DNA of 64,000 bases. Source: Gemmatimonadaceae bacterium (GTDB lineage: Bacteria > Gemmatimonadota > Gemmatimonadetes > Gemmatimonadales > Gemmatimonadaceae). The notes under the pieces were generated by a model, which saw only the letters and a program-made list of their open reading frames with translations, was not told the DNA's origin and did no database searches. Below, piece by piece: positions 1 through 64,000 of this stretch. The translations under genes were made by a program, and so were the position numbers. Each line of letters starts with the position of its first letter. Position 1 is the first letter of the stretch. The stretch spans positions 9,037 to 73,036 of the forward strand of contig JACMLX010000187.1 in the NCBI GenBank assembly GCA_014379355.1, in the 5' to 3' direction.

Positions 1-572
1 GCGCGCACGAAGGCAGGTTCGCTGTCCACGGACCAGTAGGCAACCTGTCCTCCCGGTTTGAGCGCAGCGATGGCGGCGCGAATACCGGACTCGTTGTACA
101 GCTTGCGGTTGCTGCCGGTGGTGAACGACTCGGCGCCGTTGTCCACGTCCATCATGATTGCATCGTACGCGCCGATGCTGGTGCGAAGGACGTGAGCCAC
201 ATCCGCGTGCACGATCCTCACGCGTGGATCGACCAGCGATTCGCCGGCGAGTGCCCACTCGGGGTGTCTGTTCCACGCGATCACATCGGCCACCAGTTCG
301 GCCACGGTCACCGTGGCGTCGGCAGGCAGCAACCGCAACGCGGCCGCGAGTGTGGCGCCGAATCCGAGTCCGCCGATCAGCACGGATGGCGCCGGCGCTG
401 TGCCGAGAAGCGCACAGACCAACTCGGCCAGTCGCACCTCGGAGTGCGTGCGGCGTGTGGACATCAGCTCGATGCCGTTCACCACCATCAGATATGCGCC
501 GTCATGCCGATACAGCGTCAGCCGCGAGCCGTCCGGCGCCGTGGCCGTGGCCAGCGTCTCGGTTGGTTTCAC
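1..572 (-). CDS. spermidine synthase-like (PABS / class I SAM-dependent transferase fold) protein; C-terminus runs off the window
   Basis: Absent from the ORF track because there is no stop in the window. My minus-strand translation from GTG (570-572) reads VKPTETLATATAPDGSRLTLYRHDGAYLMVVNGIELMSTR...VLIGGLGFGATLAAAL...AYDAIMMDVDNG...ALKPGGQVAYW. This shows the glycine-rich nucleotide loop and acidic box of spermidine-synthase-like enzymes. The GTG overlaps the TGA of the upstream M20 gene (GTGA). Confidence 0.65.
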   Translation of the reverse strand, partial: MKPTETLATATAPDGSRLTLYRHDGAYLMVVNGIELMSTRRTHSEVRLAELVCALLGTAPAPSVLIGGLGFGATLAAALRLLPADATVTVAELVADVIAWNRHPEWALAGESLVDPRVRIVHADVAHVLRTSIGAYDAIMMDVDNGAESFTTGSNRKLYNESGIRAAIAALKPGGQVAYWSVDSEPAFVR

Positions 573-2044
573 TTCAGCTGATCGAGGTGCTGCATCAGCT
601 GCGAGAAGAAGGTCACCGCTGTTGCATACCCCTTCACCGACATGCGCTCGTTCACGCCGTGAATGCGCGACACGTCGCCCTGCTCGAGCGGCACCGCCAG
701 AAAGCGATACACATTCGACGAATGCGGGCCCCAGTACTTCGCATCCGTGCCGCCCCCGACGAGGTACGGCAATACCGGCACCGACTGGCCGGGTACCATG
801 CCGCGAATCGTCGAGGCGATCAGCGCGAAGGCCGGTGATGCGGGATCGGAGATCGGCGACGGATCAGTGCGGGCGCTGTCGGTCGGTACGATGCTGATCA
901 TCGAGTCCGCAATCACGTCGCGCACACGAGCCATCACCGTCTGCTGCGTTTCGCCTGGCCGGATCCGGAAGTTCACGACCGCCGTCGCTTCGGGCGGCAA
1001 CACGTTGTCCTTGATGCCCGCGGAAAGCATCGTCGGCGAAGTCGTCGTATGCAACATCGCGGCACTCGTCGGCACCCTGGCCATCATGCGCGCCACGAGC
1101 GGCCCGGTGAGCCACAGATTCGCCAGCACCATCTTCTGGCTGAACGGCGAGTACGGTGCCATGGCCTCCACCATGCCACGCGTCGGGCCATCGAGCGACA
1201 GCGGGAACTGATTCGCTTCGAGCGCCGCGATCGCGCGACTCAGTGCGCCCACCGCCGTGCGCTCCGTCGGCATCGACGAATGACCGCCCTGCGCGCGCGC
1301 CGTGAGGCGCAGCGACAGATACCCCTTCTCCGCGATTCCGACGACCGCCGCCAGGCCGCTCACGCCCGGGATCGCGCCGGTTGCCATCACACCACCTTCA
1401 TCGATCACGAGCGCCGGCTTGACGCCGCGACGGACCAGTGAATCGACCATCGCGCGTGCGCCGAATCGGCCCCCGACTTCCTCGTCGTGCCCGAACGTGA
1501 GGTACACGGTGCGCGCCGGCCTCTCGTTGCGCGACAGCATGTCCTCCACTGCCTCGAGCACGGCCAGCACCGTCACCTTGTCGTCCATCGTGCCGCGGCC
1601 CCACACGTATCCGTCGGCGACATCGCCGGAGAACGGACCGTGCGTCCATTCCCGCAGATTCGATTCCGGCACCGGCACCACATCCATGTGGCCCATCAGC
1701 ACGATCGGCGCGAGCGTCGTGTCGGCGCCGGTCCAGGTGTACAGCAGGCTCAGTGCCGACACCTTCTCGAGCGTCAGGGACGCGTGCACACGTGGAAATG
1801 CCGTGGCGAGAAAGTCGTGGAAGCCGCGGAACGCCGCCGTGTCGATCGGTCCGCCTGATGCCGTGGACACGGTCGCGAACTTGACCGCGCCGGACAGTCG
1901 CTGCGCCGCAGTCGCTTCATCCACGGCCACCATTTTCGTCGCCGCCGCCGGGCCGACCGGCGCCGGCAACATCAGCGCGCGAGCGGCCATGACACCGAGC
2001 AGGCCGACGATCACAACGAGCAGAAAAGCGAAAAGGCGCTTCAA
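569..2044 (-). CDS. M20 family metallopeptidase (carboxypeptidase/dipeptidase-like) with N-terminal membrane anchor
   Basis: This is the C-terminal ~491 codons of track ORF 569..3514; the rest is read-through over the neighbouring gene. TTG at 2042-2044 gives LKRLFAFLLVVIVGLLGVMAARAL, followed by LMGHMDVVPV, GRGTMDDK, FGHDEEVGG and GGTDAKYW metal-ligand motifs. The start codon is uncertain; an ATG at MVAVDE is the alternative. Confidence 0.85.
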   Translation of the reverse strand: MKRLFAFLLVVIVGLLGVMAARALMLPAPVGPAAATKMVAVDEATAAQRLSGAVKFATVSTASGGPIDTAAFRGFHDFLATAFPRVHASLTLEKVSALSLLYTWTGADTTLAPIVLMGHMDVVPVPESNLREWTHGPFSGDVADGYVWGRGTMDDKVTVLAVLEAVEDMLSRNERPARTVYLTFGHDEEVGGRFGARAMVDSLVRRGVKPALVIDEGGVMATGAIPGVSGLAAVVGIAEKGYLSLRLTARAQGGHSSMPTERTAVGALSRAIAALEANQFPLSLDGPTRGMVEAMAPYSPFSQKMVLANLWLTGPLVARMMARVPTSAAMLHTTTSPTMLSAGIKDNVLPPEATAVVNFRIRPGETQQTVMARVRDVIADSMISIVPTDSARTDPSPISDPASPAFALIASTIRGMVPGQSVPVLPYLVGGGTDAKYWGPHSSNVYRFLAVPLEQGDVSRIHGVNERMSVKGYATAVTFFSQLMQHLDQLK

Positions 2045-3504
2045 TTCCGTCTCCCAACGATGTCGTCGATGGCGGCCGCAAGATCCTCGACCAGCGCGTC
2101 GATCTGCGGAGCGTGTGTGCGGAAGCTTAGCACGCAGACGCGACCCACGTATCGACCGCCGGCGACCGCCCCGCTGATCATCACACGCCCGCGTTTCGAC
2201 ACATCGGTCATCAGGGCACGCGTTGCCGCATCCTCGTCGGCACGCGACGCGCCGGGCCAGGTGATGTGGAACGGAAACAGCGACAACTCCACCGGCGCGT
2301 CCATCACCACGTGCGGCAGTGCCGCGACACGCCGCGCTGCGTCGAGCGCCAGCGCGCGTTTTTCCGTGATCGCGCTGCGAAACGCATCGGCACCGAACAC
2401 CTTGATCGTGAGCCACATCCGCAGGCCCGGGAATCCTCGCGACAGGTCGGGCCCGTGCTGGCTCGGATCGTAGAACTCCGCCGCACTCGGCACGTCCGGC
2501 AGGTAGTCGGCCGTCGCTTCGTGCGCGGCGCGCAACGCGGCGCCATCGCGCACCAGCAATGCTCCGGTGCCGTACGGCAGGAACATGCCCTTGTGCGGAT
2601 CCAGCGTCAGCGAGTCGGCACGCTCGATCCCGCGCAGCACCGCTCGCGTGTCGGCACACAACTGGAAGAATGCACCGTATGCGCCGTCGACATGATGCCA
2701 CAGGTTCTCGTCGCGGCACACGTCTGCGATGGCGTCCAGCGGATCCACCGCGCCGGTGTTCGTGGTGCCGGCATTCGACACCACCATGAACGGCGTCAGT
2801 CCGTCCGCACGATCGGCGGCGATCGCGGCACGCAGCGCGTCGATCGGCAGGTGGAACTGCGCATCGCATGCAATGGACCGCACACGATCCGGCATGATGC
2901 CCGCCAGCTTCGCCGACTTGATCACGCAGTGATGCGCCTGATCCGATGTGTACAGCACGCCGGGGCGGATATCGAGACCGAGATACTTCTCGCGTGCGCA
3001 GAGTACCGCATTGAACGTCGCCATCGACCCGCCCGTCGTGAACACGCCGCTCGTGCCGACCGGCATGCCCATCCATTCCCGCAGCCACTCGAGCGCGTTC
3101 GCTTCCAGCTGCACCAGCGCGGGCGCTGCCTGCCAGATTCCGGTGTACCGATTCGTGGTGTCGGCGATGAAGTCGGCCAGCGCCGCCGGAAAGACGCCGC
3201 CCCCCGGGATGTACGCGAGATAGCCGGGCGACGGCGTGTTGAACGATTGCGGGATGTATTCGGTGAAGAGCGCGTCGAGCAGCACAGGCAGCGCAGTGCC
3301 CTCTGCCGGCGCCGGTTCCCGCATCCGGAGGCAGGCTGATTCGGCGTCGTCCACACCGTACAACGACTGCTGCGGCAGGGTCGTGATGTGCTCCACGCAG
3401 CGCGCGACGACGAGGTCCGCCATCGCGCGCATCTCGTGCGCACTGAATTCGAGATTTGTGATGCGTGCCTCGTGAGTGGGGCGGCCGGTCGACGGCTGCC
3501 ACAC
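2041..3504 (-). CDS. group II pyridoxal-phosphate-dependent decarboxylase (aromatic amino acid / tyrosine decarboxylase-like)
   Basis: 487-aa ORF with TTGGSMATFNAVLCAR, HVDGAYGAFF and SLTLDPHKGMFLPYGTG (PLP lysine in DPHK). The N-terminal LEFSAHEMRAMADLVV resembles the EFR..G..MVD start of this family. The substrate cannot be inferred from sequence alone. Confidence 0.85.
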   Translation of the reverse strand: MWQPSTGRPTHEARITNLEFSAHEMRAMADLVVARCVEHITTLPQQSLYGVDDAESACLRMREPAPAEGTALPVLLDALFTEYIPQSFNTPSPGYLAYIPGGGVFPAALADFIADTTNRYTGIWQAAPALVQLEANALEWLREWMGMPVGTSGVFTTGGSMATFNAVLCAREKYLGLDIRPGVLYTSDQAHHCVIKSAKLAGIMPDRVRSIACDAQFHLPIDALRAAIAADRADGLTPFMVVSNAGTTNTGAVDPLDAIADVCRDENLWHHVDGAYGAFFQLCADTRAVLRGIERADSLTLDPHKGMFLPYGTGALLVRDGAALRAAHEATADYLPDVPSAAEFYDPSQHGPDLSRGFPGLRMWLTIKVFGADAFRSAITEKRALALDAARRVAALPHVVMDAPVELSLFPFHITWPGASRADEDAATRALMTDVSKRGRVMISGAVAGGRYVGRVCVLSFRTHAPQIDALVEDLAAAIDDIVGRRN

Positions 3505-3529
3505 CCAATATCACGACATCACCCTGTCT

Positions 3530-4273
3530 TCACGCGACCGCTTCCGCGAATGTGTTCGCGTCGGTCACCTTGCCGTCGAACAGGTGGACCTGTCGGCCGG
3601 CATGTTTCGCGTACCGCTCGTCGTGTGTCACCATGCAGATGGTGGCGCCGTTCGCGTTCAGTTCCTGCAGGAGCGTCATCACCGCCTCACCGTTCTTCGA
3701 GTCGAGATTGCCGGTCGGCTCGTCGGCCAGCAGGATCGCCGGGTCGCCAGCCACGGCACGCGCCACGGCCACACGCTGCTGCTGACCGCCCGAGAGCTGC
3801 GGCGGGTAGTGCTTCGCACGATGCGACATGCCGACGCGGTCCAGCGCCCGTTCCACACGCGTCTTCCGATCCGCTGCCGTGAGGTCGCTGCGATACGTGA
3901 GCGGCAGTTCGACGTTCTCGGCCACCGTCAGGTCGCCGATCAGGTTGAAGGCCTGAAAGATGAACCCGATCTGTCGATTGCGAACGCGCGCCCGCTCGGC
4001 CGGTGACAGGGTCGCCACCGGCTGGCCGGCAAGGTTGTAGCTCCCGGCCGTCGGCGCGTCGAGCAGGCCGAGGATCGAGAGCAATGTGGTCTTGCCGCAG
4101 CCGGATGGACCGGCGATCGCGACGTATTCTCCTTCCTGAATCGCGAAATCGATGGACTGCAGCGCATGCGTTTCCATCTCATCGGTCATGAAGACCTTGC
4201 GGATGCCCTGCATCTCGATCAGCGGGCGGGTGGATGCGCTCATGATGGTGGCCGGCGTTCGGGGTGAGATCAC
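3530..4273 (-). CDS. ABC transporter ATP-binding protein (MacB/LolD/FtsE-like)
   Basis: Walker A GPSGCGKTT, signature LSGGQQQRVAVARA and Walker B ILLADEPTGNLD. GTG at 4271-4273 overlaps the stop of the adaptor gene. An alternative ATG start lies at 4243. Confidence 0.9.
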   Translation of the reverse strand: MISPRTPATIMSASTRPLIEMQGIRKVFMTDEMETHALQSIDFAIQEGEYVAIAGPSGCGKTTLLSILGLLDAPTAGSYNLAGQPVATLSPAERARVRNRQIGFIFQAFNLIGDLTVAENVELPLTYRSDLTAADRKTRVERALDRVGMSHRAKHYPPQLSGGQQQRVAVARAVAGDPAILLADEPTGNLDSKNGEAVMTLLQELNANGATICMVTHDERYAKHAGRQVHLFDGKVTDANTFAEAVA

Positions 4274-5514
4274 TTGAGCCGCACACGTGCGGCGGAGGCA
4301 TACGCGGACATGTCGGACAGGATGATGCGGTCACCGACGGTGAGGCCGCCGAGCACTTCGACGCTGTTGGCCGAGTTCCGACCGAGTGTGACGGCGATGC
4401 GGACGGCTTCGCGACCATCCGGCGTGAGTCGGAAGAGACTCGTCTGCCCGCCTGGCACTGCAATCGCCGGGCGGCCCGTGTAGCGCACGTTGGTCAGCTT
4501 TTCGATCTGGATCGTGCCATCGACGCTCAGGTCCGGCACGGCGCCTTGCGGGAGCGCCCCATCGAGCGCGACATCGATCGTCACACTGCCTTGTTGCGCC
4601 GCCGGATCTTTGCGGATGACATGTCCGCGCACGATGCCGTTGCGCGTGTCGACGTTCGTGACCTGCCCGATCTGCACATCCTTGGCCTGCGATTCGGGAA
4701 TGCGAAGTACCGCCTTCAGGCGACCCGGCTGCACGACCTTCGCGAGTGTGGTGCCTTCAGGCACCCATTGCCCGAGCTGCAGCGTCAGGTCCTGCAACAC
4801 ACCCGATTCCGGTGCACGGATTTCGAGCGCGCGAAGACGCGCCTGCTGATTGGCGGCGATGGCACGCAGCTGTGTCACCTGGCCCGCCTGCGTCGCCACC
4901 TGCGCGTCGATCGACTCGCGCATGAGCTGCAGGCGATCCTGCTCGACACGCAGTCGCGTCGTCATTTCGTCGGCCGCGGCGCGACGATTCGCGACTTCGA
5001 ACGTCGCGGCGAGCCGCAACTTCACCAGCGAGTCGACACCGGCCGCTTCCTGCATCGCGCTGAGATGCTGCGTGCGCGCCGTCGCGACGACCCCTTCCTG
5101 CGTGAGCACCCCGCTGCGCAGGGTGGTCTTGAGGGACAGCAATGCACTCTCGGCCTGCCGCACCTGCTGATCCGCCTGCATCGACTGCAATTGCAGGTCG
5201 GGATTCGAGAGCTCGAGCAGCAGATCGCCCGCCTTCACGACCTGTCCCGCCTGCACATGCACGCGTTCGACGCGCGCCGATGCCTGGGCGGTGATCCAGC
5301 GAATCTGCTCGGGCGCCAGCGCGCCGGGCGCGCGCACTTCCCGCACGATGTCGCCCTGACGCACCGAGTCCACCAGAATTGCCGCCCGCTCGATCGTCGG
5401 CAAGGCAGCGTCGAGACGCGAGACCGCGACGATGCCGAGGATCGCCAGCACGACGCCCGCCGCAATCAGCGCCGTGCGACCGTGTCGTTTGGGCGGTGTA
5501 CGAACGATATCCAT
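4270..5514 (-). CDS. HlyD/MacA-family periplasmic adaptor (membrane fusion protein)
   Basis: 414 aa with an N-terminal TM (TALIAAGVVLAILGIVAV), long Q/L/A-rich coiled-coil segments and C-terminal beta-rich segments. It sits between the permease and the ATPase. Confidence 0.85.
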   Translation of the reverse strand: MDIVRTPPKRHGRTALIAAGVVLAILGIVAVSRLDAALPTIERAAILVDSVRQGDIVREVRAPGALAPEQIRWITAQASARVERVHVQAGQVVKAGDLLLELSNPDLQLQSMQADQQVRQAESALLSLKTTLRSGVLTQEGVVATARTQHLSAMQEAAGVDSLVKLRLAATFEVANRRAAADEMTTRLRVEQDRLQLMRESIDAQVATQAGQVTQLRAIAANQQARLRALEIRAPESGVLQDLTLQLGQWVPEGTTLAKVVQPGRLKAVLRIPESQAKDVQIGQVTNVDTRNGIVRGHVIRKDPAAQQGSVTIDVALDGALPQGAVPDLSVDGTIQIEKLTNVRYTGRPAIAVPGGQTSLFRLTPDGREAVRIAVTLGRNSANSVEVLGGLTVGDRIILSDMSAYASAARVRLK

Positions 5515-5556
5515 GATCAGCGCTGTCCGGACCGAGAGTCACACCCGCGATGCGGG

Positions 5557-8058
5557 TCAATCATGTCGCAGCGCCTGCATCGGATCAACCAGCGCTGCAC
5601 GACGGGCCGGGATGAACCCCGCCGCCAGTGCCACGATGGCCAGGCTGACGACTGACAACGAAAACACCGACGCGTCGTAGCCCTCGAGGCCGAACAGAAG
5701 CGCGCGCGCGGCCTTCCCGATGCCGAATGCCGCCGAGACGCCGACCACCGCGCCGATCGCCGTCATCAGTCCGACCTGCTTCATGACCATGCGGCGCACG
5801 CGGGCGGAATTCGCCCCGAGCGCCATCCGCACGCCGATTTCGCGTGTACGCTGTGCCACGCTGAATGCCAGCATGCCGTACAACCCGATGCCCGCCAGCA
5901 GCGTGGCGATGATTGCGAACGCCGCCGACAATATGCTGATCATCCGATCGAGGAACACATTCTCGCGGATCTGCTGCGGCATCGACTTCAGGTCCTCGAC
6001 GGGGATGGTCGGATCGAGCTTCTTCCTCACGCCCGGAATCGCCGCCATCAGCTGCGCCGTCGGCAACGAGGATCGCACGTAGTAGTGCAGCGCACCGATG
6101 CCGTGATCCTGCCGCGCGGCGTAGTAGAACACCGGCGGCACCGTGTCCTTCACGTCACTGTACTTCATGTCCGGCACGACGCCCACGATCTGCACGTTCA
6201 GCGTGTCCGTCGGACCGCCGTCCACCATGAACTTGCCGACGGCGTCGCGTCCGAGGTTGAATTTCTTCGCGAACGCCTCGTTCACGACTGCGACCTTCGC
6301 ACCGCCGAATTCGTCCGATTCCGCGATGTCGCGACCCGCGCGCATCGGCACGCCGAGCATCGTGAAGTAGCCCGGCCCGACCTGATTGAATCGCGAATCG
6401 TTGTCCACATCAGGACCGCTGGCGAATCCCTGCACCTGCACGCCGGATCCCCAGCTCTCGCCGGACAGCAGGGGGACGCGACTCGCCGTCACACCGGTGA
6501 CACCGGGAATCGCCTTCAGCTCCTGCTCGACTCGTGCGAGATAGATGGCGGCACGGATGGTGTCCATCCCGGCGCGCACCGGCGACACCCTGAACGTCGC
6601 CAGATCATTCAGGTTCATGCCGAGGTCCACACGACTCACGTTGCGAAGGCTCTTCAGGAACAGTCCGGCCGAGACGAGGAGCGCCATCGAAAGTGCGATC
6701 TGCACCGTCACGAGCGTGGCGCGGAAGCGCGCCGCGGCCTTGCCACCAGTCAGCTGACCCGCACCCGCACGAATGACGCCGATCAGGTCCGCGCGCGTGC
6801 TGTGCATCGCGGGAAAGAGCCCGAAGATCACGCCCGTCACGAGCGCCAGTGCCGCGGTGAACACGATCACCTGCGGCTCCAGGGCGAACACGATGGTGCC
6901 GGCCGCGTCGGCAGGCATCATCGACGCAATGAAGCTGAGCGTGAGCTTCGCCACGATCAGGCTCACCACGCCGCCGATGGCCGCGAGCAGGATCGATTCA
7001 GTCAGCAGCAGCGACAACAGCTGCTTCCGACTCGCGCCGAGCGCCAGTCGCACACCCATTTCCGCCGATCGCCCTGCGCCGCGAGCCAGAAGGAGATTCG
7101 CAATGTTCGCGCAGGCGATGAGCAGCACGACCAGCGTTACACCCATCAGCAGGTACAGCGGCGACTTCGCCTCGCGGTGAATGCTGCTCTGACCGCGGCG
7201 CCCATCCTCCACCGTCAACGTCTTCGCGCGAAACTGCGTCAGCGTCTGGGCACTCATGTTCTCCTGCAGCGGTACTTCGACATCGTTCAGGATCGGTCGA
7301 TACAAGGCATTCAAGGCCACCGTCGCCTGCGCGATCGTCACACCGGGTTTCCGTCGCCCGAACACGTACATCCAGTACGACCGTCGATTGTCGAAGTTCT
7401 TGAAGCCGACTTCCAGTTCGGCGCGCATCGAGATCGGCACGTAGACCGACGGTTGCGTACCGAGTGTCGTGCCGCTGAACCCCTGCGGCGCCACACCGAT
7501 GACCGTGAACGTCTTGCCATTGATGCGTATCGTCTTGCCAATCGCGCCCGGCGACTCACCGAACGTGTCGCGCCAGAATTCGTACCCGAGAACCACCACG
7601 AAATTCGCACCGATCACCGCATCGTCGGTCGGCGCCAGCAATCGCCCCGCGGCCGGCTGCAATTGCAGCGTCGGGAAGTACGACCCCGACACCATCACTC
7701 CCTGCCCCGTCATCGGCTCGCCGTCGATCGAGAGGCTGGGTCCGAATGTCCGGTGCGCCGCGAGACCGGTCAGCACGGTCTGGGTGCGCTCGAGATCGCG
7801 GAACATCGGATAGCTGAACACCACCTCGCAGCTGCCGGCCTGCGAACATTGCGTCTGACCTGGCTTGGGACCCGGCGCGCCAAGATTGATCAACGCGACC
7901 GGATCCGGCACCGGGAGCGGCCGCAGCAACATCTGGTCGAACAGCGAGTAGATCGCCGAATTCGCACCGATGCCGAGCGCCAGCGACATGACGGCGACGG
8001 CAGTCACGAACGGGGTTTTGAGCAGCATGCGTGCTGCGAGCCGCAAATTGCGTAGCAT
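5557..8058 (-). CDS. duplicated MacB/FtsX-type ABC permease (ADOP-style)
   Basis: Start chosen at MLRNLRLAARMLLKTPFVTAVAVMSLALGIGANSAIYS, a typical N-terminus for this family. There are two FtsX-like modules: LIACANIANLLLARGAGRSAEMGVRLALGASR and LYGMLAFSVAQRTREIGVRMALGANS. The longest ORF extends to 8091. Confidence 0.85.
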   Translation of the reverse strand: MLRNLRLAARMLLKTPFVTAVAVMSLALGIGANSAIYSLFDQMLLRPLPVPDPVALINLGAPGPKPGQTQCSQAGSCEVVFSYPMFRDLERTQTVLTGLAAHRTFGPSLSIDGEPMTGQGVMVSGSYFPTLQLQPAAGRLLAPTDDAVIGANFVVVLGYEFWRDTFGESPGAIGKTIRINGKTFTVIGVAPQGFSGTTLGTQPSVYVPISMRAELEVGFKNFDNRRSYWMYVFGRRKPGVTIAQATVALNALYRPILNDVEVPLQENMSAQTLTQFRAKTLTVEDGRRGQSSIHREAKSPLYLLMGVTLVVLLIACANIANLLLARGAGRSAEMGVRLALGASRKQLLSLLLTESILLAAIGGVVSLIVAKLTLSFIASMMPADAAGTIVFALEPQVIVFTAALALVTGVIFGLFPAMHSTRADLIGVIRAGAGQLTGGKAAARFRATLVTVQIALSMALLVSAGLFLKSLRNVSRVDLGMNLNDLATFRVSPVRAGMDTIRAAIYLARVEQELKAIPGVTGVTASRVPLLSGESWGSGVQVQGFASGPDVDNDSRFNQVGPGYFTMLGVPMRAGRDIAESDEFGGAKVAVVNEAFAKKFNLGRDAVGKFMVDGGPTDTLNVQIVGVVPDMKYSDVKDTVPPVFYYAARQDHGIGALHYYVRSSLPTAQLMAAIPGVRKKLDPTIPVEDLKSMPQQIRENVFLDRMISILSAAFAIIATLLAGIGLYGMLAFSVAQRTREIGVRMALGANSARVRRMVMKQVGLMTAIGAVVGVSAAFGIGKAARALLFGLEGYDASVFSLSVVSLAIVALAAGFIPARRAALVDPMQALRHD

Positions 8059-8177
8059 CTGTCGGATCGGCGGGTGGATGTCGCAGCGCACCCGGATCGG
8101 GGGCCCAGCGGGTCTGACGTAACGGGACCGCGAATGGTTTCTCTCCGGTGCAAATCCGCACCGGGTGCCCCGTCAGC

Positions 8178-9527
8178 TCACGGAAACGGCCGTGGACGCG
8201 GCTGCGGCCACGGCCACGGATCGGTCGCGCTGCGGCCAGCCAGCGAACGCACGGCGGCCTCGCGCACCGATGGATCACTCGAGTCGAGCAGCTCGGTCAG
8301 CATCGCTTCCGAGCGCTCGCCCGTTTCGATCAGCGCGCGGAGCTGCGCCCGGCGCGCCTTCGCATTGCGCTCACGCTTGATCGCGGTCTTGAGCGCCGGC
8401 ACCGCCGCCGGATCGCGAATCTCGCCGAGCGCCCACGCCGCCTTCACGCGGATGTCGTCATCGGCATCGCCGACCGCGAGAATGAGTCCGGCCGGTGCCT
8501 TGCGCGTGTCGATGTTGCCAAGTGCCCACGCCGCGGTGGCACGCACGCGCAGATCGGTATCCTTCGCCAGCACGTCGCCAAGAACATCGGCGGCATCGGC
8601 GTTCCCGAGTTCACCGAGCGCCCACACCGCCATCTCACGCACGTTCCTGTCGCCATCACGCTGCGCAGAAATCTGCAGGCCGTTCACGCTGCTCCTGGCA
8701 TCGATGTTGCCGAGCGCCCACGCACACATCTCGCGCACATGGGCGTCGCTATCGCGACTCAGCACATCGCTGAGATCCGTCGCGGCCGCTTCCGCCTCGA
8801 GATTGCCGAGGGCCCACGCGGCCGTGCGACGCACCGATGCGACCTTGTCCTCCTTCAGCACGCGCAACAGCGCCGGAATCGCACTGGTCGAGTCGAGCTG
8901 TCCGATGGCGCCGATCGCCGCTTCACGCACCGTGGAATCAGCATCGGAGAGCACACCCAGCAACGGACGCAACGCCATGCCGTCTTCCACTCGACCGAGT
9001 GCCCACGCCGCATTGGCACGCACGCCGATCGCGTTGTCGCGCAGCACGGCAATCAGCGCCGGTGTGACCGTCTTCGGTTCGATCAGGCCCAGGCCCAGCG
9101 CCGCAGTCTCACGCACCGTGGCATCGGAATCCGACAATCGTGTCGACAGGCCGCGGGTGGCCAACTCGCCGCCTGATTGACCGAGCACGCGCACGGCCAG
9201 CGCACGCACGCATCGGTCAGTCGATGACACATGCTCGAGCAGCATCGCAACGTCCGCGTCGCCGAGTCGGCGGCTGCGCTCTTCAGTGTCGTCGGTGAGT
9301 TGCACGGCCGGCAGCGGCGTGTGCGGTGCATTCATACCACGTCCCCAACGATTGCCGACCGCGTCCGATGCCAGCGAACACACCATGTCCGGCGCACCAC
9401 GCGCTGCCGCGAGGAGGGCGCGCAGATCATTCGCGATTGCCGCCGGCAAGCGCGCGGCTTCGGCGACCGCATTGGGTGAGCAGGCGATGACCGCGCCGGC
9501 GACGAGTAGTGCAACGCTTCGAACCAT
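8178..9527 (-). CDS. HEAT-repeat (PBS-lyase-like) lipoprotein, paralog of the sensor domain of the adjacent M56 protein
   Basis: Signal peptide with lipobox (LLVAGAVIAC). About 10 repeats at ~31-aa spacing share the core (V/I)R-x2-A-x-WALG(N/E)(I/L). It ends in DPWPWPQPRPRPFP-stop. Confidence 0.8.
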   Translation of the reverse strand: MVRSVALLVAGAVIACSPNAVAEAARLPAAIANDLRALLAAARGAPDMVCSLASDAVGNRWGRGMNAPHTPLPAVQLTDDTEERSRRLGDADVAMLLEHVSSTDRCVRALAVRVLGQSGGELATRGLSTRLSDSDATVRETAALGLGLIEPKTVTPALIAVLRDNAIGVRANAAWALGRVEDGMALRPLLGVLSDADSTVREAAIGAIGQLDSTSAIPALLRVLKEDKVASVRRTAAWALGNLEAEAAATDLSDVLSRDSDAHVREMCAWALGNIDARSSVNGLQISAQRDGDRNVREMAVWALGELGNADAADVLGDVLAKDTDLRVRATAAWALGNIDTRKAPAGLILAVGDADDDIRVKAAWALGEIRDPAAVPALKTAIKRERNAKARRAQLRALIETGERSEAMLTELLDSSDPSVREAAVRSLAGRSATDPWPWPQPRPRPFP

Positions 9528-9553
9528 GGAAACTCCCGCGAGACGTGGTGAGT

Positions 9554-9571
9554 GTGTTGATTTTTCAGCAC
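9554..9571 (-). promoter_or_regulatory. AT-rich motif GTGCTGAAAAATCAACAC (minus strand), a second copy of the blaI-upstream operator half-site
   Basis: It lies about 27 nt upstream of the HEAT lipoprotein start codon. It closely matches both half-sites of the palindrome at 12182-12216 (GTGCTGAATAATCAAC / GTGCTGATTTTTCAAC). Confidence 0.4.
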
Positions 9572-9587
9572 TTCAGGGCAAAGGAAG

Positions 9588-9604
9588 AGCGCGAACGTCG
9601 CGCT
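9588..9604 (-). terminator. short GC hairpin (AGCGCGA-ACG-TCGCGCT) after the M56 gene; weak terminator/attenuator candidate
   Basis: A 7-bp perfect stem lies 35 nt downstream of the M56 stop. On the minus strand it is followed by CTTCCTTTGCC, which is only moderately T-rich. Confidence 0.3.
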
Positions 9605-9638
9605 GTTCCGTCGTGCACGTGCGGTAGAACTCGACTGC

Positions 9639-11759
9639 TCAGGGATACGGGCGCGGACGCGGTCGTGGCTGCGGCCACGGCTCGTCACTACGACCGGCCA
9701 GTGATCGAATGGCGAGCGCGCGCGCGGCCGCATCCGACCCTTCGATGATGCGCTGCAACGGAGCGACGGCGCGTTCACCCATCACGCTGATCGCGCGCAC
9801 CATCGCCCATTTGGTGTCGGCATCCGTTTCCTTCGACAGCGCCGTCTCGAGCGCGGCAGCGGCATCGCCATCCTCGATCTCGAACAGTGCCCACGCCACC
9901 GTGGCGCGCACTCGCGCATCACGATCGGTCAGGGCACTGATCAGCGCCGCCGGTGCTCGGCGCGGGTTGGAATTGCCCAGGCCCCACGCGCCGAGTTCGC
10001 GCACCGCTGCGTCGTCATCCGTGAGCGCCGACGTCAGCGCCGAGACGACACCCGGAGTACTTCCCTCACCGCCATCGCCAAGTGCCCAGACGGCCGTCTT
10101 GCGCACTGCCTTGTTGCGGTCGTCGCGAATGACGTCACCGAGGGTGCGCGCGACACGCGCATTGTCCGCGCCGTCAGCGAGCGCCCATGCGGCCATCTCA
10201 CGCACCTCGGCACTGACATCCTGTCGCACCGCGTAGAGCAATGCGTCCCGCGCCGCGTCGTTGTCGACGAAATCGTTCAATCCCCACGCCGCGGTGCGCC
10301 GCAACGATGCGGATGTGTCCGTGCGGAGAATGCGGGCCAGCACGCTGGCGCGCGCGCTGCTGTCACCCGCGGTCCTGGCCGACGGCAGCGAGCGGAGCAA
10401 GCCATCACCCTGCACACCCGTCGCCAGTGCGATCACCGGCTCCGGCGATGCCTGCGCCTGCGCTGTCGCCACGGCGACCGCCCCAGGTTTCGCCGACGGT
10501 GCCGGAGCCGGCATCGGTCCGCCCCGGCGACGCTCGTCAGTGAACTCCGACTTCACCGTCATGGTGTCGACGCGCGTGTCGTCGCGACGCACCGTGTCCA
10601 GCACGGCCACGTCATTCGAGCGCGACGGTGCGGGGCGTTCCAACTGCGGCGCGCTGGTCACGCGAGGCACAGCCGATCCGGTGACGATCGCGAACATCAT
10701 CACACCACCTGCCAGCGTACTCGCCTGCACGCGCGTCGGTGAGCTGCGCGAGAGATGCGGGTCGAGGATCGCGAGCATGCGCCCCTCGAACTCCGACCGC
10801 GTCGCCATCGCCATCGCGACCGACGGAGTGCCGTGATTGCGCACCGATGTCACGATATCGAGCAGATGTTCCGCGTAGTCGCTGGCGCGCGTGCCGCAGC
10901 TCAGCGCGAGATCATCGCAGGCGCGCTCGCTTTCGGAACGCAGTCGGCGTGCAGCCATCCACGCCAGCGGATGAAACCAGTACAGCGCACAGACGATGCG
11001 GCCGAGTGTGTGGCCGACGATATCGCGGCGGCGGATATGTGCCAGCTCGTGCAGCAGCACGGCGGTGCGGCGCTCGTCGTTCCACTTCTCGCAGTCAGCC
11101 GGCATCACGATCGTCGGCGTGCGCAGCCCGCAGGCGAAGGGCATGGTCACGTTGTCCGCGCGCAGCAGGACCGGCACTTCGGTGAGCTCGAGCCGATCCG
11201 CGATATCCATCATCGGGCCCTGCCACGCGACGCTGTCGAGTTTCGTGGCGCCGCGCACGATGCGGCGGACGGTCGACGCACCATAGCCAAGCCAGCCGAG
11301 AATGCCGACGGCAACGGCGGCCCACACCAGTGCGATGATGGTCGTGAGTGGCAATGGTTTGCGCTCGGTGACGTCGGCAGAGGACGCCGCGCTCATCGCT
11401 GCGGACGCCGGCGTGGTCGCGGTGGGCGTCGCGGCGTCTGACGCACGCGTCGTCCGGGAATCACTCGCATCCGTCGGCATACCACCTGATTCCAGCGCAC
11501 CGACGGGAATCACCACCGCTGTCGCGCCCCATGTTGCCGGCAGCAACTGCAATCGGATCGGGCTCCACAGCGCGAGCGCGGGAATCACCAGCATCGCGAA
11601 CAGCGACGCGACCCATACCAGGTGACGCGACGTGGCCGATGCGCGCTGCATCAGCGTGGTCAGCGCGAGCGCGACCAGCAGGACCGCGGTCGCCTTCAGA
11701 ACGATGAGCAGCACCGGCATCAAGGCGATTGCGCGAGCATCGAGGATCGAGGTATCCAT
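9639..11759 (-). CDS. M56 family (BlaR1/MecR1-like) membrane metalloprotease signal transducer with C-terminal HEAT-repeat domain
   Basis: N-terminal TM helices and the zinc motif HELAHIRRRD. A fourth TM (GGVMMFAIVTGSAV) is followed by an Ala/Pro-rich linker and about 7 HEAT-like repeats (VREMAAWALADG, VRKTAVWALGDG, VRATVAWALFEI). It ends in EPWPQPRPRPRPYP-stop. No penicillin-binding S-x-x-K sensor domain is visible. Confidence 0.85.
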   Translation of the reverse strand: MDTSILDARAIALMPVLLIVLKATAVLLVALALTTLMQRASATSRHLVWVASLFAMLVIPALALWSPIRLQLLPATWGATAVVIPVGALESGGMPTDASDSRTTRASDAATPTATTPASAAMSAASSADVTERKPLPLTTIIALVWAAVAVGILGWLGYGASTVRRIVRGATKLDSVAWQGPMMDIADRLELTEVPVLLRADNVTMPFACGLRTPTIVMPADCEKWNDERRTAVLLHELAHIRRRDIVGHTLGRIVCALYWFHPLAWMAARRLRSESERACDDLALSCGTRASDYAEHLLDIVTSVRNHGTPSVAMAMATRSEFEGRMLAILDPHLSRSSPTRVQASTLAGGVMMFAIVTGSAVPRVTSAPQLERPAPSRSNDVAVLDTVRRDDTRVDTMTVKSEFTDERRRGGPMPAPAPSAKPGAVAVATAQAQASPEPVIALATGVQGDGLLRSLPSARTAGDSSARASVLARILRTDTSASLRRTAAWGLNDFVDNDAARDALLYAVRQDVSAEVREMAAWALADGADNARVARTLGDVIRDDRNKAVRKTAVWALGDGGEGSTPGVVSALTSALTDDDAAVRELGAWGLGNSNPRRAPAALISALTDRDARVRATVAWALFEIEDGDAAAALETALSKETDADTKWAMVRAISVMGERAVAPLQRIIEGSDAAARALAIRSLAGRSDEPWPQPRPRPRPYP

Positions 11760-11762
11760 GAC

Positions 11763-12158
11763 CTATCTCCCGCTCTTGCGAGCGCCGGCAATGCGGGCGC
11801 GCATCGCCTGCAGTTCCGTGTCGGTGAGTGTCGTGTCCGACATGCGGAGCAGCGCGGTCACCGCCTGCTCGGTGGAACCGGCGAAGTACGTCCGCACCAC
11901 GTGATCGAGCACATCGACCTGCGCCTGCTCGGTCGGTGCGGCCGGGAAATACACGTATCGCGGTCCGTCCTCCCGAAAGGCGATCAGCGCCTTCTCGCCG
12001 AGGATCCGGAGAATCGATCGCACCGCCGAATACGTCGGCGGATCAGCGAGCTCGGCCATGATTTCCGCAACGGTGGACTCACCGCGCCGGTGCAGGATGT
12101 CCATCACCTGCCGCTCTCGGCGGGTGAGATCTTCGGTGGTCTTGGGCGACAGGGACAT
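11763..12158 (-). CDS. BlaI/MecI/CopY family transcriptional repressor
   Basis: 131 aa. The winged helix LTRRERQVMDILHRRGESTVAEIMAEL...YSAVRSILRILGEKALI and a C-terminal dimerisation helix are typical of the family. The gene lies 3 nt upstream of the M56 gene. Confidence 0.9.
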   Translation of the reverse strand: MSLSPKTTEDLTRRERQVMDILHRRGESTVAEIMAELADPPTYSAVRSILRILGEKALIAFREDGPRYVYFPAAPTEQAQVDVLDHVVRTYFAGSTEQAVTALLRMSDTTLTDTELQAMRARIAGARKSGR

Positions 12159-12181
12159 GGCGAAATCGGCCGGAGGCTGGT

Positions 12182-12233
12182 GTGCTGATTTTTCAACTGT
12201 GTTGATTATTCAGCACGTCCCCTCCGATGTCAA
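12182..12233 (-). promoter_or_regulatory. candidate sigma70-type promoter (TTGACA-N17-AATAAT, minus strand) overlapped by imperfect palindrome GTGCTGA-N21-TCAGCAC (candidate BlaI operator)
   Basis: The minus strand reads TTGACATCGGAGGGGACGTGCTGAATAATCAACACAGTTGAAAAATCAGCAC. The -35 is at 12228-12233, the -10 at 12205-12210 and the palindrome at 12182-12216. It ends 24 nt before the blaI-like start and forms an AT-rich island in a GC-rich genome. Confidence 0.5.
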
Positions 12234-12511
12234 GGCCCCCTCGGCACGCTGCACACGCGGGTCCCCGACCCGACTCGGCGCTCGACCAGCCCCTCGCTGG
12301 CCAGCTGTGCGATCGCCGCCTCGACCGTGTTCCGAGAGACCCGCAGTTCCTTCGCCAGCGCGCGCGACGCCGGCAGCCGATCGCCGACACGCAGCTCTCC
12401 GCGCATGATGGCGTCTCGCAACTGGTCGCCGATCTGTCGATAGAGCGGCGTCTCCGCCAGGGCGCCCCTTCGATGCACGCGAACACGCGACCTCACTCGC
12501 GCGTCCTCCAC
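12230..12511 (-). CDS. GntR-family winged-HTH domain only (short stand-alone regulator or gene remnant)
   Basis: PLYRQIGDQLRDAIMRGELRVGDRLPASRALAKELRVSRNTVEAAIAQLASEGLVERRVGSGTRV is a complete GntR DNA-binding domain. The ORF stops right after it, with no effector/oligomerisation domain. Its 5' end overlaps the carboxylesterase 3' end. Confidence 0.5.
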   Translation of the reverse strand: MEDARVRSRVRVHRRGALAETPLYRQIGDQLRDAIMRGELRVGDRLPASRALAKELRVSRNTVEAAIAQLASEGLVERRVGSGTRVCSVPRGP

Positions 12512-14073
12512 AGCTTGCGCAGCACCGGCTCCACGAGGCCACAGACTGATGCGCCGAGTCCGGTGCGCGCGCCGATCGTGGTGCCGAGCTCCTGATACGC
12601 GTCATCGGATGCGCGATAGGCAGGCCAGAGCGGCAGCGACGGTCCATTCGGATCACCCGTCGCGGCGAATCGGAGCCAGTAGCCGACCATCGTATCACTC
12701 AGTGTCGAATCTGGCGCTTCGCGTTTGCGTGCAGGGTCACGTGCATTGAACACGTAGTCGATGTCGGCCGCGTGATACGCGCCCATCCCTTCCTCACCCG
12801 GTGGGACGCGCGAGAACAGGTACAGGTACGACGGTGTCGCGACCCTGGTCATGGCGCGTGCCGTGAGACGCGTCTGACACGTGAAGTAGAAGTCCGTCAC
12901 GAGACGACGCGCCGCCAGATCGACATCGCTGTCTGTCGGCGCGGGGTACAGCGCGAGCATCGAATCCCTCGAGGCGCCGAACGTGTCGCCGACCCACGTA
13001 CGGTAGCCAGTGAGCGTGCGCGCGAAGGCAGGCATTGCATCACGCAGTGACGACATCTCGAGCGCCGTGCTGCCGAGGATCAGCGGTACCGGCATCTGCT
13101 TTCCGCGATCGAAGACGCGCGCGGTCATTTCGCGCAGCACGAGGCCATCGACGATCGGCTGGAAGATGCCACTCTGCAGGAAGACGCTTTGCGCCTGCAT
13201 CACGGTCTCGGCCGGCACTGCGCGCAACGCCTTCAGCACCTCGTCATCACGTGCCGTGCTGTCCGGTGCTACGCCCAGCGATCGCGCGAAGATCGTGCCG
13301 AACCGCTCGGCGGTGGTGAGTGACGCGAGGCCATCCATCGGCGCCCCGCTCTGTGGAATCGCCCGCTGGAACAGTCCCTTCGCGAGCGGCGACGCCATCA
13401 GGTGCACGATGTTGTTCGCGCCGGCGGATTGGCCATACACGGTCACGCGCGTCGAATCACCACCGAATTCGGCGATGTTGCGCTGCACCCATCCCAATGC
13501 GGAGAGAATGTCGAGCAGTGCGTAGTTGCCCGATGCATGCGCCCGCCCTTCGCGTGAGAGCGCCGGATGCGCGAAGAATCCCATCACGCCGACGCGGTAG
13601 TTGATGCTCACGAGCACCACGCCTCGGCGAGCCAGTGTCGTGCCGTCGTAGTACGTCCGGCCGGATGTCCCGGCGATGTTCGATCCGCCGTGAATCCACA
13701 CGATCACGGGCCGCGGTGCGGAGTCACGCGACGGATCGGTGGTCCAGACGTTGAGCGTGAGACAATCCTCGCTCACATCGCCACGGACCTCTCCGTCGAG
13801 CGACACGGGCTGCATGCAGGCGTGGCCAAACTGCGATGCATCATGGGTGCGACCCGGCACCGACCGATACCGCTGCGTCGGTTTCCAGCGAAACGCCCCG
13901 ACCGGGGGCGCGGCGTACGGAATCCCCTTGAACGCCGCCACCGCCGGCGCCGGCGCCGCGCTCCATTGCCCCTCGACCCGTTCTCCCTCGAGTGACACTG
14001 TGGGGCGCGACTGCGCATGACCGCACATCGGGATGATCGCAAGAAATTTGATCAGTCGTCGTACGGTCAGCAC
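12493..14073 (-). CDS. type-B carboxylesterase (para-nitrobenzyl esterase-like), secreted
   Basis: 526 aa with a signal peptide, FKGIPYAAPPVG, EDCLTLNVW, the oxyanion motif HGGS and the nucleophile elbow YGQSAGA. Confidence 0.9.
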   Translation of the reverse strand: MLTVRRLIKFLAIIPMCGHAQSRPTVSLEGERVEGQWSAAPAPAVAAFKGIPYAAPPVGAFRWKPTQRYRSVPGRTHDASQFGHACMQPVSLDGEVRGDVSEDCLTLNVWTTDPSRDSAPRPVIVWIHGGSNIAGTSGRTYYDGTTLARRGVVLVSINYRVGVMGFFAHPALSREGRAHASGNYALLDILSALGWVQRNIAEFGGDSTRVTVYGQSAGANNIVHLMASPLAKGLFQRAIPQSGAPMDGLASLTTAERFGTIFARSLGVAPDSTARDDEVLKALRAVPAETVMQAQSVFLQSGIFQPIVDGLVLREMTARVFDRGKQMPVPLILGSTALEMSSLRDAMPAFARTLTGYRTWVGDTFGASRDSMLALYPAPTDSDVDLAARRLVTDFYFTCQTRLTARAMTRVATPSYLYLFSRVPPGEEGMGAYHAADIDYVFNARDPARKREAPDSTLSDTMVGYWLRFAATGDPNGPSLPLWPAYRASDDAYQELGTTIGARTGLGASVCGLVEPVLRKLWRTRE

Positions 14074-14086
14074 ACGATCAACTCCT

Positions 14087-14178
14087 CAACGCAGAGTCGC
14101 AAAGCGGGAAAACGAGTCGCGATGATCTTGACCGGATTCGACTGCCGCGTCTCTCCGTCCGTCTGCGACTCTGCGTTG
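14087..14178. repeat. perfect 15-bp inverted repeat (CAACGCAGAGTCGCA ... TGCGACTCTGCGTTG) with 62-nt spacer
   Basis: Arms at 14087-14101 and 14164-14178. It lies in the 135-nt gap between the serine hydrolase stop (14209) and the carboxylesterase start (14073). Confidence 0.7.
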
Positions 14179-14208
14179 GGCAGTTCGCATGCGTAGTCGC
14201 GCGGCACT

Positions 14209-15528
14209 CTAGCGCGCGTTCGGAATCAGCGATTGATACACCAGATTCACGAACCGCGCACCGACGTCGCTCGAATTCGGGAGCTGCTGCATCATGAACA
14301 CGATCACCAATCGCTCTTTCGGATCGACCGCATAGCTGGAGCCGTACGCGCCGCCCCATCCGTACGAACCGACCGAGCGGAACCCATCGGCACCGAGCCG
14401 ATCGACAGTGGAGAAACCGAGCCCGAAGCCACGACCGTCTGTGGAGAACAGGGTGCCGGTCTGGTTGCTGGACATGACGTCCACCGTGCGCGGTGCGAGG
14501 ATGCGCGCACCCTCGAGCACACCACCGTTCAGCATCATCTGCAGGAACCGTGCGTAGTCGCGCGCCGTGGACACGAGGCCGGCGCCACCGGAGAAGCTGA
14601 CGCGTGGACCGTCGGCGTAGTGCCCCTGGCCGCGCGCGCCATCGGGCGCCCGCACGCTGTGTCGCAACGAGTCACTCATGTAGACCGTTGTGAACCGCGC
14701 GCGTTTCGCGTCGGGCACGTAGAAATACGTGTCGTTCATCCGCAGGGGCGCAGTGATTCGGGCCCGGAAGAATTCGTCGAGCGCCAGACCCGACACCCGT
14801 TCCACCACGCAGCCGAGTATGTCCGTGTTGTAGCCGTAAACGAATGCCTCTCCCGGCTGCTGCACGAAGGGCAGCGACGCGAGGCGATCGATGGTGGTGC
14901 AGATCGGTTCGGACTTGTCGGCGAAATACCATCCCCATCCAGCGGCCGGCCCGAGATCCTTCGCGCGATACTGTGCGGCCACGTGTGCGTCGGTGCCATA
15001 TGAAGCGCCCGACGTGTGCGTGAGCAGGTCCCGGATCGTGACCTGCCGTTTCGCCGCGACTGCCGACGGCGCACCTGTCGTCTGCACTGTGGTCGTCGCG
15101 AAAGCCGGGATGAAGCGGCTCACGCGATCGTCGAGCGACAGTTTCCCCTGCTCCACCAGCGACAGGATCGCCACGCTCGTCAACGCCTTCGACTGCGACG
15201 CGATGCGGAAGATGGCGTCCGAGGTCATGCGACGATTCGATTCGCGATCGGCATACCCCACGGCGCGTTCGTACATCACTTTCCCGTCGCGAAACACGAG
15301 CGCCACCGCGCCCATGATGGCGTTGTCGGTCACCGCCCCATCCAGCAGCGAGTCGATGCGCGCCAGGCGTGCGGCGGACACACCCGGCATGCTCGCCGCG
15401 CCTGGGGTACGTGACACCGGCGCGGCAAAGCCGGCTTGCGCATGCAGGGACGGCGTCGCGACCAGCATATTCCCCAGCGCGACCACGAGTCCGCGCCACA
15501 ACGACCGTGAGTAGTTTGAAGGAGTCAT
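14209..15528 (-). CDS. beta-lactamase-fold serine hydrolase (class C / family VIII esterase-like), secreted
   Basis: Start taken at MTPSNYSRSLWRGLVVALGNMLVATPSLHAQ (signal peptide). It carries the S-x-x-K motif ASQSKA and a Y-x-N motif (YGYN). The longer track ORF (to 15873) is an upstream extension without family features. Confidence 0.85.
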   Translation of the reverse strand: MTPSNYSRSLWRGLVVALGNMLVATPSLHAQAGFAAPVSRTPGAASMPGVSAARLARIDSLLDGAVTDNAIMGAVALVFRDGKVMYERAVGYADRESNRRMTSDAIFRIASQSKALTSVAILSLVEQGKLSLDDRVSRFIPAFATTTVQTTGAPSAVAAKRQVTIRDLLTHTSGASYGTDAHVAAQYRAKDLGPAAGWGWYFADKSEPICTTIDRLASLPFVQQPGEAFVYGYNTDILGCVVERVSGLALDEFFRARITAPLRMNDTYFYVPDAKRARFTTVYMSDSLRHSVRAPDGARGQGHYADGPRVSFSGGAGLVSTARDYARFLQMMLNGGVLEGARILAPRTVDVMSSNQTGTLFSTDGRGFGLGFSTVDRLGADGFRSVGSYGWGGAYGSSYAVDPKERLVIVFMMQQLPNSSDVGARFVNLVYQSLIPNAR

Positions 15529-15574
15529 GCCGGCCACTATGCCGGCGGGGACCGTCTTCAGCAAGGCGTCGACG

Positions 15575-16796
15575 ATGCGCTGGTTGCCTCTCGCGTGGTG
15601 TGGCATCGCGGCATGCTCCGCTCCACACCGGGCGCCGCTCGTCAATCCGCACGCAGCGGAGCCGATCGGCACCGTGCGCGAGATGTACGATGGACGACTG
15701 ACACCCGAACTCGCGGCCCAGACGTTCCGCAACATCGATCGACTCTTCCCGTCGCGCGTCGTCGCGCGCGGCACCAGCACGACGCCGCTGCCGCACGCGG
15801 CGCGCCCGATCGCTGCCGTCACCTGCAGCTCGCGTGGCCGGAACGTCACGCTCGACGAATACATGCGCGTCAATCGCGTCAGCGGACTGCTCCTGCTGCA
15901 GGACGGCCAGATCGCACTGGAGCGCTATGCGCTGGGCAACACGGAATCCACGCACTGGATGTCGATGTCCATGGCGAAAATCGGTGACCTCGACGCTGAT
16001 CGGTATCGCACTGCGTGACGGTGCGATCCGCAGCCTCGATGATTCCGTCACGCGATACGTACCGGCACTGGCAGGGAGCGCGTATGACGGTGTGACCGTG
16101 CGCAACATCCTCACGATGGCGTCCGGTGTCCGCTGGAACGAGACCTACACCGATCCTACGTCGGATCGACGACGCCTGCTGGACGTGCAGATCTCGCAGG
16201 CGCCCGGTGCTGGACTGACGCTGATGGCGGCGTTGCCGCGCGCTGCCGCACCCGGGTCCGTCTTCAACTACAGCACCGGCGAAACTCTCGTGGCCGGAGA
16301 ACTCGTGCGCGGTGCGGTCGGCACGTCGCTGTCTGCATTCCTCAGCGATAAGATCTGGCGACGCATCGGCATGGAAAGCGATGCGACCTGGTGGCTCGAT
16401 TCACCCGACGGCCACGAGATCGGTGGCAGCGGGATCACCGCCACATTGCGTGACTATGGGCGCTTCGGCCTGTACATCATGCGCGGCGGCGTGATCGACG
16501 GCGACAGCACGCTTCCTGCCGGATGGATTGCCGAAGCCGGCTCGCCGAAAACACTGAGCTCCGGCAAGCGCGAAGCGTACGGCTACATGTGGTGGCCGGT
16601 CGAGAACGCGCTCGCCGGCAGCATTCACGAGGGCGCGTTCTCCGCGGCGGGAATCTTCGGGCAGTGGCTGTACGTCAATCCGAAGCAGCGGGTGGTGATC
16701 GTGCAGTGGAGCGCGCAGACTGCACCATCGGGCGGTGACGTCGTGAATCCCGAAGATTGTTTCGGTGCATTGACCATGGCGGCCATTGCGCACTGA
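15575..16796 (+). pseudogene. beta-lactamase-fold serine hydrolase lipoprotein, interrupted by a +1 frameshift at 15977-15980
   Basis: Track ORF 15527..16018 carries the N-terminus: MRWLPLAWCGIAAC lipobox ... HWMSMSMAK. Track ORF 15834..16796 continues in the next frame with SVTSTLIGIALRDG...NYSTGE...YGYMWW. The two join cleanly if one A is removed from GCGAAAATCGG. Confidence 0.75.
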
Positions 16797-16984
16797 CGCA
16801 ATTGCCGACGTCTTCGAGCACTCGAGTCCGCCGCAACTTCACGGATGAATCAGTACTGCAATCGCGCTCACATCGACTTTGCCTGCCGCGCGCCCGCCGG
16901 CACGCGTAACTTTCGCGCACGGCCAACGTCCCGACACAGCGCTGCGTACGGGGCTCTGGACACCCTGCCTTCCGGTATCGATCC

Positions 16985-17653
16985 GTGCGTACGAAATCCG
17001 TCGTTGCGAGCGCCGTCTGCGCCGCCCTCAGTCTCGCGCCGCACCTGCCGGCGCAATCCGCACCCCAACCTGCGCCATCGGCCGCCGCCATCGGCCGGGC
17101 GCGCGCCGATAGCGTGCGATATCCCTACACGGTCGCCGATGTGCAGTTCATGTCGGGCATGATCGGCCATCACGCGCAAGCCATCGTGATGTCGAAATGG
17201 GCGCCCTCACACAATGCCGATCCCGCCGTGCAGCGCCTCGCCGAGCGCATCATCAATGCGCAGGAAGACGAGATCGCGACGATGCAGCGCTGGCTCAGTG
17301 ATCGACTGCAGGCCGTGCCCGAAGCCAAGCCGATGTCACACGACATGGCCGGCATGGCCGGCATGAACCACTCGTCGATGCTGATGCCGGGCATGCTCAC
17401 CGATGCCCAGATGAAGGAACTCGATGCGTCGCGCGGCCCGGAGTTCGATCGCCTGTTTCTGACGTTCATGATTCAGCATCACCGTGGTGCCACGGCGATG
17501 GTCACGACGCTCTTCGGCACGACGGGCGCCGGACAGGATGAGACGGTCTTCAAGTTCGCGTCCGATGTAAACGTCGATCAGACCACTGAGATCGCCCGCA
17601 TGCAACGCATGCTGTTCGAGTTCGAATTGAAGCGCGCGGGATCACCTGAATAG
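16985..17653 (+). CDS. DUF305 family (ferritin-like four-helix) secreted protein with Met/His-rich insert
   Basis: Signal peptide, then two DUF305 half-motifs (DVQFMSGMIGHHAQAIVMS and FDRLFLTFMIQHHRGATAMV). They are separated by PMSHDMAGMAGMNHSSMLMPGM (17330-17395). Confidence 0.8.
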   Translation: MRTKSVVASAVCAALSLAPHLPAQSAPQPAPSAAAIGRARADSVRYPYTVADVQFMSGMIGHHAQAIVMSKWAPSHNADPAVQRLAERIINAQEDEIATMQRWLSDRLQAVPEAKPMSHDMAGMAGMNHSSMLMPGMLTDAQMKELDASRGPEFDRLFLTFMIQHHRGATAMVTTLFGTTGAGQDETVFKFASDVNVDQTTEIARMQRMLFEFELKRAGSPE

Positions 17654-17720
17654 CCGCGCGATGTTTTTGCACGTGCCTGACCGCCGCAGTTCCTCCCCGG
17701 TCCATCCACAGGAAGCCGAC

Positions 17721-19706
17721 ATGGCCCCACGTTTGTCCGTACGATCCACCGCGCTGCCGCTTGGCGTTGCCTTCGTGCTCGTCGCAGCCACCGCGCCGGC
17801 CGTCATGGCGCAGATGCCGACGGGCGCGCAGGTCACAGCCGCATCCGCGCCGTCGCCTGATCCCCGGGTCGGCTTGCGCGCGGGTCTCTATGACGCCGCC
17901 GAGGCGACGTGGAATCTCAAGGTCGTCTCGCGGTCACGTCCGGCGGAACGGTTCGCACCGTCCACCAACTCCGACCTGGCGTTCACCGGCAAGTATGCGA
18001 TTCAGGGCAGCTACAACGGCTATCAGATCTGGGACATCTCGACTCCCGAAAAGCCGGTGCTGACGACCGAGTACTATTGCCCCGCCTCGCAGAGCGATGT
18101 ATCGGTGTACAAGAATCTGCTGTTCGTGTCTGGCGAAGGTCTCACCGGCCGACTCGACTGCGGTGCGCAGGGCGTGCGTGACACGGTCAGCAAGGATCGC
18201 CTGCGCGGCCTTCGCATCTTCGACATCACGGATATCAAGAATCCGAAGAACGTCGGCAACGTGCAGACCTGCCGCGGCTCGCACACGCACACGGTGCTCG
18301 TCGATCCGAAGGACGCCGACAACGTGTACGTGTACATCTCCGGCTCGGCCGGCGTGCGCTCGCCGAACGAACTGCCAGGCTGCATCGGTGCCGCCGGAGA
18401 CCCGAACTCGGCGCTCTTCCGCATCGAAGTGATCAAGGTGCCGGTGGCGCATCCGGAGCAGGCCGCCATCGTCAGTTCGCCGCGCATCTTCAATGACCTG
18501 ACCGCTCCGGCACGTCACAGTGAAGCGGCTGAAGACGTCGCGGTGGCCGCGAAGGCGCTCGCCGACGCGAAAGCCAAGGGCATGTTCACCGGCACGGTGT
18601 TCGGCGCCGAGCGTGTGCTGCCGAACAACATGGTGAAGCCGATGCTCGACAGCGTCGTTGCGGCGCGCGGTGGTTCTCCGATCGCTACCGGGGCGGACAG
18701 CGCCGCACTCCGTGCAGCCTTGCCTGCAATCCTGGCGGCGCGCAGCGGCGAACGTCCGGGTGGCAATCGCAACGCCGGACCGACGCAGTGCCACGACATC
18801 ACGGTGTATCCCGCAATCGGTCTCGCCGGCGGCGCATGCGGCGGCTACGGGCTGCTGCTCGACATTCGCAATCCCGCGGCACCGGTTCGTATCGGCGCCG
18901 TCGCCGACTCGAACTTCTCGTTCTGGCATTCGGCCACGTTCAACAACGACGGCTCGAAGGTGCTCTTCACCGACGAGTGGGGCGGTGGTGGTCAGCCGAA
19001 GTGCCGCAGCACCGACAAGCATGAGTGGGGTGCCAACGCGCTCTTCACGCTGAAGGACGGCGTGATGAAGTTCCAGAGCTACTACAAGCTGCCGGCGGCG
19101 CAGACGAGCGTCGAGAACTGCGTCGCCCACAACGGCTCGCTGGTTCCGGTGCCGGGCCGCGACATCTTCGTGCAGTCGTGGTATCAGGGTGGCATCTCGA
19201 TCTTCGACTGGACCGACATCACGAAGCCGATGGAAATCGCCTTCTACGATCGCGGCCCGGTGGATTCGACGCGCCAGGGCAACGGCGGCACATGGTCGGT
19301 GTACTGGTACAACGGCGTGCTGGTGAGCTCGGAAATCTCGCGCGGACTGGACATCCTCGAGTTGACGCCGAGCGCGCTCATCTCGCAGAACGAGATCGAC
19401 GCGGCGAAGACGGTGCACTTCGACTACCTGAACGCGCAGGGTCAGCCGAAGCTGGTCTGGCCGGCCAGCTTTGCGAAGGCGCGCGCCCTGGTCGATCAGC
19501 TGGAACGATCGAACGGCCTGCCTGCCGCGCGGATCGCCTCGGTTCGCGAATCGCTGACCGCAGCGGAGAAGTTGTCGGGTTCGGCACGCGGCACGGCACT
19601 CTCGACCCTTGCGACTGCGCTGCACGCCGAGGCGAATGCGTCCAGCGACGCACCGAAGGCACACATGATGGCTGCTGCCGTCGGTGAACTGGCGACGGCG
19701 AAGTGA
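17721..19706 (+). CDS. secreted LVIVD-repeat-like beta-propeller protein with C-terminal helical tail (paralog 1)
   Basis: Start at MAPRLSVRSTALPLGVAFVLVAATAPAVMAQ. Repeated hydrophobic-D-(I/W)-(S/T)-x-P strands (YQIWDISTPEKP, LRIFDITDIKNPK, ISIFDWTDITKP, LDILELTP). Eight Cys and the motif VQTCRGSHTHTV are shared with the paralog. Confidence 0.65.
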   Translation: MAPRLSVRSTALPLGVAFVLVAATAPAVMAQMPTGAQVTAASAPSPDPRVGLRAGLYDAAEATWNLKVVSRSRPAERFAPSTNSDLAFTGKYAIQGSYNGYQIWDISTPEKPVLTTEYYCPASQSDVSVYKNLLFVSGEGLTGRLDCGAQGVRDTVSKDRLRGLRIFDITDIKNPKNVGNVQTCRGSHTHTVLVDPKDADNVYVYISGSAGVRSPNELPGCIGAAGDPNSALFRIEVIKVPVAHPEQAAIVSSPRIFNDLTAPARHSEAAEDVAVAAKALADAKAKGMFTGTVFGAERVLPNNMVKPMLDSVVAARGGSPIATGADSAALRAALPAILAARSGERPGGNRNAGPTQCHDITVYPAIGLAGGACGGYGLLLDIRNPAAPVRIGAVADSNFSFWHSATFNNDGSKVLFTDEWGGGGQPKCRSTDKHEWGANALFTLKDGVMKFQSYYKLPAAQTSVENCVAHNGSLVPVPGRDIFVQSWYQGGISIFDWTDITKPMEIAFYDRGPVDSTRQGNGGTWSVYWYNGVLVSSEISRGLDILELTPSALISQNEIDAAKTVHFDYLNAQGQPKLVWPASFAKARALVDQLERSNGLPAARIASVRESLTAAEKLSGSARGTALSTLATALHAEANASSDAPKAHMMAAAVGELATAK

Positions 19707-19768
19707 TGCGGACATGATGGGAATTCGATCGTGTCGCTGAAACCACGGCGCGATCGGAGTTGTAGGTG

Positions 19769-19803
19769 AGCGTGCTGGTGCCAAGATTTGGCATCAGCAC
19801 GCT
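19769..19803 (+). terminator. strong hairpin between the two propeller paralogs (AGCGTGCTGGTGCCAA-GAT-TTGGCATCAGCACGCT)
   Basis: The ~16-bp stem with one mismatch lies 63 nt after the stop of paralog 1 and is followed by TGGTCTTTCAT. The U-tract is weak. Confidence 0.45.
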
Positions 19804-19839
19804 TGGTCTTTCATACATCGTCTCACACCACCCACCCCT

Positions 19840-21810
19840 ATGCCAGCAGTCTCCCTCGCGCGCGCGGTGCCCTCCGCATTGGCGCTCGTATTGCTCGCCA
19901 CCACCGCCCCGTCGAGTCTGCTGGCTCAAGGCATGTCCGGCGCAGCACCGTCGCCCGATCCGCGCGTCGGGTTGCGCGCCGGTCAGTACGACGCCGCCGA
20001 AGCCATGTGGAACATGCGCGTCGTCTCCCGCACGAAGCCATCGGAAAAGTTCCTGACGTCCACCAATTCCGACCTGTCGTTCACGGGCAAGTACGTGATC
20101 CAGGGCAGCTACAACGGCTTCCAGATCTGGGACATCTCGAATCCCGCACAGCCGACACTCGCCATCGCGTATTTCTGCCCGGCATCACAGAGCGACGTGT
20201 CGGTCTTCAGGAACCTGCTGTTCGTGTCCGGGGAGGGAAACAGCGGGCGACTCGATTGCAGCGCTGCGGGTGTGCGCGACACGGTGAGCAAGGATCGACT
20301 GCGCGGTGTGCGCATCTTCGACATCACGGACGTCAAGGCGCCGAAATACGTCGGCAACGTGCAGACCTGCCGCGGGTCGCACACACATACGGTGCTCGAG
20401 GATCCGAAGGACAAGGAGAACGTCTACATCTATGTCTCCGGGTCGGCTGGCGTACGCAGTCCCTCGGAATTGCCTGGCTGTGCGAGCGCTGATCCGGGTT
20501 CAGATCCGAACTCGGCCTTGTTCCGCATCGAAGTGATCAAGGTGCCGCTCGCGCATCCGGAACAGGCCGCAATCGTCAGTTCGCCACGCATCTTCAACGA
20601 TCTGACGCATCCGGCGACACATGCCGCAGCGCGCGAGGACATCGAATCCGCAGCCGCGGAAGCCGCCGAGGCACGCAAGCGCGGGTTGTTCACGGTGCCG
20701 GTGTTCGGCAAGGAAGAGATTCTTCCGCCACAGTTCAGCAAGATGCTGCTCGACAGCATCGTCACCAAGAACGGCCGCACCGGCGCTGCGACCTCGGCCG
20801 ACAGCGCCGAGCTTCGCGCCGGGCTGCCTGCACTCGTGGCGCGCATGGTCGGTGATGTCCCGGACGAGAATGGCAAGCCGAAACCCGGTCCGACGCAGTG
20901 TCATGACATCACGGTGTTCCCGGCGATCGGCCTCGCGGGAGGCGCGTGCGAGGGGTACGGCATGCTCCTCGACATTCGCAATCCCACCGCACCGGTGCGC
21001 ATCGCAGCCGCCGCCGATTCGAACTTCTCGTACTGGCACTCGGCCACCTTCAGCAACGACGGCACGAAGGTGCTGTTCACCGATGAGTGGGGCGGCGGCG
21101 GTCAGGCGAAGTGTCGCGCATCTGATCGCAAGGAGTGGGGTGCCAATGCGTTGTTCACGATCGAAGGCGGCAAGCTGGTCTTCCAGAGCTACTACAAGAT
21201 GATGGCGCCACAGACGCCGCAGGAGAATTGCGTGGCGCACAACGGCAGCATGGTTCCGATTCCGGGACGTGATGTGATGGCGCAGTCGTGGTATCTGGGC
21301 GGTGTGTCCGTGTTCGACTGGACCGATGTGAAGAACCCGCACGAGATTGCGTACTTCGATCGGGGGCCGGTGGATTCCACGAGCATGGGCAATGGTGGCA
21401 CGTGGTCGGTGTACTGGTACAACGGCGTGCTGGTGAGCTCGGAGATCTCGCGCGGCCTGGATGTGTTCGAGCTGTCGCCGAGCGCCCACATCTCGCAGAA
21501 CGAGCTCGATGCCGCGAAGACGGTGGTACTCGATCACCTCAACGCGCAGGGGCAGCCGAAGTTCGTGTGGCCCGCGAGTTTTGCACTGGCGCGCGCCTAC
21601 GCGGATCAGCTGGAGCGGTCGAGCGGGTTGTCGGCCGACCGATTGACGGCCGTGCGCACCGCGCTCACGTCCGCTGAAGCCGCATCCGGCAACGCACGCA
21701 AGGCGGCGCTGCGCACGCTCGGATCCTCACTCGACAAGGACGCCGGCAGCTCGAGCGACGCCGCCAAGGTTCGCAAGCTGGCGGCTGCAGTGAAGGATCT
21801 AGCGAAGTAG
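19840..21810 (+). CDS. secreted LVIVD-repeat-like beta-propeller protein (paralog 2, tandem duplicate)
   Basis: 656 aa, collinear with paralog 1 and roughly three-quarters identical by eye. It has the same Cys positions, the CRGSHTHTV motif and the same C-terminal helical tail. Confidence 0.65.
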   Translation: MPAVSLARAVPSALALVLLATTAPSSLLAQGMSGAAPSPDPRVGLRAGQYDAAEAMWNMRVVSRTKPSEKFLTSTNSDLSFTGKYVIQGSYNGFQIWDISNPAQPTLAIAYFCPASQSDVSVFRNLLFVSGEGNSGRLDCSAAGVRDTVSKDRLRGVRIFDITDVKAPKYVGNVQTCRGSHTHTVLEDPKDKENVYIYVSGSAGVRSPSELPGCASADPGSDPNSALFRIEVIKVPLAHPEQAAIVSSPRIFNDLTHPATHAAAREDIESAAAEAAEARKRGLFTVPVFGKEEILPPQFSKMLLDSIVTKNGRTGAATSADSAELRAGLPALVARMVGDVPDENGKPKPGPTQCHDITVFPAIGLAGGACEGYGMLLDIRNPTAPVRIAAAADSNFSYWHSATFSNDGTKVLFTDEWGGGGQAKCRASDRKEWGANALFTIEGGKLVFQSYYKMMAPQTPQENCVAHNGSMVPIPGRDVMAQSWYLGGVSVFDWTDVKNPHEIAYFDRGPVDSTSMGNGGTWSVYWYNGVLVSSEISRGLDVFELSPSAHISQNELDAAKTVVLDHLNAQGQPKFVWPASFALARAYADQLERSSGLSADRLTAVRTALTSAEAASGNARKAALRTLGSSLDKDAGSSSDAAKVRKLAAAVKDLAK

Positions 21811-21873
21811 TTCGAGTTCGTCACAAGAACGGCGCGGCGGACATTCGCGTCTGTCGCGCCGTTTTTGATTCTT

Positions 21874-22217
21874 ACAACTGCTTTGTGAGGATAGGGCGGG
21901 GAGGCCGGGGAGTGCGTGACACTCGCATGTTCTGTCTGCGCGCGCCATCGTCAACTGCAATGGGTGAGGAGCGCACTGAGTGCACGGAGCGTGCGCGACT
22001 CGAAGCTCTGCCCATCGCGCCCCGAAGATTTTTTGTGAACAGCAGTTCTTACAAAAAGTCGGCGATGTCACGCGTTGCACAGATCGTTGCAACCGACGCA
22101 CTCAGTGCGCTCCGTGCGCTCCTCACCCAATGCGGTTCACGATGTGACGTGAAGAGAGAACGCCCGAGCACACGCGCACTCTCCGGCCTCCCCGGCCTAT
22201 CGTCACAAAGCAGTTGT
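21874..22217. repeat. large palindromic intergenic repeat, copy A (MITE/BIME-like, non-coding)
   Basis: The outer arms, 21874-21918 and 22171-22217, are near-perfect reverse complements (ACAACTGCTTTGTGAGGATAGGGCGGGGAGGCCGGGGAGTGCGTG). Arm similarity resumes further in at AATGGGTGAGGAGCGCAC, so the imperfect arms span ~105 bp. The central part shares GATTTTTTGTGAAC-GCAGTTC and GATCGTTGCAACC..CGCACTCAGTGCGCTCCGTG with copy B at 46243-46574. Confidence 0.8.
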
Positions 22218-22814
22218 ACCAGCTTTTCCGCCAACTGAAGCCCAGAGCGCGCGCTCGACCATCACGGGTGTCCACGAATGGCCAATCACCGCTGCACGAT
22301 CGCGAAGGAACGCGGCGTACTTCGCGTAGTAACCGAGGGTCCATTTCACCGGCCCGAGATCCGGGACCTGCCCCGCGACGAGTTCGTCGAAGAATGGATA
22401 GACCGTCGGCAGGTGCGCGGCGACGACCGCGGACGCGGTGGCCGGACCGACGCCGTCCAGTGTCGCGATCTCGCCGATCGGTTGCGTCGGATGTGGACAG
22501 CGCGCGAGGCCGCGCACGGTCGTCTCGATCACGAGTTCCGGCGTGTTGCTCTTGACGCGCACGAGGTTCGGTGCACGCCACACGCCGCGATGCATCTTCC
22601 ACTCGGTCACGCGCGTCAGCTCGGGCAGGGTGACGTGCACCAGTCGCCGCGCAGCGATGAGTGCCGGCAATTCATCGCGATACCACGCGTCGAGTTCGGC
22701 CAGTTTCGCCACACCCTGCGCTGCGATGACATCCGGATACGCCTGCAAGGCCGACTGCCACCCGGACAGCGTGTGTGAGCCCCACAGATCAGGCATCCGA
22801 TCTCCCGGGTTCAC
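22203..22814 (-). CDS. hypothetical protein with helix-hairpin-helix-like motif (LDGVGPATASAVVAA)
   Basis: 203-aa ORF with coding-like composition and a single recognisable HhH-type GVGP motif. I cannot name a family. The stop codon and last ~5 codons lie inside the right arm of repeat copy A. Confidence 0.5.
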   Translation of the reverse strand: MNPGDRMPDLWGSHTLSGWQSALQAYPDVIAAQGVAKLAELDAWYRDELPALIAARRLVHVTLPELTRVTEWKMHRGVWRAPNLVRVKSNTPELVIETTVRGLARCPHPTQPIGEIATLDGVGPATASAVVAAHLPTVYPFFDELVAGQVPDLGPVKWTLGYYAKYAAFLRDRAAVIGHSWTPVMVERALWASVGGKAGTTAL

Positions 22815-22832
22815 ACAGGCTGTCGGACACCC

Positions 22833-25800
22833 TCATGGCACGGCGGTGCATCCTTCCACCTTCGTGCAATTCGGGTCGAGCGGCGCCAGGCGCAACCGCG
22901 TGAGTTCCTTGTTCACGTTCGCGAGGTCGGTCGCCCAGATCTGCGACAGGCGCGTCGTGTAGCGACCGAGTTCCGTATTCAGGATGCCGAAGATCTCCGG
23001 CATGTTCGTGGTCGGTCGACCGTCGCCTCGCTCCGACATCGCGAGCAGTGTCGCCAGTCGATTGTTGACGCGGATCGGGAAGTTGAGCGGGTCCTGACCG
23101 CTCTGGTTGCGCACCTGGTAGACGCTGTCCTCGACCACCGACGCATTGGTGACGAGTGTTGCACCGGCGGTCTTCAGCGCCGCATCCTCCGCCGCCTTCT
23201 TCTGCCGCTCGGCGAGTTGCGCCTTCACACGACGAATCTGGATCACCGCCATGTTCGCTTCCGTTGCCTTGTCGCGCAGCCGCGTGCCGAACTGGTACTG
23301 CGCCTGCATGTCGGCCACCGTCACTTCGGGAATCCACGGATTGGCCTTCACGATCAGCGGCGCAGTCGCGACGCGATTCTCCGCCGTGAGACGAGCCGTA
23401 TACCGACCCGGCGGCACGGCCGGTCCCGCGGTGCCGGCGCCCCACAGAATCATGCCCGGGAATGGCGTGATGCCCTGCGCGCGCAGATCCCAGAGGAAGG
23501 TGTTCATGCCCGCCTTGGTCGGCAGCGAGGCTTCGCCGCCGCGACGGCGTCCACCCGCACGAGGTCCGGTCGGACCCGCAGTATCCGGTTCGATCGTCCG
23601 CACCACGGCACCGGCGGAGTCGAGAATCTCGAGCGTGGCGCGCGACGGGACGTTCTTGAACAGGTAGCTGATCGAGATACCTGCACCCGAACGATATCCC
23701 ACTGCGGGCGTGAAGACGTGCAGGTCACTCGCGAGAATCTGCGGCGTCGCCTGACGCAGTGGCCCGATGTTGTCGAGCACCCAGAAGCCGCGACCATGCG
23801 TCGAGATCACGAGCTCATTCCCTTCGACGATCAGGTCGGAGACGGGAACGTCCGGCATGTTGAATGCGATGCTCTGCCACGACGCTCCGTCATCGACCGA
23901 CATGTACACGCCACTCTGCGTGCCGGCGTACAGCAGCCCTTTGCGCGTCGGATCCTCGCGCACGACATGCACATAGGCATCACGTCGGATCCCGGTGACG
24001 ATCTTCGTCCAGGTGCGACCGTAGTCCGTGGTCCTGAAGATGTACGGCGAGAAATCGTTGAGCAGCGGCTTGCGCACCGACATGTACGCGGTGCCCGGGT
24101 TGAACTTCGACGCATCGATCTGGCTGACGCGGCCGAAATCGGGCATGTCCTTCGGCGTCACGTTCGTCCAGGTCTTGCCGCCATCACGTGTGACGTGCAC
24201 CAGGCCATCGTCCGAGCCCGTCCAGATCACGTTGAGATCCGTCTTGCCCGGCGCGACGGAGAAGATCACGCCATACACCTCGGGGCCGTTCATGTCGCCG
24301 GTGATCGGTCCACCCGATTTTTCCTGCGTGGCCGGATCGTGGCGCGTCAGGTCACCGCTCAGCACCGCCCACGTGCGGCCGCCATCGGTCGTCTTCCACA
24401 GCCGCTGCGACGACACATACAGCGTGCGCCGATCCACCGGCGAGAAGATGATCGGGTACGTCCACTGCCAGCGTTCACGAATCGCCTTCGACGGTTCGCC
24501 GGAGTAGAACCACGGATACGGGTTCACCTCGCGTGACACGTTCGTGCGATGATTGAACTTGTCGAGATACGCACCGTTGTTCGTGCCGGAGTAGAACAGG
24601 TCCGGATCGCGGGGATCCGGCGCGATGTAGCCCGGCTCACCACCGCCTGCCTGGTAACTCACCGCCATGCCGCCGGCGGTGAGGTCCACTGGTGCGCGAC
24701 GCGGTGCCGCGCCGGTATCGGTGCGCGGCGCATTCGCCGCGTTGAACGCCTGCAGGTTCCAGTTGTACGGCACGCACAGCGTCGAGTTGTCCTGCTGCGA
24801 CCCGCACACGTGATACGGAATGTGTGTGGTGGTGATCGCGTGATAGAACTGCTCCGTCGGATAATCCTCGAGCGTGTACTTGCCACCCGTGTTGGTCGAG
24901 ATCGCGCCGCCGCCGTCATTGGCGACGACCAGATGCGCCGGATCGTCAGGATCGATCCACAGGTCGTGCCAGTCGCCGTGCGAATTGCCGTCGATGGCCG
25001 TCAGCGTCTTGCCCGCGTCCGTCGAGCGGAAGATCGACGTGTTCTGGGCGTAGACGACGTCGGCGTTCCTGTGATCCGCGAAGAGGTGTGTGTAGTAGAA
25101 CGCACGCTGGCGGATGCTGCGCGCGGCATTCATCAGCGTCCACGTCGCACCGGCATCGTCACTCTTGAACAACCCACCGCTGTCGTTCTCGACCAGCGCG
25201 TACAGGCGATTGGAGTTGGCCGCCGTCGCGGCGACGCCGATCTTGCCGACGAGGCCCTTCGGCATGCCCGGATTGCGCGTGATCTCGGCCCACGTCTCGC
25301 CACCGTCGGTGCTCTTGAACAAGCCGCTGCCCGGACCACCGCTCGACATCTGGAACTCGCGGCGGAATGCCTGCCAGAGCGATGCGTACATCACGTTCGG
25401 GTTCGCTCGATCGATCGCGATGTCGATGCCGCCGGTGCTGTCATCACGAAACAGCACGCGCTTCCACGTCGTGCCGCCGTCGATGCTCTTGAAGATGCCG
25501 CGCTCGGTACTCGGCACGCTGTACTTCCCGAAGGACGCGACGAAGATGATGTCGGGATTGGTCGGGTGAATGCGGATCTTGGAGATCGCATGGGATTCGC
25601 GGAATCCGACGTGTGTCCATGTCTTGCCGGCATCGCGGCTGCGATACACGCCATCACCCGGCATGATGTTGCCGCGGATGGCCGACTCGCCCATGCCGAT
25701 GAAGACGAGGTCCGGGTTCGATTCACTCACTGCGACCGCACCGACCGAGGCGCTCGTCAGCTGTCCATCGGTGACCGGAGCCCAGTTGTCACCGCCATCG

Positions 25801-26054
25801 GTCGTCTTCCATAAACCGCCGCCGGTGGCGCCGAAGTACGCTTCGTTCGGCCGTCCCTTCACGCCACTCGCCGCGATCGAACGTCCGCCACGGTCAGGGC
25901 CGATGTTGCGCCATTTGTAACCGGCGGTGAGTGTCGAATCGAGGGCGACTGCCGATGTCGAGGGCAGGCGACGCTGCTCGAGCGTGGTGGTGATCGCCGA
26001 GAGGGCGGCGAGCGCCGGAAGCGCGATCAGGGACAGCGGGCGCAGCGAGAACAT
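22833..26054 (-). CDS. secreted BNR/Asp-box, sortilin (VPS10)-like multi-propeller protein (often annotated as glycosyl hydrolase), paralog 1
   Basis: Start at MFSLRPLSLIALPALAAL. Recurrent S-x-D-x-G-x-T-W Asp-boxes (TTDGGDNWAP, SRDAGKTWTH, SIDGGTTWKR, STDGGETWAE, SDDAGATWTL, TTDGGRTWAV, TRDGGKTWTN, TTDYGRTWTK). Confidence 0.8.
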   Translation of the reverse strand: MFSLRPLSLIALPALAALSAITTTLEQRRLPSTSAVALDSTLTAGYKWRNIGPDRGGRSIAASGVKGRPNEAYFGATGGGLWKTTDGGDNWAPVTDGQLTSASVGAVAVSESNPDLVFIGMGESAIRGNIMPGDGVYRSRDAGKTWTHVGFRESHAISKIRIHPTNPDIIFVASFGKYSVPSTERGIFKSIDGGTTWKRVLFRDDSTGGIDIAIDRANPNVMYASLWQAFRREFQMSSGGPGSGLFKSTDGGETWAEITRNPGMPKGLVGKIGVAATAANSNRLYALVENDSGGLFKSDDAGATWTLMNAARSIRQRAFYYTHLFADHRNADVVYAQNTSIFRSTDAGKTLTAIDGNSHGDWHDLWIDPDDPAHLVVANDGGGAISTNTGGKYTLEDYPTEQFYHAITTTHIPYHVCGSQQDNSTLCVPYNWNLQAFNAANAPRTDTGAAPRRAPVDLTAGGMAVSYQAGGGEPGYIAPDPRDPDLFYSGTNNGAYLDKFNHRTNVSREVNPYPWFYSGEPSKAIRERWQWTYPIIFSPVDRRTLYVSSQRLWKTTDGGRTWAVLSGDLTRHDPATQEKSGGPITGDMNGPEVYGVIFSVAPGKTDLNVIWTGSDDGLVHVTRDGGKTWTNVTPKDMPDFGRVSQIDASKFNPGTAYMSVRKPLLNDFSPYIFRTTDYGRTWTKIVTGIRRDAYVHVVREDPTRKGLLYAGTQSGVYMSVDDGASWQSIAFNMPDVPVSDLIVEGNELVISTHGRGFWVLDNIGPLRQATPQILASDLHVFTPAVGYRSGAGISISYLFKNVPSRATLEILDSAGAVVRTIEPDTAGPTGPRAGGRRRGGEASLPTKAGMNTFLWDLRAQGITPFPGMILWGAGTAGPAVPPGRYTARLTAENRVATAPLIVKANPWIPEVTVADMQAQYQFGTRLRDKATEANMAVIQIRRVKAQLAERQKKAAEDAALKTAGATLVTNASVVEDSVYQVRNQSGQDPLNFPIRVNNRLATLLAMSERGDGRPTTNMPEIFGILNTELGRYTTRLSQIWATDLANVNKELTRLRLAPLDPNCTKVEGCTAVP

Positions 26055-26169
26055 ACGCGGGTTCGGTTGGGGGCGACCGTGGGAGAGGACGCGGACACAA
26101 CACACGGAACGGTGCACGGCGACGCAACGTTGACGCGCATCGACATCGGCGGAAGCTACACGACGCCCC

Positions 26170-28368
26170 TCAGCCCCGGGCGACGTACCCGCGAGTGCTG
26201 TCGAGTGTCATGCGATCGCCGGTGCGCACGTCGCGCAGGATGCCACTCACATTCGTCACCGATGGCACGCCGAGCTCTCGCAGGATGATGGACGCGTGTG
26301 ACAGTTCACCACCGGTTTCGACGACCACACCGGCCACGCGACGGAACAGCAACGCCCACGCCGCGTCCACCGCTGGTGCAACGAGGATCGTCTCTTCAGG
26401 TGTCCAGCCCAGCGGCGGTGACGACGTCGGCCCCTCGGCGCGCCACGCGCGACCGCTGATCTTGCCCGGCGCGAGGCCGATACCCTGCCAGCCGTCGTTC
26501 GACTGCCGGATCGACTTGCGCCGATCGCGACGCAACTTGTCGAAGCGCCGGAACACGCCCGGTATCGTGACCGCGGCCTCCGTGCGCCGCTCATGCTCGC
26601 GCAACTCGAAGAACATGGCGTCGTATCGTGCGCCGCCGTCGAGCGCCACCGCTTCGTCGATCGAGAGCAGCCAGATGTCATCGCGGCGGCGGAGCGCGCC
26701 ACGTTTCACGGCCTCGTCGGCCGAGTCGTGCATCAGTTCACGAATCATCGCAAACGCCACCATCGCGTCGTCGCGCAGTCCTTCGCGCGCGCGCAGCGGA
26801 CGTTGCGCCAGCCACCACAGTGGCAGGGTGAGCCACTCGGCGAGGCTTCGGTATGGCGTCGCGCGCGGCGCAATGGGATAGGCGAGCTCGTGCCGCAACA
26901 GCGCCAGCACGGCGGCGGGCTGCTCACGCCAGCGCGCCTGGGCGAGGTCGCTTTCGTACGGACCGCGATGACCGTGCTTCTCCAGCCACTGCTTCCATTC
27001 GTACGACCCGCGTTCGCTCGCCGGCGGCTCACCCACCGCAATACGCGCCACGTCGTCGGGATTGTTGCGCACCGCCGGAACCACATCGCGGCGCAACGAT
27101 TCCACGACATCGCTACCGGGCGTGCGTTGCCGCGACAGGTGCGCGGCGAGCGTGCCGGTGCGTCGCAGCAGCGCCAGCGGCGTGGCCATGGCCGCCGTCA
27201 GGGCGAACATCGACTGGACCAGCAACACGTACCGGCGCTGCGCCGCCTGCACGAGCGGCGTCACCTGCCCTTCCGCTTCGAGCAGGTCGCGTGACAGGAT
27301 CGTCAATCGCGCGCGGCGCGTGCTGCTGACGGCGGTGAATTGTGCCCACAACATGCGCGCCAGCGCGGGTGTCGCCGAACGGACGCGATTGAAACGCCAA
27401 CCGACCGGGCGCACATCGCGCCCACCGATCGCATCCGTCACGTAGCGCGTGGGAAGACCCCACGTGCGCAACATGTCCGTCAGCAGCGACAGGTTGATCA
27501 CCGGTCGCCCTTCGAACACCTCGATGAATGGACGCGAGGCCGGGAGCGCAGCGTCGGCGCGACGATACCACGAGAACAATCCGGGCGCGCATGCCGAAAT
27601 CAGCGTGGCCATGAATCGACTCGGCAGCGGCGGCAGGATTTCGCGATGATTGGCCAGCGTGAACCACTCGTTGCGCACGGTGGGGCGTGTGACGGGACGC
27701 AACTGCACGACCCAGCATACGGCGCCGTCGTCCGCCCACTCCACATCCCAGTCACCGCTGCCCCAGCGATTCACGCCATCCAGTTCACGCACCAGTTGCA
27801 ACACGCGCTGCAGCCGCTGCGCCCACGATTGCAACAGCAGATCGGTCGGTTCACCGCGTCGGCACCGCGGAATGTCGAGCGTCTGTCCCGTCACCCGGCC
27901 CGCCAGCAATTCCTCGGCGGTACCGTTGACGAGGTTCACGAGATCGTCCTCGTGTTCACGCTCCGTGAATGCAACGCCGGCGTGCTTCGCATCGACGAGT
28001 CGCATCACGATCAGGTCGCGACGCACCGCGAGCCCGTCACCGGAGGCGCGCACGCGCGCTGACGCGTCGGCCATGGCGGCCACGTTGCCTCCGGGCACGC
28101 GCAACACGCTCAGGAACGTGCCGGCGAGGCTCTCGCGACGCGAGTCCTCGATGGAGAACGCAGATCGCACCACGACCGTCGCCGACTGCAGCTCTGCCGG
28201 CATGGGATAACCATCCGCACACCATGCGTCGTACGATGCATCGGGCACGACGATGCCGAAGGGGATCGCAACACCAGCCAGGGCAGCGCGATGCAGCATC
28301 GACGCTTTCGGCGACGTATCGGCGGCGCGGCTGTCATGCCCACCGAGCACGCGATAGTGCTCGCTCAC
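26170..28368 (-). CDS. PEP-utilising-enzyme family phosphotransferase with rifampin-phosphotransferase-like domain order (ATP-grasp N-term, unknown middle, C-terminal swivel His domain)
   Basis: The N-terminus is PPDK_N-like (KASMLHRAALAGVAIPFGIVVP, VVVRSAFSIEDSRRESLAGTF). The C-terminus is VVVETGGELSHASIILRELGVPSV (phospho-His mobile domain). No PEP/pyruvate TIM-barrel domain follows. Confidence 0.7.
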   Translation of the reverse strand: MSEHYRVLGGHDSRAADTSPKASMLHRAALAGVAIPFGIVVPDASYDAWCADGYPMPAELQSATVVVRSAFSIEDSRRESLAGTFLSVLRVPGGNVAAMADASARVRASGDGLAVRRDLIVMRLVDAKHAGVAFTEREHEDDLVNLVNGTAEELLAGRVTGQTLDIPRCRRGEPTDLLLQSWAQRLQRVLQLVRELDGVNRWGSGDWDVEWADDGAVCWVVQLRPVTRPTVRNEWFTLANHREILPPLPSRFMATLISACAPGLFSWYRRADAALPASRPFIEVFEGRPVINLSLLTDMLRTWGLPTRYVTDAIGGRDVRPVGWRFNRVRSATPALARMLWAQFTAVSSTRRARLTILSRDLLEAEGQVTPLVQAAQRRYVLLVQSMFALTAAMATPLALLRRTGTLAAHLSRQRTPGSDVVESLRRDVVPAVRNNPDDVARIAVGEPPASERGSYEWKQWLEKHGHRGPYESDLAQARWREQPAAVLALLRHELAYPIAPRATPYRSLAEWLTLPLWWLAQRPLRAREGLRDDAMVAFAMIRELMHDSADEAVKRGALRRRDDIWLLSIDEAVALDGGARYDAMFFELREHERRTEAAVTIPGVFRRFDKLRRDRRKSIRQSNDGWQGIGLAPGKISGRAWRAEGPTSSPPLGWTPEETILVAPAVDAAWALLFRRVAGVVVETGGELSHASIILRELGVPSVTNVSGILRDVRTGDRMTLDSTRGYVARG

Positions 28369-28561
28369 GCCGATGTGACCGTCAGTGTCGCTGGCGCGAC
28401 ACCGGTCCGCTCAGGCCCAGCCGCCGCGCGATGTCCCGGAACCAGGGTCACGTCGGCGTGCTGAAGGGAGGCGGTCTGAGGCATGGGGACGGGAAGGTAG
28501 CGTGCAAGGCCCGCGCCGCAGGCGATTTGCACTGCTCAGACCGTCATACCGGCGCCAGCGA

Positions 28562-29320
28562 TCAGGTGTACCGCGGCGCCCGCTTCTCGGTGTACGCCAT
28601 CAGCGCCTCGCGGAATTCCTCGCTGTGAAGCTGCGGCGCGAAGCGCTGCCCCTCTTCACGAATCCGGGTCAGCACGCCTGTCGTTTCGCTCTTCAGCAGT
28701 GCCTTCGTTGCTCGCAGCGCATTCGGTGCCTTTGCGGCCAGCGCCTCCGCCCAGCCCATCGCGACACCGTCGGCCTCACCGGCAGCGGAGATGCGATTGA
28801 TGATGCCACACCGTTCCGCCGTGACCGCATCGAACATGTCGCCGAGCATGAGCAGCTCGCTCGCTTTCACATGTCCGATCATGCGCGGAAGGATGAGGCT
28901 CGACGCACCTTCGGGCACGAGGCCAAGATTGATGAACGGCAGCGAGAATCGGGTCGCCGGATCGGCGACCACCAGGTCGCAGTGGAGCAGCATCGTGGTG
29001 CCGATGCCGACCGCCACTCCACTGACGGCGGCGACGATCGGCTTCGGGCATTGCGCAATTTCCCGAAGGAACTGAAAGGCCGGGATATCGTCGTCCAGCG
29101 GCGGCGCCGACGCGAAGTCGCGCAGGTCGTTGCCGCTGGTGAACGAACCGCCGGCACCCGCGAGCATGATGGCACGGACACCCGGATCATGCGTCGCATC
29201 GCTGAACGCGACCGTCATGCCGCGATACATGTCCGTCGTAATTGCGTTCTTCTTGTCCGGACGCGCCATCCGGATGGTGACGATGGCCCCGGTGCGCTCG
29301 ATCTGCACATGCTCGCTCAT
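28562..29320 (-). CDS. enoyl-CoA hydratase/isomerase (crotonase) family protein
   Basis: Start at MSEHVQIERTGAIVTIRMARPDKKNAIT, followed by AGAGGSFTSGNDL, KPIVAAVSGVAVGIGTTMLLHCDL and LPFINLGLVPEGASS. Confidence 0.9.
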   Translation of the reverse strand: MSEHVQIERTGAIVTIRMARPDKKNAITTDMYRGMTVAFSDATHDPGVRAIMLAGAGGSFTSGNDLRDFASAPPLDDDIPAFQFLREIAQCPKPIVAAVSGVAVGIGTTMLLHCDLVVADPATRFSLPFINLGLVPEGASSLILPRMIGHVKASELLMLGDMFDAVTAERCGIINRISAAGEADGVAMGWAEALAAKAPNALRATKALLKSETTGVLTRIREEGQRFAPQLHSEEFREALMAYTEKRAPRYT

Positions 29321-29420
29321 GGCAGGAACGATCATGTCCGGACGCGTGGCACGCCAGTGGGTGATGGCGCGACCGGGAGCGTCCTGCGTCGTCGAGACGC
29401 CGGACGCACCACGGCGCACG

Positions 29421-32400
29421 TCAGAACACGATACCATTTCCGGCGCCTCGCGTTCGCAGCAGCTGGCGGAACGTGTTGAGATCCGCCGTCATCGCGTTGT
29501 CGAACTGCGTCTTCACCTTGAGCAGGGTTTCGTGAAGCACGGTCTGCACCTGCCTGTGCGCGTCAGTCGGCGCGTAGTCCGAACCACCGACACTCTGCGC
29601 CAGGTACGCGAGTTGCTCCGCAAGCCGGAACGGCTGCCGCAGCAGGTCCTGCCCGCGACCGGTCGTGTGAAGCTGGAGCAGTTGCTCCTCGATGTTCAGG
29701 AGCCGCCGTTCGATCGTATCGGCCTGTGCGCGCACGTCGGCCATCGCACTGTCCGCGGACATCGTCGCACGAACGGTCGCGACTTGCGCGCGCACCGATT
29801 CGAGCGCGTTGATCATGTCGACGGACGCATTCATGTCGGCCATGATGTCACCCGACAACGCGTGCTGCGCGATGATTTCCGCATCCGCCGCGCCGGATGA
29901 CGGATCGCGCTTGACCACGATCGGACGCGATTCCTTCTGGCCCGCTGCATCCAATGTGACGGTGTAGGTGCCTGGTGGCACCAGCGTGCTGAGTCGCGTC
30001 AGGCCGGGCGCCGCCTTGCCCTCGGCCGGATACTTTACATCCGGCGAATACGGATTCGTGGTGCGCAGCAGCGGCGCCCTGGTCTCATCCGTCGCGAGAT
30101 TCCAGTACACCCGGTTCATGCCCGCCTTGCCCGGCACGCGCTGCGAGCGGACGACCGTCCCCGCTGCATTCGTCACGGTGAACTTGACGCTGTCCTTGCT
30201 GTCGCTCCGCAGCCAGAAATTGACCGACGCGCCATACGTCGGATTGGTGCCGTTGACCGGATCGTCACCATCTGCGAACGGCGCTTCGGCGGCCCGGAAG
30301 CGGTACGCGTCGCGCGGCGTGAAGAGGTGCGCGGGCTTCGCCAGCACATCCGCTCCCAGGGTGCGCAGCGGCGTGATGTCGTCGAGGATCCAGAACCCGC
30401 GACCGTAGGTGGCGATCACGAGATCGCCGAAGTGTTCCTGCACCGTGATCCAGTACACCGGGGCGTGCGGCAGGCCGGTCTGCAGCGGCTGCCATCGCTC
30501 GCCATCGGTGAACGAGACGTACACACCGTTCTCGGTGCCGGCATAGAGCAACCCGCGCCGCACTGGATCCTCACGCACGACGTGCACGTACGACAGTGGT
30601 GACTTCGGAATGCCTGTCACGAGCAGACGCCATGTCTTCCCGTAGTCGGTCGTCCTGTAGATGAACGGATCGCGATTGTTGGCCTGATGAGCATCGACCG
30701 AGAGGTACGCAGTGCCCTCGTCGAATCGGCTCGGCTCGATGTTGGAGATGGTGCCCCAGAATGGCAGTCCGGGGAGGGACGCCGTGAGATCCGTCCACGT
30801 GGTTCCGCCGTCACGGGTCAGGTGCACCTTGCCGTCGTTCGTGCCGGCCCAGATCAGTCCTGCCTTCTTCGGTGATTCGGCAATGCTGAAGAGGACACCG
30901 GAGTATTCGACGCCGATGTTGTCCGGCGTGAGTCCACCCGAGCGCACGAGACGTGTCCGATCATTGCGCGTGAGATCGGGTGACAGCACGGACCAGCTCC
31001 GACCGCCATTGGTCGTCCGGTGCACGACCTGCGAGCCGGCGTAGACGATGTTGTGATCGTGCGGCGAGATGTGCAGGGGGAAGGTCCACACGAAGCGATA
31101 CTTCACCTCGTCGGCGGCATGTCCGACCGTGGCCTGCGGCCAGATCTCGACCTGCGTCGATTGATTCGTTCGCAAGTCGAATCGCGTCACAATGCCGCCC
31201 ATCGAGCCGTACCCAGACGCGCTCGACCAGACGAGATTCGTATCCACGGGATCGGGCTGCGCCCAGCCGGATTCGCCGCCACCGACGCTCGACCACGCGC
31301 CGCGCGGAATGCCCATCTGGTCGAGTCGGTTGTTCGACGGGCCCATGGTCGACGGACCGTCCTGCCGATTGCCGTACAGGCGATACGGAATGCGATTGTC
31401 GGTCGCGACATGATAGAGTTGCGCGATCGGCAGCTGCACACGACGCCAGGTCTGGCCGCGATTCTCCGAGATGCTGATCCCTCCGTCATGGCTCACCGCC
31501 AGGCGATTCGCGTTGGTGGCATCGATCCAGATGTCGTGATGATCGCCACCCGGAATCTGCTTCGCCGGCGGATCGAGAATCGTGCGGCCGCCATCCAGCG
31601 TCTGCGCCCAGTTGGCGGTGAGGAAGTACGCTTCATCCGGATTGTCCGGCATCGCCGCCATGCGATTGTAGTAGTGCGTGCGGCCAGCCACCTGTTGGTC
31701 GTAACTGACCACCTGCCAGTTCGTGCCACCGTCGTCAGACCGCCACAGTCGGCCGCGTGTGGTTTCCTTGATGTGCAGCGCGGGGATGCCATCGCCCGCT
31801 TCGATGAGCGCATACACGCGATTCGAGTTCGCCTTCGGGATCGCGAGTCCGATCTTGCCGAGTTGCGTCGTGGGCAGGCCGTTCCCGGTGAGTCGTTTCC
31901 AGGTCGTGCCGGCGTCGCGTGACATCCAGATTCCGCTGCCAGCCCCGCCGGACACGCGACCCCAGGTGTTGATCTGCACCTGCCACATGCCCGCGAACAG
32001 AATGCGCGGGTTGTTCGGATCCATGATCAGCTCGGAGGCACCGGTGCTGTCGTTCACGAACAGCACTCGTTCCCAGGTCTTCCCTGCATCGAGGCTGCGA
32101 TAGATGCCGCGCTCCTGCTGCGGGCCGTAGGCGTGACCGAGCGATGCCACGTACACGATGTCCGGATTGCTGGGATGCACCACGATGCGCGCGATGCGGC
32201 CGGTGTTCTCGAGGCCCATCTTCGTCCAGTTCTTTCCGGCATCGGTGGATCGGAAGACCCCCCAGCCGACGGAGATGTTCGAGCGAATGAACGGCTCGCC
32301 GGTGCCGGCCCAGACCACGTTCGGATCGGACGGTGCGACGGCGAGCGCGCCGATCGACGACACGGCCTCGCCATCGAAGATCGGCGCCCACGACACGCCG

Positions 32401-32663
32401 CCATCGCTCGTCTTCCAGAGTCCGCCCGACGCGGCGCCGGCGTAATACGTCGTGCGGTCACCGATCACGCCCGTCACCGACGTGACGCGATTGCCCTCCG
32501 GCCCCACGTGTCGCCATTTGAGCGTGTTGAACGCGGTGGAATCGATGGCGGCCGCCGACACGCTCCCGCTGCGCGATGGCTGCGCCGAAATGTGAGCGGC
32601 TGGAACCACCAGCAGCAACGCACCGAACGCCGGTGCCGCAATCCGTGACTGGAGTGATCGCAT
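29421..32663 (-). CDS. secreted BNR/Asp-box, sortilin (VPS10)-like multi-propeller protein, paralog 2
   Basis: Start at MRSLQSRIAAPAFGALLLVVPAAHISAQ. Asp-boxes: TSDGGVSWAP, STDAGKNWTK, SLDAGKTWER, SRDAGTTWKR, SDDGGTNWQV, TTNGGRSWSV, TRDGGTTWTD, TTDYGKTWRL. It is collinear with 22833-26054. The track ORF extension to 33293 is spurious. Confidence 0.8.
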   Translation of the reverse strand: MRSLQSRIAAPAFGALLLVVPAAHISAQPSRSGSVSAAAIDSTAFNTLKWRHVGPEGNRVTSVTGVIGDRTTYYAGAASGGLWKTSDGGVSWAPIFDGEAVSSIGALAVAPSDPNVVWAGTGEPFIRSNISVGWGVFRSTDAGKNWTKMGLENTGRIARIVVHPSNPDIVYVASLGHAYGPQQERGIYRSLDAGKTWERVLFVNDSTGASELIMDPNNPRILFAGMWQVQINTWGRVSGGAGSGIWMSRDAGTTWKRLTGNGLPTTQLGKIGLAIPKANSNRVYALIEAGDGIPALHIKETTRGRLWRSDDGGTNWQVVSYDQQVAGRTHYYNRMAAMPDNPDEAYFLTANWAQTLDGGRTILDPPAKQIPGGDHHDIWIDATNANRLAVSHDGGISISENRGQTWRRVQLPIAQLYHVATDNRIPYRLYGNRQDGPSTMGPSNNRLDQMGIPRGAWSSVGGGESGWAQPDPVDTNLVWSSASGYGSMGGIVTRFDLRTNQSTQVEIWPQATVGHAADEVKYRFVWTFPLHISPHDHNIVYAGSQVVHRTTNGGRSWSVLSPDLTRNDRTRLVRSGGLTPDNIGVEYSGVLFSIAESPKKAGLIWAGTNDGKVHLTRDGGTTWTDLTASLPGLPFWGTISNIEPSRFDEGTAYLSVDAHQANNRDPFIYRTTDYGKTWRLLVTGIPKSPLSYVHVVREDPVRRGLLYAGTENGVYVSFTDGERWQPLQTGLPHAPVYWITVQEHFGDLVIATYGRGFWILDDITPLRTLGADVLAKPAHLFTPRDAYRFRAAEAPFADGDDPVNGTNPTYGASVNFWLRSDSKDSVKFTVTNAAGTVVRSQRVPGKAGMNRVYWNLATDETRAPLLRTTNPYSPDVKYPAEGKAAPGLTRLSTLVPPGTYTVTLDAAGQKESRPIVVKRDPSSGAADAEIIAQHALSGDIMADMNASVDMINALESVRAQVATVRATMSADSAMADVRAQADTIERRLLNIEEQLLQLHTTGRGQDLLRQPFRLAEQLAYLAQSVGGSDYAPTDAHRQVQTVLHETLLKVKTQFDNAMTADLNTFRQLLRTRGAGNGIVF

Positions 32664-32870
32664 TGGAGTGGCCTGGATGCCGGGACGTGGACGCGGAAAC
32701 GTCGGAAATCCGGCACAACGCAGCGCTCGGCGTCCGACGTCTCGTAACGCTGGCGCGAAGTGCGGCGGCGCGCCAGCATCCGCCCGTTCGGCACCACCGC
32801 GCTGCACCGCCGCAGCTACACTTCCCTGCTCGCGATCACGCCCGGCAACGAATACCCGCAGTCCAACGCC

Positions 32871-33935
32871 ATGCACGCCCTTTCGCTTCGCGCCGGTCCG
32901 GACGCGCTGGAGGTGCTTCGGGAGCGCGGACTGCGCGCGGCCGATGTCGATCTGATGCCGGCAGCGTCTGGTGGTCCGAAGTGGCTCGCCCTCGCGGGGC
33001 TCGATCGATTTCTGTTTCGCGACTTTTTCGCCGCACCTCGCGCGCGTCCGCTGCATCTGGTGGGATCGTCCATCGGCAGCTGGCGAATGGCGTGTCTGGC
33101 GCAGCGCGATCCGCTTGCGGCGCTCGACCGCGGCCATCACGCCTACATCCACGATCAGCGGTACTCGCCGAAGCCGGGCACCGCCGAAGTGTCCGCCGTG
33201 CTCGCCCGTGTCCTCGATACGCTGCTCGGCAAAACCGGAGTCGAGGAAATTCTCGCACATCCGTGGGCCCGCCTGCACATCATCACGTCGCAAGGTCGCG
33301 GCCTCGCGCGAACCGGCGCGCGCACGATGCTGGGCAGTGCACTCACGGCCGCCGCTGCACTCAATGCCGTCAGCCGACGATCGCTCGCGCTGCAGTTCCG
33401 GCGTGTGATCTTCAGCAACGCCGGAAACGCGTCACCACTGCTCGGGCTGCGCGACCTGCCGACCGCATTCGTGACACTCACGGCCGCGAACCTGCGCGAC
33501 GCCCTGCGCGCTTCGGGCTCCATTCCCATGGTGATCGATGGCGTCTCGATCGCCTCTGCGCCCGGTGGATTGCATTGGGACGGCGGTGTGACGGACTATC
33601 ATCTCGATATCGACTTTGGTCCGGGCGACGGCATCGTGCTCTATCCGCACTTCTACTCGCACGTGGTGCCGGGATGGTTCGACAAGTCGCTCGCGTGGCG
33701 TCGCGCCGGCGTGACCAACTTCCGACGCGCGCTGTTGCTGGCGCCGAGCGATGCGTTCGTGGCGACGCTGCCGAACGGACGCATTCCCGATCGCCGCGAT
33801 TTCTTTGCCATGTCGGAATCGGTGCGCATCGCGACATGGGAGACGATTCGCGTCGCCAGCACGGCACTCGGCGATGAACTCGGAGAACTCCTGGTCTCCG
33901 GGCGCATCGCCGAGCGGGTCAAATCATGGGTGTGA
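32871..33935 (+). CDS. patatin-like phospholipase family protein
   Basis: Start at MHALSLRAGPD. It has an oxyanion-region ASGGPKW motif, the nucleophile elbow GSSIGS (G-x-S-x-G) and the catalytic Asp motif WDGGVTDY (D-G-G). Confidence 0.75.
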   Translation: MHALSLRAGPDALEVLRERGLRAADVDLMPAASGGPKWLALAGLDRFLFRDFFAAPRARPLHLVGSSIGSWRMACLAQRDPLAALDRGHHAYIHDQRYSPKPGTAEVSAVLARVLDTLLGKTGVEEILAHPWARLHIITSQGRGLARTGARTMLGSALTAAAALNAVSRRSLALQFRRVIFSNAGNASPLLGLRDLPTAFVTLTAANLRDALRASGSIPMVIDGVSIASAPGGLHWDGGVTDYHLDIDFGPGDGIVLYPHFYSHVVPGWFDKSLAWRRAGVTNFRRALLLAPSDAFVATLPNGRIPDRRDFFAMSESVRIATWETIRVASTALGDELGELLVSGRIAERVKSWV

Positions 33936-33952
33936 GGACGTGCGCGAAATGA

Positions 33953-34783
33953 TCACCAGCGCAAGTCGAAGTCGTACGCATCCGTGCCGCCACGCGAGTC
34001 ATCGATCTTGATCACGGCCGTCCAGCCGTTCCATGCGCGTGGATACTGCGCGATGATGACGTTCCCGCGGCCGGCGAAGCGGCGAAGGTCGAGCGGCACG
34101 TCGCGAGCGGGGAGGCCGGCACCCCGCACGTCGAATCGCACGTTGTAGAGCGACCGACCGCTGCGCGAGACGTACTCCACGCGGCGACCCTGGATGCGGA
34201 TCTCCGCCACCGCGTCGACTTCACCGCTCCAGCGCAACGCGCCGGCATCGCCTCGACCACCCACAGCGCCGCCACGTCCGGCATTGTCACGACCGTTCCC
34301 ATTGCGATCGTCGCCATAACGCCCGTTGCCATCGCGATCGTCATTGCGGCCGTAGCCACCGCGGTCATCGCGGTCTCCGTCGCGGCGATCGTTGTCGCGC
34401 GCACCCTGCCACGAGACGACGAGCCGATAGCGGTCGGCCCCTGACTGGCGATCCCGCACACGGACGCGGGTGGTATACCCGTTGAACAGTGACGGCTGCT
34501 CGATCACTTCCACATCACCGCGACCGTCAGCGCGTGCGATGCTGACGGTGCCGCTCATGCGCGGCAGTGCTTCGCTGACGCGAAACCGCGCCTCGCGAAC
34601 GGATTCGAAGCCGTCACCCTGCGTGTCCAGGTTCGCCCCGCGCATCACGATGATCGCCTCGCGATCGACCGTGCCGCTCCAGGTGAAGAGCGTGCGTCCG
34701 TCGGCACGCGCCGGTGTGGCGGCGGCGCCGAACAAGGCCGCGCCCGCAATGGTAGCAGAAAGCGTCGAACGCATGCTGCGCAT
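33953..34783 (-). CDS. secreted hypothetical protein: two homologous ~95-aa domains joined by a D/R/G/N-rich low-complexity linker
   Basis: Signal peptide (TIAGAALFGAAATPARA). Domain 1 (LFTWSGTVD...YRLVVSW) aligns by eye with domain 2 (ALRWSGEVD...YDFDLRW). The linker at aa 127-181 reads RDNDRRDGDRDDRGGYGRNDDRDGNGRYGDDRNGNGRDNAGRGG. Confidence 0.6.
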   Translation of the reverse strand: MRSMRSTLSATIAGAALFGAAATPARADGRTLFTWSGTVDREAIIVMRGANLDTQGDGFESVREARFRVSEALPRMSGTVSIARADGRGDVEVIEQPSLFNGYTTRVRVRDRQSGADRYRLVVSWQGARDNDRRDGDRDDRGGYGRNDDRDGNGRYGDDRNGNGRDNAGRGGAVGGRGDAGALRWSGEVDAVAEIRIQGRRVEYVSRSGRSLYNVRFDVRGAGLPARDVPLDLRRFAGRGNVIIAQYPRAWNGWTAVIKIDDSRGGTDAYDFDLRW

Positions 34784-35114
34784 GATCGAATCCTCACAAC
34801 GACGCGAAGGGTTGGTGAGCGACTGCGCTGCGTCGGTGCAGTCGCCATCTCCGGCGCCACGGGTGAGTGGCCGGCCGGAATGAGTGAGTGCATCGATGAT
34901 GCCGACCAGTCGAGCAACCGCGCCGCGCGTCGCGACGGCGTCGCAACCTGTTGGTTCTACAGGAGTTGGCGCGATTCACGGGCGCCTATACCGGCCGCGC
35001 CGTTCCGCACCATTGTCCGGTCTGGAGGACATGCTGCTGCGCCACTGGGAGAACAGCCGTGCGAGATGCCGAGACTCGAGCGGAGGCGCACGCAGGTCGA
35101 GCTGACGAAAGTGA

Positions 35115-37466
35115 TTGGACACGACCAATGCCGTCAGCACACGCCGCATCGTCATTGCCCGCCCCCGGACGACTCTCTACTATTGCGCCGTGACCGCTGA
35201 CCCGGGTACTCCGAATTCTGTGCGGCAACGCGTCAGACGTCGCCTGCTGCTTCCCGCGGCCATCGTCGCCGCGTGCCTCACGATGTTGGCGGGTATGCGC
35301 GCCTGGCAGCTGCGCTCCGCTCAGGTTGAGTTCCAGAAATCGAACGCGCTGCAGCTGGTCACGGTCGGCGCGCGTGCACTCGACGCGACCATCGCACAGA
35401 CGCAGACGCTGCTGTTGAGTCTCGGCGAGTTGCTCGACCCGAACGCGCCAACCGGTGCGAACGACGCAGTGCTGCAGCGCATCTTCCGCGCTGCGCCGGT
35501 GCCATACGCCAATCTCTGGATCGCCGATACCAGTGGCCGAGCACTGGGCGCCGCACGCCTGCCGGCCCTCGGACGCCCCGCCTTCGCGATCGGCGATCGC
35601 CGGTACTTCAAGATGGCGATGCAGACAGGAAGGTTCACCGTCGGTGACATCGTGCCGTCGCGTGTCCTGCCGGGCAATCCGCGCGTGCTCACCTTCGCCC
35701 TGCCGGTGATCGACACGATCACGAGACGCATCAAGGCAGTGGTCGGCGCGTCGATCGAGGTCGATTCGCTCCAGGCCGTGCGAACCGCTCGAACGCTGCC
35801 ACGGGGATCGGTGCTGACGATTCTCGACAGCGCGGGCTCGGTCGTGTATCGGACGCTCGATGCGGACCAATGGATCGGCCGCCGCTTCGACCTGGATTCC
35901 GGGAGCGTCAACGACTTCCGCGCCAATCACGGCGTCGGCGCCGGCCGGAGCTCGGATGGCACGTTTCGCCTGACGGGATATCACAGCACCGATCGTGCGC
36001 CGTGGGTGCTCTACATCGGGATCCCGTCGCTCTATACGCTGGACGTGGTGCGCAATCAGTTTCTGCGCGACCTCGGCGTCGGCCTGATCATCACGCTCAT
36101 CGTGCTGGCGCTCGGGTATGCATCGATCCTCGTCGTCGTGACGCCGATCGAGTCGCTCACGGCCGACGCGCGCGCGATCGCCGACGGTAACATGTCACGA
36201 CGCTCCGCGGTGAGCTCGAACGACGAGATCGGCGACCTCGCGCGCGCATTCAACCAGATGGCGGACACGGTCGTCGACCGCAATGCGGCGCTCAAGTCGT
36301 CGCAGGAACAGCTGCTGCACGTGCAGAAGATGGACGCGCTCGGGTCCTTCGCCGGCGGCATCGCGCACGACTTCAACAACTATCTCGCCTCGATCGTGGC
36401 GCACGCGGAGCTGGCCGATCTTGCGATGTCCGAGGACGATCCTGCCCGCCTCGACCTCCGCGAAGTGTTGGCGTCCTCATCGCGCGCTGCTGACCTGACG
36501 CGGCAGATTCTCGTCTTCAGCCGCAAGCAGGTCGTGGAGCGCCACACGCTCGACCTGAATGACGTCGTGCATGGCATCGAACGCATGTTGGTGCGCCTGA
36601 TCGGGGAGAGCCTGCAGCTCGACGTGCAGTACAGCCCGACGCCAGTGCTGGTGCATGCCGATCACGGGCAGATGGAACAGGTGATCGTGAACCTCGTGGC
36701 GAATGCGCGCGACGCGATGGCTGACGGTGGCACGGTGACGGTGAAGATCGCGAGCACGGCGCTGATGGTCGGCGATTCGCGCGCGCCAGGTGCGCAGCCA
36801 GGCACGTACAGTCAATTGACGGTGAGCGACGAAGGCACGGGCATCCCGCCGGAACTGCTCGATCGTGTCTTCGATCCGTTCTTCAGCACGAAGTCGCGAG
36901 GGCACGGCACCGGGATGGGCCTCGCGATCGCGTTCAGCATCATCGAGCAGAGCGGTGGCAAGCTGTCGGTGGACAGCACGCCGGGCGTCGGGTCCACCTT
37001 CTCTGCGGTCATGCCACCGGCCGAGGGCGCGACGCGTGAGAAGGCGGCGCTGCCCCCGGTTCGCAATGTCACGCGAGGACGGGGACGAGTCCTGCTGGCC
37101 GAGGATGACGCTGCCGTGCGATCGAGTTGTGAACGGATGCTGGTGCGCTCAGGCTACTTCGTGGTGTCAGCCGCCGATGGGTCCTCGGCGCTGCATCAGT
37201 TGCGTGCGCAACCGGAGCCATTCGACCTGTTGCTCTCCGACGTCGTGATGCCCGGCATGTCGGGCTCCGAACTGGCGCGGCGAGTGAAGGCCTTGCAGCC
37301 GGGCATCGCCGTCCTGTTCATGAGCGGCTATGCCGACGATGACGTGGTGCGGAAGGCTGTCGCGGCGAACGCTGCAACGTGCATCGCCAAGCCGTTCACC
37401 GTACAGGCGCTCAGCACTGCGGTGCAGAGTGCGCTCGCCCAACAGGCGGATGCGTTCACCGCCTGA
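35115..37466 (+). CDS. hybrid sensor histidine kinase / response regulator (Cache-like periplasmic domain, HAMP, HisKA, HATPase_c, REC)
   Basis: TM (LLLPAAIVAACLTMLAG), a Cache-like sensor, a second TM, HAMP (IADGNMSRR...IGDLARAFNQMA) and the H-box GGIAHDFNNYL. Also N/G boxes (NLVANARDAM, DEGTGIP, GTGMGLA) and REC (RVLLAEDD...LLLSDVVMPGMSG...KPF). The TTG start at 35115 is uncertain. Confidence 0.85.
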   Translation: MDTTNAVSTRRIVIARPRTTLYYCAVTADPGTPNSVRQRVRRRLLLPAAIVAACLTMLAGMRAWQLRSAQVEFQKSNALQLVTVGARALDATIAQTQTLLLSLGELLDPNAPTGANDAVLQRIFRAAPVPYANLWIADTSGRALGAARLPALGRPAFAIGDRRYFKMAMQTGRFTVGDIVPSRVLPGNPRVLTFALPVIDTITRRIKAVVGASIEVDSLQAVRTARTLPRGSVLTILDSAGSVVYRTLDADQWIGRRFDLDSGSVNDFRANHGVGAGRSSDGTFRLTGYHSTDRAPWVLYIGIPSLYTLDVVRNQFLRDLGVGLIITLIVLALGYASILVVVTPIESLTADARAIADGNMSRRSAVSSNDEIGDLARAFNQMADTVVDRNAALKSSQEQLLHVQKMDALGSFAGGIAHDFNNYLASIVAHAELADLAMSEDDPARLDLREVLASSSRAADLTRQILVFSRKQVVERHTLDLNDVVHGIERMLVRLIGESLQLDVQYSPTPVLVHADHGQMEQVIVNLVANARDAMADGGTVTVKIASTALMVGDSRAPGAQPGTYSQLTVSDEGTGIPPELLDRVFDPFFSTKSRGHGTGMGLAIAFSIIEQSGGKLSVDSTPGVGSTFSAVMPPAEGATREKAALPPVRNVTRGRGRVLLAEDDAAVRSSCERMLVRSGYFVVSAADGSSALHQLRAQPEPFDLLLSDVVMPGMSGSELARRVKALQPGIAVLFMSGYADDDVVRKAVAANAATCIAKPFTVQALSTAVQSALAQQADAFTA

Positions 37467-38091
37467 CGACGCGAAAGGCAAAGTCACGGCCCATGCCGCC
37501 ACCGAACGCCAGGCCGATCCAGAGTGTCGCCAGTGACTCCAGCTCGCGGCTGCGAATGAGTGCACCCGCGTCGATCGCATCGAAGCCGATCGCCTCCACG
37601 AGCGTCCGCACCGTGTCCTTGGCCGTGGCGTCATCACCAGCGTAGAACATGACTGTCGCCGCTCCGTCATACACCGGGTCGGCCATGTTGCTGAATCCCG
37701 TCGAGTTGAAGGCCTTCACGACGCGCGCCTCCGGCACGACCGCCTGCAACAATTCAGCGCCTGATTCACCGTTCGGCCCGCGCTCGAGTCGGAATCCGGC
37801 GCCGAGCGGATTCGTTGCATCGATGACGACCACCCCACGCAATGGGCCGGCGGTTCGCAGCGTTTCCGACGCCGCGTTCCACGGTGTCGCGAGCAGCACC
37901 ACGTCCACCTCGCGAAGCGCGTCGGCGATGGTCGTGACGGTGGCGCCGGTGGGCAGGGTGTCGCCGCCCTTGACGGCGTCGGCGCCCCGATTCACATCGC
38001 GGACGCCGAATGCAACGGAATGGCCGGCTGCGGCCCAGCGACGACCGAGGGTGCCGCCGACGTTGCCACTGCCGAGGACTGCGATGCGCAT
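37456..38091 (-). CDS. NADPH-dependent F420 reductase-like / NAD(P)-binding oxidoreductase
   Basis: Start at MRIAVLGSGNVGGTLGRRWAAAGHSV (Rossmann G-x-G-x-x-G), followed by AKDTVRTLVEAIGFDAIDAG. The 3' end overlaps the convergent kinase gene by 11 nt. Confidence 0.75.
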   Translation of the reverse strand: MRIAVLGSGNVGGTLGRRWAAAGHSVAFGVRDVNRGADAVKGGDTLPTGATVTTIADALREVDVVLLATPWNAASETLRTAGPLRGVVVIDATNPLGAGFRLERGPNGESGAELLQAVVPEARVVKAFNSTGFSNMADPVYDGAATVMFYAGDDATAKDTVRTLVEAIGFDAIDAGALIRSRELESLATLWIGLAFGGGMGRDFAFRVVRR

Positions 38092-38217
38092 TGAAGGATT
38101 CGGTGAGGGAATGATCGAGGATCGCGTCGAATCAGGCCATGATCGAGCGCACTGACATCTTATCCGGCCGATCAAGAGGACGGAGCGTTCGAGCCCGCGT
38201 CCAAACGGTGACGATGC

Positions 38218-38988
38218 TCACTCGCCGAGCGCGGCGATGACCAGTTCGGCCGTCTCGGCCCCGGAGAAATTCTGCTGGCCGGTGATCAGGTTGCCGTCGC
38301 GAATTGCGAAGCCGCGCCAGAGTCCGGCCTGCACATAGTTGGCCCCGATGCGCTTCATCTCGTCTTCGATGCGCCACGGTTGGATGTGTGTCCCGCGCGC
38401 GAGATACCCGGCGCTCCACACGGCATCGTCGGCGAAGTCCTCCTCGACGTTCGCGAAGCCGGTCACGGTCTTGCCCGTCGCGAGCAGTGCGCCGCTGCGC
38501 AGGCGTGCGTATCGCAGAATCGCGACGCCATGACAGAGTGCCGCGGCGATCTTTCCGCGTTCGTGGAACTCGACGAACTTCTGCTGCAGCGTCGGCGAGC
38601 GTTCGATGGTGTACATCGGCGCCTGCCCTCCGGCGACCACGATGGCGTCGTAGTCGTCGACATCGAGGCTGGCGATCGGCGCCGTATTCTCGATCAGCGC
38701 CGCAAGCGCCGGCGTGGCGATGAAGCCCATCGAGATCAGGTCGGTCGAGGAATATCCGCTCGCGTCGCGCGGATCACTGAAGCTGTCCGCAACACACGCA
38801 CCGCCGTCCTGACTGAAGATCGTGACGTGGTAACCCTTCTCGCTGAAGGCGTACCACGGATGCGTCAGTTCACTCCACCAGAATCCGATCGGCCATCCCG
38901 TCTGCCCGGAAATCGCGGGATTGGAAATAACGATGGCGACACGCTTCGGTGCCGATGGATTGACCGTGTTCAGATTTTTCAGGCTCAT
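38218..38988 (-). CDS. DJ-1/PfpI (class I glutamine amidotransferase-like) family protein
   Basis: Start at MSLKNLNTVNPSAPKRVAIVISNP. It has DAIVVAGGQAP and the nucleophile elbow AAALCHGVAIL. Confidence 0.8.
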   Translation of the reverse strand: MSLKNLNTVNPSAPKRVAIVISNPAISGQTGWPIGFWWSELTHPWYAFSEKGYHVTIFSQDGGACVADSFSDPRDASGYSSTDLISMGFIATPALAALIENTAPIASLDVDDYDAIVVAGGQAPMYTIERSPTLQQKFVEFHERGKIAAALCHGVAILRYARLRSGALLATGKTVTGFANVEEDFADDAVWSAGYLARGTHIQPWRIEDEMKRIGANYVQAGLWRGFAIRDGNLITGQQNFSGAETAELVIAALGE

Positions 38989-39160
38989 TCCGACATGCCT
39001 CATGACAGGGCGAATGCCGCGTGGCGGGTGTGTCGTGGTCGCACTCGCGGCGTGACTGCGCGAGAGGCTAGCTTGGGAATCACCGTCGCAGTAGTACGCA
39101 CCGTGTCGTCCCATAGGCACCTGCGGGTGCCCATCGTCACCACGCAAATCCGAGCGCAGC

Positions 39161-39562
39161 GTGCTCCCTTCACCAGACGCCGACGCGGCGCCCGATCCGT
39201 TTCTCAATGTGGCCGGCGCGAGCCTCGTCGTGTCGCTGCTCGCGGACAAGTGGACGATTCCGCTCATTCATGCGCTGGCACGCGGCACGCGTCGCACCAG
39301 TGAACTGAAGCGGCTGCTCGGCGGGGTGTCGCAGAAGATGCTGACGCAGACGCTCCGCACGATCGAGGAGCACGGCCTCATCGAGCGCCGCGTGTATGCA
39401 GAGGTGCCACCACGCGTCGAATACAGCCTGACGCCGCTGGGCCGGTCGTTGAACGAACCGCTGACCATCATCTGCGAATGGACGGCGCGGCATGGCGCTG
39501 AACTCGTGACGGCGCGCGACAATCTTCGGCGCTCGTCGCGTACTTCAGTCGCTGATCGCTGA
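39161..39562 (+). CDS. HxlR family transcriptional regulator
   Basis: LADKWTIPLIHALARGTRRTSELKRLLGGVSQKMLTQTLRTIEEHGLIERRVYAEVPPRVEYSLTPLG is the canonical HxlR winged helix. The gene is divergent from the DJ-1/reductase pair. Confidence 0.9.
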   Translation: MLPSPDADAAPDPFLNVAGASLVVSLLADKWTIPLIHALARGTRRTSELKRLLGGVSQKMLTQTLRTIEEHGLIERRVYAEVPPRVEYSLTPLGRSLNEPLTIICEWTARHGAELVTARDNLRRSSRTSVADR

Positions 39563-39689
39563 ATCGGCTCAGCTCAGCCGGCGCCTCGCTCGAGTGCGGT
39601 CACGACGATCGGTCGAACGAGACCAAGCACGCGAGAAGCCCACCATCACGGTCGTCACTTGTCGCAGCGGCTCGCACCGCATCATCAGC

Positions 39690-40412
39690 TCAGGGTGACG
39701 TTGCGCGAGGAAATTGCGCTTCGAGCGGCGTGAAGTGCCTGACGAGCATGTCCACCAGGGCAGAGCGAATGCCGGAGCGCAGTGGCTCTTCCACCGACAT
39801 GACGTGGTCGAGCACCGCATGCACCACCACGACGCTCAATGCTGCGTGGCGTGCTGCCTCCGCCTCCGGAATGCCCGGCATGCGGCGGGCGAGGAGTGTC
39901 CGAACCAGCTCCTGCATGTGTTCTTCCATCTGCAACGACACCGCGCTCTTCCCGCCGCTCGCCGAATCCGTTGCTCGGCACACCGCGAGATAACCCGGAT
40001 GTGCCTCGTCCATCTGCGCGAATGACTCGATCATCTCGCGGAAGAGCACAGGCAGTGGCACCCATGGCTCGTCGAGACGCAGCTCCCGCGCGAGCATCGT
40101 CGTCATCGTGGCCGCAAAACGCTCCGCCAGGGCCTGCAGGATCGCGTCCTTGTTCGGAAAGAAATGGTACAGCGAGCCGACGCTCGCGCCGGCACGTTCC
40201 GCGATCGCATTGGTCGTCGCCGCGTCCACGCCCATGTCGCCGAACACCGCTTCAGCCGCATCGAGGATGGCTTCCACTCGCTGTTGACCCCGCTTCTGGA
40301 CGGGGGCGCGCGACGGTCGCGGTTCGGCTTGCTTAAGTCCTTCCTCTGCAATGACTTCAGTCACGAATCCTCCGGCATGCTGCGAATGTAACGCCTGATT
40401 CACACACGTCAC
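39690..40412 (-). CDS. TetR/AcrR family transcriptional regulator
   Basis: HTH segment RVEAILDAAEAVFGDMGVDAATTNAIAERAGASVGSLYHFFPNKDAIL. The gene is divergent from the efflux operon. The likely true start is the GTG at 40364 (VTEVIAEEG). Confidence 0.85.
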   Translation of the reverse strand: MTCVNQALHSQHAGGFVTEVIAEEGLKQAEPRPSRAPVQKRGQQRVEAILDAAEAVFGDMGVDAATTNAIAERAGASVGSLYHFFPNKDAILQALAERFAATMTTMLARELRLDEPWVPLPVLFREMIESFAQMDEAHPGYLAVCRATDSASGGKSAVSLQMEEHMQELVRTLLARRMPGIPEAEAARHAALSVVVVHAVLDHVMSVEEPLRSGIRSALVDMLVRHFTPLEAQFPRATSP

Positions 40413-40518
40413 ACTCGTCGGCGGCGGGTGCCCTGGCAGCGTGACCGTCTCGACTGAGACGCCATCCGTGCCAGCGAGTTATACCCGCGATTCAGAAAAT
40501 AGAGCGAAGGCTCGGGTA

Positions 40519-40564
40519 TTGACAAGTAGAAGCATCTCTCTAGTTTGGTTCCAAGAACTAGAGA
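40519..40564 (+). promoter_or_regulatory. candidate promoter (TTGACA-N16-TAGTTT) with overlapping inverted repeat TCTCTAGTT-N10-AACTAGAGA (candidate TetR operator)
   Basis: This AT-rich island lies between the divergent TetR and TolC genes. The -35 is at 40519-40524 and the 9-bp perfect arms are at 40537-40545 and 40556-40564, 31 nt before the TolC start. Confidence 0.5.
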
Positions 40565-40594
40565 CATCGCTCGACTTATCGATCCCACGCGCTG

Positions 40595-41962
40595 ATGCCG
40601 CTCATGCGAATGCTCCCCCTCGCGCTCCTGCTGCTCGCCACCTCACGCCCGGCCTTCGGTCAGGCGTCGCACCGATCACCTCTTGACGCGCTCGTCGCCG
40701 AGGGACTCGCCGCCAACCCTGCCCTCCGCGCGCGCTCGCTGGCCGTCACTCGCGACGATGCCGCCATCGAGGAGGCGCGTGGGCGATTCCTCCCCTCGCT
40801 CACCGCCAACGCACGCGCGTCGCACTTGTCAGGTGCCACACAGAATCTTGGTGCGCTGATCAATCCCGCGTACGCCGCGCTCAACCAGCTGCTCGGCCAG
40901 GCTGTCTTCCCGACCAACATCAACCTCACGCTGCCGCAGAAGCAGGAGGCGACCCTGCGTCTCGCGCAACCGCTGTTCGAACCGCGCGTGCTGCAGGGCT
41001 ACCGCATCGCGCGATCAGTGCGCGACGCAAGTGCCGCGGATCGTGACGCGCAGCGGCGCCAGCTCGCGGCCGACATTCAAACGTCGTACCTGCAGTATGC
41101 GCGGGCGTCACGCGCCGCAGAATTGTATGACCAGACCGTGCCCCTGCTCGACGAAACGCGACGTGTCAGTGAGCGCCTGCTCTCGGCAGGAAAGGTCACG
41201 CCCGACAACGTGCTGCGCGCCCGTGCTGAGCAGAGTGCGGTGGTGCAGCAACGCGACGCGGCCCATCAACTCGCCGACGCCGCGCGGCAGCAGCTCAACT
41301 ACCTGAGCGGCCGTCCTCTCGACGCGCCCCTGCTGCTCTTCGCCGACTCGTTGCTGGGTTTCGACGCACGATTCATTGCGCGTGAGGATGTGGCTGCAGC
41401 GCAGGCATCGGCGCAGGCCAGGCGCGAGGAACTCGTGCAGCTCGATCGGTCGTCCGACGCCCTGCAAGGGCAGCGTCGACTGGCGCGCGCGGCCTATCTG
41501 CCGAGTGTCAATGTTGCCGTGGACTACGGTTTCCAGGGCAACACGATTCGCGTGAATCGCGATCGCGACTTCACCGTGGCCAGCGTCGTGATGAGCTGGA
41601 ACCTCTTCAATGGCGGCCAGGATCGCGCGCGGGTGCAGCAGGCCGCCATCGACGTGCAGCAGCTCAAGGCCCGCCGCGACGACGCATCGCGCAGCATTGC
41701 GCTGCAGGTGCGTGTGTCGCACGATGCCGCCGCGGTTGCGCGGACCGGGATCACGACGGCGACAGAGCGCCAGAACACCGCCACGCGCACGTTCGAACTC
41801 GTGCAGCGCCGATACAGCGAAGGCCTCGCCACACAACTCGAGCTGCTCGACGCACGCACCGCGCTGACGACGGCGCAGCTCAATCGACTCATCACGACCT
41901 ACGACTTCTACCAGCGCGTCGTGGAATACGAACGCGCCGCTGCACTTTCATCCCTGGAGTAA
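40595..41962 (+). CDS. TolC-family outer membrane efflux protein
   Basis: Signal peptide MPLMRMLPLALLLLATSRPAFGQ and a duplicated coiled-coil/beta pattern. The C-terminus TTYDFYQRVVEYERAAA is typical of OMF proteins. Confidence 0.85.
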   Translation: MPLMRMLPLALLLLATSRPAFGQASHRSPLDALVAEGLAANPALRARSLAVTRDDAAIEEARGRFLPSLTANARASHLSGATQNLGALINPAYAALNQLLGQAVFPTNINLTLPQKQEATLRLAQPLFEPRVLQGYRIARSVRDASAADRDAQRRQLAADIQTSYLQYARASRAAELYDQTVPLLDETRRVSERLLSAGKVTPDNVLRARAEQSAVVQQRDAAHQLADAARQQLNYLSGRPLDAPLLLFADSLLGFDARFIAREDVAAAQASAQARREELVQLDRSSDALQGQRRLARAAYLPSVNVAVDYGFQGNTIRVNRDRDFTVASVVMSWNLFNGGQDRARVQQAAIDVQQLKARRDDASRSIALQVRVSHDAAAVARTGITTATERQNTATRTFELVQRRYSEGLATQLELLDARTALTTAQLNRLITTYDFYQRVVEYERAAALSSLE

Positions 41963-41966
41963 CGCC

Positions 41967-43157
41967 ATGTCACGCCGCACGTCCTCGCCGCTTCAGGCAC
42001 CTGATCGCGCCGCACAATTCGCTCCATACATCCTCGCGGTGCTTGCCCTGTCCGGCACCGTGTTTCTCGGCAGCTGCGGACGGAACGCGGATGCGCAACA
42101 GAACGTCGCGGCGGACAGCGCCGTGCCGGTGCGTGTGACGGCGCTGTCCGGCGCTGACAGGCCGGCAGCCAGCACCATCAGTGTGACCGGCACACTCGCC
42201 GGCAAGGAGGAAGTCGCGCTCGCCTTCAAGATCGGCGGTGTGATCTCTCGCATCACCGTCGATCCGGGCCACCAGGTACGCGCGGGTCAGGTGCTCGCCG
42301 AATTGCGGCCGACGGAGATCGCAGCACAGGTGGCCAATGCACAGGAGGGTCGGCGCAAGGCGGAGCGGGATCTCGAGCGCGTGACGAGGTTGTACGGCGA
42401 CAGTGTCGCGACGCTCGAGCAGCTCCAGGACGCGCGCACCGCACTCGAAGTCGCGAGCAACGGGTCACGCATCGCACAGTTCAATGCGGACTACGCGGTC
42501 ATCCGTTCGCCGGGTGATGGCATCGTGCTGTCGCGCACCGCAGAACCGGGACAGGTCGTCGAGGCGGGACGCTCCGTCATCGCCGTGCGGCGAAACGGGC
42601 GTGGCATGGTCGTGCGCATCGGGTTGCCCGATCGTGACGCGGTGCGCGTGAAGATCGGCGACGCCGCCGACGTGACGTTCGATGCGCTGGCGGGGCAGCA
42701 CTTCACAGCACGGGTGACGCAGCGCGCAGCGACCGCGACGAGCGGCAGCGGAGACTACGCGGTCGAGGTGACACTCCCGCACTCTGCGAACTCGCTGCCG
42801 ACCGGCCTCGTCGCCCGCGTGACGCTGCGAACGGCAGGTGACGCCGTGGCGTCCGCAGCGGCATCGCGCGTGCTGGTGCCGCTCGACGCGCTGGTCGATG
42901 CCGACGGCGATTCCGCCGCCGTGTTCGTGCTGCACGCCGATGGCCGGAGTGTGTCGCGTCGCGCGCTCAGGCTCACCGACGTCGCCGAGGCGCTGCACAC
43001 CGCACAGGTGCCGGTGGTGCGCGGGTTGGATGGCACCGAGAAGGTGGTGACCGCCGGAATGTCGCGCCTCGTCGATGGGACGAAGGTTCGCGTGATCACC
43101 ACACCCACGCAGCGCGCCGAGTCCGACGCTGCGCCCACCTGGAAGGCCGCGCCATGA
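41967..43157 (+). CDS. RND efflux periplasmic adaptor (membrane fusion protein)
   Basis: Lipoprotein-like N-terminus (LSGTVFLGSC), a lipoyl-like hairpin (VRAGQVLAELRP...AVIRSPGDGIV) and a coiled coil. Confidence 0.85.
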   Translation: MSRRTSSPLQAPDRAAQFAPYILAVLALSGTVFLGSCGRNADAQQNVAADSAVPVRVTALSGADRPAASTISVTGTLAGKEEVALAFKIGGVISRITVDPGHQVRAGQVLAELRPTEIAAQVANAQEGRRKAERDLERVTRLYGDSVATLEQLQDARTALEVASNGSRIAQFNADYAVIRSPGDGIVLSRTAEPGQVVEAGRSVIAVRRNGRGMVVRIGLPDRDAVRVKIGDAADVTFDALAGQHFTARVTQRAATATSGSGDYAVEVTLPHSANSLPTGLVARVTLRTAGDAVASAAASRVLVPLDALVDADGDSAAVFVLHADGRSVSRRALRLTDVAEALHTAQVPVVRGLDGTEKVVTAGMSRLVDGTKVRVITTPTQRAESDAAPTWKAAP

Positions 43158-46100
43158 AGCTGATCGACTACTTCGTCAAGAATGCGCAGCTCACGATCGT
43201 GCTGCTGATCGCGCTGCTGGCCGCGGGAGCCCAGGCATTCATGACGATTCCGCGCGCCGAGGATCCGCTGATCGACTTCCCCGGCTTCACCGTGGTGGCG
43301 GTGTATCCGGGCGCCGGCCCGAATGACGTCGAGCAACTGATCGCCACGCCGATCGAGAAGCGGCTCAAGGAGCTGACGAACGTCAAGTCCATCAAGACGC
43401 AGATCACCGATGGGCTGGCCGTGATCTTCATCGAGTTCAACACCGGGTCCGTGCCACGCGAGAAGAAGGACGATGTGTTGCGCGAGGTGAACCAGCTCCG
43501 CAGCACACTGCCCCAGGAACTGGCGCTGCTGGATGTGATCAGCAACAACACCGGTGACGTCAACATCCTGCAGTACGCGCTGGAGTCTCCGACCGCGCCG
43601 TATGCCACGCTTGACGCGCGCAGTCGCGCACTCAAGGATCGGCTCGCGGCAGTGCCGGGCATCCGCAAGGTGGAACGGGTCGGCGCACCGCTGCGCGAAG
43701 TGCAGGTGTCGCTCGACCTGGGCCGCCTGAGCGCCCTGCACGTGCCCCTGCCTGCGGTCCTGGGCGCACTGGGCAGCGAGAGCGCCAATGTGCCGGGTGG
43801 CACCGTCAACATCAGCACCAGGCAGTTCGTCGTGAAGACGAGCGGATCATTCACTTCGCTCGATCAGGTGCGGAACACGGTCGTTGGTGCGTCCGGGAGC
43901 GCGGTCGTGCATCTGCGCGACGTCGCCACCGTGCAGTGGGGCTATGCCGACGCGACACACATCGCGCGTCACAATGGTGAACGCGCGGTGTTCATCGCCG
44001 CGAGCATGCAGGACGGCGCGAACATCTCCGACGTCCAGCCGATGGCGGAGGCGGCGGCGCGCGACTTCGAAGCGGAGCTGCCAGCTGGCATCACGCTCGC
44101 CCGTCCATTCGATCAGAGTGCCAACGTGCAGAATCGACTCGGACGGTTGGTGGAGGATTTCGGCATCGCGATCGCGCTGGTGCTGATCACACTGCTGCCG
44201 CTGGGCTTGCGCGCGGCCGGCGTGGTGATGGTGTCCATCCCGCTGTCGCTGGCCGTCGGCACGGTGCTGCTCCACAGCTTCGGCTTCACGCTCAATCAGC
44301 TCACGATCGTCGGCTTCGTGATTGCGCTCGGCCTGCTGGTGGACGATTCGATCGTGGTGGTGGAGAACATCGCGCGCTTCCTCCGGCGCGGCATGTCTCG
44401 CACGGAGGCCGCGATCACGGCGACGCGCCAGATCACTCCGGCGATCCTCGGGGCGACGGGCACGCTCATCTTCGCATTCGTGCCGCTGATGCTGCTGCCC
44501 GGCGGCCCGGGCGACTACATCCGCTCACTGCCGGCGGCCGTCATCGCGACGATCCTTGCGTCGCTGGTGGTGTCCCTCGCGATCATTCCGTTCCTCGCCA
44601 GTGTGGTCATGCCGCGCACCAGCGATGAACATGGCAATGCGGTCCTGCGCTGGTTGCAGCACGTCATCGAAGTCAGCTACACGCCGGTGCTGCATCGCGC
44701 GCTCGCGCATCCGCGTCGCACGCTGGTCTCGGCCGCCGCGCTGTTTGCTGGCGCGATCGCGCTCGTCCCGTTGATCGGCTTCTCGCTCTTCCCGAAGGCC
44801 GGCATTCCGCAGTTCCGCGTCACCATCGCGATGCCGAATGACGCGACGCTCGCGCAGACCGACAGCGCCGCACGTTTCGTCGAACGCACACTGATGGCCA
44901 GGTCGAGCATGGAGCACGTGATGACGAACGTCGGCCACGGCAATCCGTTCGTCTACTACAACGTGCCGCCTGTGAACGACCAGGCGAACTTCGCCGAAGT
45001 GGTGGCGAAGGTGAAGGTGTTCGATCCCGCGCACACGCCGCAGATGTTCGACACGCTGCGGACGATCTTCGATGCGTATCCCGAGGGACGCATCGCAGTG
45101 CGCGAGTACGAGAACGGTCCGCCACTCGAGGCGCCGATCGCGATCCGCTTCATCGGCGCCAACCTGGATACGCTGCGCACGATCGCGGCCCGATTCGAGC
45201 GTGTGCTGTCGGCCATACCCGGCACGCGCGATGTCGACAATCCGCTGGGCTCGAGCAAGACGAACGTTCGTGTGCTCGGCGTCCAGGTGGTGGACATCGA
45301 CAAGGTCGTGCGCCTCGGGCTGGCGGGTGTGCCGGCTGGCCGTATTCAGGACACGGATGGCGAGGCCTACGACGTGACGGCACGTCTCGCGCGGATCGGT
45401 CGTGCGACGCCGGCGGCACTGCAGCAGTTGTACGTCCCATCACAATCCGGTGCGCAGGTACCGTTGGCGCAGGTGTCGTCGCTGGCCCTCGAACGTACGC
45501 TGCCACGCATCCAGCATTTCGATACGGAGCGCAGCATCACGGTCACCAGTCAGGTGCGCACCGGCTTCAACACCGATCGCCTGACACGCATCGCGATGGA
45601 TTCGCTGCAGACCTGGAACCTGCCGAGCGGGTATCGCTGGGTGGCAGCCGGCGAGATCGAGAGTCGCCAGGAAAGCTTCGGTGGTTTCGGAGGCGCGATC
45701 CTGATCGCGACATTCGGGATCCTGACGGTCCTGATCCTCGAGTTCAAGACGTTCAAGAGCATGTTGATCGTCGCATCGGTCATCCCGCTGGGTGTGATCG
45801 GCGGCATGGTCGGCCTGTTCGTGAGCGGCTACACGCTGAGCTTCACGGCGATGATCGGTTTCGTCGCGCTGATCGGCATCGAGATCAAGAACTCGCTGCT
45901 GCTCGTCGACTACACCAACCAGCTGCGCGAGGCGGGCGCGGATCTCGATCATGCGATCGAGGAAGCGGGCCGTGTGCGCTTCCTGCCGATCGTGCTCACC
46001 ACCGCCACCGCGATCGGCGGACTGTTGCCGCTGGCGCTGCAAGGCTCGAGTCTCTACAGCCCGCTTGCGATCGTGATCATCGGCGGCCTGATCTCGTCTC

Positions 46101-46222
46101 TGCTCCTGAGCCGACTCGTGACGCCGGTGCTGTACAAGCTCCTGCCACCCGGACTGTCGAGTGAGCGGTCTGTTGCGATGGAATCGCGGCCGACAGTTCA
46201 GGGTGCGATTCCGGCAACGTGA
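43154..46222 (+). CDS. RND (AcrB/CzcA superfamily) efflux permease
   Basis: 1022 aa with a 12-TM pattern and two large periplasmic loops. Motifs include GLLVDDSIVVVENI and ALIGIEIKNSLLLVDY. The start overlaps the adaptor stop (ATGA). Confidence 0.9.
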   Translation: MKLIDYFVKNAQLTIVLLIALLAAGAQAFMTIPRAEDPLIDFPGFTVVAVYPGAGPNDVEQLIATPIEKRLKELTNVKSIKTQITDGLAVIFIEFNTGSVPREKKDDVLREVNQLRSTLPQELALLDVISNNTGDVNILQYALESPTAPYATLDARSRALKDRLAAVPGIRKVERVGAPLREVQVSLDLGRLSALHVPLPAVLGALGSESANVPGGTVNISTRQFVVKTSGSFTSLDQVRNTVVGASGSAVVHLRDVATVQWGYADATHIARHNGERAVFIAASMQDGANISDVQPMAEAAARDFEAELPAGITLARPFDQSANVQNRLGRLVEDFGIAIALVLITLLPLGLRAAGVVMVSIPLSLAVGTVLLHSFGFTLNQLTIVGFVIALGLLVDDSIVVVENIARFLRRGMSRTEAAITATRQITPAILGATGTLIFAFVPLMLLPGGPGDYIRSLPAAVIATILASLVVSLAIIPFLASVVMPRTSDEHGNAVLRWLQHVIEVSYTPVLHRALAHPRRTLVSAAALFAGAIALVPLIGFSLFPKAGIPQFRVTIAMPNDATLAQTDSAARFVERTLMARSSMEHVMTNVGHGNPFVYYNVPPVNDQANFAEVVAKVKVFDPAHTPQMFDTLRTIFDAYPEGRIAVREYENGPPLEAPIAIRFIGANLDTLRTIAARFERVLSAIPGTRDVDNPLGSSKTNVRVLGVQVVDIDKVVRLGLAGVPAGRIQDTDGEAYDVTARLARIGRATPAALQQLYVPSQSGAQVPLAQVSSLALERTLPRIQHFDTERSITVTSQVRTGFNTDRLTRIAMDSLQTWNLPSGYRWVAAGEIESRQESFGGFGGAILIATFGILTVLILEFKTFKSMLIVASVIPLGVIGGMVGLFVSGYTLSFTAMIGFVALIGIEIKNSLLLVDYTNQLREAGADLDHAIEEAGRVRFLPIVLTTATAIGGLLPLALQGSSLYSPLAIVIIGGLISSLLLSRLVTPVLYKLLPPGLSSERSVAMESRPTVQGAIPAT

Positions 46223-46242
46223 GCGGTTTGAGACTCGCGAGC

Positions 46243-46574
46243 CTTTGGATGTAGAGGTCGGGAAGGCCGGAGAGTGCGTCGGTTGCAATGCTCCGTGATG
46301 TTCGTGGCGTCCGTGACTTTTTTTGGAGGGGGAGCGCACGGAGCGCACGGAGGGTGCGCAGATCTCAGGGTCGGCTCATCGCGCATCGATGATTTTTTGT
46401 GAACTGCAGTTCCAGCAAAAAGTGAGCGATGCCTCGCGCCACGCGGATCGTTGCAACCAGCGCACTCAGTGCGCTCCGTGAGCTCTACATCCAAAAAAAG
46501 TCAGCGATGCATCGAACTGCAGGGATCGCTGCAACAAGCGCACTATCCGGCCTCCCCGTCCTCTACCCCAAGAG
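46243..46574. repeat. large palindromic intergenic repeat, copy B (same family as 21874-22217)
   Basis: The outer arms 46243-46278 and 46539-46574 are reverse complements (CTTTGGATGTAGAGGTCGGGAAGGCCGGAGAGTGCG). A ~60-bp subunit (CCAAAAAAAGTCA...TTGCAAC..GCGCACT..CCGGC) occurs once inverted (about 46266-46325) and twice direct (about 46416-46475 and 46491-46551). The interior is shared with copy A. Confidence 0.8.
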
Positions 46575-46599
46575 CATTTCGGCCCGCACACGAAAGAGC

Positions 46600-46875
46600 T
46601 CAACGCTCAGCGTACCCCTCGACCTTGAGCGATTCGACGATGCGTGCTCGCAGGGCATGTGCTTCGCCGGCGAGCGGCACGGCGGATGGCACGAGATCCA
46701 GCACACGACGGGCGAACGCGAAGTGGCTTGCGCAATTCCGGCACGTCTCGATGTGCCAATACACTGACGCCTCGGTCGCCATCGGCAGGCGGCCGTCGAG
46801 GTAGTCGTAGAGTGCGCGCGCGGCGGCTTCACATTCGATCAGCGCGGGCGATCCGCGCTCGTCAGTCGTCGTCAT
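46600..46875 (-). CDS. zinc-binding anti-sigma factor (ZAS, RsrA-like, cytoplasmic)
   Basis: 91 aa with no TM segment. It has the H-x3-C-x2-C motif in WHIETCRNC plus an upstream Cys (LIECEAA). Its start overlaps the stop of the ECF sigma gene (ATGA). Confidence 0.75.
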   Translation of the reverse strand: MTTTDERGSPALIECEAAARALYDYLDGRLPMATEASVYWHIETCRNCASHFAFARRVLDLVPSAVPLAGEAHALRARIVESLKVEGYAER

Positions 46876-47462
46876 CCTGCTCCCGGACCTGGTGGTGCCG
46901 GCGTGCGGACGATGCCGGCATCGACGGCGTACTTGAACAACGACTGCTGCAACAGCCGACGCGCGCGGAACAACCGCGAACGCACGGTGCCGACCGGTAC
47001 TCCCAGTACTTCGGCCGCGGCTTCGTACGACTCGCCCTCGACATCCACGAGGATCACCGCCGTCCGGTACACCTCGGGCACTGCGGCCAGCGCTGAGCGA
47101 ATGGCCGGCGCCACCTCGATGCGGTCCAGCAGGTCACCCAGACCACTGCGTTCGGCCTGACCGTGCTCCACCGCCGCGGCGAGGGACTCCAGCTCAGCGT
47201 CCTCGCCGGAGGTATCGACGACACGGCTTTCGCGTTCCCGGTGCCGGAGATACACGTTCCGGCAGATGGTGAACAGCCAGCGTCGTGCGTCCGCGCCGGC
47301 CCTGAACGTCGCCCACGACCGGTACGCGCGCAGATACGTCTCCTGCACCAGGTCGTCGGCCAGCGCGTCGTCGTGCGCGAGCGCACGTGCGAAGCGCACG
47401 ACGTGTGGCAGCGCGGCAAGCACCTGCGCATCGAAGGCCGCGTCGCGTTCGAGCTCCGTCAC
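46872..47462 (-). CDS. ECF-type RNA polymerase sigma-70 family factor
   Basis: Region 2 (DDLVQETYLRAYRSW...WLFTICRNVYL) and region 4 (YRTAVILVDVEGESYEAAAEVLGVPVGTVRSRLFRARRLL). The start is placed at GTG 47460-47462, which overlaps the TGA of the upstream gene. The longest ORF reaches 47519. Confidence 0.85.
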   Translation of the reverse strand: MTELERDAAFDAQVLAALPHVVRFARALAHDDALADDLVQETYLRAYRSWATFRAGADARRWLFTICRNVYLRHRERESRVVDTSGEDAELESLAAAVEHGQAERSGLGDLLDRIEVAPAIRSALAAVPEVYRTAVILVDVEGESYEAAAEVLGVPVGTVRSRLFRARRLLQQSLFKYAVDAGIVRTPAPPGPGAG

Positions 47463-48478
47463 AGCCCGACCCCGCTGCCCGGCTTCTCGCGCCGATATGC
47501 GCGCAAGTCGTGCCACCACTGGACGCAGGCCGCCTCGATCGCCGCCGACGCGTTCGCGAGTCGCGCGGGTCCTGCGCCGCTGATGCGCACCCAGGGCTTG
47601 CCGAGCCGCTCGAGATGGAACATGAGGCGATCGTGAAACCAGTCGCGATCACTCGCCATCACGCGCACACCGTCCGCTACCCATGCGATGTCCGGATCGC
47701 AGAGCAGATACAGGTCGATCGGTTGCCTGGCGGCGACTTCCCAGACGTGCGCCGGCACCGGCTGCCGCAGCCACTCGGTCCAGATCGCGGTCACGATCGC
47801 TTCCGTGTCACTCACGCAGAGCCCGCGCGCGCGGCGCTGTGCGTCGCGGATGAGCACCTGCTGCCCATCAGTCACCAGCGTCGCATCGAGTTCGGTCCAG
47901 TGGTGGTGCGGCACGCCGGTGGTGTATGTGCGACCGTATTCGTCCACCCATGCCGTGTCGTAGGCATGTGCGATCTGTTCCGACAGCGTCGACTTGCCGA
48001 CACTTTCGCCACCCACCAGTGCCACCGTTCGCACGAACCACGGACGCACGGCCGGCGCGAGCAGATCCCAGTGCTGCCACGGATTCTCGCGGATCCGACC
48101 ACCGCGCACATCGTCGCGACTCCGGTCCACATGCACGAACTCCGCGCCCAATCCGGCCGCGATCCCGAAATGATCCGGATCGCCGGCGAACACGTGAGTC
48201 ACATCCGGCGCCAATTCGTCGAGCGCGGCGATCCAGGCGCTGGTCGAGGCGCTCTCCTCACCGGGGCGCGGCGGCAGCGTGGCTTCCGGCACGACCACAC
48301 GGGCCCACGGGCAGCTCTCCACCAGCCAGCGCCAGCGCACATCCCACGGGATCGGATCGTCCCATCGCCGCTCGAGCACGATCGTGGTGCGGGAACAGCG
48401 TTGCCGGGCGGCATCGAAGAGAGCGAGATGGCCTCGGTGCACCGGCAGGAATTTGCCGACCAGCAGCGCGTGAGACAT
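47459..48478 (-). CDS. nadR: NadR-type bifunctional NMN adenylyltransferase / ribosylnicotinamide kinase (no N-terminal HTH)
   Basis: Start at MSHALLVGKFLPVHRGHLALF (the nucleotidyltransferase G-x-F-x-P-x-H-x-G-H motif). The second half has the P-loop VALVGGESVGKSTL. These are the C-terminal 339 codons of track ORF 47459..49564. Confidence 0.75.
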   Translation of the reverse strand: MSHALLVGKFLPVHRGHLALFDAARQRCSRTTIVLERRWDDPIPWDVRWRWLVESCPWARVVVPEATLPPRPGEESASTSAWIAALDELAPDVTHVFAGDPDHFGIAAGLGAEFVHVDRSRDDVRGGRIRENPWQHWDLLAPAVRPWFVRTVALVGGESVGKSTLSEQIAHAYDTAWVDEYGRTYTTGVPHHHWTELDATLVTDGQQVLIRDAQRRARGLCVSDTEAIVTAIWTEWLRQPVPAHVWEVAARQPIDLYLLCDPDIAWVADGVRVMASDRDWFHDRLMFHLERLGKPWVRISGAGPARLANASAAIEAACVQWWHDLRAYRREKPGSGVGL

Positions 48479-48565
48479 CAGCTCGGGGCGAAGGGCTCGT
48501 GACCGCCAGCGGAAACCGTGCGGCGGCAGTGTCCGGAAGGTGCCGGACGCCAGCGCGGAATCTAC

Positions 48566-48590
48566 GACGCGGTGGAGTGTGCGGAATTCC
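48566..48590 (-). promoter_or_regulatory. candidate ECF-type promoter GGAAT-N16-CGTC upstream of the nadR-like gene
   Basis: The minus strand reads GGAATTCCGCACACTCCACCGCGTCGT about 90-110 nt upstream of the nadR-like start. It resembles the generic ECF -35 GGAA(C/T) and -10 CGT(C/T). This is motif resemblance only. Confidence 0.25.
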
Positions 48591-48691
48591 GGGGGTCGAT
48601 CGTCCTCCGCTCGGCAGCCGGCGTGGCCGACACTCGCAGTCGTTCGCCGGCCCGCGTGTGTCGCCCCTGTGCCCAAAAGATCCCGACGCTG

Positions 48692-50134
48692 ATGACTGTT
48701 CAGATCCAGACCGTTTCGCCCTCCGCACGGCCGACGACACCCGTCTTCGCGCCATTGCAGCAGGCGGACACCTCGGCGATTCCGATCGCCGAACTGCTGG
48801 CGGCGTTGTCGCACGCACTCGATCTCACCGAGGGTGCACCGGCCGGGCACACACTGCGCAGCTGCATGATCGCCATGCGCATCGCCGACAGCATCGGACT
48901 TGGCAACGAGGACCGGACCGCGCTGTACTACGCCATGCTGCTGAAGGACGCCGGCTGTTCCAGCAACGCCGCGCGCATCACTGAGTTGTTCGGCACCGAC
49001 GATCACGACGTCAAGCCGCGCATGAAGATCGTCGACGCGAACAAGAAGATCCGACTGGCGATCGAGACGTTCCGTTCGGCCGGTGGCAGCGGTGGGTTCC
49101 GCAGCCGCATCTCGCACTTCATGGGCATCGCACGCGGCGGCGGCGTGACGCGCGAGCTGATCTCGATTCGCTGCGAACGCGGTGCGAACATCGCGCGCCA
49201 GATGGGGTTTCCCGAGCTGACGGCGAGCGCGATTCATTCGCTCGACGAACACTGGAATGGTGCCGGACATCCCGAAGGCCTGAAGGAGCGCGCCATTCCA
49301 CTGCTGGCGCGTATCGCGAACCTGGCGCAGACCGTCGATATCTTCTTCGGCGCGCATGGCATCGACGCGACCATGAGGATGGTGAGCGATCGCCGCAAGA
49401 CGTGGTTCGATCCGCAGCTGGCCGACCTCGTGGTCAAGTGGCGCAAGGACAACGAGTGGTGGCAGTGGTTGCGCGAATCGGCGCCCGAGATCGAGGTGAC
49501 CGCCCTCGAACCCTCCGATCCGCAGCGCGTCGTCCCGAGCAGCGGGCTCGATCTGGTGGCGCAATCCTTCGCCGACATCGTCGACGCCAAGTCACCGTTC
49601 ACCTATCGCCACAGCACGAACGTGTCACGATGGGCACGCGCCATTGGCGCCAAGTTCTACGCCGATGAACCCACGCTCACGCGCCTGTCGCGCGCCGGCC
49701 TGCTGCACGACATCGGCAAGCTGGGTGTGTCGAACACGATCCTCGACAAGAACGGCCCGCTCTTCGACGAGGAGCGTACGCTGATGCAGGCGCATCCAGT
49801 GCACACGTGGGAGATCCTGCGGCGGGTGCGCGCCTTCTCGGAGTTCGCGAAGATGGCGTCACTGCATCACGAGAAGCTCGATGGCACCGGGTATCCGTGG
49901 AAAGTGCCGGCCGAAGGGCTCGATCTGCAGGCGCGAATCCTCATCGTCTCCGACATCTTCGAGGCGCTCACCGCGGATCGTCCGTATCGTGTCGGCATGC
50001 CGATCGAGGCGGCCCTCGCACTGCTGAACAAGGACCGCGGCAAGAAGCTCGACGCCATGGTGCTGGACGCCCTCGAACAGGCGAGCACCGAGATGCCGCT
50101 GCAGGCGCCCGAGGCGACGGAACGCGCGGCCTGA
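48692..50134 (+). CDS. tandem HD-GYP domain protein (degenerate N-terminal module plus canonical C-terminal c-di-GMP phosphodiesterase-type module)
   Basis: Start at MTVQIQTVSP. The N-terminal module has GHTLRSCMIAMRIA...AMLLKDAGC...SLDEHWNGAGHPEGL, where HD is replaced by KD and GYP by GHP. The C-terminal module has AGLLHDIGKLGV...LHHEKLDGTGYPWKV...SDIFEALTADRPYR. Confidence 0.8.
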   Translation: MTVQIQTVSPSARPTTPVFAPLQQADTSAIPIAELLAALSHALDLTEGAPAGHTLRSCMIAMRIADSIGLGNEDRTALYYAMLLKDAGCSSNAARITELFGTDDHDVKPRMKIVDANKKIRLAIETFRSAGGSGGFRSRISHFMGIARGGGVTRELISIRCERGANIARQMGFPELTASAIHSLDEHWNGAGHPEGLKERAIPLLARIANLAQTVDIFFGAHGIDATMRMVSDRRKTWFDPQLADLVVKWRKDNEWWQWLRESAPEIEVTALEPSDPQRVVPSSGLDLVAQSFADIVDAKSPFTYRHSTNVSRWARAIGAKFYADEPTLTRLSRAGLLHDIGKLGVSNTILDKNGPLFDEERTLMQAHPVHTWEILRRVRAFSEFAKMASLHHEKLDGTGYPWKVPAEGLDLQARILIVSDIFEALTADRPYRVGMPIEAALALLNKDRGKKLDAMVLDALEQASTEMPLQAPEATERAA

Positions 50135-50213
50135 CGTTCCATGGGTCGATTCTGGGGCCTGGGCAGCACATCTTGCCTGCTGCCCTGCCCAGTCTCGAAC
50201 CCCGCGTTCCATC

Positions 50214-52745
50214 ATGGCCCAGCCCCCGATCACCGTCCACAAGTTCGGCGGTGCCGCACTCGCAGACCTGCACGCCTTCCGTCACGCCGCGGCGATCATC
50301 GCCACGCACGGCGGTGAACACCCGGTCATCGTCGTTTCCGCGATGCGCGGTGTCACCGACGCGCTCGGAATCGCCGCCAGCAGTCCGCCGGCCAGGGCGC
50401 GTGCCACGCTGGCATCGCTCGAAAGCCGACATCGTGCGGTGGCCACCGGGCTGACGCGTGATGGGTCGGCTCGCGCCGCGCTGTACGCCACCATTGCGAA
50501 CGTCTTCAAGGACGCGACGAAGATCTGCGCCGGGCGCCGCACCGGCGCGCTCGAGGCGGCGCAGCTCGACTTCGTGATGTCACGCGGCGAAATCCTCGCT
50601 GCCGCACTCTTCGTCGCGGCGCTCGAGCAGCGCGAACTGAAGGCCATCGGCATCGATGCCACGAAGCTCGTCTACACGGACGGCATCGCCGGCAGTGCGG
50701 CACCCGACGTCGCGAAAACGACGGCCGCCGCAGCGACGCTGCTCCTGCCGCGTGTGAAGAAGGGCTTCATTCCCGTCGTGCCGGGATTCTTCGGACGCGG
50801 CAGGAAGGGCGCCGTCGTCACGCTCGGGCGCGGCGGTACCGACGTGACTGCGACGCTCATGGCGCGTGTCCTGCACGCGCACACGGTGATGTTGTGGAAG
50901 GACGTGCCGGGCTTGCTCACGGCCGATCCACGTGTCGTCCCCGACGCGCGACTGATTCCATCGCTGCATGTGCGCGAGGCATCCGAACTGGCGTATCACG
51001 GCGCGAAGATCCTGCATCCCCGCGCGCTGATCGGACTTCCGGCCAACACGCGACTCTTCCTGCGCCCGCTCGCCGATCCGACGGCAATGGGCACCGAGAT
51101 TTCCGCGTTCGCGACGGCCGGTGTGACGAAGCGCGGCATGCCGGCGCTGCCGGTCAAGGCGCTGGCCGTGATCAGCGACCAGGCACTGGTGACGATCGTC
51201 GGCAACGGCATGGCCGGCCTGCCTGGCGTCGCGGCGCGCGCGCTCGGTGCGCTCGAGCAGATGGGAATCTCGGTGTCCCTCATTTCGATGGCGTCGTCGG
51301 AGCACTCGCTCTGCATCGCGGTGCCCGGTTCGATGGCCACGGCAGTCGCGACGCGCTGGAAGGACGTGTTCAGCGCCGAGATCGCACGCCGGGACATCGA
51401 GCGCGTCGAGGTACGCCGGAAGGTGGCGACGCTCGCGATCGTCGGACTTGGCATGGCCGGTACGCCCGGTGTCTCGGCGCGATTGTTCGATGCGCTGGCG
51501 CTGAGCCGGATCAACGTCGTCGCGATCGCGCAGGGTGCCTCGGAAATGAACATCTCCGTCGTGATCGACGAGCGCGCGGCGGCGCAGGCGCAGCGTGCCG
51601 TGCATGCGGCGTTCCGACTCGACAAGATCGGCGGTGGTGACGCGGGCACACGTCAACACGCGGACGTGATCGTGCTCGGCTTCGGCCTCATCGGACGCGA
51701 ACTGGCCTTGCAGCTGGCACGGCGTCGCACACCCGACGGCGGCCGCCTCACCGCGCCGGTGCGCGTCGTGGCAGTCATCGATCGGAGCGGCTACGTGTTC
51801 GATCCACGTGGCCTGACACCGAAAAAACTGATGGCGCTGGCCGAGGCGAAAGCAGCCGGCCGACCTCTCGCACAACAGGCCGACGGCGTGCGTGCGACCG
51901 ACGAAGTCGCGCTGCGTGCCATCGCCACGCACGCGCTCGAGCGTCCGATCGTCGTGGACGTGACGGCGTCCGAGACGTCACCGACGCTCGAGGTGGCGAT
52001 TGCCGCCGGCATGGACCTGGTGCTTGCCAACAAGCGACCGCTCGTCACGAGTGGCCGCAACGGCAAGGGTCTCGCGAAGCTCGCGGCCTCGCGCGGCCGC
52101 CGCATGCTGCACGAGGCCACAGTCGGTGCAGGGTTGCCCGTCATCGACACGATCAACAAACTGGTGGCATCCGGCGATCGCATCCTGCAGATCGAGGGCT
52201 GCCCATCCGGCACACTCGGATTCCTCTTCAGCGAGATGTCACGCGGGACGCAGTTCTCCATCGCGTTGCAGTCGGCGATGGCGAAGGGGTACACCGAGCC
52301 GGATCCGCGCGACGACCTCTCCGGCATGGATGTCGCGCGCAAGGCTTTGATCCTTGGACGCCTGCTCGGCTACACCGGCGAGCTGCGGGATATCAAGGTG
52401 GAGTCACTCGTGCCGGTGCCGATGCGAAAGCTTCCACTCGCGGATTTCCTCACGCGTGCCGGCGAGCTGGATGTCGAGTGGTCGGAGCGCGTACGTGAAG
52501 CGCAGGCGCGCGGTGAAGTACTGCGCTATCGCATCATCGTCACGAACCGGACGGTGCGCGTCGGCGTCGTGGCCGTCGACGCGAGCAGTCCGCTCGGATC
52601 ACTCGGCGGCACGGACAACCTCTTCTCGTTCACGACCACCCGCTACCAGACGAATCCGCTCGTGATCACGGGCCCTGGTGCCGGCGCCGGCGTGACCGCA
52701 GCCGGTGTCTTCACTGATGTGCTCACACTGGCGGAGCAGCGATGA
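50214..52745 (+). CDS. thrA: bifunctional aspartate kinase / homoserine dehydrogenase
   Basis: 843 aa. The aspartokinase N-terminus is VHKFGGAALAD...VVVSAMRGVTDAL, followed by ACT-like repeats. The homoserine dehydrogenase C-terminus has LANKRPLV and EATVGAGLPVIDT. Confidence 0.9.
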   Translation: MAQPPITVHKFGGAALADLHAFRHAAAIIATHGGEHPVIVVSAMRGVTDALGIAASSPPARARATLASLESRHRAVATGLTRDGSARAALYATIANVFKDATKICAGRRTGALEAAQLDFVMSRGEILAAALFVAALEQRELKAIGIDATKLVYTDGIAGSAAPDVAKTTAAAATLLLPRVKKGFIPVVPGFFGRGRKGAVVTLGRGGTDVTATLMARVLHAHTVMLWKDVPGLLTADPRVVPDARLIPSLHVREASELAYHGAKILHPRALIGLPANTRLFLRPLADPTAMGTEISAFATAGVTKRGMPALPVKALAVISDQALVTIVGNGMAGLPGVAARALGALEQMGISVSLISMASSEHSLCIAVPGSMATAVATRWKDVFSAEIARRDIERVEVRRKVATLAIVGLGMAGTPGVSARLFDALALSRINVVAIAQGASEMNISVVIDERAAAQAQRAVHAAFRLDKIGGGDAGTRQHADVIVLGFGLIGRELALQLARRRTPDGGRLTAPVRVVAVIDRSGYVFDPRGLTPKKLMALAEAKAAGRPLAQQADGVRATDEVALRAIATHALERPIVVDVTASETSPTLEVAIAAGMDLVLANKRPLVTSGRNGKGLAKLAASRGRRMLHEATVGAGLPVIDTINKLVASGDRILQIEGCPSGTLGFLFSEMSRGTQFSIALQSAMAKGYTEPDPRDDLSGMDVARKALILGRLLGYTGELRDIKVESLVPVPMRKLPLADFLTRAGELDVEWSERVREAQARGEVLRYRIIVTNRTVRVGVVAVDASSPLGSLGGTDNLFSFTTTRYQTNPLVITGPGAGAGVTAAGVFTDVLTLAEQR

Positions 52746-54049
52746 GCGTCAGTGAGCAGGTGTGTGATGCCTGCGCAGCGCGCTTCAGCGCGATCGACGC
52801 GAAGGTCGAGTGTGCGAGGTGCGGTGGATTGCTGCACATCGAGCATCCGGAGCCGCCCGTCTGCTCCACTGCACTGCAAGCGCTGTTCGATGCTCGCCTG
52901 GTTCCATCGCGCGGTCCGCACGGTGTGAGTCCACACGATTCCGGCGTCTGGCGGTTCCGCGAATTGGTCATGCCGGGTGTCGGTGATGCGGAGATCGTGT
53001 CGCAGGGTGAAGGCATCACACCACTGCTCTCGCGTCCGCGCGTCGCGCAGTGGGCCGGTGCGGAGGATCTGCTGCTCAAGCACGAAGGGCACAATCCCAC
53101 CGGATCGTTCAAGGATCGCGGCATGACGGTGGCGCTCACGCAGGCGAAACGCATCGGCGCAACTGCAGTCGCGTGTGCCTCCACCGGCAACACGTCCTCC
53201 GCGCTGGCATCGTACGCCGCACTCGCCGGATTGCGCGGCCTCGTGCTCGTGCCGCAGGGCAAGGTGGCGCTCGGGAAATTGTCGCAGACCATTGCGTACG
53301 GTGCACAGACGCTGCTCGTGCGCGGCGACTTCGACGATTGCCTGCGACTGGCGCGCGAGTCGTCGGAACACCTCGGCGTGTATCTCGCCAACTCGATCAA
53401 TCCGTGGCGACTCGAAGGCCAGAAAACGATCATCTTCGATCTGCTGCAGCAGTTGCGGTGGCACTCGCCGGACTGGCTGGTCCTGCCGGCCGGCAATCTC
53501 GGCAACACATCCGCGTTCGGCGCGGCACTGCGCGAGGCGTTGCGCCTCGGGCTCATCGACACGGTCCCGCGACTGGCGTGTGTGCAGGCAGAAGGCAGCG
53601 CGCCGTTCGCGGCCAGCTTTCGCGAGGGATTTGCGACGCGCCACACGGTGCGCGCCGAGACCATTGCGACCGCCATCCGCATCGGCGATCCCGCGAGCTA
53701 CGATCGTGCGGTGCGTGCCATCCAGGAAACGAACGGGGTCGTGTTGTCCGTGACCGACGACGAGATACTGGAGGCGAAGGCGGTGATCGACGCGAGCGGT
53801 GTCGGATGCGAGCCGGCAAGCGCGGCGAGCGTCGCCGGTACGCGGGCACTGGTGCGAGACGGCACGATCGCGCGCGGTGCACGGGTGGTGGCGCTGCTCA
53901 CGGGCCACATGCTCAAGGATCCGGAAGTGATGCTGCACTACCATCGAGAGCTGTTCCCGGCGCCCACGCACGCCAATCGCAGCATCGAGATCGACGCGAC
54001 CCTCGCCGACATGGAGCGCGTGCTGCGTACCGCACCGGCGACCGCGTGA
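52742..54049 (+). CDS. thrC: threonine synthase (with N-terminal Cys4 zinc-ribbon)
   Basis: CDACAARF...CARCGG followed by HEGHNPTGSFKDRGMTVAL (PLP lysine). It continues with GNTSSALASYAA and a C-terminus typical of ThrC. It overlaps the thrA stop (ATGA). Confidence 0.9.
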   Translation: MSVSEQVCDACAARFSAIDAKVECARCGGLLHIEHPEPPVCSTALQALFDARLVPSRGPHGVSPHDSGVWRFRELVMPGVGDAEIVSQGEGITPLLSRPRVAQWAGAEDLLLKHEGHNPTGSFKDRGMTVALTQAKRIGATAVACASTGNTSSALASYAALAGLRGLVLVPQGKVALGKLSQTIAYGAQTLLVRGDFDDCLRLARESSEHLGVYLANSINPWRLEGQKTIIFDLLQQLRWHSPDWLVLPAGNLGNTSAFGAALREALRLGLIDTVPRLACVQAEGSAPFAASFREGFATRHTVRAETIATAIRIGDPASYDRAVRAIQETNGVVLSVTDDEILEAKAVIDASGVGCEPASAASVAGTRALVRDGTIARGARVVALLTGHMLKDPEVMLHYHRELFPAPTHANRSIEIDATLADMERVLRTAPATA

Positions 54050-55029
54050 GCAGGACAGACGCGTCGGTTCGCGTACCGGCCAGCACGTCCAATCTCGGCG
54101 GCGGATTCGATTGTGTCGGCATGGCCGTGGATCGCTGGCTGTCGGCCACGGTGCGCATCGATCCGTCATCGCGCGACGTGACGATGATTCGCCGCGGGTC
54201 GCTGACCTCGCTGCACTGTGCGCCGACGGACGATCTGCTGTATGAAGGATTCGTCGCCGCCTGCCGATCTCGCGAGGTGCCGGTGCCGGCCGGTCTGGCC
54301 TTCGACGTCACATCGGACATTCCGGTCGCACGAGGACTCGGTTCGTCAGCGGCGGCGCTGGTTGCAGGCGCCGCGCTCGCCGATGCCGCACTCGCGCTGC
54401 AGCTCGATGCCGACGGTGTCGCCACACTCGTGTCGCAGATCGAGGGACATCCCGACAACGCTGCGCCGGCCGTCTTCGGTGGCGCCATGCTCGGTGTGGC
54501 ACGTGACGATGCCACGCCGAAGGATCCGTGCACGTACGCGTTCTCGTCGCTGCCGGTGCATCCATGGCTGTCCTTCATCTTCGCGGTACCGTCACTCGAA
54601 GTGACCACCGCGTCCGCGCGCGCGGTGCTGCCGGATCGTGTGTCGTTCCGCGACGCTGTCAACGCCGTGCAGCGCAGTGCGGCACTCGTGCACGGGCTGT
54701 CGACGGGCGACGCCGACCTGCTCTCCCGTGCGCTCGATGACGTCCTGCACGTGCCGTATCGCCAGGGGCTGGTTCCGGGATACGCGGCCGTCGTGACCGC
54801 GGCACGCGCGGCCGGGGCGTTCGGCGGGACCCTCAGTGGAAGCGGCTCCGCGATGGTTGCAATCGGACGACCCGCCGACGCCTCGGCCATCGCGGCTGCC
54901 ATGCAGGCCGCGTTCGCCGCACACCGCCTGGACGCAGTGACGATCATCACCGCCGGCACCGTGGCCGGCCTCCAGCACCAACGCTCACCCCGGCCACCCG
55001 GCGAAACTTCCGTCCCGGTGTCACCGTAG
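54046..55029 (+). CDS. thrB: homoserine kinase
   Basis: GTG at 54046 overlaps the thrC TGA. VRVPASTSNLGGGFDCVGMAV and the GHMP motif PVARGLGSSAAALVAG, followed by GHPDNAAPAVFGG. This is the C-terminal part of track ORF 53050..55029. Confidence 0.85.
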   Translation: MSRTDASVRVPASTSNLGGGFDCVGMAVDRWLSATVRIDPSSRDVTMIRRGSLTSLHCAPTDDLLYEGFVAACRSREVPVPAGLAFDVTSDIPVARGLGSSAAALVAGAALADAALALQLDADGVATLVSQIEGHPDNAAPAVFGGAMLGVARDDATPKDPCTYAFSSLPVHPWLSFIFAVPSLEVTTASARAVLPDRVSFRDAVNAVQRSAALVHGLSTGDADLLSRALDDVLHVPYRQGLVPGYAAVVTAARAAGAFGGTLSGSGSAMVAIGRPADASAIAAAMQAAFAAHRLDAVTIITAGTVAGLQHQRSPRPPGETSVPVSP

Positions 55030-55058
55030 TCCAGACATCCTTCATCACCGGTGCTGCC

Positions 55059-55271
55059 ATGTTCACTGCATTCCTTCGCCTGTTCGCGCTTCGTCCGATC
55101 CTCGCCGGTTCACTGCTCGGCATTCCGATCCTGACGCTGATCCTGCTTGGCCTGGCCGTTGCGCTGATGCTCAAGATCCTGCTCTTCGTCGTGATTCCGA
55201 TCACGATCGGTTTGTGGATCGTGAAGCGGATGCGTCGCACACACACGCCCGAACCGATCCACACGGTGTAG
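55059..55271 (+). CDS. small hypothetical membrane protein (2 predicted TM helices)
   Basis: 70 aa, very hydrophobic (ILAGSLLGIPILTLILLGLAVALMLKILLFVVIPITIGLWIV) with a basic tail. It is followed by a perfect terminator hairpin. Confidence 0.5.
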   Translation: MFTAFLRLFALRPILAGSLLGIPILTLILLGLAVALMLKILLFVVIPITIGLWIVKRMRRTHTPEPIHTV

Positions 55272-55291
55272 GTCGGCCAACGTCACGGCAA

Positions 55292-55333
55292 CACAAAGCC
55301 CGCGCGCCTGAAACACGGCGCGCGGGCTTTGTG
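55292..55333. terminator. bidirectional rho-independent-type terminator hairpin
   Basis: CACAAAGCCCGCGCGCC-TGAAACAC-GGCGCGCGGGCTTTGTG is a perfect 17-bp stem. It lies between two convergent small genes and is followed by TTTG on the plus strand. Confidence 0.8.
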
Positions 55334-55345
55334 TTTGACATCATG

Positions 55346-55474
55346 TCAACGGAACAGGTTGAAATGGCCGAGGGCCCACCAGAGGATCAGGAAAATGAGC
55401 ACGGTGCTGAAGCAGCCGCCTCCCAGCTTCTTGGCGCCATAGCCGGCAGCAACGCCGCGCAACAGTTTGCTCAT
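55346..55474 (-). CDS. small hypothetical membrane protein (42 aa)
   Basis: MSKLLRGVAAGYGAKKLGGGCFSTVLIFLILWWALGHFNLFR, with GGAG located 8 nt upstream of the ATG. These are the C-terminal 42 codons of track ORF 55346..55942. Confidence 0.5.
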   Translation of the reverse strand: MSKLLRGVAAGYGAKKLGGGCFSTVLIFLILWWALGHFNLFR

Positions 55475-55617
55475 TGCAATACTCCATGAAGTGAAGGAAA
55501 CTCGCGCAGGCGCGAGTGGGGTACACATACCGGGTGATCGACGTCGACGGCCCGGGCGTTGCATACGGTGATGCGTGCGGCTGTTGCACACCACCGCATT
55601 CCTGCAGGGAGTTGCAC

Positions 55618-56370
55618 ATGCACTACGGAACACGGCGCTCGCGGGATTCGATTCCGATCGCAGTCCCGCTCCTGCTCGCCAGCGGCGCGCTCGGCCTGCT
55701 CGCGATCGTCTGGCGAAGGACGGCAGCACCACGGCGCGAATCGCGAGTGCGCGGCTCGACGGCGAGTGTGCACGACCTTGCCGTTCCGCAGACGCTCGAT
55801 GCACCCGACATGCAGTCGCTGCCCGTTGGCACCGGTGCCGTCTTTCATCGAAAGTACGAGATCGTGCTGACCGACGTCGCGAGCAGCGGCCGGGATGTGA
55901 TGCGCCTGATGCAGCGGAATCTCGCCGAGCTGGCGCCAGCAATGCTCGCGCACTTCGAGAAGACGAGCGGCACCGACGGCCTGATGTGCGTGGGCGACGA
56001 ATACGACATCACGATGCTCGGGCCATGGAATGGCATGGTGCGCGTCTCGGAGGCCTCCCCGACTGCGTTCACGCTCGTCACGCTCGACGGACATCCGGAG
56101 GCGGGACACATCACGTTCAGTGTCACTGCGCACGACAGCGATGCACGCGCACTGCATGTGAACATCGAGTCCTGGGCCAGGTCGCGCGATTCGATGGTGG
56201 CGGCAGCGTACGGAGCGCTCGGCATCGGCAAGCAGGTGCAGACGGAAGTATGGATCACGTTCCTGCAGCGCCTGGCGACGCTGGCCGGGATGCGCGACAC
56301 GCCGGAAGTCAGCATCACCACGGAAACGCTGTCGACGACTGACGACGGTGATGCACCAGCCAGCGCATGA
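55618..56370 (+). CDS. DUF1990-like protein with N-terminal TM segment
   Basis: Start at MHYGTRRSRDSIPIAVPLLLASGALGLLAIVW. The core TLVTLDGHPEAGHITFSV resembles the DUF1990 hallmark G-x-x-T-L-x-G-H-P-E-x-G-E-E-x-F. Confidence 0.55.
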   Translation: MHYGTRRSRDSIPIAVPLLLASGALGLLAIVWRRTAAPRRESRVRGSTASVHDLAVPQTLDAPDMQSLPVGTGAVFHRKYEIVLTDVASSGRDVMRLMQRNLAELAPAMLAHFEKTSGTDGLMCVGDEYDITMLGPWNGMVRVSEASPTAFTLVTLDGHPEAGHITFSVTAHDSDARALHVNIESWARSRDSMVAAAYGALGIGKQVQTEVWITFLQRLATLAGMRDTPEVSITTETLSTTDDGDAPASA

Positions 56371-57035
56371 GTGATGGGCGCCCGATCGACGCGGAGCTGC
56401 TTGCGCGGCTGACCGAGATCGCCAGCATGGAACCCACGGTCGATCTCACCAAGCGCGACAGCTATGTCGCCGCCGCAGGTTGGAATGTCGATGCGCGCGA
56501 GGTTGCACTGCCGCCGGAGCAGCCCGGCGCTCCGGCCCCCAACGCGTCGTTTGCGCAGGCGCGCGCCATCCTCACCGCATACAGTTTTCCTCCTCCACGC
56601 CTGATTCGCGGTCGTTTCGATCCCTCGGCGCCACTCGACGGCCGTGCCATGCTGCTCACGGCGACATTCCTGTGGATGCATTTCGAGTTGCCGGTGCGAG
56701 TCAGTCGCGTCATCGATGAAACGCGCAGCGGCGAGCATGGCGCGGAAGCGGTGTGGGGATACAGTTATCAGACACTTGCGGGACATATCGAGCGAGGCGA
56801 GATCACGTTCGAGATCATCAAGACACTCGACACCGGCGCGATCCGCTTCCGCATCCACTCATTCTCGCAGACTGGACACATCGCGAATCCGATCCATCGC
56901 ATCGGCTTCCGCATCGTCGGCCGACGCCTGCAAGCGCGCTTCGCCGTGGAGTCATTGCGCAACATGCAGCAACAGGTGACGCGGGCCCTCGCAGTGGCCG
57001 GGCACGACAACACGGGTGGAGAACACGCGCCCTGA
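56367..57035 (+). CDS. DUF1990 family protein
   Basis: WGYSYQTLAGHIERGEITFEI...IRFRIHSFSQ matches the DUF1990 core pattern. The start overlaps the upstream stop (ATGA). Confidence 0.6.
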   Translation: MSDGRPIDAELLARLTEIASMEPTVDLTKRDSYVAAAGWNVDAREVALPPEQPGAPAPNASFAQARAILTAYSFPPPRLIRGRFDPSAPLDGRAMLLTATFLWMHFELPVRVSRVIDETRSGEHGAEAVWGYSYQTLAGHIERGEITFEIIKTLDTGAIRFRIHSFSQTGHIANPIHRIGFRIVGRRLQARFAVESLRNMQQQVTRALAVAGHDNTGGEHAP

Positions 57036-57109
57036 TGTGGAATCGAGTCCACACAGGCACGTGCGCTCCACCCGCGCTCAGTCAGTCTTTGCTGCGCTGA
57101 GGGTCGCGG

Positions 57110-57286
57110 CTACGTCGATATCTTCTTGCCCGTGACGAGACCGACCAGCAACGCCACCACGGCAAAGATCACGAAGACCATGAACAGCGTTTTCGCGATA
57201 CCGGCGGACGTGGCGGCCACACCGCCAAATCCGAACACGCCGGCGATCAGCGCCAGCACGAGAAATATGAAGGCCCAACGCAGCAT
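57110..57286 (-). CDS. DUF1328 (YtjA-like) small membrane protein
   Basis: Below the ORF-track length cutoff. My translation is [64 protein letters not shown] lies 7 nt upstream of the ATG, and the start is 12 nt downstream of the CsbD-like stop. Confidence 0.75.
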
Positions 57287-57297
57287 GTGAGAGCTCC

Positions 57298-57522
57298 TTA
57301 TTCTGCGCCGTCTGCGGCGCTGGTGGGATTGCGGCGTTCGTAGTCCGCAACTTCCTGCTCGGCAACATCCTTCGTCTTGCCGTAGCGCGTCTGGAGCTTT
57401 CCGACCAGTTGGTCACGCTTGCCGGCGATCACGTCGAGATCGTCGTCGGTGAGCTCGCCCCACTGCTCGCGAACCTTGCCCTTGGCTGTCTTCCAGCTGC
57501 CTTCGATGGTATCCCAGTTCAT
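57298..57522 (-). CDS. CsbD family general-stress protein
   Basis: [58 protein letters not shown] is the canonical CsbD pattern. GGAG lies upstream of the ATG at 57522. Confidence 0.85.
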
Positions 57523-57554
57523 GTGGACTCCTGTGCTTGGGGTCGAACGCAAGA

Positions 57555-57597
57555 AAGGCGCGATGGCACACCGACTCTCGGTGAGCATTCGCGCCTT
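57555..57597 (-). promoter_or_regulatory. extended stem-loop followed by a T-rich tract in the 5' leader of the CsbD-like gene
   Basis: The minus strand reads AAGGCGCGAATGCTCACCGAGAGTCGGTGTGCCATCGCGCCTT then TCTTGCGTT. The outer 9-bp stem encloses an inner CACCGA/TCGGTG stem. It lies about 30 nt upstream of the start codon. Confidence 0.4.
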
Positions 57598-57737
57598 CGA
57601 CTGACGAGACCGGAGCCTCGCCCATCAAGGAGCCCTGACCGATCGTCAGAGCGTGTCGTACTGCTGAACATAATCGCAAAAACCGTGCTAATTCAACCGA
57701 TGGCGCACCGGCGGGCGCAGCGCTCCTGATCGATCTG

Positions 57738-58457
57738 TCAGTTGTACTGCAGCAGCAACTCCAGTCGCTGACGCAGCTCGGCCAGCTGCTTCGACTTGAA
57801 CGCGTGCTTTGTTTCCTCGAGCACTTCGACCGTGTGCTGAATCGCCGACGTGAGCTGTGATCCGCGGGGGCAGTTCATGATCTGGCACGCATGTGCGTCC
57901 ACCGGCGCGCCAGCCAGTGCGCGGCCGAGCTGTTCGAGGTCGGTGAGTGAACCCATGACGTTTCGCAGCGCCAGCGACAGGAACGTATCCGCACTCGGTG
58001 CACCAGGACCGCGTTGTGTCGCCAGCTGATCGTAGCGCAGGCGCATGTCGTTCAATCGCAACTCGGCATCCTGCATCGATCGGAACGACCGGAAGCGCGT
58101 CACCGACGCATGCACCCGTTCGAGCAGCTCCGGAAATTGCACGGGCTTCGTGAGATACGCCGCAACAGGCAGCTCGATGCTCGCCACCGCCGAGCGGACG
58201 CTCGGAAAGCCGGTGAGGATGATGACCGGCAACCCGCCCCGCACCGCTGCCACACGCCGCACCAGGGCAAGGTCGCTGTTGCCCGGCATTTCGAGGTCCG
58301 TGATCAGCAGGTCGAATTGTTCGTCGACCACCAGCTCGAGGGCGCGCTGACCGTCGGGCGCAGTCAGGCATTCGTATCCCTCCCGGCGAAGCAGGTCGGC
58401 CGTCGATTCGAGAAACGTCGGTTCGTCATCGGCAATCAGAATGCGGCCGCGCGTCAT
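57738..58457 (-). CDS. response regulator: REC domain plus uncharacterised ~110-aa C-terminal domain
   Basis: ILIADDEPTF...DLLITDLEMPG...ILTGFPS...YLTKPV is a REC domain. The C-terminal half has no HTH or enzymatic motif I recognise and contains HACQIMNCPRG. The start overlaps the kinase stop (ATGA). Confidence 0.8.
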   Translation of the reverse strand: MTRGRILIADDEPTFLESTADLLRREGYECLTAPDGQRALELVVDEQFDLLITDLEMPGNSDLALVRRVAAVRGGLPVIILTGFPSVRSAVASIELPVAAYLTKPVQFPELLERVHASVTRFRSFRSMQDAELRLNDMRLRYDQLATQRGPGAPSADTFLSLALRNVMGSLTDLEQLGRALAGAPVDAHACQIMNCPRGSQLTSAIQHTVEVLEETKHAFKSKQLAELRQRLELLLQYN

Positions 58458-60991
58458 GCAGTCACTCCGTTAACGGTGGATCCCACGAGCGGAATGCGCG
58501 CGACGAATTCAGCGCCGCCTCCCTCCGCGTCAATCACGTCGATACTCCCGCCGGACGCATCCAGCGCGCGGCGCACCAGCGACAGCCCCAGGCCCATCCC
58601 GCCCGTCGACAGTTGCGATGCCTTGGTCGACACGAACGGTTCGAAGATGCTCTCCCGCAGATCCAGCGGTACCCCTTCGCCCTGATCACTCACGCGCAGC
58701 ACGAACTCGTCGCGGTCGATCGTCCCCCGCACGCGCACCCGGGATCCGGGTGGCGATGCTTCGATCGCGTTCTGCACCAGGTTGTACACACACTGTCGGA
58801 GGATCGAGTCCGACAGCTTCACCACCGCCGCAATTCCGCCCAGTTCGAGGTCGATGCCGACACCGGTATTCCGGTTCACCTGCTCGAGGAACGCCACGGC
58901 ATCACCCACCACGGTCTGCACCGGCGCATGGGTGCTCGATTCCGTCTCGGGACGATAGGTCTCGTACAGCTGACGCGTGACCTGGCTGATGCGCTGGATC
59001 TCCCGCTCGATTGCGCCGACGTACTTCACGTGCGGATGCGTGGAAGGAATCGCGTCCTTGATGAGGAGGAACGAACTCTGGATGCCCGCCAGCGGATTGT
59101 TGATTTCATGCGCGATACGCGCCGCCAGTCGACCCATCGTGCTCATCGTCTCCGCCTGGCGCAACGACTCCTCGGCGTGACGGCGCTCGGTCACGTCGGC
59201 AAACATGCCGAGCAACCGCCACGGCTCACCATCCGGCCCGCGGAGCACCACGCGACCCCGGTCGGAGAAATCGTGCCAGCGACCGGCGGAGCTTCGCACC
59301 CGATAGCTCGCGTCGAACGCCTCCACACGTGCGGCCAGGTGGTCATTGAGGCGCGCTTCCATCGATTTACGATCCTGCGGATGCACCAGCGCCAGCCAAT
59401 CCTTCATTCGACGGAAATCCGCGCCTGTTCCGTAGCCAAGACGCGCCCACAAGTGCGGCGAGCGCGTGACGACATCCGTCTGCAGGTCCCATTCCCACAT
59501 GCCGTCGGTCGTGGAACGCAGTGCATTGTCGATCTTCGCACGCTCCTCGAGCGCGGCGTTCTGTGATAGCGTCTGCGCGAGACGCAGCGCGATCGCGAGC
59601 AACACCGAGACGGCGAGTCCCAGGAGCAACACCAGATCACTGAGCGTCGATGGAGTGCTGGCTGCAGTGCGGGGGGACGGCCACACGCCGATCCGCCACG
59701 CCGGACCACCATGAAACAAGTCCTCGGTCACGAGAAAGCGTGTGTTGATCTGCTCGACGGGCGCCGAACCACGAAACCAGCTGTCCTGATTGCCGATCGC
59801 CATGTCGAAGCCGAGTACCGTGTCGGTCAACACGGAATTCAGGATGGCAGACGCGCTCACCACGCCGACGAACAGATCGCCGCACTGCTGCGACACGCAC
59901 CGTGGCAGCACCATCAACGCGCGTGATGGATCAGCCGGAACGGACAGGAACATGGCCCGGTCGGTCGGCCGCCGAAACTCAGCGACGTGGGCGCGAAGCA
60001 ACGGCTCGAGCGACGTGAACGCGCCGGTCATGACACTGCGGTCGCCGCCGCGCGGATGTCCGAGACTGTCGGTCCACGCGATCCCCTCGAGCCCTGCGAT
60101 GTCCTCGACCAACTGTGTCGTGACGACCGTCCAGCGTTCGTCCGGTGCCACACTGAAACGTGCCATGCGGCGCAGGTTGCGCTGGGCAACCATCATCTGC
60201 CGATTGACCGCCGATCGCGTCGCGAGCGCAGCGACGCGGCTCTGCTCCGCGAGATGCGCCTCCTCACTGACGAGTAGGGCCCGCCAGACGAAAACGACGG
60301 TCACCATCGAGCCCGCCCCAACAGAGAGTGGGAGCCATGCTGGCGGCGGCGAGAAGCCCGCATGCCTGGTCCACGCCAACACGTTGAAGTGCGTCGCGAA
60401 CACGATGGCGCAGATGGTCGATTGCAGCGAGGATCCGAGAAGTGGACCGAACGACACGCCCTCGAGAAAGCCGAGCGCCTGTCCGGCGATCACCGTTGTC
60501 GCCAGCAGCATCACCACGCCGCCCGACGCTGCCAGGATGATCGAGGACCACAGACCGCGATTCCTCGCCAGGATAGCGAGCAGCCCCGCCCCACCGAGAA
60601 AGACGAACACCGCACTCGAGAGCGCATCCTGCGACGGCTCCTCCCCGTGCCAGTTGATCGACGTCGGCGACCGCACGCTGCCCAGCGTGTTCCAGAGCCA
60701 ATTCAGCCCCTCGGCATGCTGAATCGGCATCGAGCCGATCACCAGCGCGAGGAAGGCGCAGCATATCGAGAGCCAGCGCACCTTCGGATACGCGGACGTC
60801 GCAATGCCGATGCCCAGCACCAGCAGCCCCACCGCCGATGCCAGCCGCAATGGGGGAAATGTCTCGAACGGTTGCACGAGCCAGGCGACGTTCGCGACCC
60901 ATCCGAGCAATGCCAGCGACGACATGGCGATAAGCAGTACGCCCACCGAGCGCGAGCCATCCGCAGACACCAACGCTCTCGACCAGGCCAA
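58454..60991 (-). CDS. membrane sensor histidine kinase (multi-TM N-terminal region, PAS, HisKA, HATPase_c)
   Basis: At least 8 hydrophobic segments in the first ~470 aa. PAS (DGMWEWDLQTD...VHPQDR...RWHDFSDRG), H-box AHEINNPLAGI, N box NLVQNAIEA, and G boxes SDQGEGV and GGMGLGLS. Confidence 0.85.
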   Translation of the reverse strand: MAWSRALVSADGSRSVGVLLIAMSSLALLGWVANVAWLVQPFETFPPLRLASAVGLLVLGIGIATSAYPKVRWLSICCAFLALVIGSMPIQHAEGLNWLWNTLGSVRSPTSINWHGEEPSQDALSSAVFVFLGGAGLLAILARNRGLWSSIILAASGGVVMLLATTVIAGQALGFLEGVSFGPLLGSSLQSTICAIVFATHFNVLAWTRHAGFSPPPAWLPLSVGAGSMVTVVFVWRALLVSEEAHLAEQSRVAALATRSAVNRQMMVAQRNLRRMARFSVAPDERWTVVTTQLVEDIAGLEGIAWTDSLGHPRGGDRSVMTGAFTSLEPLLRAHVAEFRRPTDRAMFLSVPADPSRALMVLPRCVSQQCGDLFVGVVSASAILNSVLTDTVLGFDMAIGNQDSWFRGSAPVEQINTRFLVTEDLFHGGPAWRIGVWPSPRTAASTPSTLSDLVLLLGLAVSVLLAIALRLAQTLSQNAALEERAKIDNALRSTTDGMWEWDLQTDVVTRSPHLWARLGYGTGADFRRMKDWLALVHPQDRKSMEARLNDHLAARVEAFDASYRVRSSAGRWHDFSDRGRVVLRGPDGEPWRLLGMFADVTERRHAEESLRQAETMSTMGRLAARIAHEINNPLAGIQSSFLLIKDAIPSTHPHVKYVGAIEREIQRISQVTRQLYETYRPETESSTHAPVQTVVGDAVAFLEQVNRNTGVGIDLELGGIAAVVKLSDSILRQCVYNLVQNAIEASPPGSRVRVRGTIDRDEFVLRVSDQGEGVPLDLRESIFEPFVSTKASQLSTGGMGLGLSLVRRALDASGGSIDVIDAEGGGAEFVARIPLVGSTVNGVTA

Positions 60992-61098
60992 CAGACGTGG
61001 CCGGAGCGAGAGCGAGGCGCGAAAAGCGCGGACCAGCAGGGACTGGCTCAGTGGAACTCCCGACTACAAGGGTGGCGAAATCGCGAGTACCAGGCTCG

Positions 61099-61599
61099 TC
61101 AGGCGACGGCATCGGACCACGAAGGCACGATGTCACGTTCACCGTTCGGCGATACGAGCTGCAGTGCGAACGTGCCAATCCGCGACATCGATTCCTCGAG
61201 CACGTGCACCGAACGATCGACGCCCGCCTGACGCGCAAACCGCAGGGCAAAGCTGCACGATCCCATCAGGAAAAGCTGCGCCTGTTCGACCACGCCTGCA
61301 ATTTCCTCATCGCGTGACGCTGAGGCAGGCCGCATCCGGATATGCGCCAGCGAGTGAAACAGCGAGCGAGTGAGGCTGCCATCGGCCCGATCGCCACGAA
61401 CGAGCACGTCGCCGAGGATACTGTCGAGATACGCGAGATGTTCTCCGATCAATGCTTCGAACGTGTGAAGCGACGCGGCCAGCGGTGCCGACAGCATCAA
61501 GCCGCGAAAGACCGGCAAGGTGACGAAAAGACTGATGCTTCCATCATGCAGCTCGGCCAGCTCTTCGGCGAACTGGCCATGAATGACTGAATTGTACAT
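61099..61599 (-). CDS. hypothetical protein (all-helical, possibly ferritin-like/DUF892-related)
   Basis: Start at MYNSVIHGQFAEELAELHD, preceded by GGAGG. Composition is coding-like. There is only vague similarity to four-helix stress proteins (FEALIGEHLAYLDS), so no family is claimed. Confidence 0.45.
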   Translation of the reverse strand: MYNSVIHGQFAEELAELHDGSISLFVTLPVFRGLMLSAPLAASLHTFEALIGEHLAYLDSILGDVLVRGDRADGSLTRSLFHSLAHIRMRPASASRDEEIAGVVEQAQLFLMGSCSFALRFARQAGVDRSVHVLEESMSRIGTFALQLVSPNGERDIVPSWSDAVA

Positions 61600-61649
61600 G
61601 GCGCCTCCGTTACAGCTCGCGCCCCGCCGGGCGCAGCCTGGATAAAATG

Positions 61650-61691
61650 AAAAGCGCGCACGAATCCACCATGTGGAATCGCCCGCGCCTT
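61650..61691 (-). terminator. intrinsic terminator-like hairpin downstream of the DUF4397 gene
   Basis: The minus strand reads AAGGCGCGGGCGATTCCACATGGTGGATTCGTGCGCGCTTTT followed by CATTTTAT. It is a long imperfect stem with a U-rich tail. Confidence 0.6.
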
Positions 61692-61801
61692 CAACTGACG
61701 AGCCCTGAGTCCCGTCCGCCAAGTGTGCCCGGATCCATGTCCTGCTGTCCGCGACAGTGCCAACTAACGCAGGGGCCTCACATCACGCAAGCGCCCCTTG
61801 G

Positions 61802-62572
61802 TCACTGCTGCGCAACGGCGACTGGACGCGGGGATTCATCCGCCAGGTCGGAGAACACGATCGCCGTGACGGCGCCCTGCGGACGTGAGGTCAGCACGAA
61901 CGTGTAGGTGCTGCCGGCCACCAGAGCCATGCTCTTCAGCGATACCAGCGTTGCGCCATCCGCACCGCCGCGGACGCGAAATCCAGCGGTCATCGGTGAC
62001 ACATCACGATAGTGCGCATCGCCGGACTCTGTCTTCGCCCGGAACAGCGGTTCATCCTGCCCGACGATGGCAAACTCCACATTGTCGAGTCGCGGCGTGG
62101 CTCGGATCAGCCTGATGCGCGCCATGCCTGAATCGGGGGCGAGGTCGTCGCGAATGACGCGCACCGTCATGCGACCGAGTGTGTCCGGCACCGCGAGGAT
62201 GGAATAGTGCTCGTTGGCGACGAGCGTCATGACGCTCGCCGCATCGAAGCCCACCGTTGCGGGTCCTCGCAGTGTGAATCGAAATCGCGTTGGCGCCACC
62301 GGCTTGAATGGCGACACGGCGCCGAACACCACGTTCGAAAAAAGCATCAGTGAATCATGGCCGAGTTCCAGCGCCGGACTGCCGGGCATCGCGTTCACGA
62401 AGCGCACCTGCGCCCGTGGTCCAACCGGTGTCGCGACGGGGGAGCGACTCGCGTCGCCGACGGGCGTGCCACCCTCGGTCGCCTGCTCGATCGGACCAGC
62501 TCCGGCGTACGAGTAGGCGAGCACCCCGACAAGTGCCAGACCGAGAACAGGCAGTATCAGTCGAAGTTTCAT
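61802..62572 (-). CDS. DUF4397-like secreted/anchored protein
   Basis: N-terminal anchor MKLRLILPVLGLALVGVLAY, then repeated VRFVNAMPGSP / IRLIRATPRLD strands typical of DUF4397. GGAGA lies 8 nt upstream of the ATG at 62572. The longest ORF starts at GTG 62578. Confidence 0.55.
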   Translation of the reverse strand: MKLRLILPVLGLALVGVLAYSYAGAGPIEQATEGGTPVGDASRSPVATPVGPRAQVRFVNAMPGSPALELGHDSLMLFSNVVFGAVSPFKPVAPTRFRFTLRGPATVGFDAASVMTLVANEHYSILAVPDTLGRMTVRVIRDDLAPDSGMARIRLIRATPRLDNVEFAIVGQDEPLFRAKTESGDAHYRDVSPMTAGFRVRGGADGATLVSLKSMALVAGSTYTFVLTSRPQGAVTAIVFSDLADESPRPVAVAQQ

Positions 62573-62673
62573 GAACACATCTCCTCGCGCGACGGCACGC
62601 TGTCAGGGCACTCGGTACACGCCTTCGATCTGCGCGCCAAGGATTGCGCCGAAGGACAGCATGTAACGAAACG

Positions 62674-62710
62674 AAAAAGGCGACGACCGGCCATGTGGCC
62701 GGCAATCGCC
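62674..62710 (-). terminator. orphan intrinsic terminator (minus strand) inside a divergent intergenic region
   Basis: The minus strand reads GGCGATTGCCGGCC-ACAT-GGCCGGTCGTCGCC followed by TTTTTCGTTTCGTT. The stem has 14 positions, of which 13 pair when G-U pairs are counted. There is no annotated minus-strand gene upstream. It lies about 100 nt upstream of the DUF4397 start. Confidence 0.6.
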
Positions 62711-62853
62711 TTCGACTAGCGAACCCGAAGTCCGCGCGTCCAGGTACAAGCATCTGCTCTCGAATGGCAGAGATATCGCACAGTGGCATCATTTGTGCCA
62801 GCGTCAGCAGCACGCCCAGTCGGACGGGCGCAATTCCTGCACATGAGCGTTCG

Positions 62854-64000
62854 ATGAACCTGCACTCCGGTACGCCATTCTGGCTCGCGAACAACGGCAT
62901 TGCGCCGGCCCGTCCCACCCTTGCAGCCCCTGAACAGTGCGATGTCGTGATCTGCGGTGCCGGCGTGACCGGCGCCCTGGTGGCGGACGCGCTCACTGCG
63001 GCTGGACGCGATGTCGTGATCATCGACCGGCGCGAGTCAGGACTTGGCAGCACGGCAGCGAGTACGGCGCTGCTGCAATATGAAATCGATGTCGAGTTGA
63101 TCGCACTGGGAGAGATGATCGGCAAGGAGCAGGCGGCTCGCGCGTATCGAGCCTCCGCTCGTGCCGTGACGCAGCTCGCACAGCTCGTCGCACCGCTGGA
63201 AGGCTGCGACTTCCAGCCACGACACAGTCTGTACCTCGCCTCGACCCGACGCGATGCCAAACGCCTGCGCGCCGAATCCGACGCGCGGAGCGCGATCGGC
63301 ATCGAGACGGAATGGTGGCCGCGCGAGCGGGTGAAGGCGCGATATGGCTTCCCCTCGTACGGCGCCATTCGCAGTCAGCCCGCCGGTGAGATCGATGCGC
63401 TCGCGCTCACACGTGCACTGCTCGCGCGCGCGATTGCGAACGGCGCGCGATGGTACGAGCAGACGAACGCGCGCGGATACGAGGAGCGGGCGGGCGGTGT
63501 CCGGCTGCTGACGGACAACGGCGTCCACATCGACGCACGACGTGCCGTGTGTGCCACGGGATACGACCTGCCGAAATTTCTCGCGCAGGACTCTGTGACG
63601 CTGCACAGTACGTACGCCCTCGCCACCGAGCGCCTGACACATTTCGGCGCGTGGGATGATCGCTGCCTCGTCTGGGAGTCGGCGCGGCCGTACACATACA
63701 TGCGCACGACCGATGACCGGCGCGTGATCGTCGGCGGCGAGGATGTGCCATTTCGTGACGCCGCGTGGCGCGACCGACTGCTGCCGACCAAAACCCGCAA
63801 ACTCGAGGAGCGCCTCGCGAGGCTGTTGCCGTCGATTGCCACGGAGACCGCCTTCGAGTGGGCGGGCACCTTCGCCGAGACGAAGGACGGCCTGCCATTC
63901 ATCGGTCGTGACGCGCGCTATCCTGGCTTTCTCTTTGCGCTCGGGTACGGTGGCAATGGGATCACCTTCAGCGCGATCGCGGCCGAGCTGCTGACGGCAG
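62854..64000 (+). CDS. FAD-dependent oxidoreductase (DAO/glycine-oxidase-like family), 3' end outside the window
   Basis: Not in the ORF track (no stop in the window). My translation is MNLHSGTPFWLANNG...CDVVICGAGVTGALVADALTAAGRDVVIIDRRE (dinucleotide-binding G-x-G-x-x-G plus an acidic residue) ... GYGGNGITFSAIAAELL. Confidence 0.75.
   Translation, partial: MNLHSGTPFWLANNGIAPARPTLAAPEQCDVVICGAGVTGALVADALTAAGRDVVIIDRRESGLGSTAASTALLQYEIDVELIALGEMIGKEQAARAYRASARAVTQLAQLVAPLEGCDFQPRHSLYLASTRRDAKRLRAESDARSAIGIETEWWPRERVKARYGFPSYGAIRSQPAGEIDALALTRALLARAIANGARWYEQTNARGYEERAGGVRLLTDNGVHIDARRAVCATGYDLPKFLAQDSVTLHSTYALATERLTHFGAWDDRCLVWESARPYTYMRTTDDRRVIVGGEDVPFRDAAWRDRLLPTKTRKLEERLARLLPSIATETAFEWAGTFAETKDGLPFIGRDARYPGFLFALGYGGNGITFSAIAAELLTA

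What the first reader, a model, noticed from the sequence alone, without database searches (positions are those of the whole stretch)
8178..12158. BlaI / M56 (BlaR1-like) signalling module whose sensor is a periplasmic HEAT-repeat array, followed by a free lipoprotein paralog of that sensor
Seen in sequence:
- A BlaI/MecI-type repressor gene (11763-12158) is followed 3 nt later by an M56 protease (HELAH zinc motif, 4 TM segments).
- In the M56 protein, the extracytoplasmic C-terminus is not a penicillin-binding (S-x-x-K) domain. It is an Ala/Pro-rich linker plus about 7 HEAT-like repeats with the core VR-x2-A-x-WALG.
- The next gene (8178-9527) encodes a lipobox-bearing protein made of about 10 of the same repeats.
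- The last ~35 residues of both proteins align: SD..(V/A)R..A(V/I)RSLAGRS..PWPQPRPRP.P.

Established: BlaR1/MecR1 sense beta-lactams through a C-terminal PBP-like domain and then inactivate BlaI/MecI.

Inference: this is a BlaR1-type proteolytic switch rewired to an unknown, probably non-beta-lactam, envelope signal. The free paralog may act as co-receptor, decoy or ligand shuttle. I do not know of a characterised system with this sensor-plus-paralog layout.
Basis: partly seen in the sequence, partly recalled or inferred. Interest (0 to 1): 0.7.

Follow-up and report, generated by a model that had tools for sequence, protein, structure and literature searches.

The report
BlaI/M56 switch with HEAT-repeat sensor
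A soil bacterium (Gemmatimonadaceae) carries a relative of the staphylococcal penicillin-sensing BlaR1/BlaI switch whose outside sensor is a HEAT-repeat protein-binding coil, not a penicillin-binding domain, and whose only conserved target gene encodes a secreted copy of that coil; the module recurs across the phylum and nobody has studied it.

Summary
Three co-directional minus-strand genes encode:
- a BlaI-type repressor (11763-12158);
- an M56 gluzincin membrane protease (9639-11759) with a 100-residue disordered linker, 7 HEAT repeats and no penicillin-binding features;
- an exported 11-repeat HEAT protein (8178-9527), whose last 7 repeats and (P-X)6-P tail are collinear with the sensor domain (43% identity).

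New findings:
- An 18-bp palindrome, GTGYTGA-N4-TCARCAC, occurs only three times in 64 kb. Two copies overlap the blaI promoter and one lies 27 nt upstream of the free HEAT gene.
- In 80 Gemmatimonadota genomes, gene order, palindrome positions and a terminator-like hairpin after the M56 gene are conserved. No other neighbouring gene is conserved.
- More distant M56-HEAT subfamilies also carry a downstream exported HEAT gene, with the same two-cysteine N-terminal cap.
- The lipobox is clade-specific (11 of 88 paralogs).

Best reading: a BlaR1-like proteolytic derepression circuit for an unknown, non-beta-lactam periplasmic ligand. Its output is the secreted sensor paralog, most likely a feedback decoy or modulator. 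No function has been tested. It is a new variant of a known kind, and no paper on it turned up in five full-text searches.

The parts
12205..12233 (-). Promoter of the blaI-M56 operon: TTGACA, 17 nt, AATAAT (11 of 12 matches to consensus)
   Evidence: A TTGACA at the same relative position is conserved in 69 related loci. The -10 hexamer lies inside operator O1.
12199..12216 (.). Operator O1, GTGCTGAATAATCAACAC as read on the minus strand; an 18-bp palindrome that overlaps the -10 hexamer
   Evidence: 0 mismatches to GTGYTGAWWWWTCARCAC, with 3 sites in 64 kb against 0.01 expected. The position is conserved in the related loci.
12182..12199 (.). Operator O2, CAGTTGAAAAATCAGCAC; a tandem copy offset 17 bp from O1, lying between the -10 hexamer and the blaI ATG
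   Evidence: 2 mismatches. The 17-bp spacing of the two sites is seen in 55 of 59 loci that have two sites.
11763..12158 (-). BlaI/MecI/CopY-family winged-helix repressor, 131 aa, with no cysteine
   Evidence: Pfam PF03965 at 2.8e-22. Orthologues 65-94% identical sit directly upstream of M56 in 76 loci.
10665..11759 (-). M56 gluzincin membrane-protease domain (aa 1-365): 4 TM helices, HELAH at 11037-11051, ERACD at 10914-10928
   Evidence: Pfam PF05569 at 4e-36. BlaR1 cryo-EM chains 8EXS/8EXP match by sequence (E = 1.5e-3 and 2.6e-3), and 8EXQ/8EXP match by fold. The motif residues are invariant in 111 orthologues.
10365..10664 (-). Linker of about 100 residues (aa 366-465), rich in Ala, Pro and charged residues and predicted disordered
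   Evidence: AF2 pLDDT is below 50 for residues 379-463. Length and sequence vary among orthologues.
9699..10364 (-). Periplasmic sensor domain (aa 466-687): 7 PBS-type HEAT repeats with a Trp ladder (AAWALG)
   Evidence: AF2 pLDDT is above 90 with 7 helix pairs. AlphaRep chains match at TM 0.86 and 33% identity and by sequence down to E = 3.8e-32. W492, W525, W558, W592 and W623 are invariant. The Trp aligns with alphaRep variable position 26 on the concave binding face.
9642..9680 (-). C-terminal (P-X)6-P tail of the sensor, PWPQPRPRPRPYP
   Evidence: AF2 pLDDT is about 57, so the tail is not docked in the monomer model.
9583..9609 (-). Terminator-like GC-rich hairpin (GGAACAGCGCGACGTTCGCGCTCTTCC) followed by a T-rich run, between the M56 stop and operator O3
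   Evidence: A comparable hairpin with a T-rich tail is found in 55 of 74 related loci.
9554..9571 (.). Operator O3, GTGCTGAAAAATCAACAC as read on the minus strand; it ends 27 nt upstream of the free HEAT gene's ATG
   Evidence: 0 mismatches. A site at this position is present in 73-74 related loci, and the left half AGTGCTGA is about 100% conserved.
8178..9527 (-). Exported free HEAT protein, 449 aa. It comprises a signal peptide (9459-9527; lipobox VIAC followed by AVA|E), an N-cap with C50 (9261-9449), 11 HEAT repeats (8238-9260, with C106 in repeat 1), and the tail PWPWPQPRPRPFP (8181-8219)
   Evidence: Pfam HEAT_2 at 2.9e-79. AF2 mean pLDDT is 83.8. Repeats 5-11 plus the tail are collinear with the sensor domain. 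C50 and C106 are invariant in 88 orthologues. The gene is always directly downstream of M56-HEAT.

Best explanation
This is a three-gene, self-contained BlaR1/BlaI-type proteolytic derepression circuit that does not sense beta-lactams.

Resting state (inferred). BlaI dimers occupy two tandem 18-bp palindromes over the -10 region and the start of the blaI-M56 operon. They also occupy a third palindrome in front of the next gene.

Sensing (inferred). The M56 protein has the BlaR1 membrane and gluzincin chassis, with its catalytic site facing the cytoplasm. After TM4 it carries a flexible linker of about 100 residues and a 7-repeat HEAT solenoid in the periplasm. A ladder of invariant tryptophans on the concave face suggests that it binds an extended ligand, which could be a peptide, a glycan or a segment of an envelope protein.

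Signal transmission (inferred by analogy with BlaR1). Ligand binding activates the protease. The protease cleaves BlaI, and both transcription units are derepressed.

Output (shown: operator position, terminator-like hairpin, synteny). The only conserved output is an exported HEAT protein. Its C-terminal 7 repeats and tail are an ancient paralogue of the sensor domain.

Role of the output (my commitment, inferred). The exported protein can be made in excess of the membrane sensor. It binds the same ligand, or the same partner, as the sensor. In doing so it neutralises or sequesters that ligand and resets the switch. This is the logic of BlaR1 paired with a beta-lactamase, with a binding decoy taking the place of a hydrolase.
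For: Family membership and catalytic motifs.

No penicillin-binding features.

Periplasmic location:
- BlaR1 topology (PMC9834060).
- The paralogue's signal peptide and invariant Cys pair.

Operator:
- 3 sites in 64 kb against 0.01 expected, all at the two 5' regions.
- 121 hits upstream of blaI and 72 in the M56-to-paralog intergenic region across 956 kb of 80 loci; most of the 17 other hits are in loci where my blaI ORF filter failed.
- The -10 hexamer lies inside O1.
- In the distant relative L085 the free HEAT gene has its own TTGACA-17-AATATT promoter with two tandem operators.

Separate transcription unit: a terminator-like hairpin precedes O3 in 55 of 74 loci.

Conserved genes:
- Only blaI, M56-HEAT and the paralog are conserved neighbours.
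- The trio also appears in an independent annotation.
- It recurs in the distant subfamilies represented by P0294, P0295, P0277 and P0355.

Ancient paralogy:
- 43% identity and collinear.
- Repeat-by-repeat correspondence.
- Sensor-versus-paralog identity is 42.7% within a genome and 42.5% between genomes, and the pairwise-identity matrices correlate at rho = 0.79.

Shared binding face: the Trp ladder and the R and E-M residues at alphaRep positions 22-23 of the first two matched repeats are conserved in both proteins.

Precedent for a BlaI-repressed homologue of the sensor domain: 10.1101/630020 and PMC9045261.
Against: - Nothing has been tested experimentally. The ligand is unknown.
- No convincing sigma-70 -35/-10 pair is found in front of the free HEAT gene in this window. 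Read-through transcription or another sigma factor cannot be excluded.
- At matched repeats 3-5 the concave-face residues differ between sensor and paralog. Consensus identity is 0.40 at face positions and 0.54 at framework positions. This weakens the 'same ligand' idea.
- In distant subfamilies the free HEAT protein is short (238-303 aa), lacks the tail, and is translationally coupled to the M56 gene. That pattern fits a stoichiometric partner better than a decoy made in excess.
- The 100-residue disordered linker makes BlaR1-style rigid allosteric coupling uncertain.
- BlaI may have distal targets that could not be surveyed. One relative, L004, has an operator in front of a PF00144 hydrolase gene.
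Confidence: 0.55

Rival explanations
1. The circuit is the same, but the exported HEAT protein binds the sensor itself, acting as an inhibitor or co-sensor in the manner of CpxP or RseB. It holds M56-HEAT off. The signal is then the titration, misfolding (of the disulfide-stapled cap) or degradation of the exported protein, not capture of a free ligand.
For: - Translational coupling or an overlapping stop/start with the M56 gene in distant subfamilies.
- A unique two-cysteine N-cap (with a GWGWRG or GNRWG motif), conserved across all subfamilies and absent from the sensor.
- Concave-face residues of repeats 3-5 have diverged from those of the sensor yet are well conserved within the paralog family.
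- AlphaRep proteins can pair through their concave faces (PMC3754942).
Against: - In this subfamily the gene lies behind a terminator-like hairpin and has its own operator. This uncouples its dosage from that of the sensor.
- No interaction prediction could be run.
- The AF2 monomer models give no docking information for the tails.
Confidence: 0.25
2. The exported HEAT protein is a ligand-delivering co-receptor, like a periplasmic binding protein that presents ligand to a sensor. On this reading it is a positive element of the circuit.
For: The two genes are conserved together, and the Trp ladder and tail are shared.
Against: Placing a required co-receptor under the same repressor, behind a terminator, would make induction slow and bistable. 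No precedent of this kind turned up among the BlaR1-type papers read here.
Confidence: 0.08
3. The palindromes are not BlaI operators. They could be sites for another regulator, or RNA hairpins, and the free HEAT gene would simply be co-located.
For: There are no binding data. The known BlaI, MecI and CopY boxes are of the TACA/TGTA type (from my own knowledge) and differ from TGYTGA-N4-TCARCA.
Against: - The site overlaps the -10 hexamer of the repressor's own promoter, which is the classical autoregulatory arrangement.
- In the intergenic copy the right half-site degenerates while the left half stays about 100% conserved. That argues against a conserved RNA stem.
- The half-sites change together with the BlaI lineage: TGCTGG/CCAGCA, TGCTAC/GTAGCA and TGCTAA/TTAGCA in distant systems.
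- Perfect sites found elsewhere in metagenomes are chance hits inside coding DNA, except where they lie next to blaI.
Confidence: 0.07
4. It is after all a beta-lactam or cell-wall-fragment sensing system, with the HEAT domain recognising such compounds indirectly.
For: - PF00144 beta-lactamase-family genes lie 2-4.6 kb upstream in this clade.
- In relative L004 a secreted PF00144 gene next to blaI has a perfect-core operator.
Against: - There is no acyl-enzyme sensor: no SxxK motif and no OXA or PBP fold.
- NCBIfam blaR1_generic scores 81 bits against a cutoff of 400.
- The PF00144 genes are not conserved neighbours outside the closest clade, and in the window they have no operator.
- PF00144 is a broad esterase and peptidase family.
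Confidence: 0.05

Closest known systems
BlaR1/BlaI and MecR1/MecI of Staphylococcus aureus and Bacillus licheniformis (PMC9834060)
   Same: - A winged-helix PF03965 repressor gene lies adjacent to an M56 gene and is co-transcribed with it.
- The membrane chassis has 4 TM helices.
- The cytoplasmic gluzincin site has HExxH and ExxxD.
- The sensor domain follows TM4 on the outside.
- A palindromic operator overlaps the autoregulated promoter.
- A separate repressor-controlled effector gene lies next door.
   Different: - The sensor is a 7-repeat HEAT solenoid on a 100-residue disordered linker, not an OXA-like acyl-enzyme domain.
- The operator is TGYTGA-N4-TCARCA, not the TACA/TGTA type.
- The gene order is co-directional, blaI then M56, with a terminator-like hairpin and the effector downstream. 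It is not a divergon.
- The effector is a binding protein with no recognisable catalytic domain.
- The host is a diderm.
C. difficile BlaRI controlling the class D beta-lactamase BlaD (10.1101/630020); OXA-domain family including BlaR (PMC9045261)
   Same: The BlaI-repressed, exported effector belongs to the same fold family as the sensor domain of the M56 protein. Sensor and effector therefore recognise the same ligand class.
   Different: In C. difficile the shared fold is a serine hydrolase that destroys the ligand. Here it is a HEAT solenoid, which can only bind. The paralogy here is also much closer: 43% identity, collinear, and with a shared tail.
Sensor-less 'atypical' BlaR/BlaI systems: M. 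tuberculosis, M. abscessus, P. aeruginosa PvmSR (10.64898/2026.08.03.742534)
   Same: An M56 plus BlaI pair that is not dedicated to beta-lactam resistance, with an unknown signal.
   Different: Those M56 proteins lack any extracytoplasmic sensor domain. This one has a large, conserved sensor domain plus a dedicated exported partner.
AlphaRep / PBS-lyase-type HEAT repeats (MTH187-derived artificial binders; PMC3754942)
   Same: The 31-residue repeat is the same, at 33-37% identity and TM 0.86. The concave face is formed by positions 18, 19, 22, 23, 26 and 30.
   Different: This is a natural, exported, membrane-tethered protein. Position 26 is fixed as Trp in most repeats. It also has the added (P-X)6-P tail and, in the free form, a disulfide-stapled N-cap.
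Envelope-stress accessory proteins CpxP (Cpx) and RseB (sigma-E); comparison from my own knowledge
   Same: A periplasmic protein encoded beside the sensor and under the control of the pathway it modulates.
   Different: The folds are unrelated and the transduction mechanisms differ. The analogy concerns circuit logic only and was not tested here.

Membership tests
BlaI/MecI/CopY repressors (PF03965) | Winged-helix Penicillinase_R domain above the Pfam gathering score | tested here: met
   79.7 bits against a cutoff of 22.6, covering 113 of 115 model positions.
BlaI/MecI/CopY repressors (PF03965) | CopY-type C-terminal CxCx4CxC metal site, which would make it a copper sensor | tested here: not met
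   The protein has no cysteine (sequence). TIGR02698 scores 37 bits against a cutoff of 122.
BlaI/MecI/CopY repressors (PF03965) | Binds a palindromic operator at its own promoter | not testable with these tools
   Conserved palindromes overlap the -10 hexamer. The binding itself is inferred.
Peptidase M56 (BlaR1 N-terminal domain) | PF05569 match, 4 TM helices, HExxH and ExxxD gluzincin motifs | tested here: met
   - 125 bits against a cutoff of 31.
- HELAH at 237-241 and ERACD at 278-282, both invariant in 111 orthologues.
- Helices at 14-36, 42-65, 138-170 and 343-362.
- BlaR1 chains 8EXQ/8EXP match by fold, and 8EXS/8EXP match by sequence.
BlaR1/MecR1 beta-lactam sensor-transducers (NF000326, NF033109) | C-terminal OXA/PBP-like acylatable sensor domain with the S-x-x-K motif | tested here: not met
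   - No SxxK motif anywhere in the protein.
- No transpeptidase or beta-lactamase Pfam hit.
- blaR1_generic scores 81 bits against 400, and MecR1 scores 26 against 1200.
- The C-terminal fold is alphaRep/HEAT.
BlaR1/MecR1 beta-lactam sensor-transducers | Cleaves its cognate BlaI on induction | not testable with these tools
   The only indication is that the region aligned to the S. aureus N101-F102 site (EQAVTALLRMSD) is at least 90% conserved.
PBS-lyase-type HEAT repeats (PF13646, PF03130) | Tandem helix-turn-helix repeats of about 31 residues forming an alpha-solenoid | tested here: met
   Pfam hits. AF2 gives 7 and 11 helix pairs at pLDDT above 90. AlphaRep chains match at TM 0.86.
Bacterial lipoproteins | Lipobox [LVI][ASTVI][GAS]C at the end of a signal peptide, conserved in orthologues | tested here: inconclusive
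   VIAC at residues 13-16 fits the pattern, but an AVA|E signal-peptidase-I-like site follows it. Only 11 of 88 orthologues have a lipobox-like motif. No dedicated predictor was available.
Exported (Sec) periplasmic protein | N-terminal signal peptide; cysteines conserved in pairs | tested here: met
   N-termini examined in A3 and the distant free HEAT proteins are hydrophobic (Kyte-Doolittle for the window protein; the rest read by eye). C50 and C106 are invariant, and 68 of 88 orthologues have exactly 2 Cys.

The most novel reading that the evidence does not exclude
The module may be a closed protein-to-protein envelope surveillance loop and not a small-molecule sensor.

On this reading, the exported HEAT protein is stapled by a disulfide and carries the same W/R-rich (P-X)6-P tail as the sensor. 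It is both the ligand or antagonist of the M56-HEAT receptor and the receptor's only product.

The circuit would then measure the cell's own capacity for export, oxidative folding or periplasmic proteostasis, or contact with an outer-envelope partner reached through the 100-residue linker. It would be a CpxP-like or RseB-like stress pathway built on a BlaR1 protease chassis.

A corollary follows. The sensor is a natural alphaRep-type scaffold, so it would be a template for programmable transmembrane receptors.
Probability: 0.2. Interest if true: 0.75.

Novelty: new variant of a known kind. Interest (0 to 1): 0.6.

Why it matters
- BlaR1/BlaI is the textbook example of antibiotic sensing by regulated proteolysis. 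This locus shows the same membrane-protease and repressor chassis joined to a generic protein-binding solenoid, with a secreted copy of that solenoid as its output.
- The arrangement is conserved across many Gemmatimonadota, a major and little-studied soil phylum. The top 120 protein clusters, 80 species-level genomes and several subfamilies all share it.
- It defines a testable regulon: an 18-bp operator, two promoter regions and three genes. It also points to an unknown envelope signal.
- The sensor is 33-37% identical to the engineered alphaRep binder scaffold. It therefore suggests a route to designable transmembrane biosensors that convert binding outside the cell into de-repression inside.

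Tried and rejected
1. Regulon discovery by scanning metagenome contigs with the perfect operator. Of the 80 loci kept, most were chance hits in low-GC DNA or inside coding regions, for example ECF sigma and ParA-like ORFs. Only 5 sat next to blaI-M56 genes, and no new target emerged.
2. A sigma-70 promoter for the free HEAT gene. The scanner found none. Manual inspection of 73 aligned intergenic regions gave only weak candidates. A clear promoter was seen only in the distant locus L085.
3. Sequence search of BlaI against the PDB found no hit at E <= 0.01.
4. Exact-sequence look-up of the window's M56 protein found nothing on record. P0023 was used instead.
5. Testing 'same ligand' by comparing concave-face residues of sensor and paralog was inconclusive. 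The Trp ladder and the first two repeats are shared, while repeats 3-5 have diverged.
6. Gene conversion as the cause of the shared tail and domain was rejected. Sensor-versus-paralog identity is the same within and between genomes.
7. ADOP permease and HlyD genes as part of the module was rejected. They are adjacent only in the closest relatives and lie at varying positions elsewhere.
8. The CopY-like metal-sensor idea was rejected, because the repressor has no cysteine.
9. Anti-phage defence was rejected. Only generic HEAT similarity was found in PADLOC.
10. Rfam and tRNA scans of the window found nothing.
11. AlphaFold-Multimer modelling of sensor plus paralog was not available. The monomer models leave both tails at low confidence.

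Full report
**1. What is there**

The window is about 66% G+C. The exact M56 protein is on record as 'MAG: HEAT repeat domain-containing protein [Gemmatimonadaceae bacterium]'.

Three co-directional minus-strand ORFs occupy the finding:
- 11763-12158, 131 aa;
- 9639-11759, 706 aa, starting 3 nt after the first ORF's stop (TAG-GTC-ATG);
- 8178-9527, 449 aa, after a 111-nt spacer.

Pfam calls them Penicillinase_R (2.8e-22), Peptidase_M56 (4e-36, residues 16-330) plus HEAT_2, HEAT_EZ and HEAT_PBS (residues ~470-690), and HEAT_2 (2.9e-79, 7 stretches). NCBIfam's beta-lactam-sensor models fall far below their cutoffs: blaR1_generic scores 81 against 400, and MecR1 scores 26 against 1200.

The M56 protein has these features:
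- HELAH at 237-241 and ERACD (ExxxD) at 278-282;
- four hydrophobic helices;
- no S-x-x-K motif anywhere.

**2. Structure**

The AF2 model built on 111 orthologues (mean pLDDT 76.5) has a confident membrane and protease domain (residues 14-362). Residues 379-463 are a disordered linker. Residues 466-687 form seven helix pairs at pLDDT above 90. The C-terminal tail is at low confidence.

Foldseek against the PDB matches the C-terminal domain to alphaRep HEAT-like binders (TM 0.86, 33% identity) and to armadillo and importin-alpha proteins. The N-terminal domain matches the S. aureus BlaR1 cryo-EM structures 8EXQ and 8EXP. No penicillin-binding fold appears among the hits listed. A sequence search gives the same partners.

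The free protein (mean pLDDT 83.8) has 11 helix pairs at residues 90-430. These are preceded by a two-helix cap and followed by a low-confidence tail. It again matches alphaRep chains at 34-37% identity.

In alphaRep proteins the variable positions 18, 19, 22, 23, 26 and 30 form the concave binding face (PMC3754942). The residue between 'AA' and 'ALG', position 26, is an invariant Trp in five sensor repeats and six paralog repeats. Both proteins therefore display a Trp ladder on the presumed binding face.

**3. Paralogy**

The sensor domain (466-691) aligns without rearrangement to residues 212-433 of the free protein, at 43% identity and E = 4e-40. The seven sensor repeats correspond one to one with paralog repeats 5-11. 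This includes the atypical last two repeats.

Both proteins end in a 13-residue alternating motif:
- sensor family: P-W-P-x-P-W-P-x-P-R-P-x-P;
- paralog family: P-W-P-W-P-W-P-R-P-R-P-F-P;
- in this window: PWPQPRPRPRPYP and PWPWPQPRPRPFP.

Across 62 genomes, sensor-to-paralog identity is 42.7% within a genome and 42.5% between genomes. The two pairwise-identity matrices correlate at rho = 0.79. The duplication is therefore old, both copies are inherited together, and there is no ongoing gene conversion.

The free protein additionally has four more repeats and an N-terminal cap. Its two cysteines, C50 and C106, are invariant; 68 of 88 orthologues have exactly two Cys. The sensor's HEAT domain has no Cys in 108 of 111 orthologues.

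**4. Location**

By homology to BlaR1, the catalytic site faces the cytosol and the domain after TM4 is extracellular (PMC9834060). The short TM1-TM2 loop carries two Arg.

Independent support comes from the paralogous free protein, which has an N-terminal signal peptide and a conserved Cys pair.

The lipobox V-I-A-C in this protein is followed by an A-V-A|E site. Lipobox-like motifs occur in only 11 of 88 orthologues. The family trait is therefore 'exported', and 'lipoprotein' is at best a trait of this clade.

**5.

The palindrome GTGYTGA-N4-TCARCAC occurs three times in the 64-kb window, allowing up to 2 or up to 3 mismatches. The chance expectation is 0.01 and 0.19 respectively.
- Two copies, 17 bp apart (12199-12216 and 12182-12199), lie between a TTGACA-17-AATAAT promoter and the blaI ATG. 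The promoter is at 12233-12205 and matches 11 of 12 consensus positions. Its -10 hexamer lies inside the first palindrome.
- The third copy (9554-9571) ends 27 nt upstream of the free HEAT gene's ATG. It sits just after a GC-rich hairpin with a T-rich tail (9583-9609) that follows the M56 stop codon.

**6. Conservation**

Homologue search. It gave 2518 hits at E <= 1e-5. Of the top 120, 119 carry PF05569 plus HEAT Pfams at 40-79% identity; the exception, P0021, is a 438-aa fragment with HEAT hits only. The named ones are all Gemmatimonadota MAGs.

Genome scan. A scan of one genome per species found 295 stretches encoding a relative. The best 80 loci are all Gemmatimonadota apart from three records titled only 'bacterium'.

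Gene order in those 80 loci:
- blaI lies directly upstream, with a typical gap of 2-8 nt.
- A free HEAT gene of about 440-560 aa (as longest-ORF calls) with the PWPWPWPRPRPFP tail lies directly downstream. This holds in every locus that has enough downstream DNA.
- Clustering of all flanking ORFs finds no other gene shared by more than 15 loci, once opposite-strand and alternate-frame shadow ORFs are set aside.

Operator positions across the 80 loci:
- The operator pattern (up to 3 mismatches) gives 121 hits upstream of blaI and 72 in the M56-to-paralog spacer, across 956 kb.
- Most of the 17 other hits fall in loci where my blaI ORF filter failed.
- Two upstream sites are spaced 17 bp apart in 55 of 59 loci.
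- The left half AGTGCTGA of the intergenic site is about 100% conserved.
- A hairpin with a T-rich tail precedes that site in 55 of 74 loci.

An independent annotation of a relative shows the same trio.

**7. The wider family**

An exhaustive profile-free search found a broader M56-HEAT superfamily of 650-1140 aa with more repeats (about 8-14 counted in the sequences fetched). Some members have no tail. Others have different (P-X)n tails, for example GWPDPRPRPRPQPQPRPRP or PWPWPWPMPIVR. One member is annotated as Rhodothermia.

I sampled six neighbourhoods:
- Four have BlaI, M56-HEAT and a downstream exported HEAT gene. These are P0294 (free protein 258 aa), P0295 (238 aa, stop/start overlap), P0277 (303 aa, overlapping) and P0355 (529 aa).
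- Two lack the free HEAT gene (P0349 and P0388). P0349 is annotated Rhodothermia, and P0388 has Bacteroidota-type neighbours (DUF4835, Por_Secre_tail).

All of these free proteins share the signal peptide and the two-Cys cap. The cap has the pattern ARGA-P--C ... GWGWRG or GNRWG ... D--CVR.

In L085 the free HEAT gene has its own TTGACA-17-AATATT promoter, with two tandem operators (ATGCTGAATATTCAGCAG) across the -10 hexamer. This is the same design as the blaI promoter.

Operator half-sites drift with lineage: TGCTGG/CCAGCA, TGCTAC/GTAGCA and TGCTAA/TTAGCA. This is what would be expected of cognate repressor sites.

**8. Mechanism**

Shown:
- the domain content and catalytic motifs;
- the absence of penicillin-binding features;
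- the exported nature of the paralog;
- the conserved palindromes at both 5' regions;
- the terminator-like element between the two units;
- the fact that the trio is the only conserved gene set.

Inferred from family knowledge (PMC9834060). BlaI represses from the palindromes. An event at the periplasmic HEAT domain activates the cytoplasmic gluzincin site. The protease cleaves BlaI and both units are derepressed.

The BlaI region aligned to the S. aureus N101/F102 cleavage site (EQAVTALLRMSD) is at least 90% conserved.

Inference about the output. The exported paralog is the system's product, and it shares the sensor's Trp ladder, its first two face motifs and its tail. I therefore favour a competitor or decoy that binds what the sensor binds and resets the switch.

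The closest precedent in logic is BlaRI controlling a class D beta-lactamase in C. difficile. There the effector belongs to the same domain family as the BlaR sensor.

The main rival is a protein that binds the sensor directly, in the manner of CpxP or RseB. It is favoured by three observations: translational coupling in distant subfamilies, the conserved disulfide cap, and the diverged face residues of repeats 3-5.

The nature of the signal is unknown. The long disordered linker would allow the HEAT domain to reach across the periplasm.

**9. Comparison and novelty**

The repressor and the protease domain are members of their families. The protein is not a BlaR1/MecR1 beta-lactam sensor, because that defining feature was tested and not met.

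Sensor-less atypical BlaR/BlaI pairs are known in M. tuberculosis, M. abscessus and P. aeruginosa (PvmSR). Five full-text searches found no paper on an M56-HEAT fusion, a periplasmic HEAT sensor or the PWPWP tail. Databases label these proteins only as 'HEAT repeat domain-containing protein', 'M56 family metallopeptidase' or 'beta-lactamase regulating signal transducer'.

I therefore rate it a new variant of a known kind. It is widespread and well defined at the sequence level, and it is functionally untested.

**10. Limits**

- No interaction modelling, genome-wide operator scan or dedicated signal-peptide predictor was available.
- The promoter of the free HEAT gene in this window is unresolved.
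- The tail's function is unexplained.
- One relative (L004) has a perfect-core operator in front of a secreted PF00144 hydrolase gene next to blaI. The regulon may therefore be larger in some genomes.

Noticed in passing
L004:5306-5321 and the gene starting near 5360 (ORF call 5305-6486): In one close relative, a secreted PF00144 'beta-lactamase family' serine hydrolase gene sits directly upstream of blaI. A perfect-core operator, TGCTGAAATATCAGCA, lies 38 nt before its ATG (55 nt from the start of the site). In that genome the BlaI regulon probably has a fourth member.
   Followed up: partly
window 14209-15873 (-) and 15834-16796 (+): Two PF00144 beta-lactamase-family serine hydrolase genes lie 2-4.6 kb upstream of blaI. 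Homologues occupy similar positions in L001, L002, L004 and L005, and a further bl1 homologue lies on the opposite strand in L035; they are not conserved neighbours in the wider family. There is no operator near them in the window.
   Followed up: partly
window 12230-12511 (-): A 93-aa ORF consists of a GntR helix-turn-helix domain only. It appears to be a truncated MocR-type regulator, because the intact 510-aa GntR-plus-aminotransferase gene is present at L004:2634-4166. Its stop codon lies inside the -35 hexamer of the blaI promoter, and its 5' end overlaps the carboxylesterase gene at 12493-14073.
   Followed up: partly
window 4270-8091 (-): An ADOP-family duplicated FtsX/MacB permease (5557-8091, TIGR03434 at 804 bits) and an HlyD-type adaptor (4270-5514) follow the free HEAT gene, 86 nt downstream. 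ADOP genes also flank the module in L001 and L002 (downstream) and in L082 (upstream). Their position is not conserved and they have no operator.
   Followed up: partly
L021:327-2933 and 7 other loci: A second M56 protein of median ~780 aa (868 aa in L021), whose C-terminal half has no Pfam match, lies upstream of the BlaI/M56-HEAT module in 8 loci. This suggests that M56 sensors with other unknown extracytoplasmic domains are common in these genomes.
   Followed up: no
L036:10912-13662 and 13 other loci; L085:6093-8084: A gene of about 880-920 aa encoding CBM9 plus DUF5916 domains follows the free HEAT gene directly, or after one gene as in L085, in a minority of loci (14 of 80). A distant subfamily locus also has it. 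The link, if any, is unknown.
   Followed up: no
L085:3353-4942; P0292, P0294, P0302, P0343 C-termini: The alternating Pro tail recurs in variant forms in other M56-HEAT subfamilies and their partners: PMPMPMPMPMPRPFPR, GWPDPQPQPQPKPQPRPKPQP and NPNPRPNPRPRPRPRPRP. Other subfamilies have no tail at all. The tail is therefore a recurrent but dispensable add-on.
   Followed up: partly
L109:4406-4423 and L159:3949-3966: In the metagenome scan, the same perfect palindrome sits immediately upstream of blaI genes paired with M56 genes that gave no HEAT match. The operator type may therefore be shared by related BlaI/M56 pairs with other sensors.
   Followed up: no
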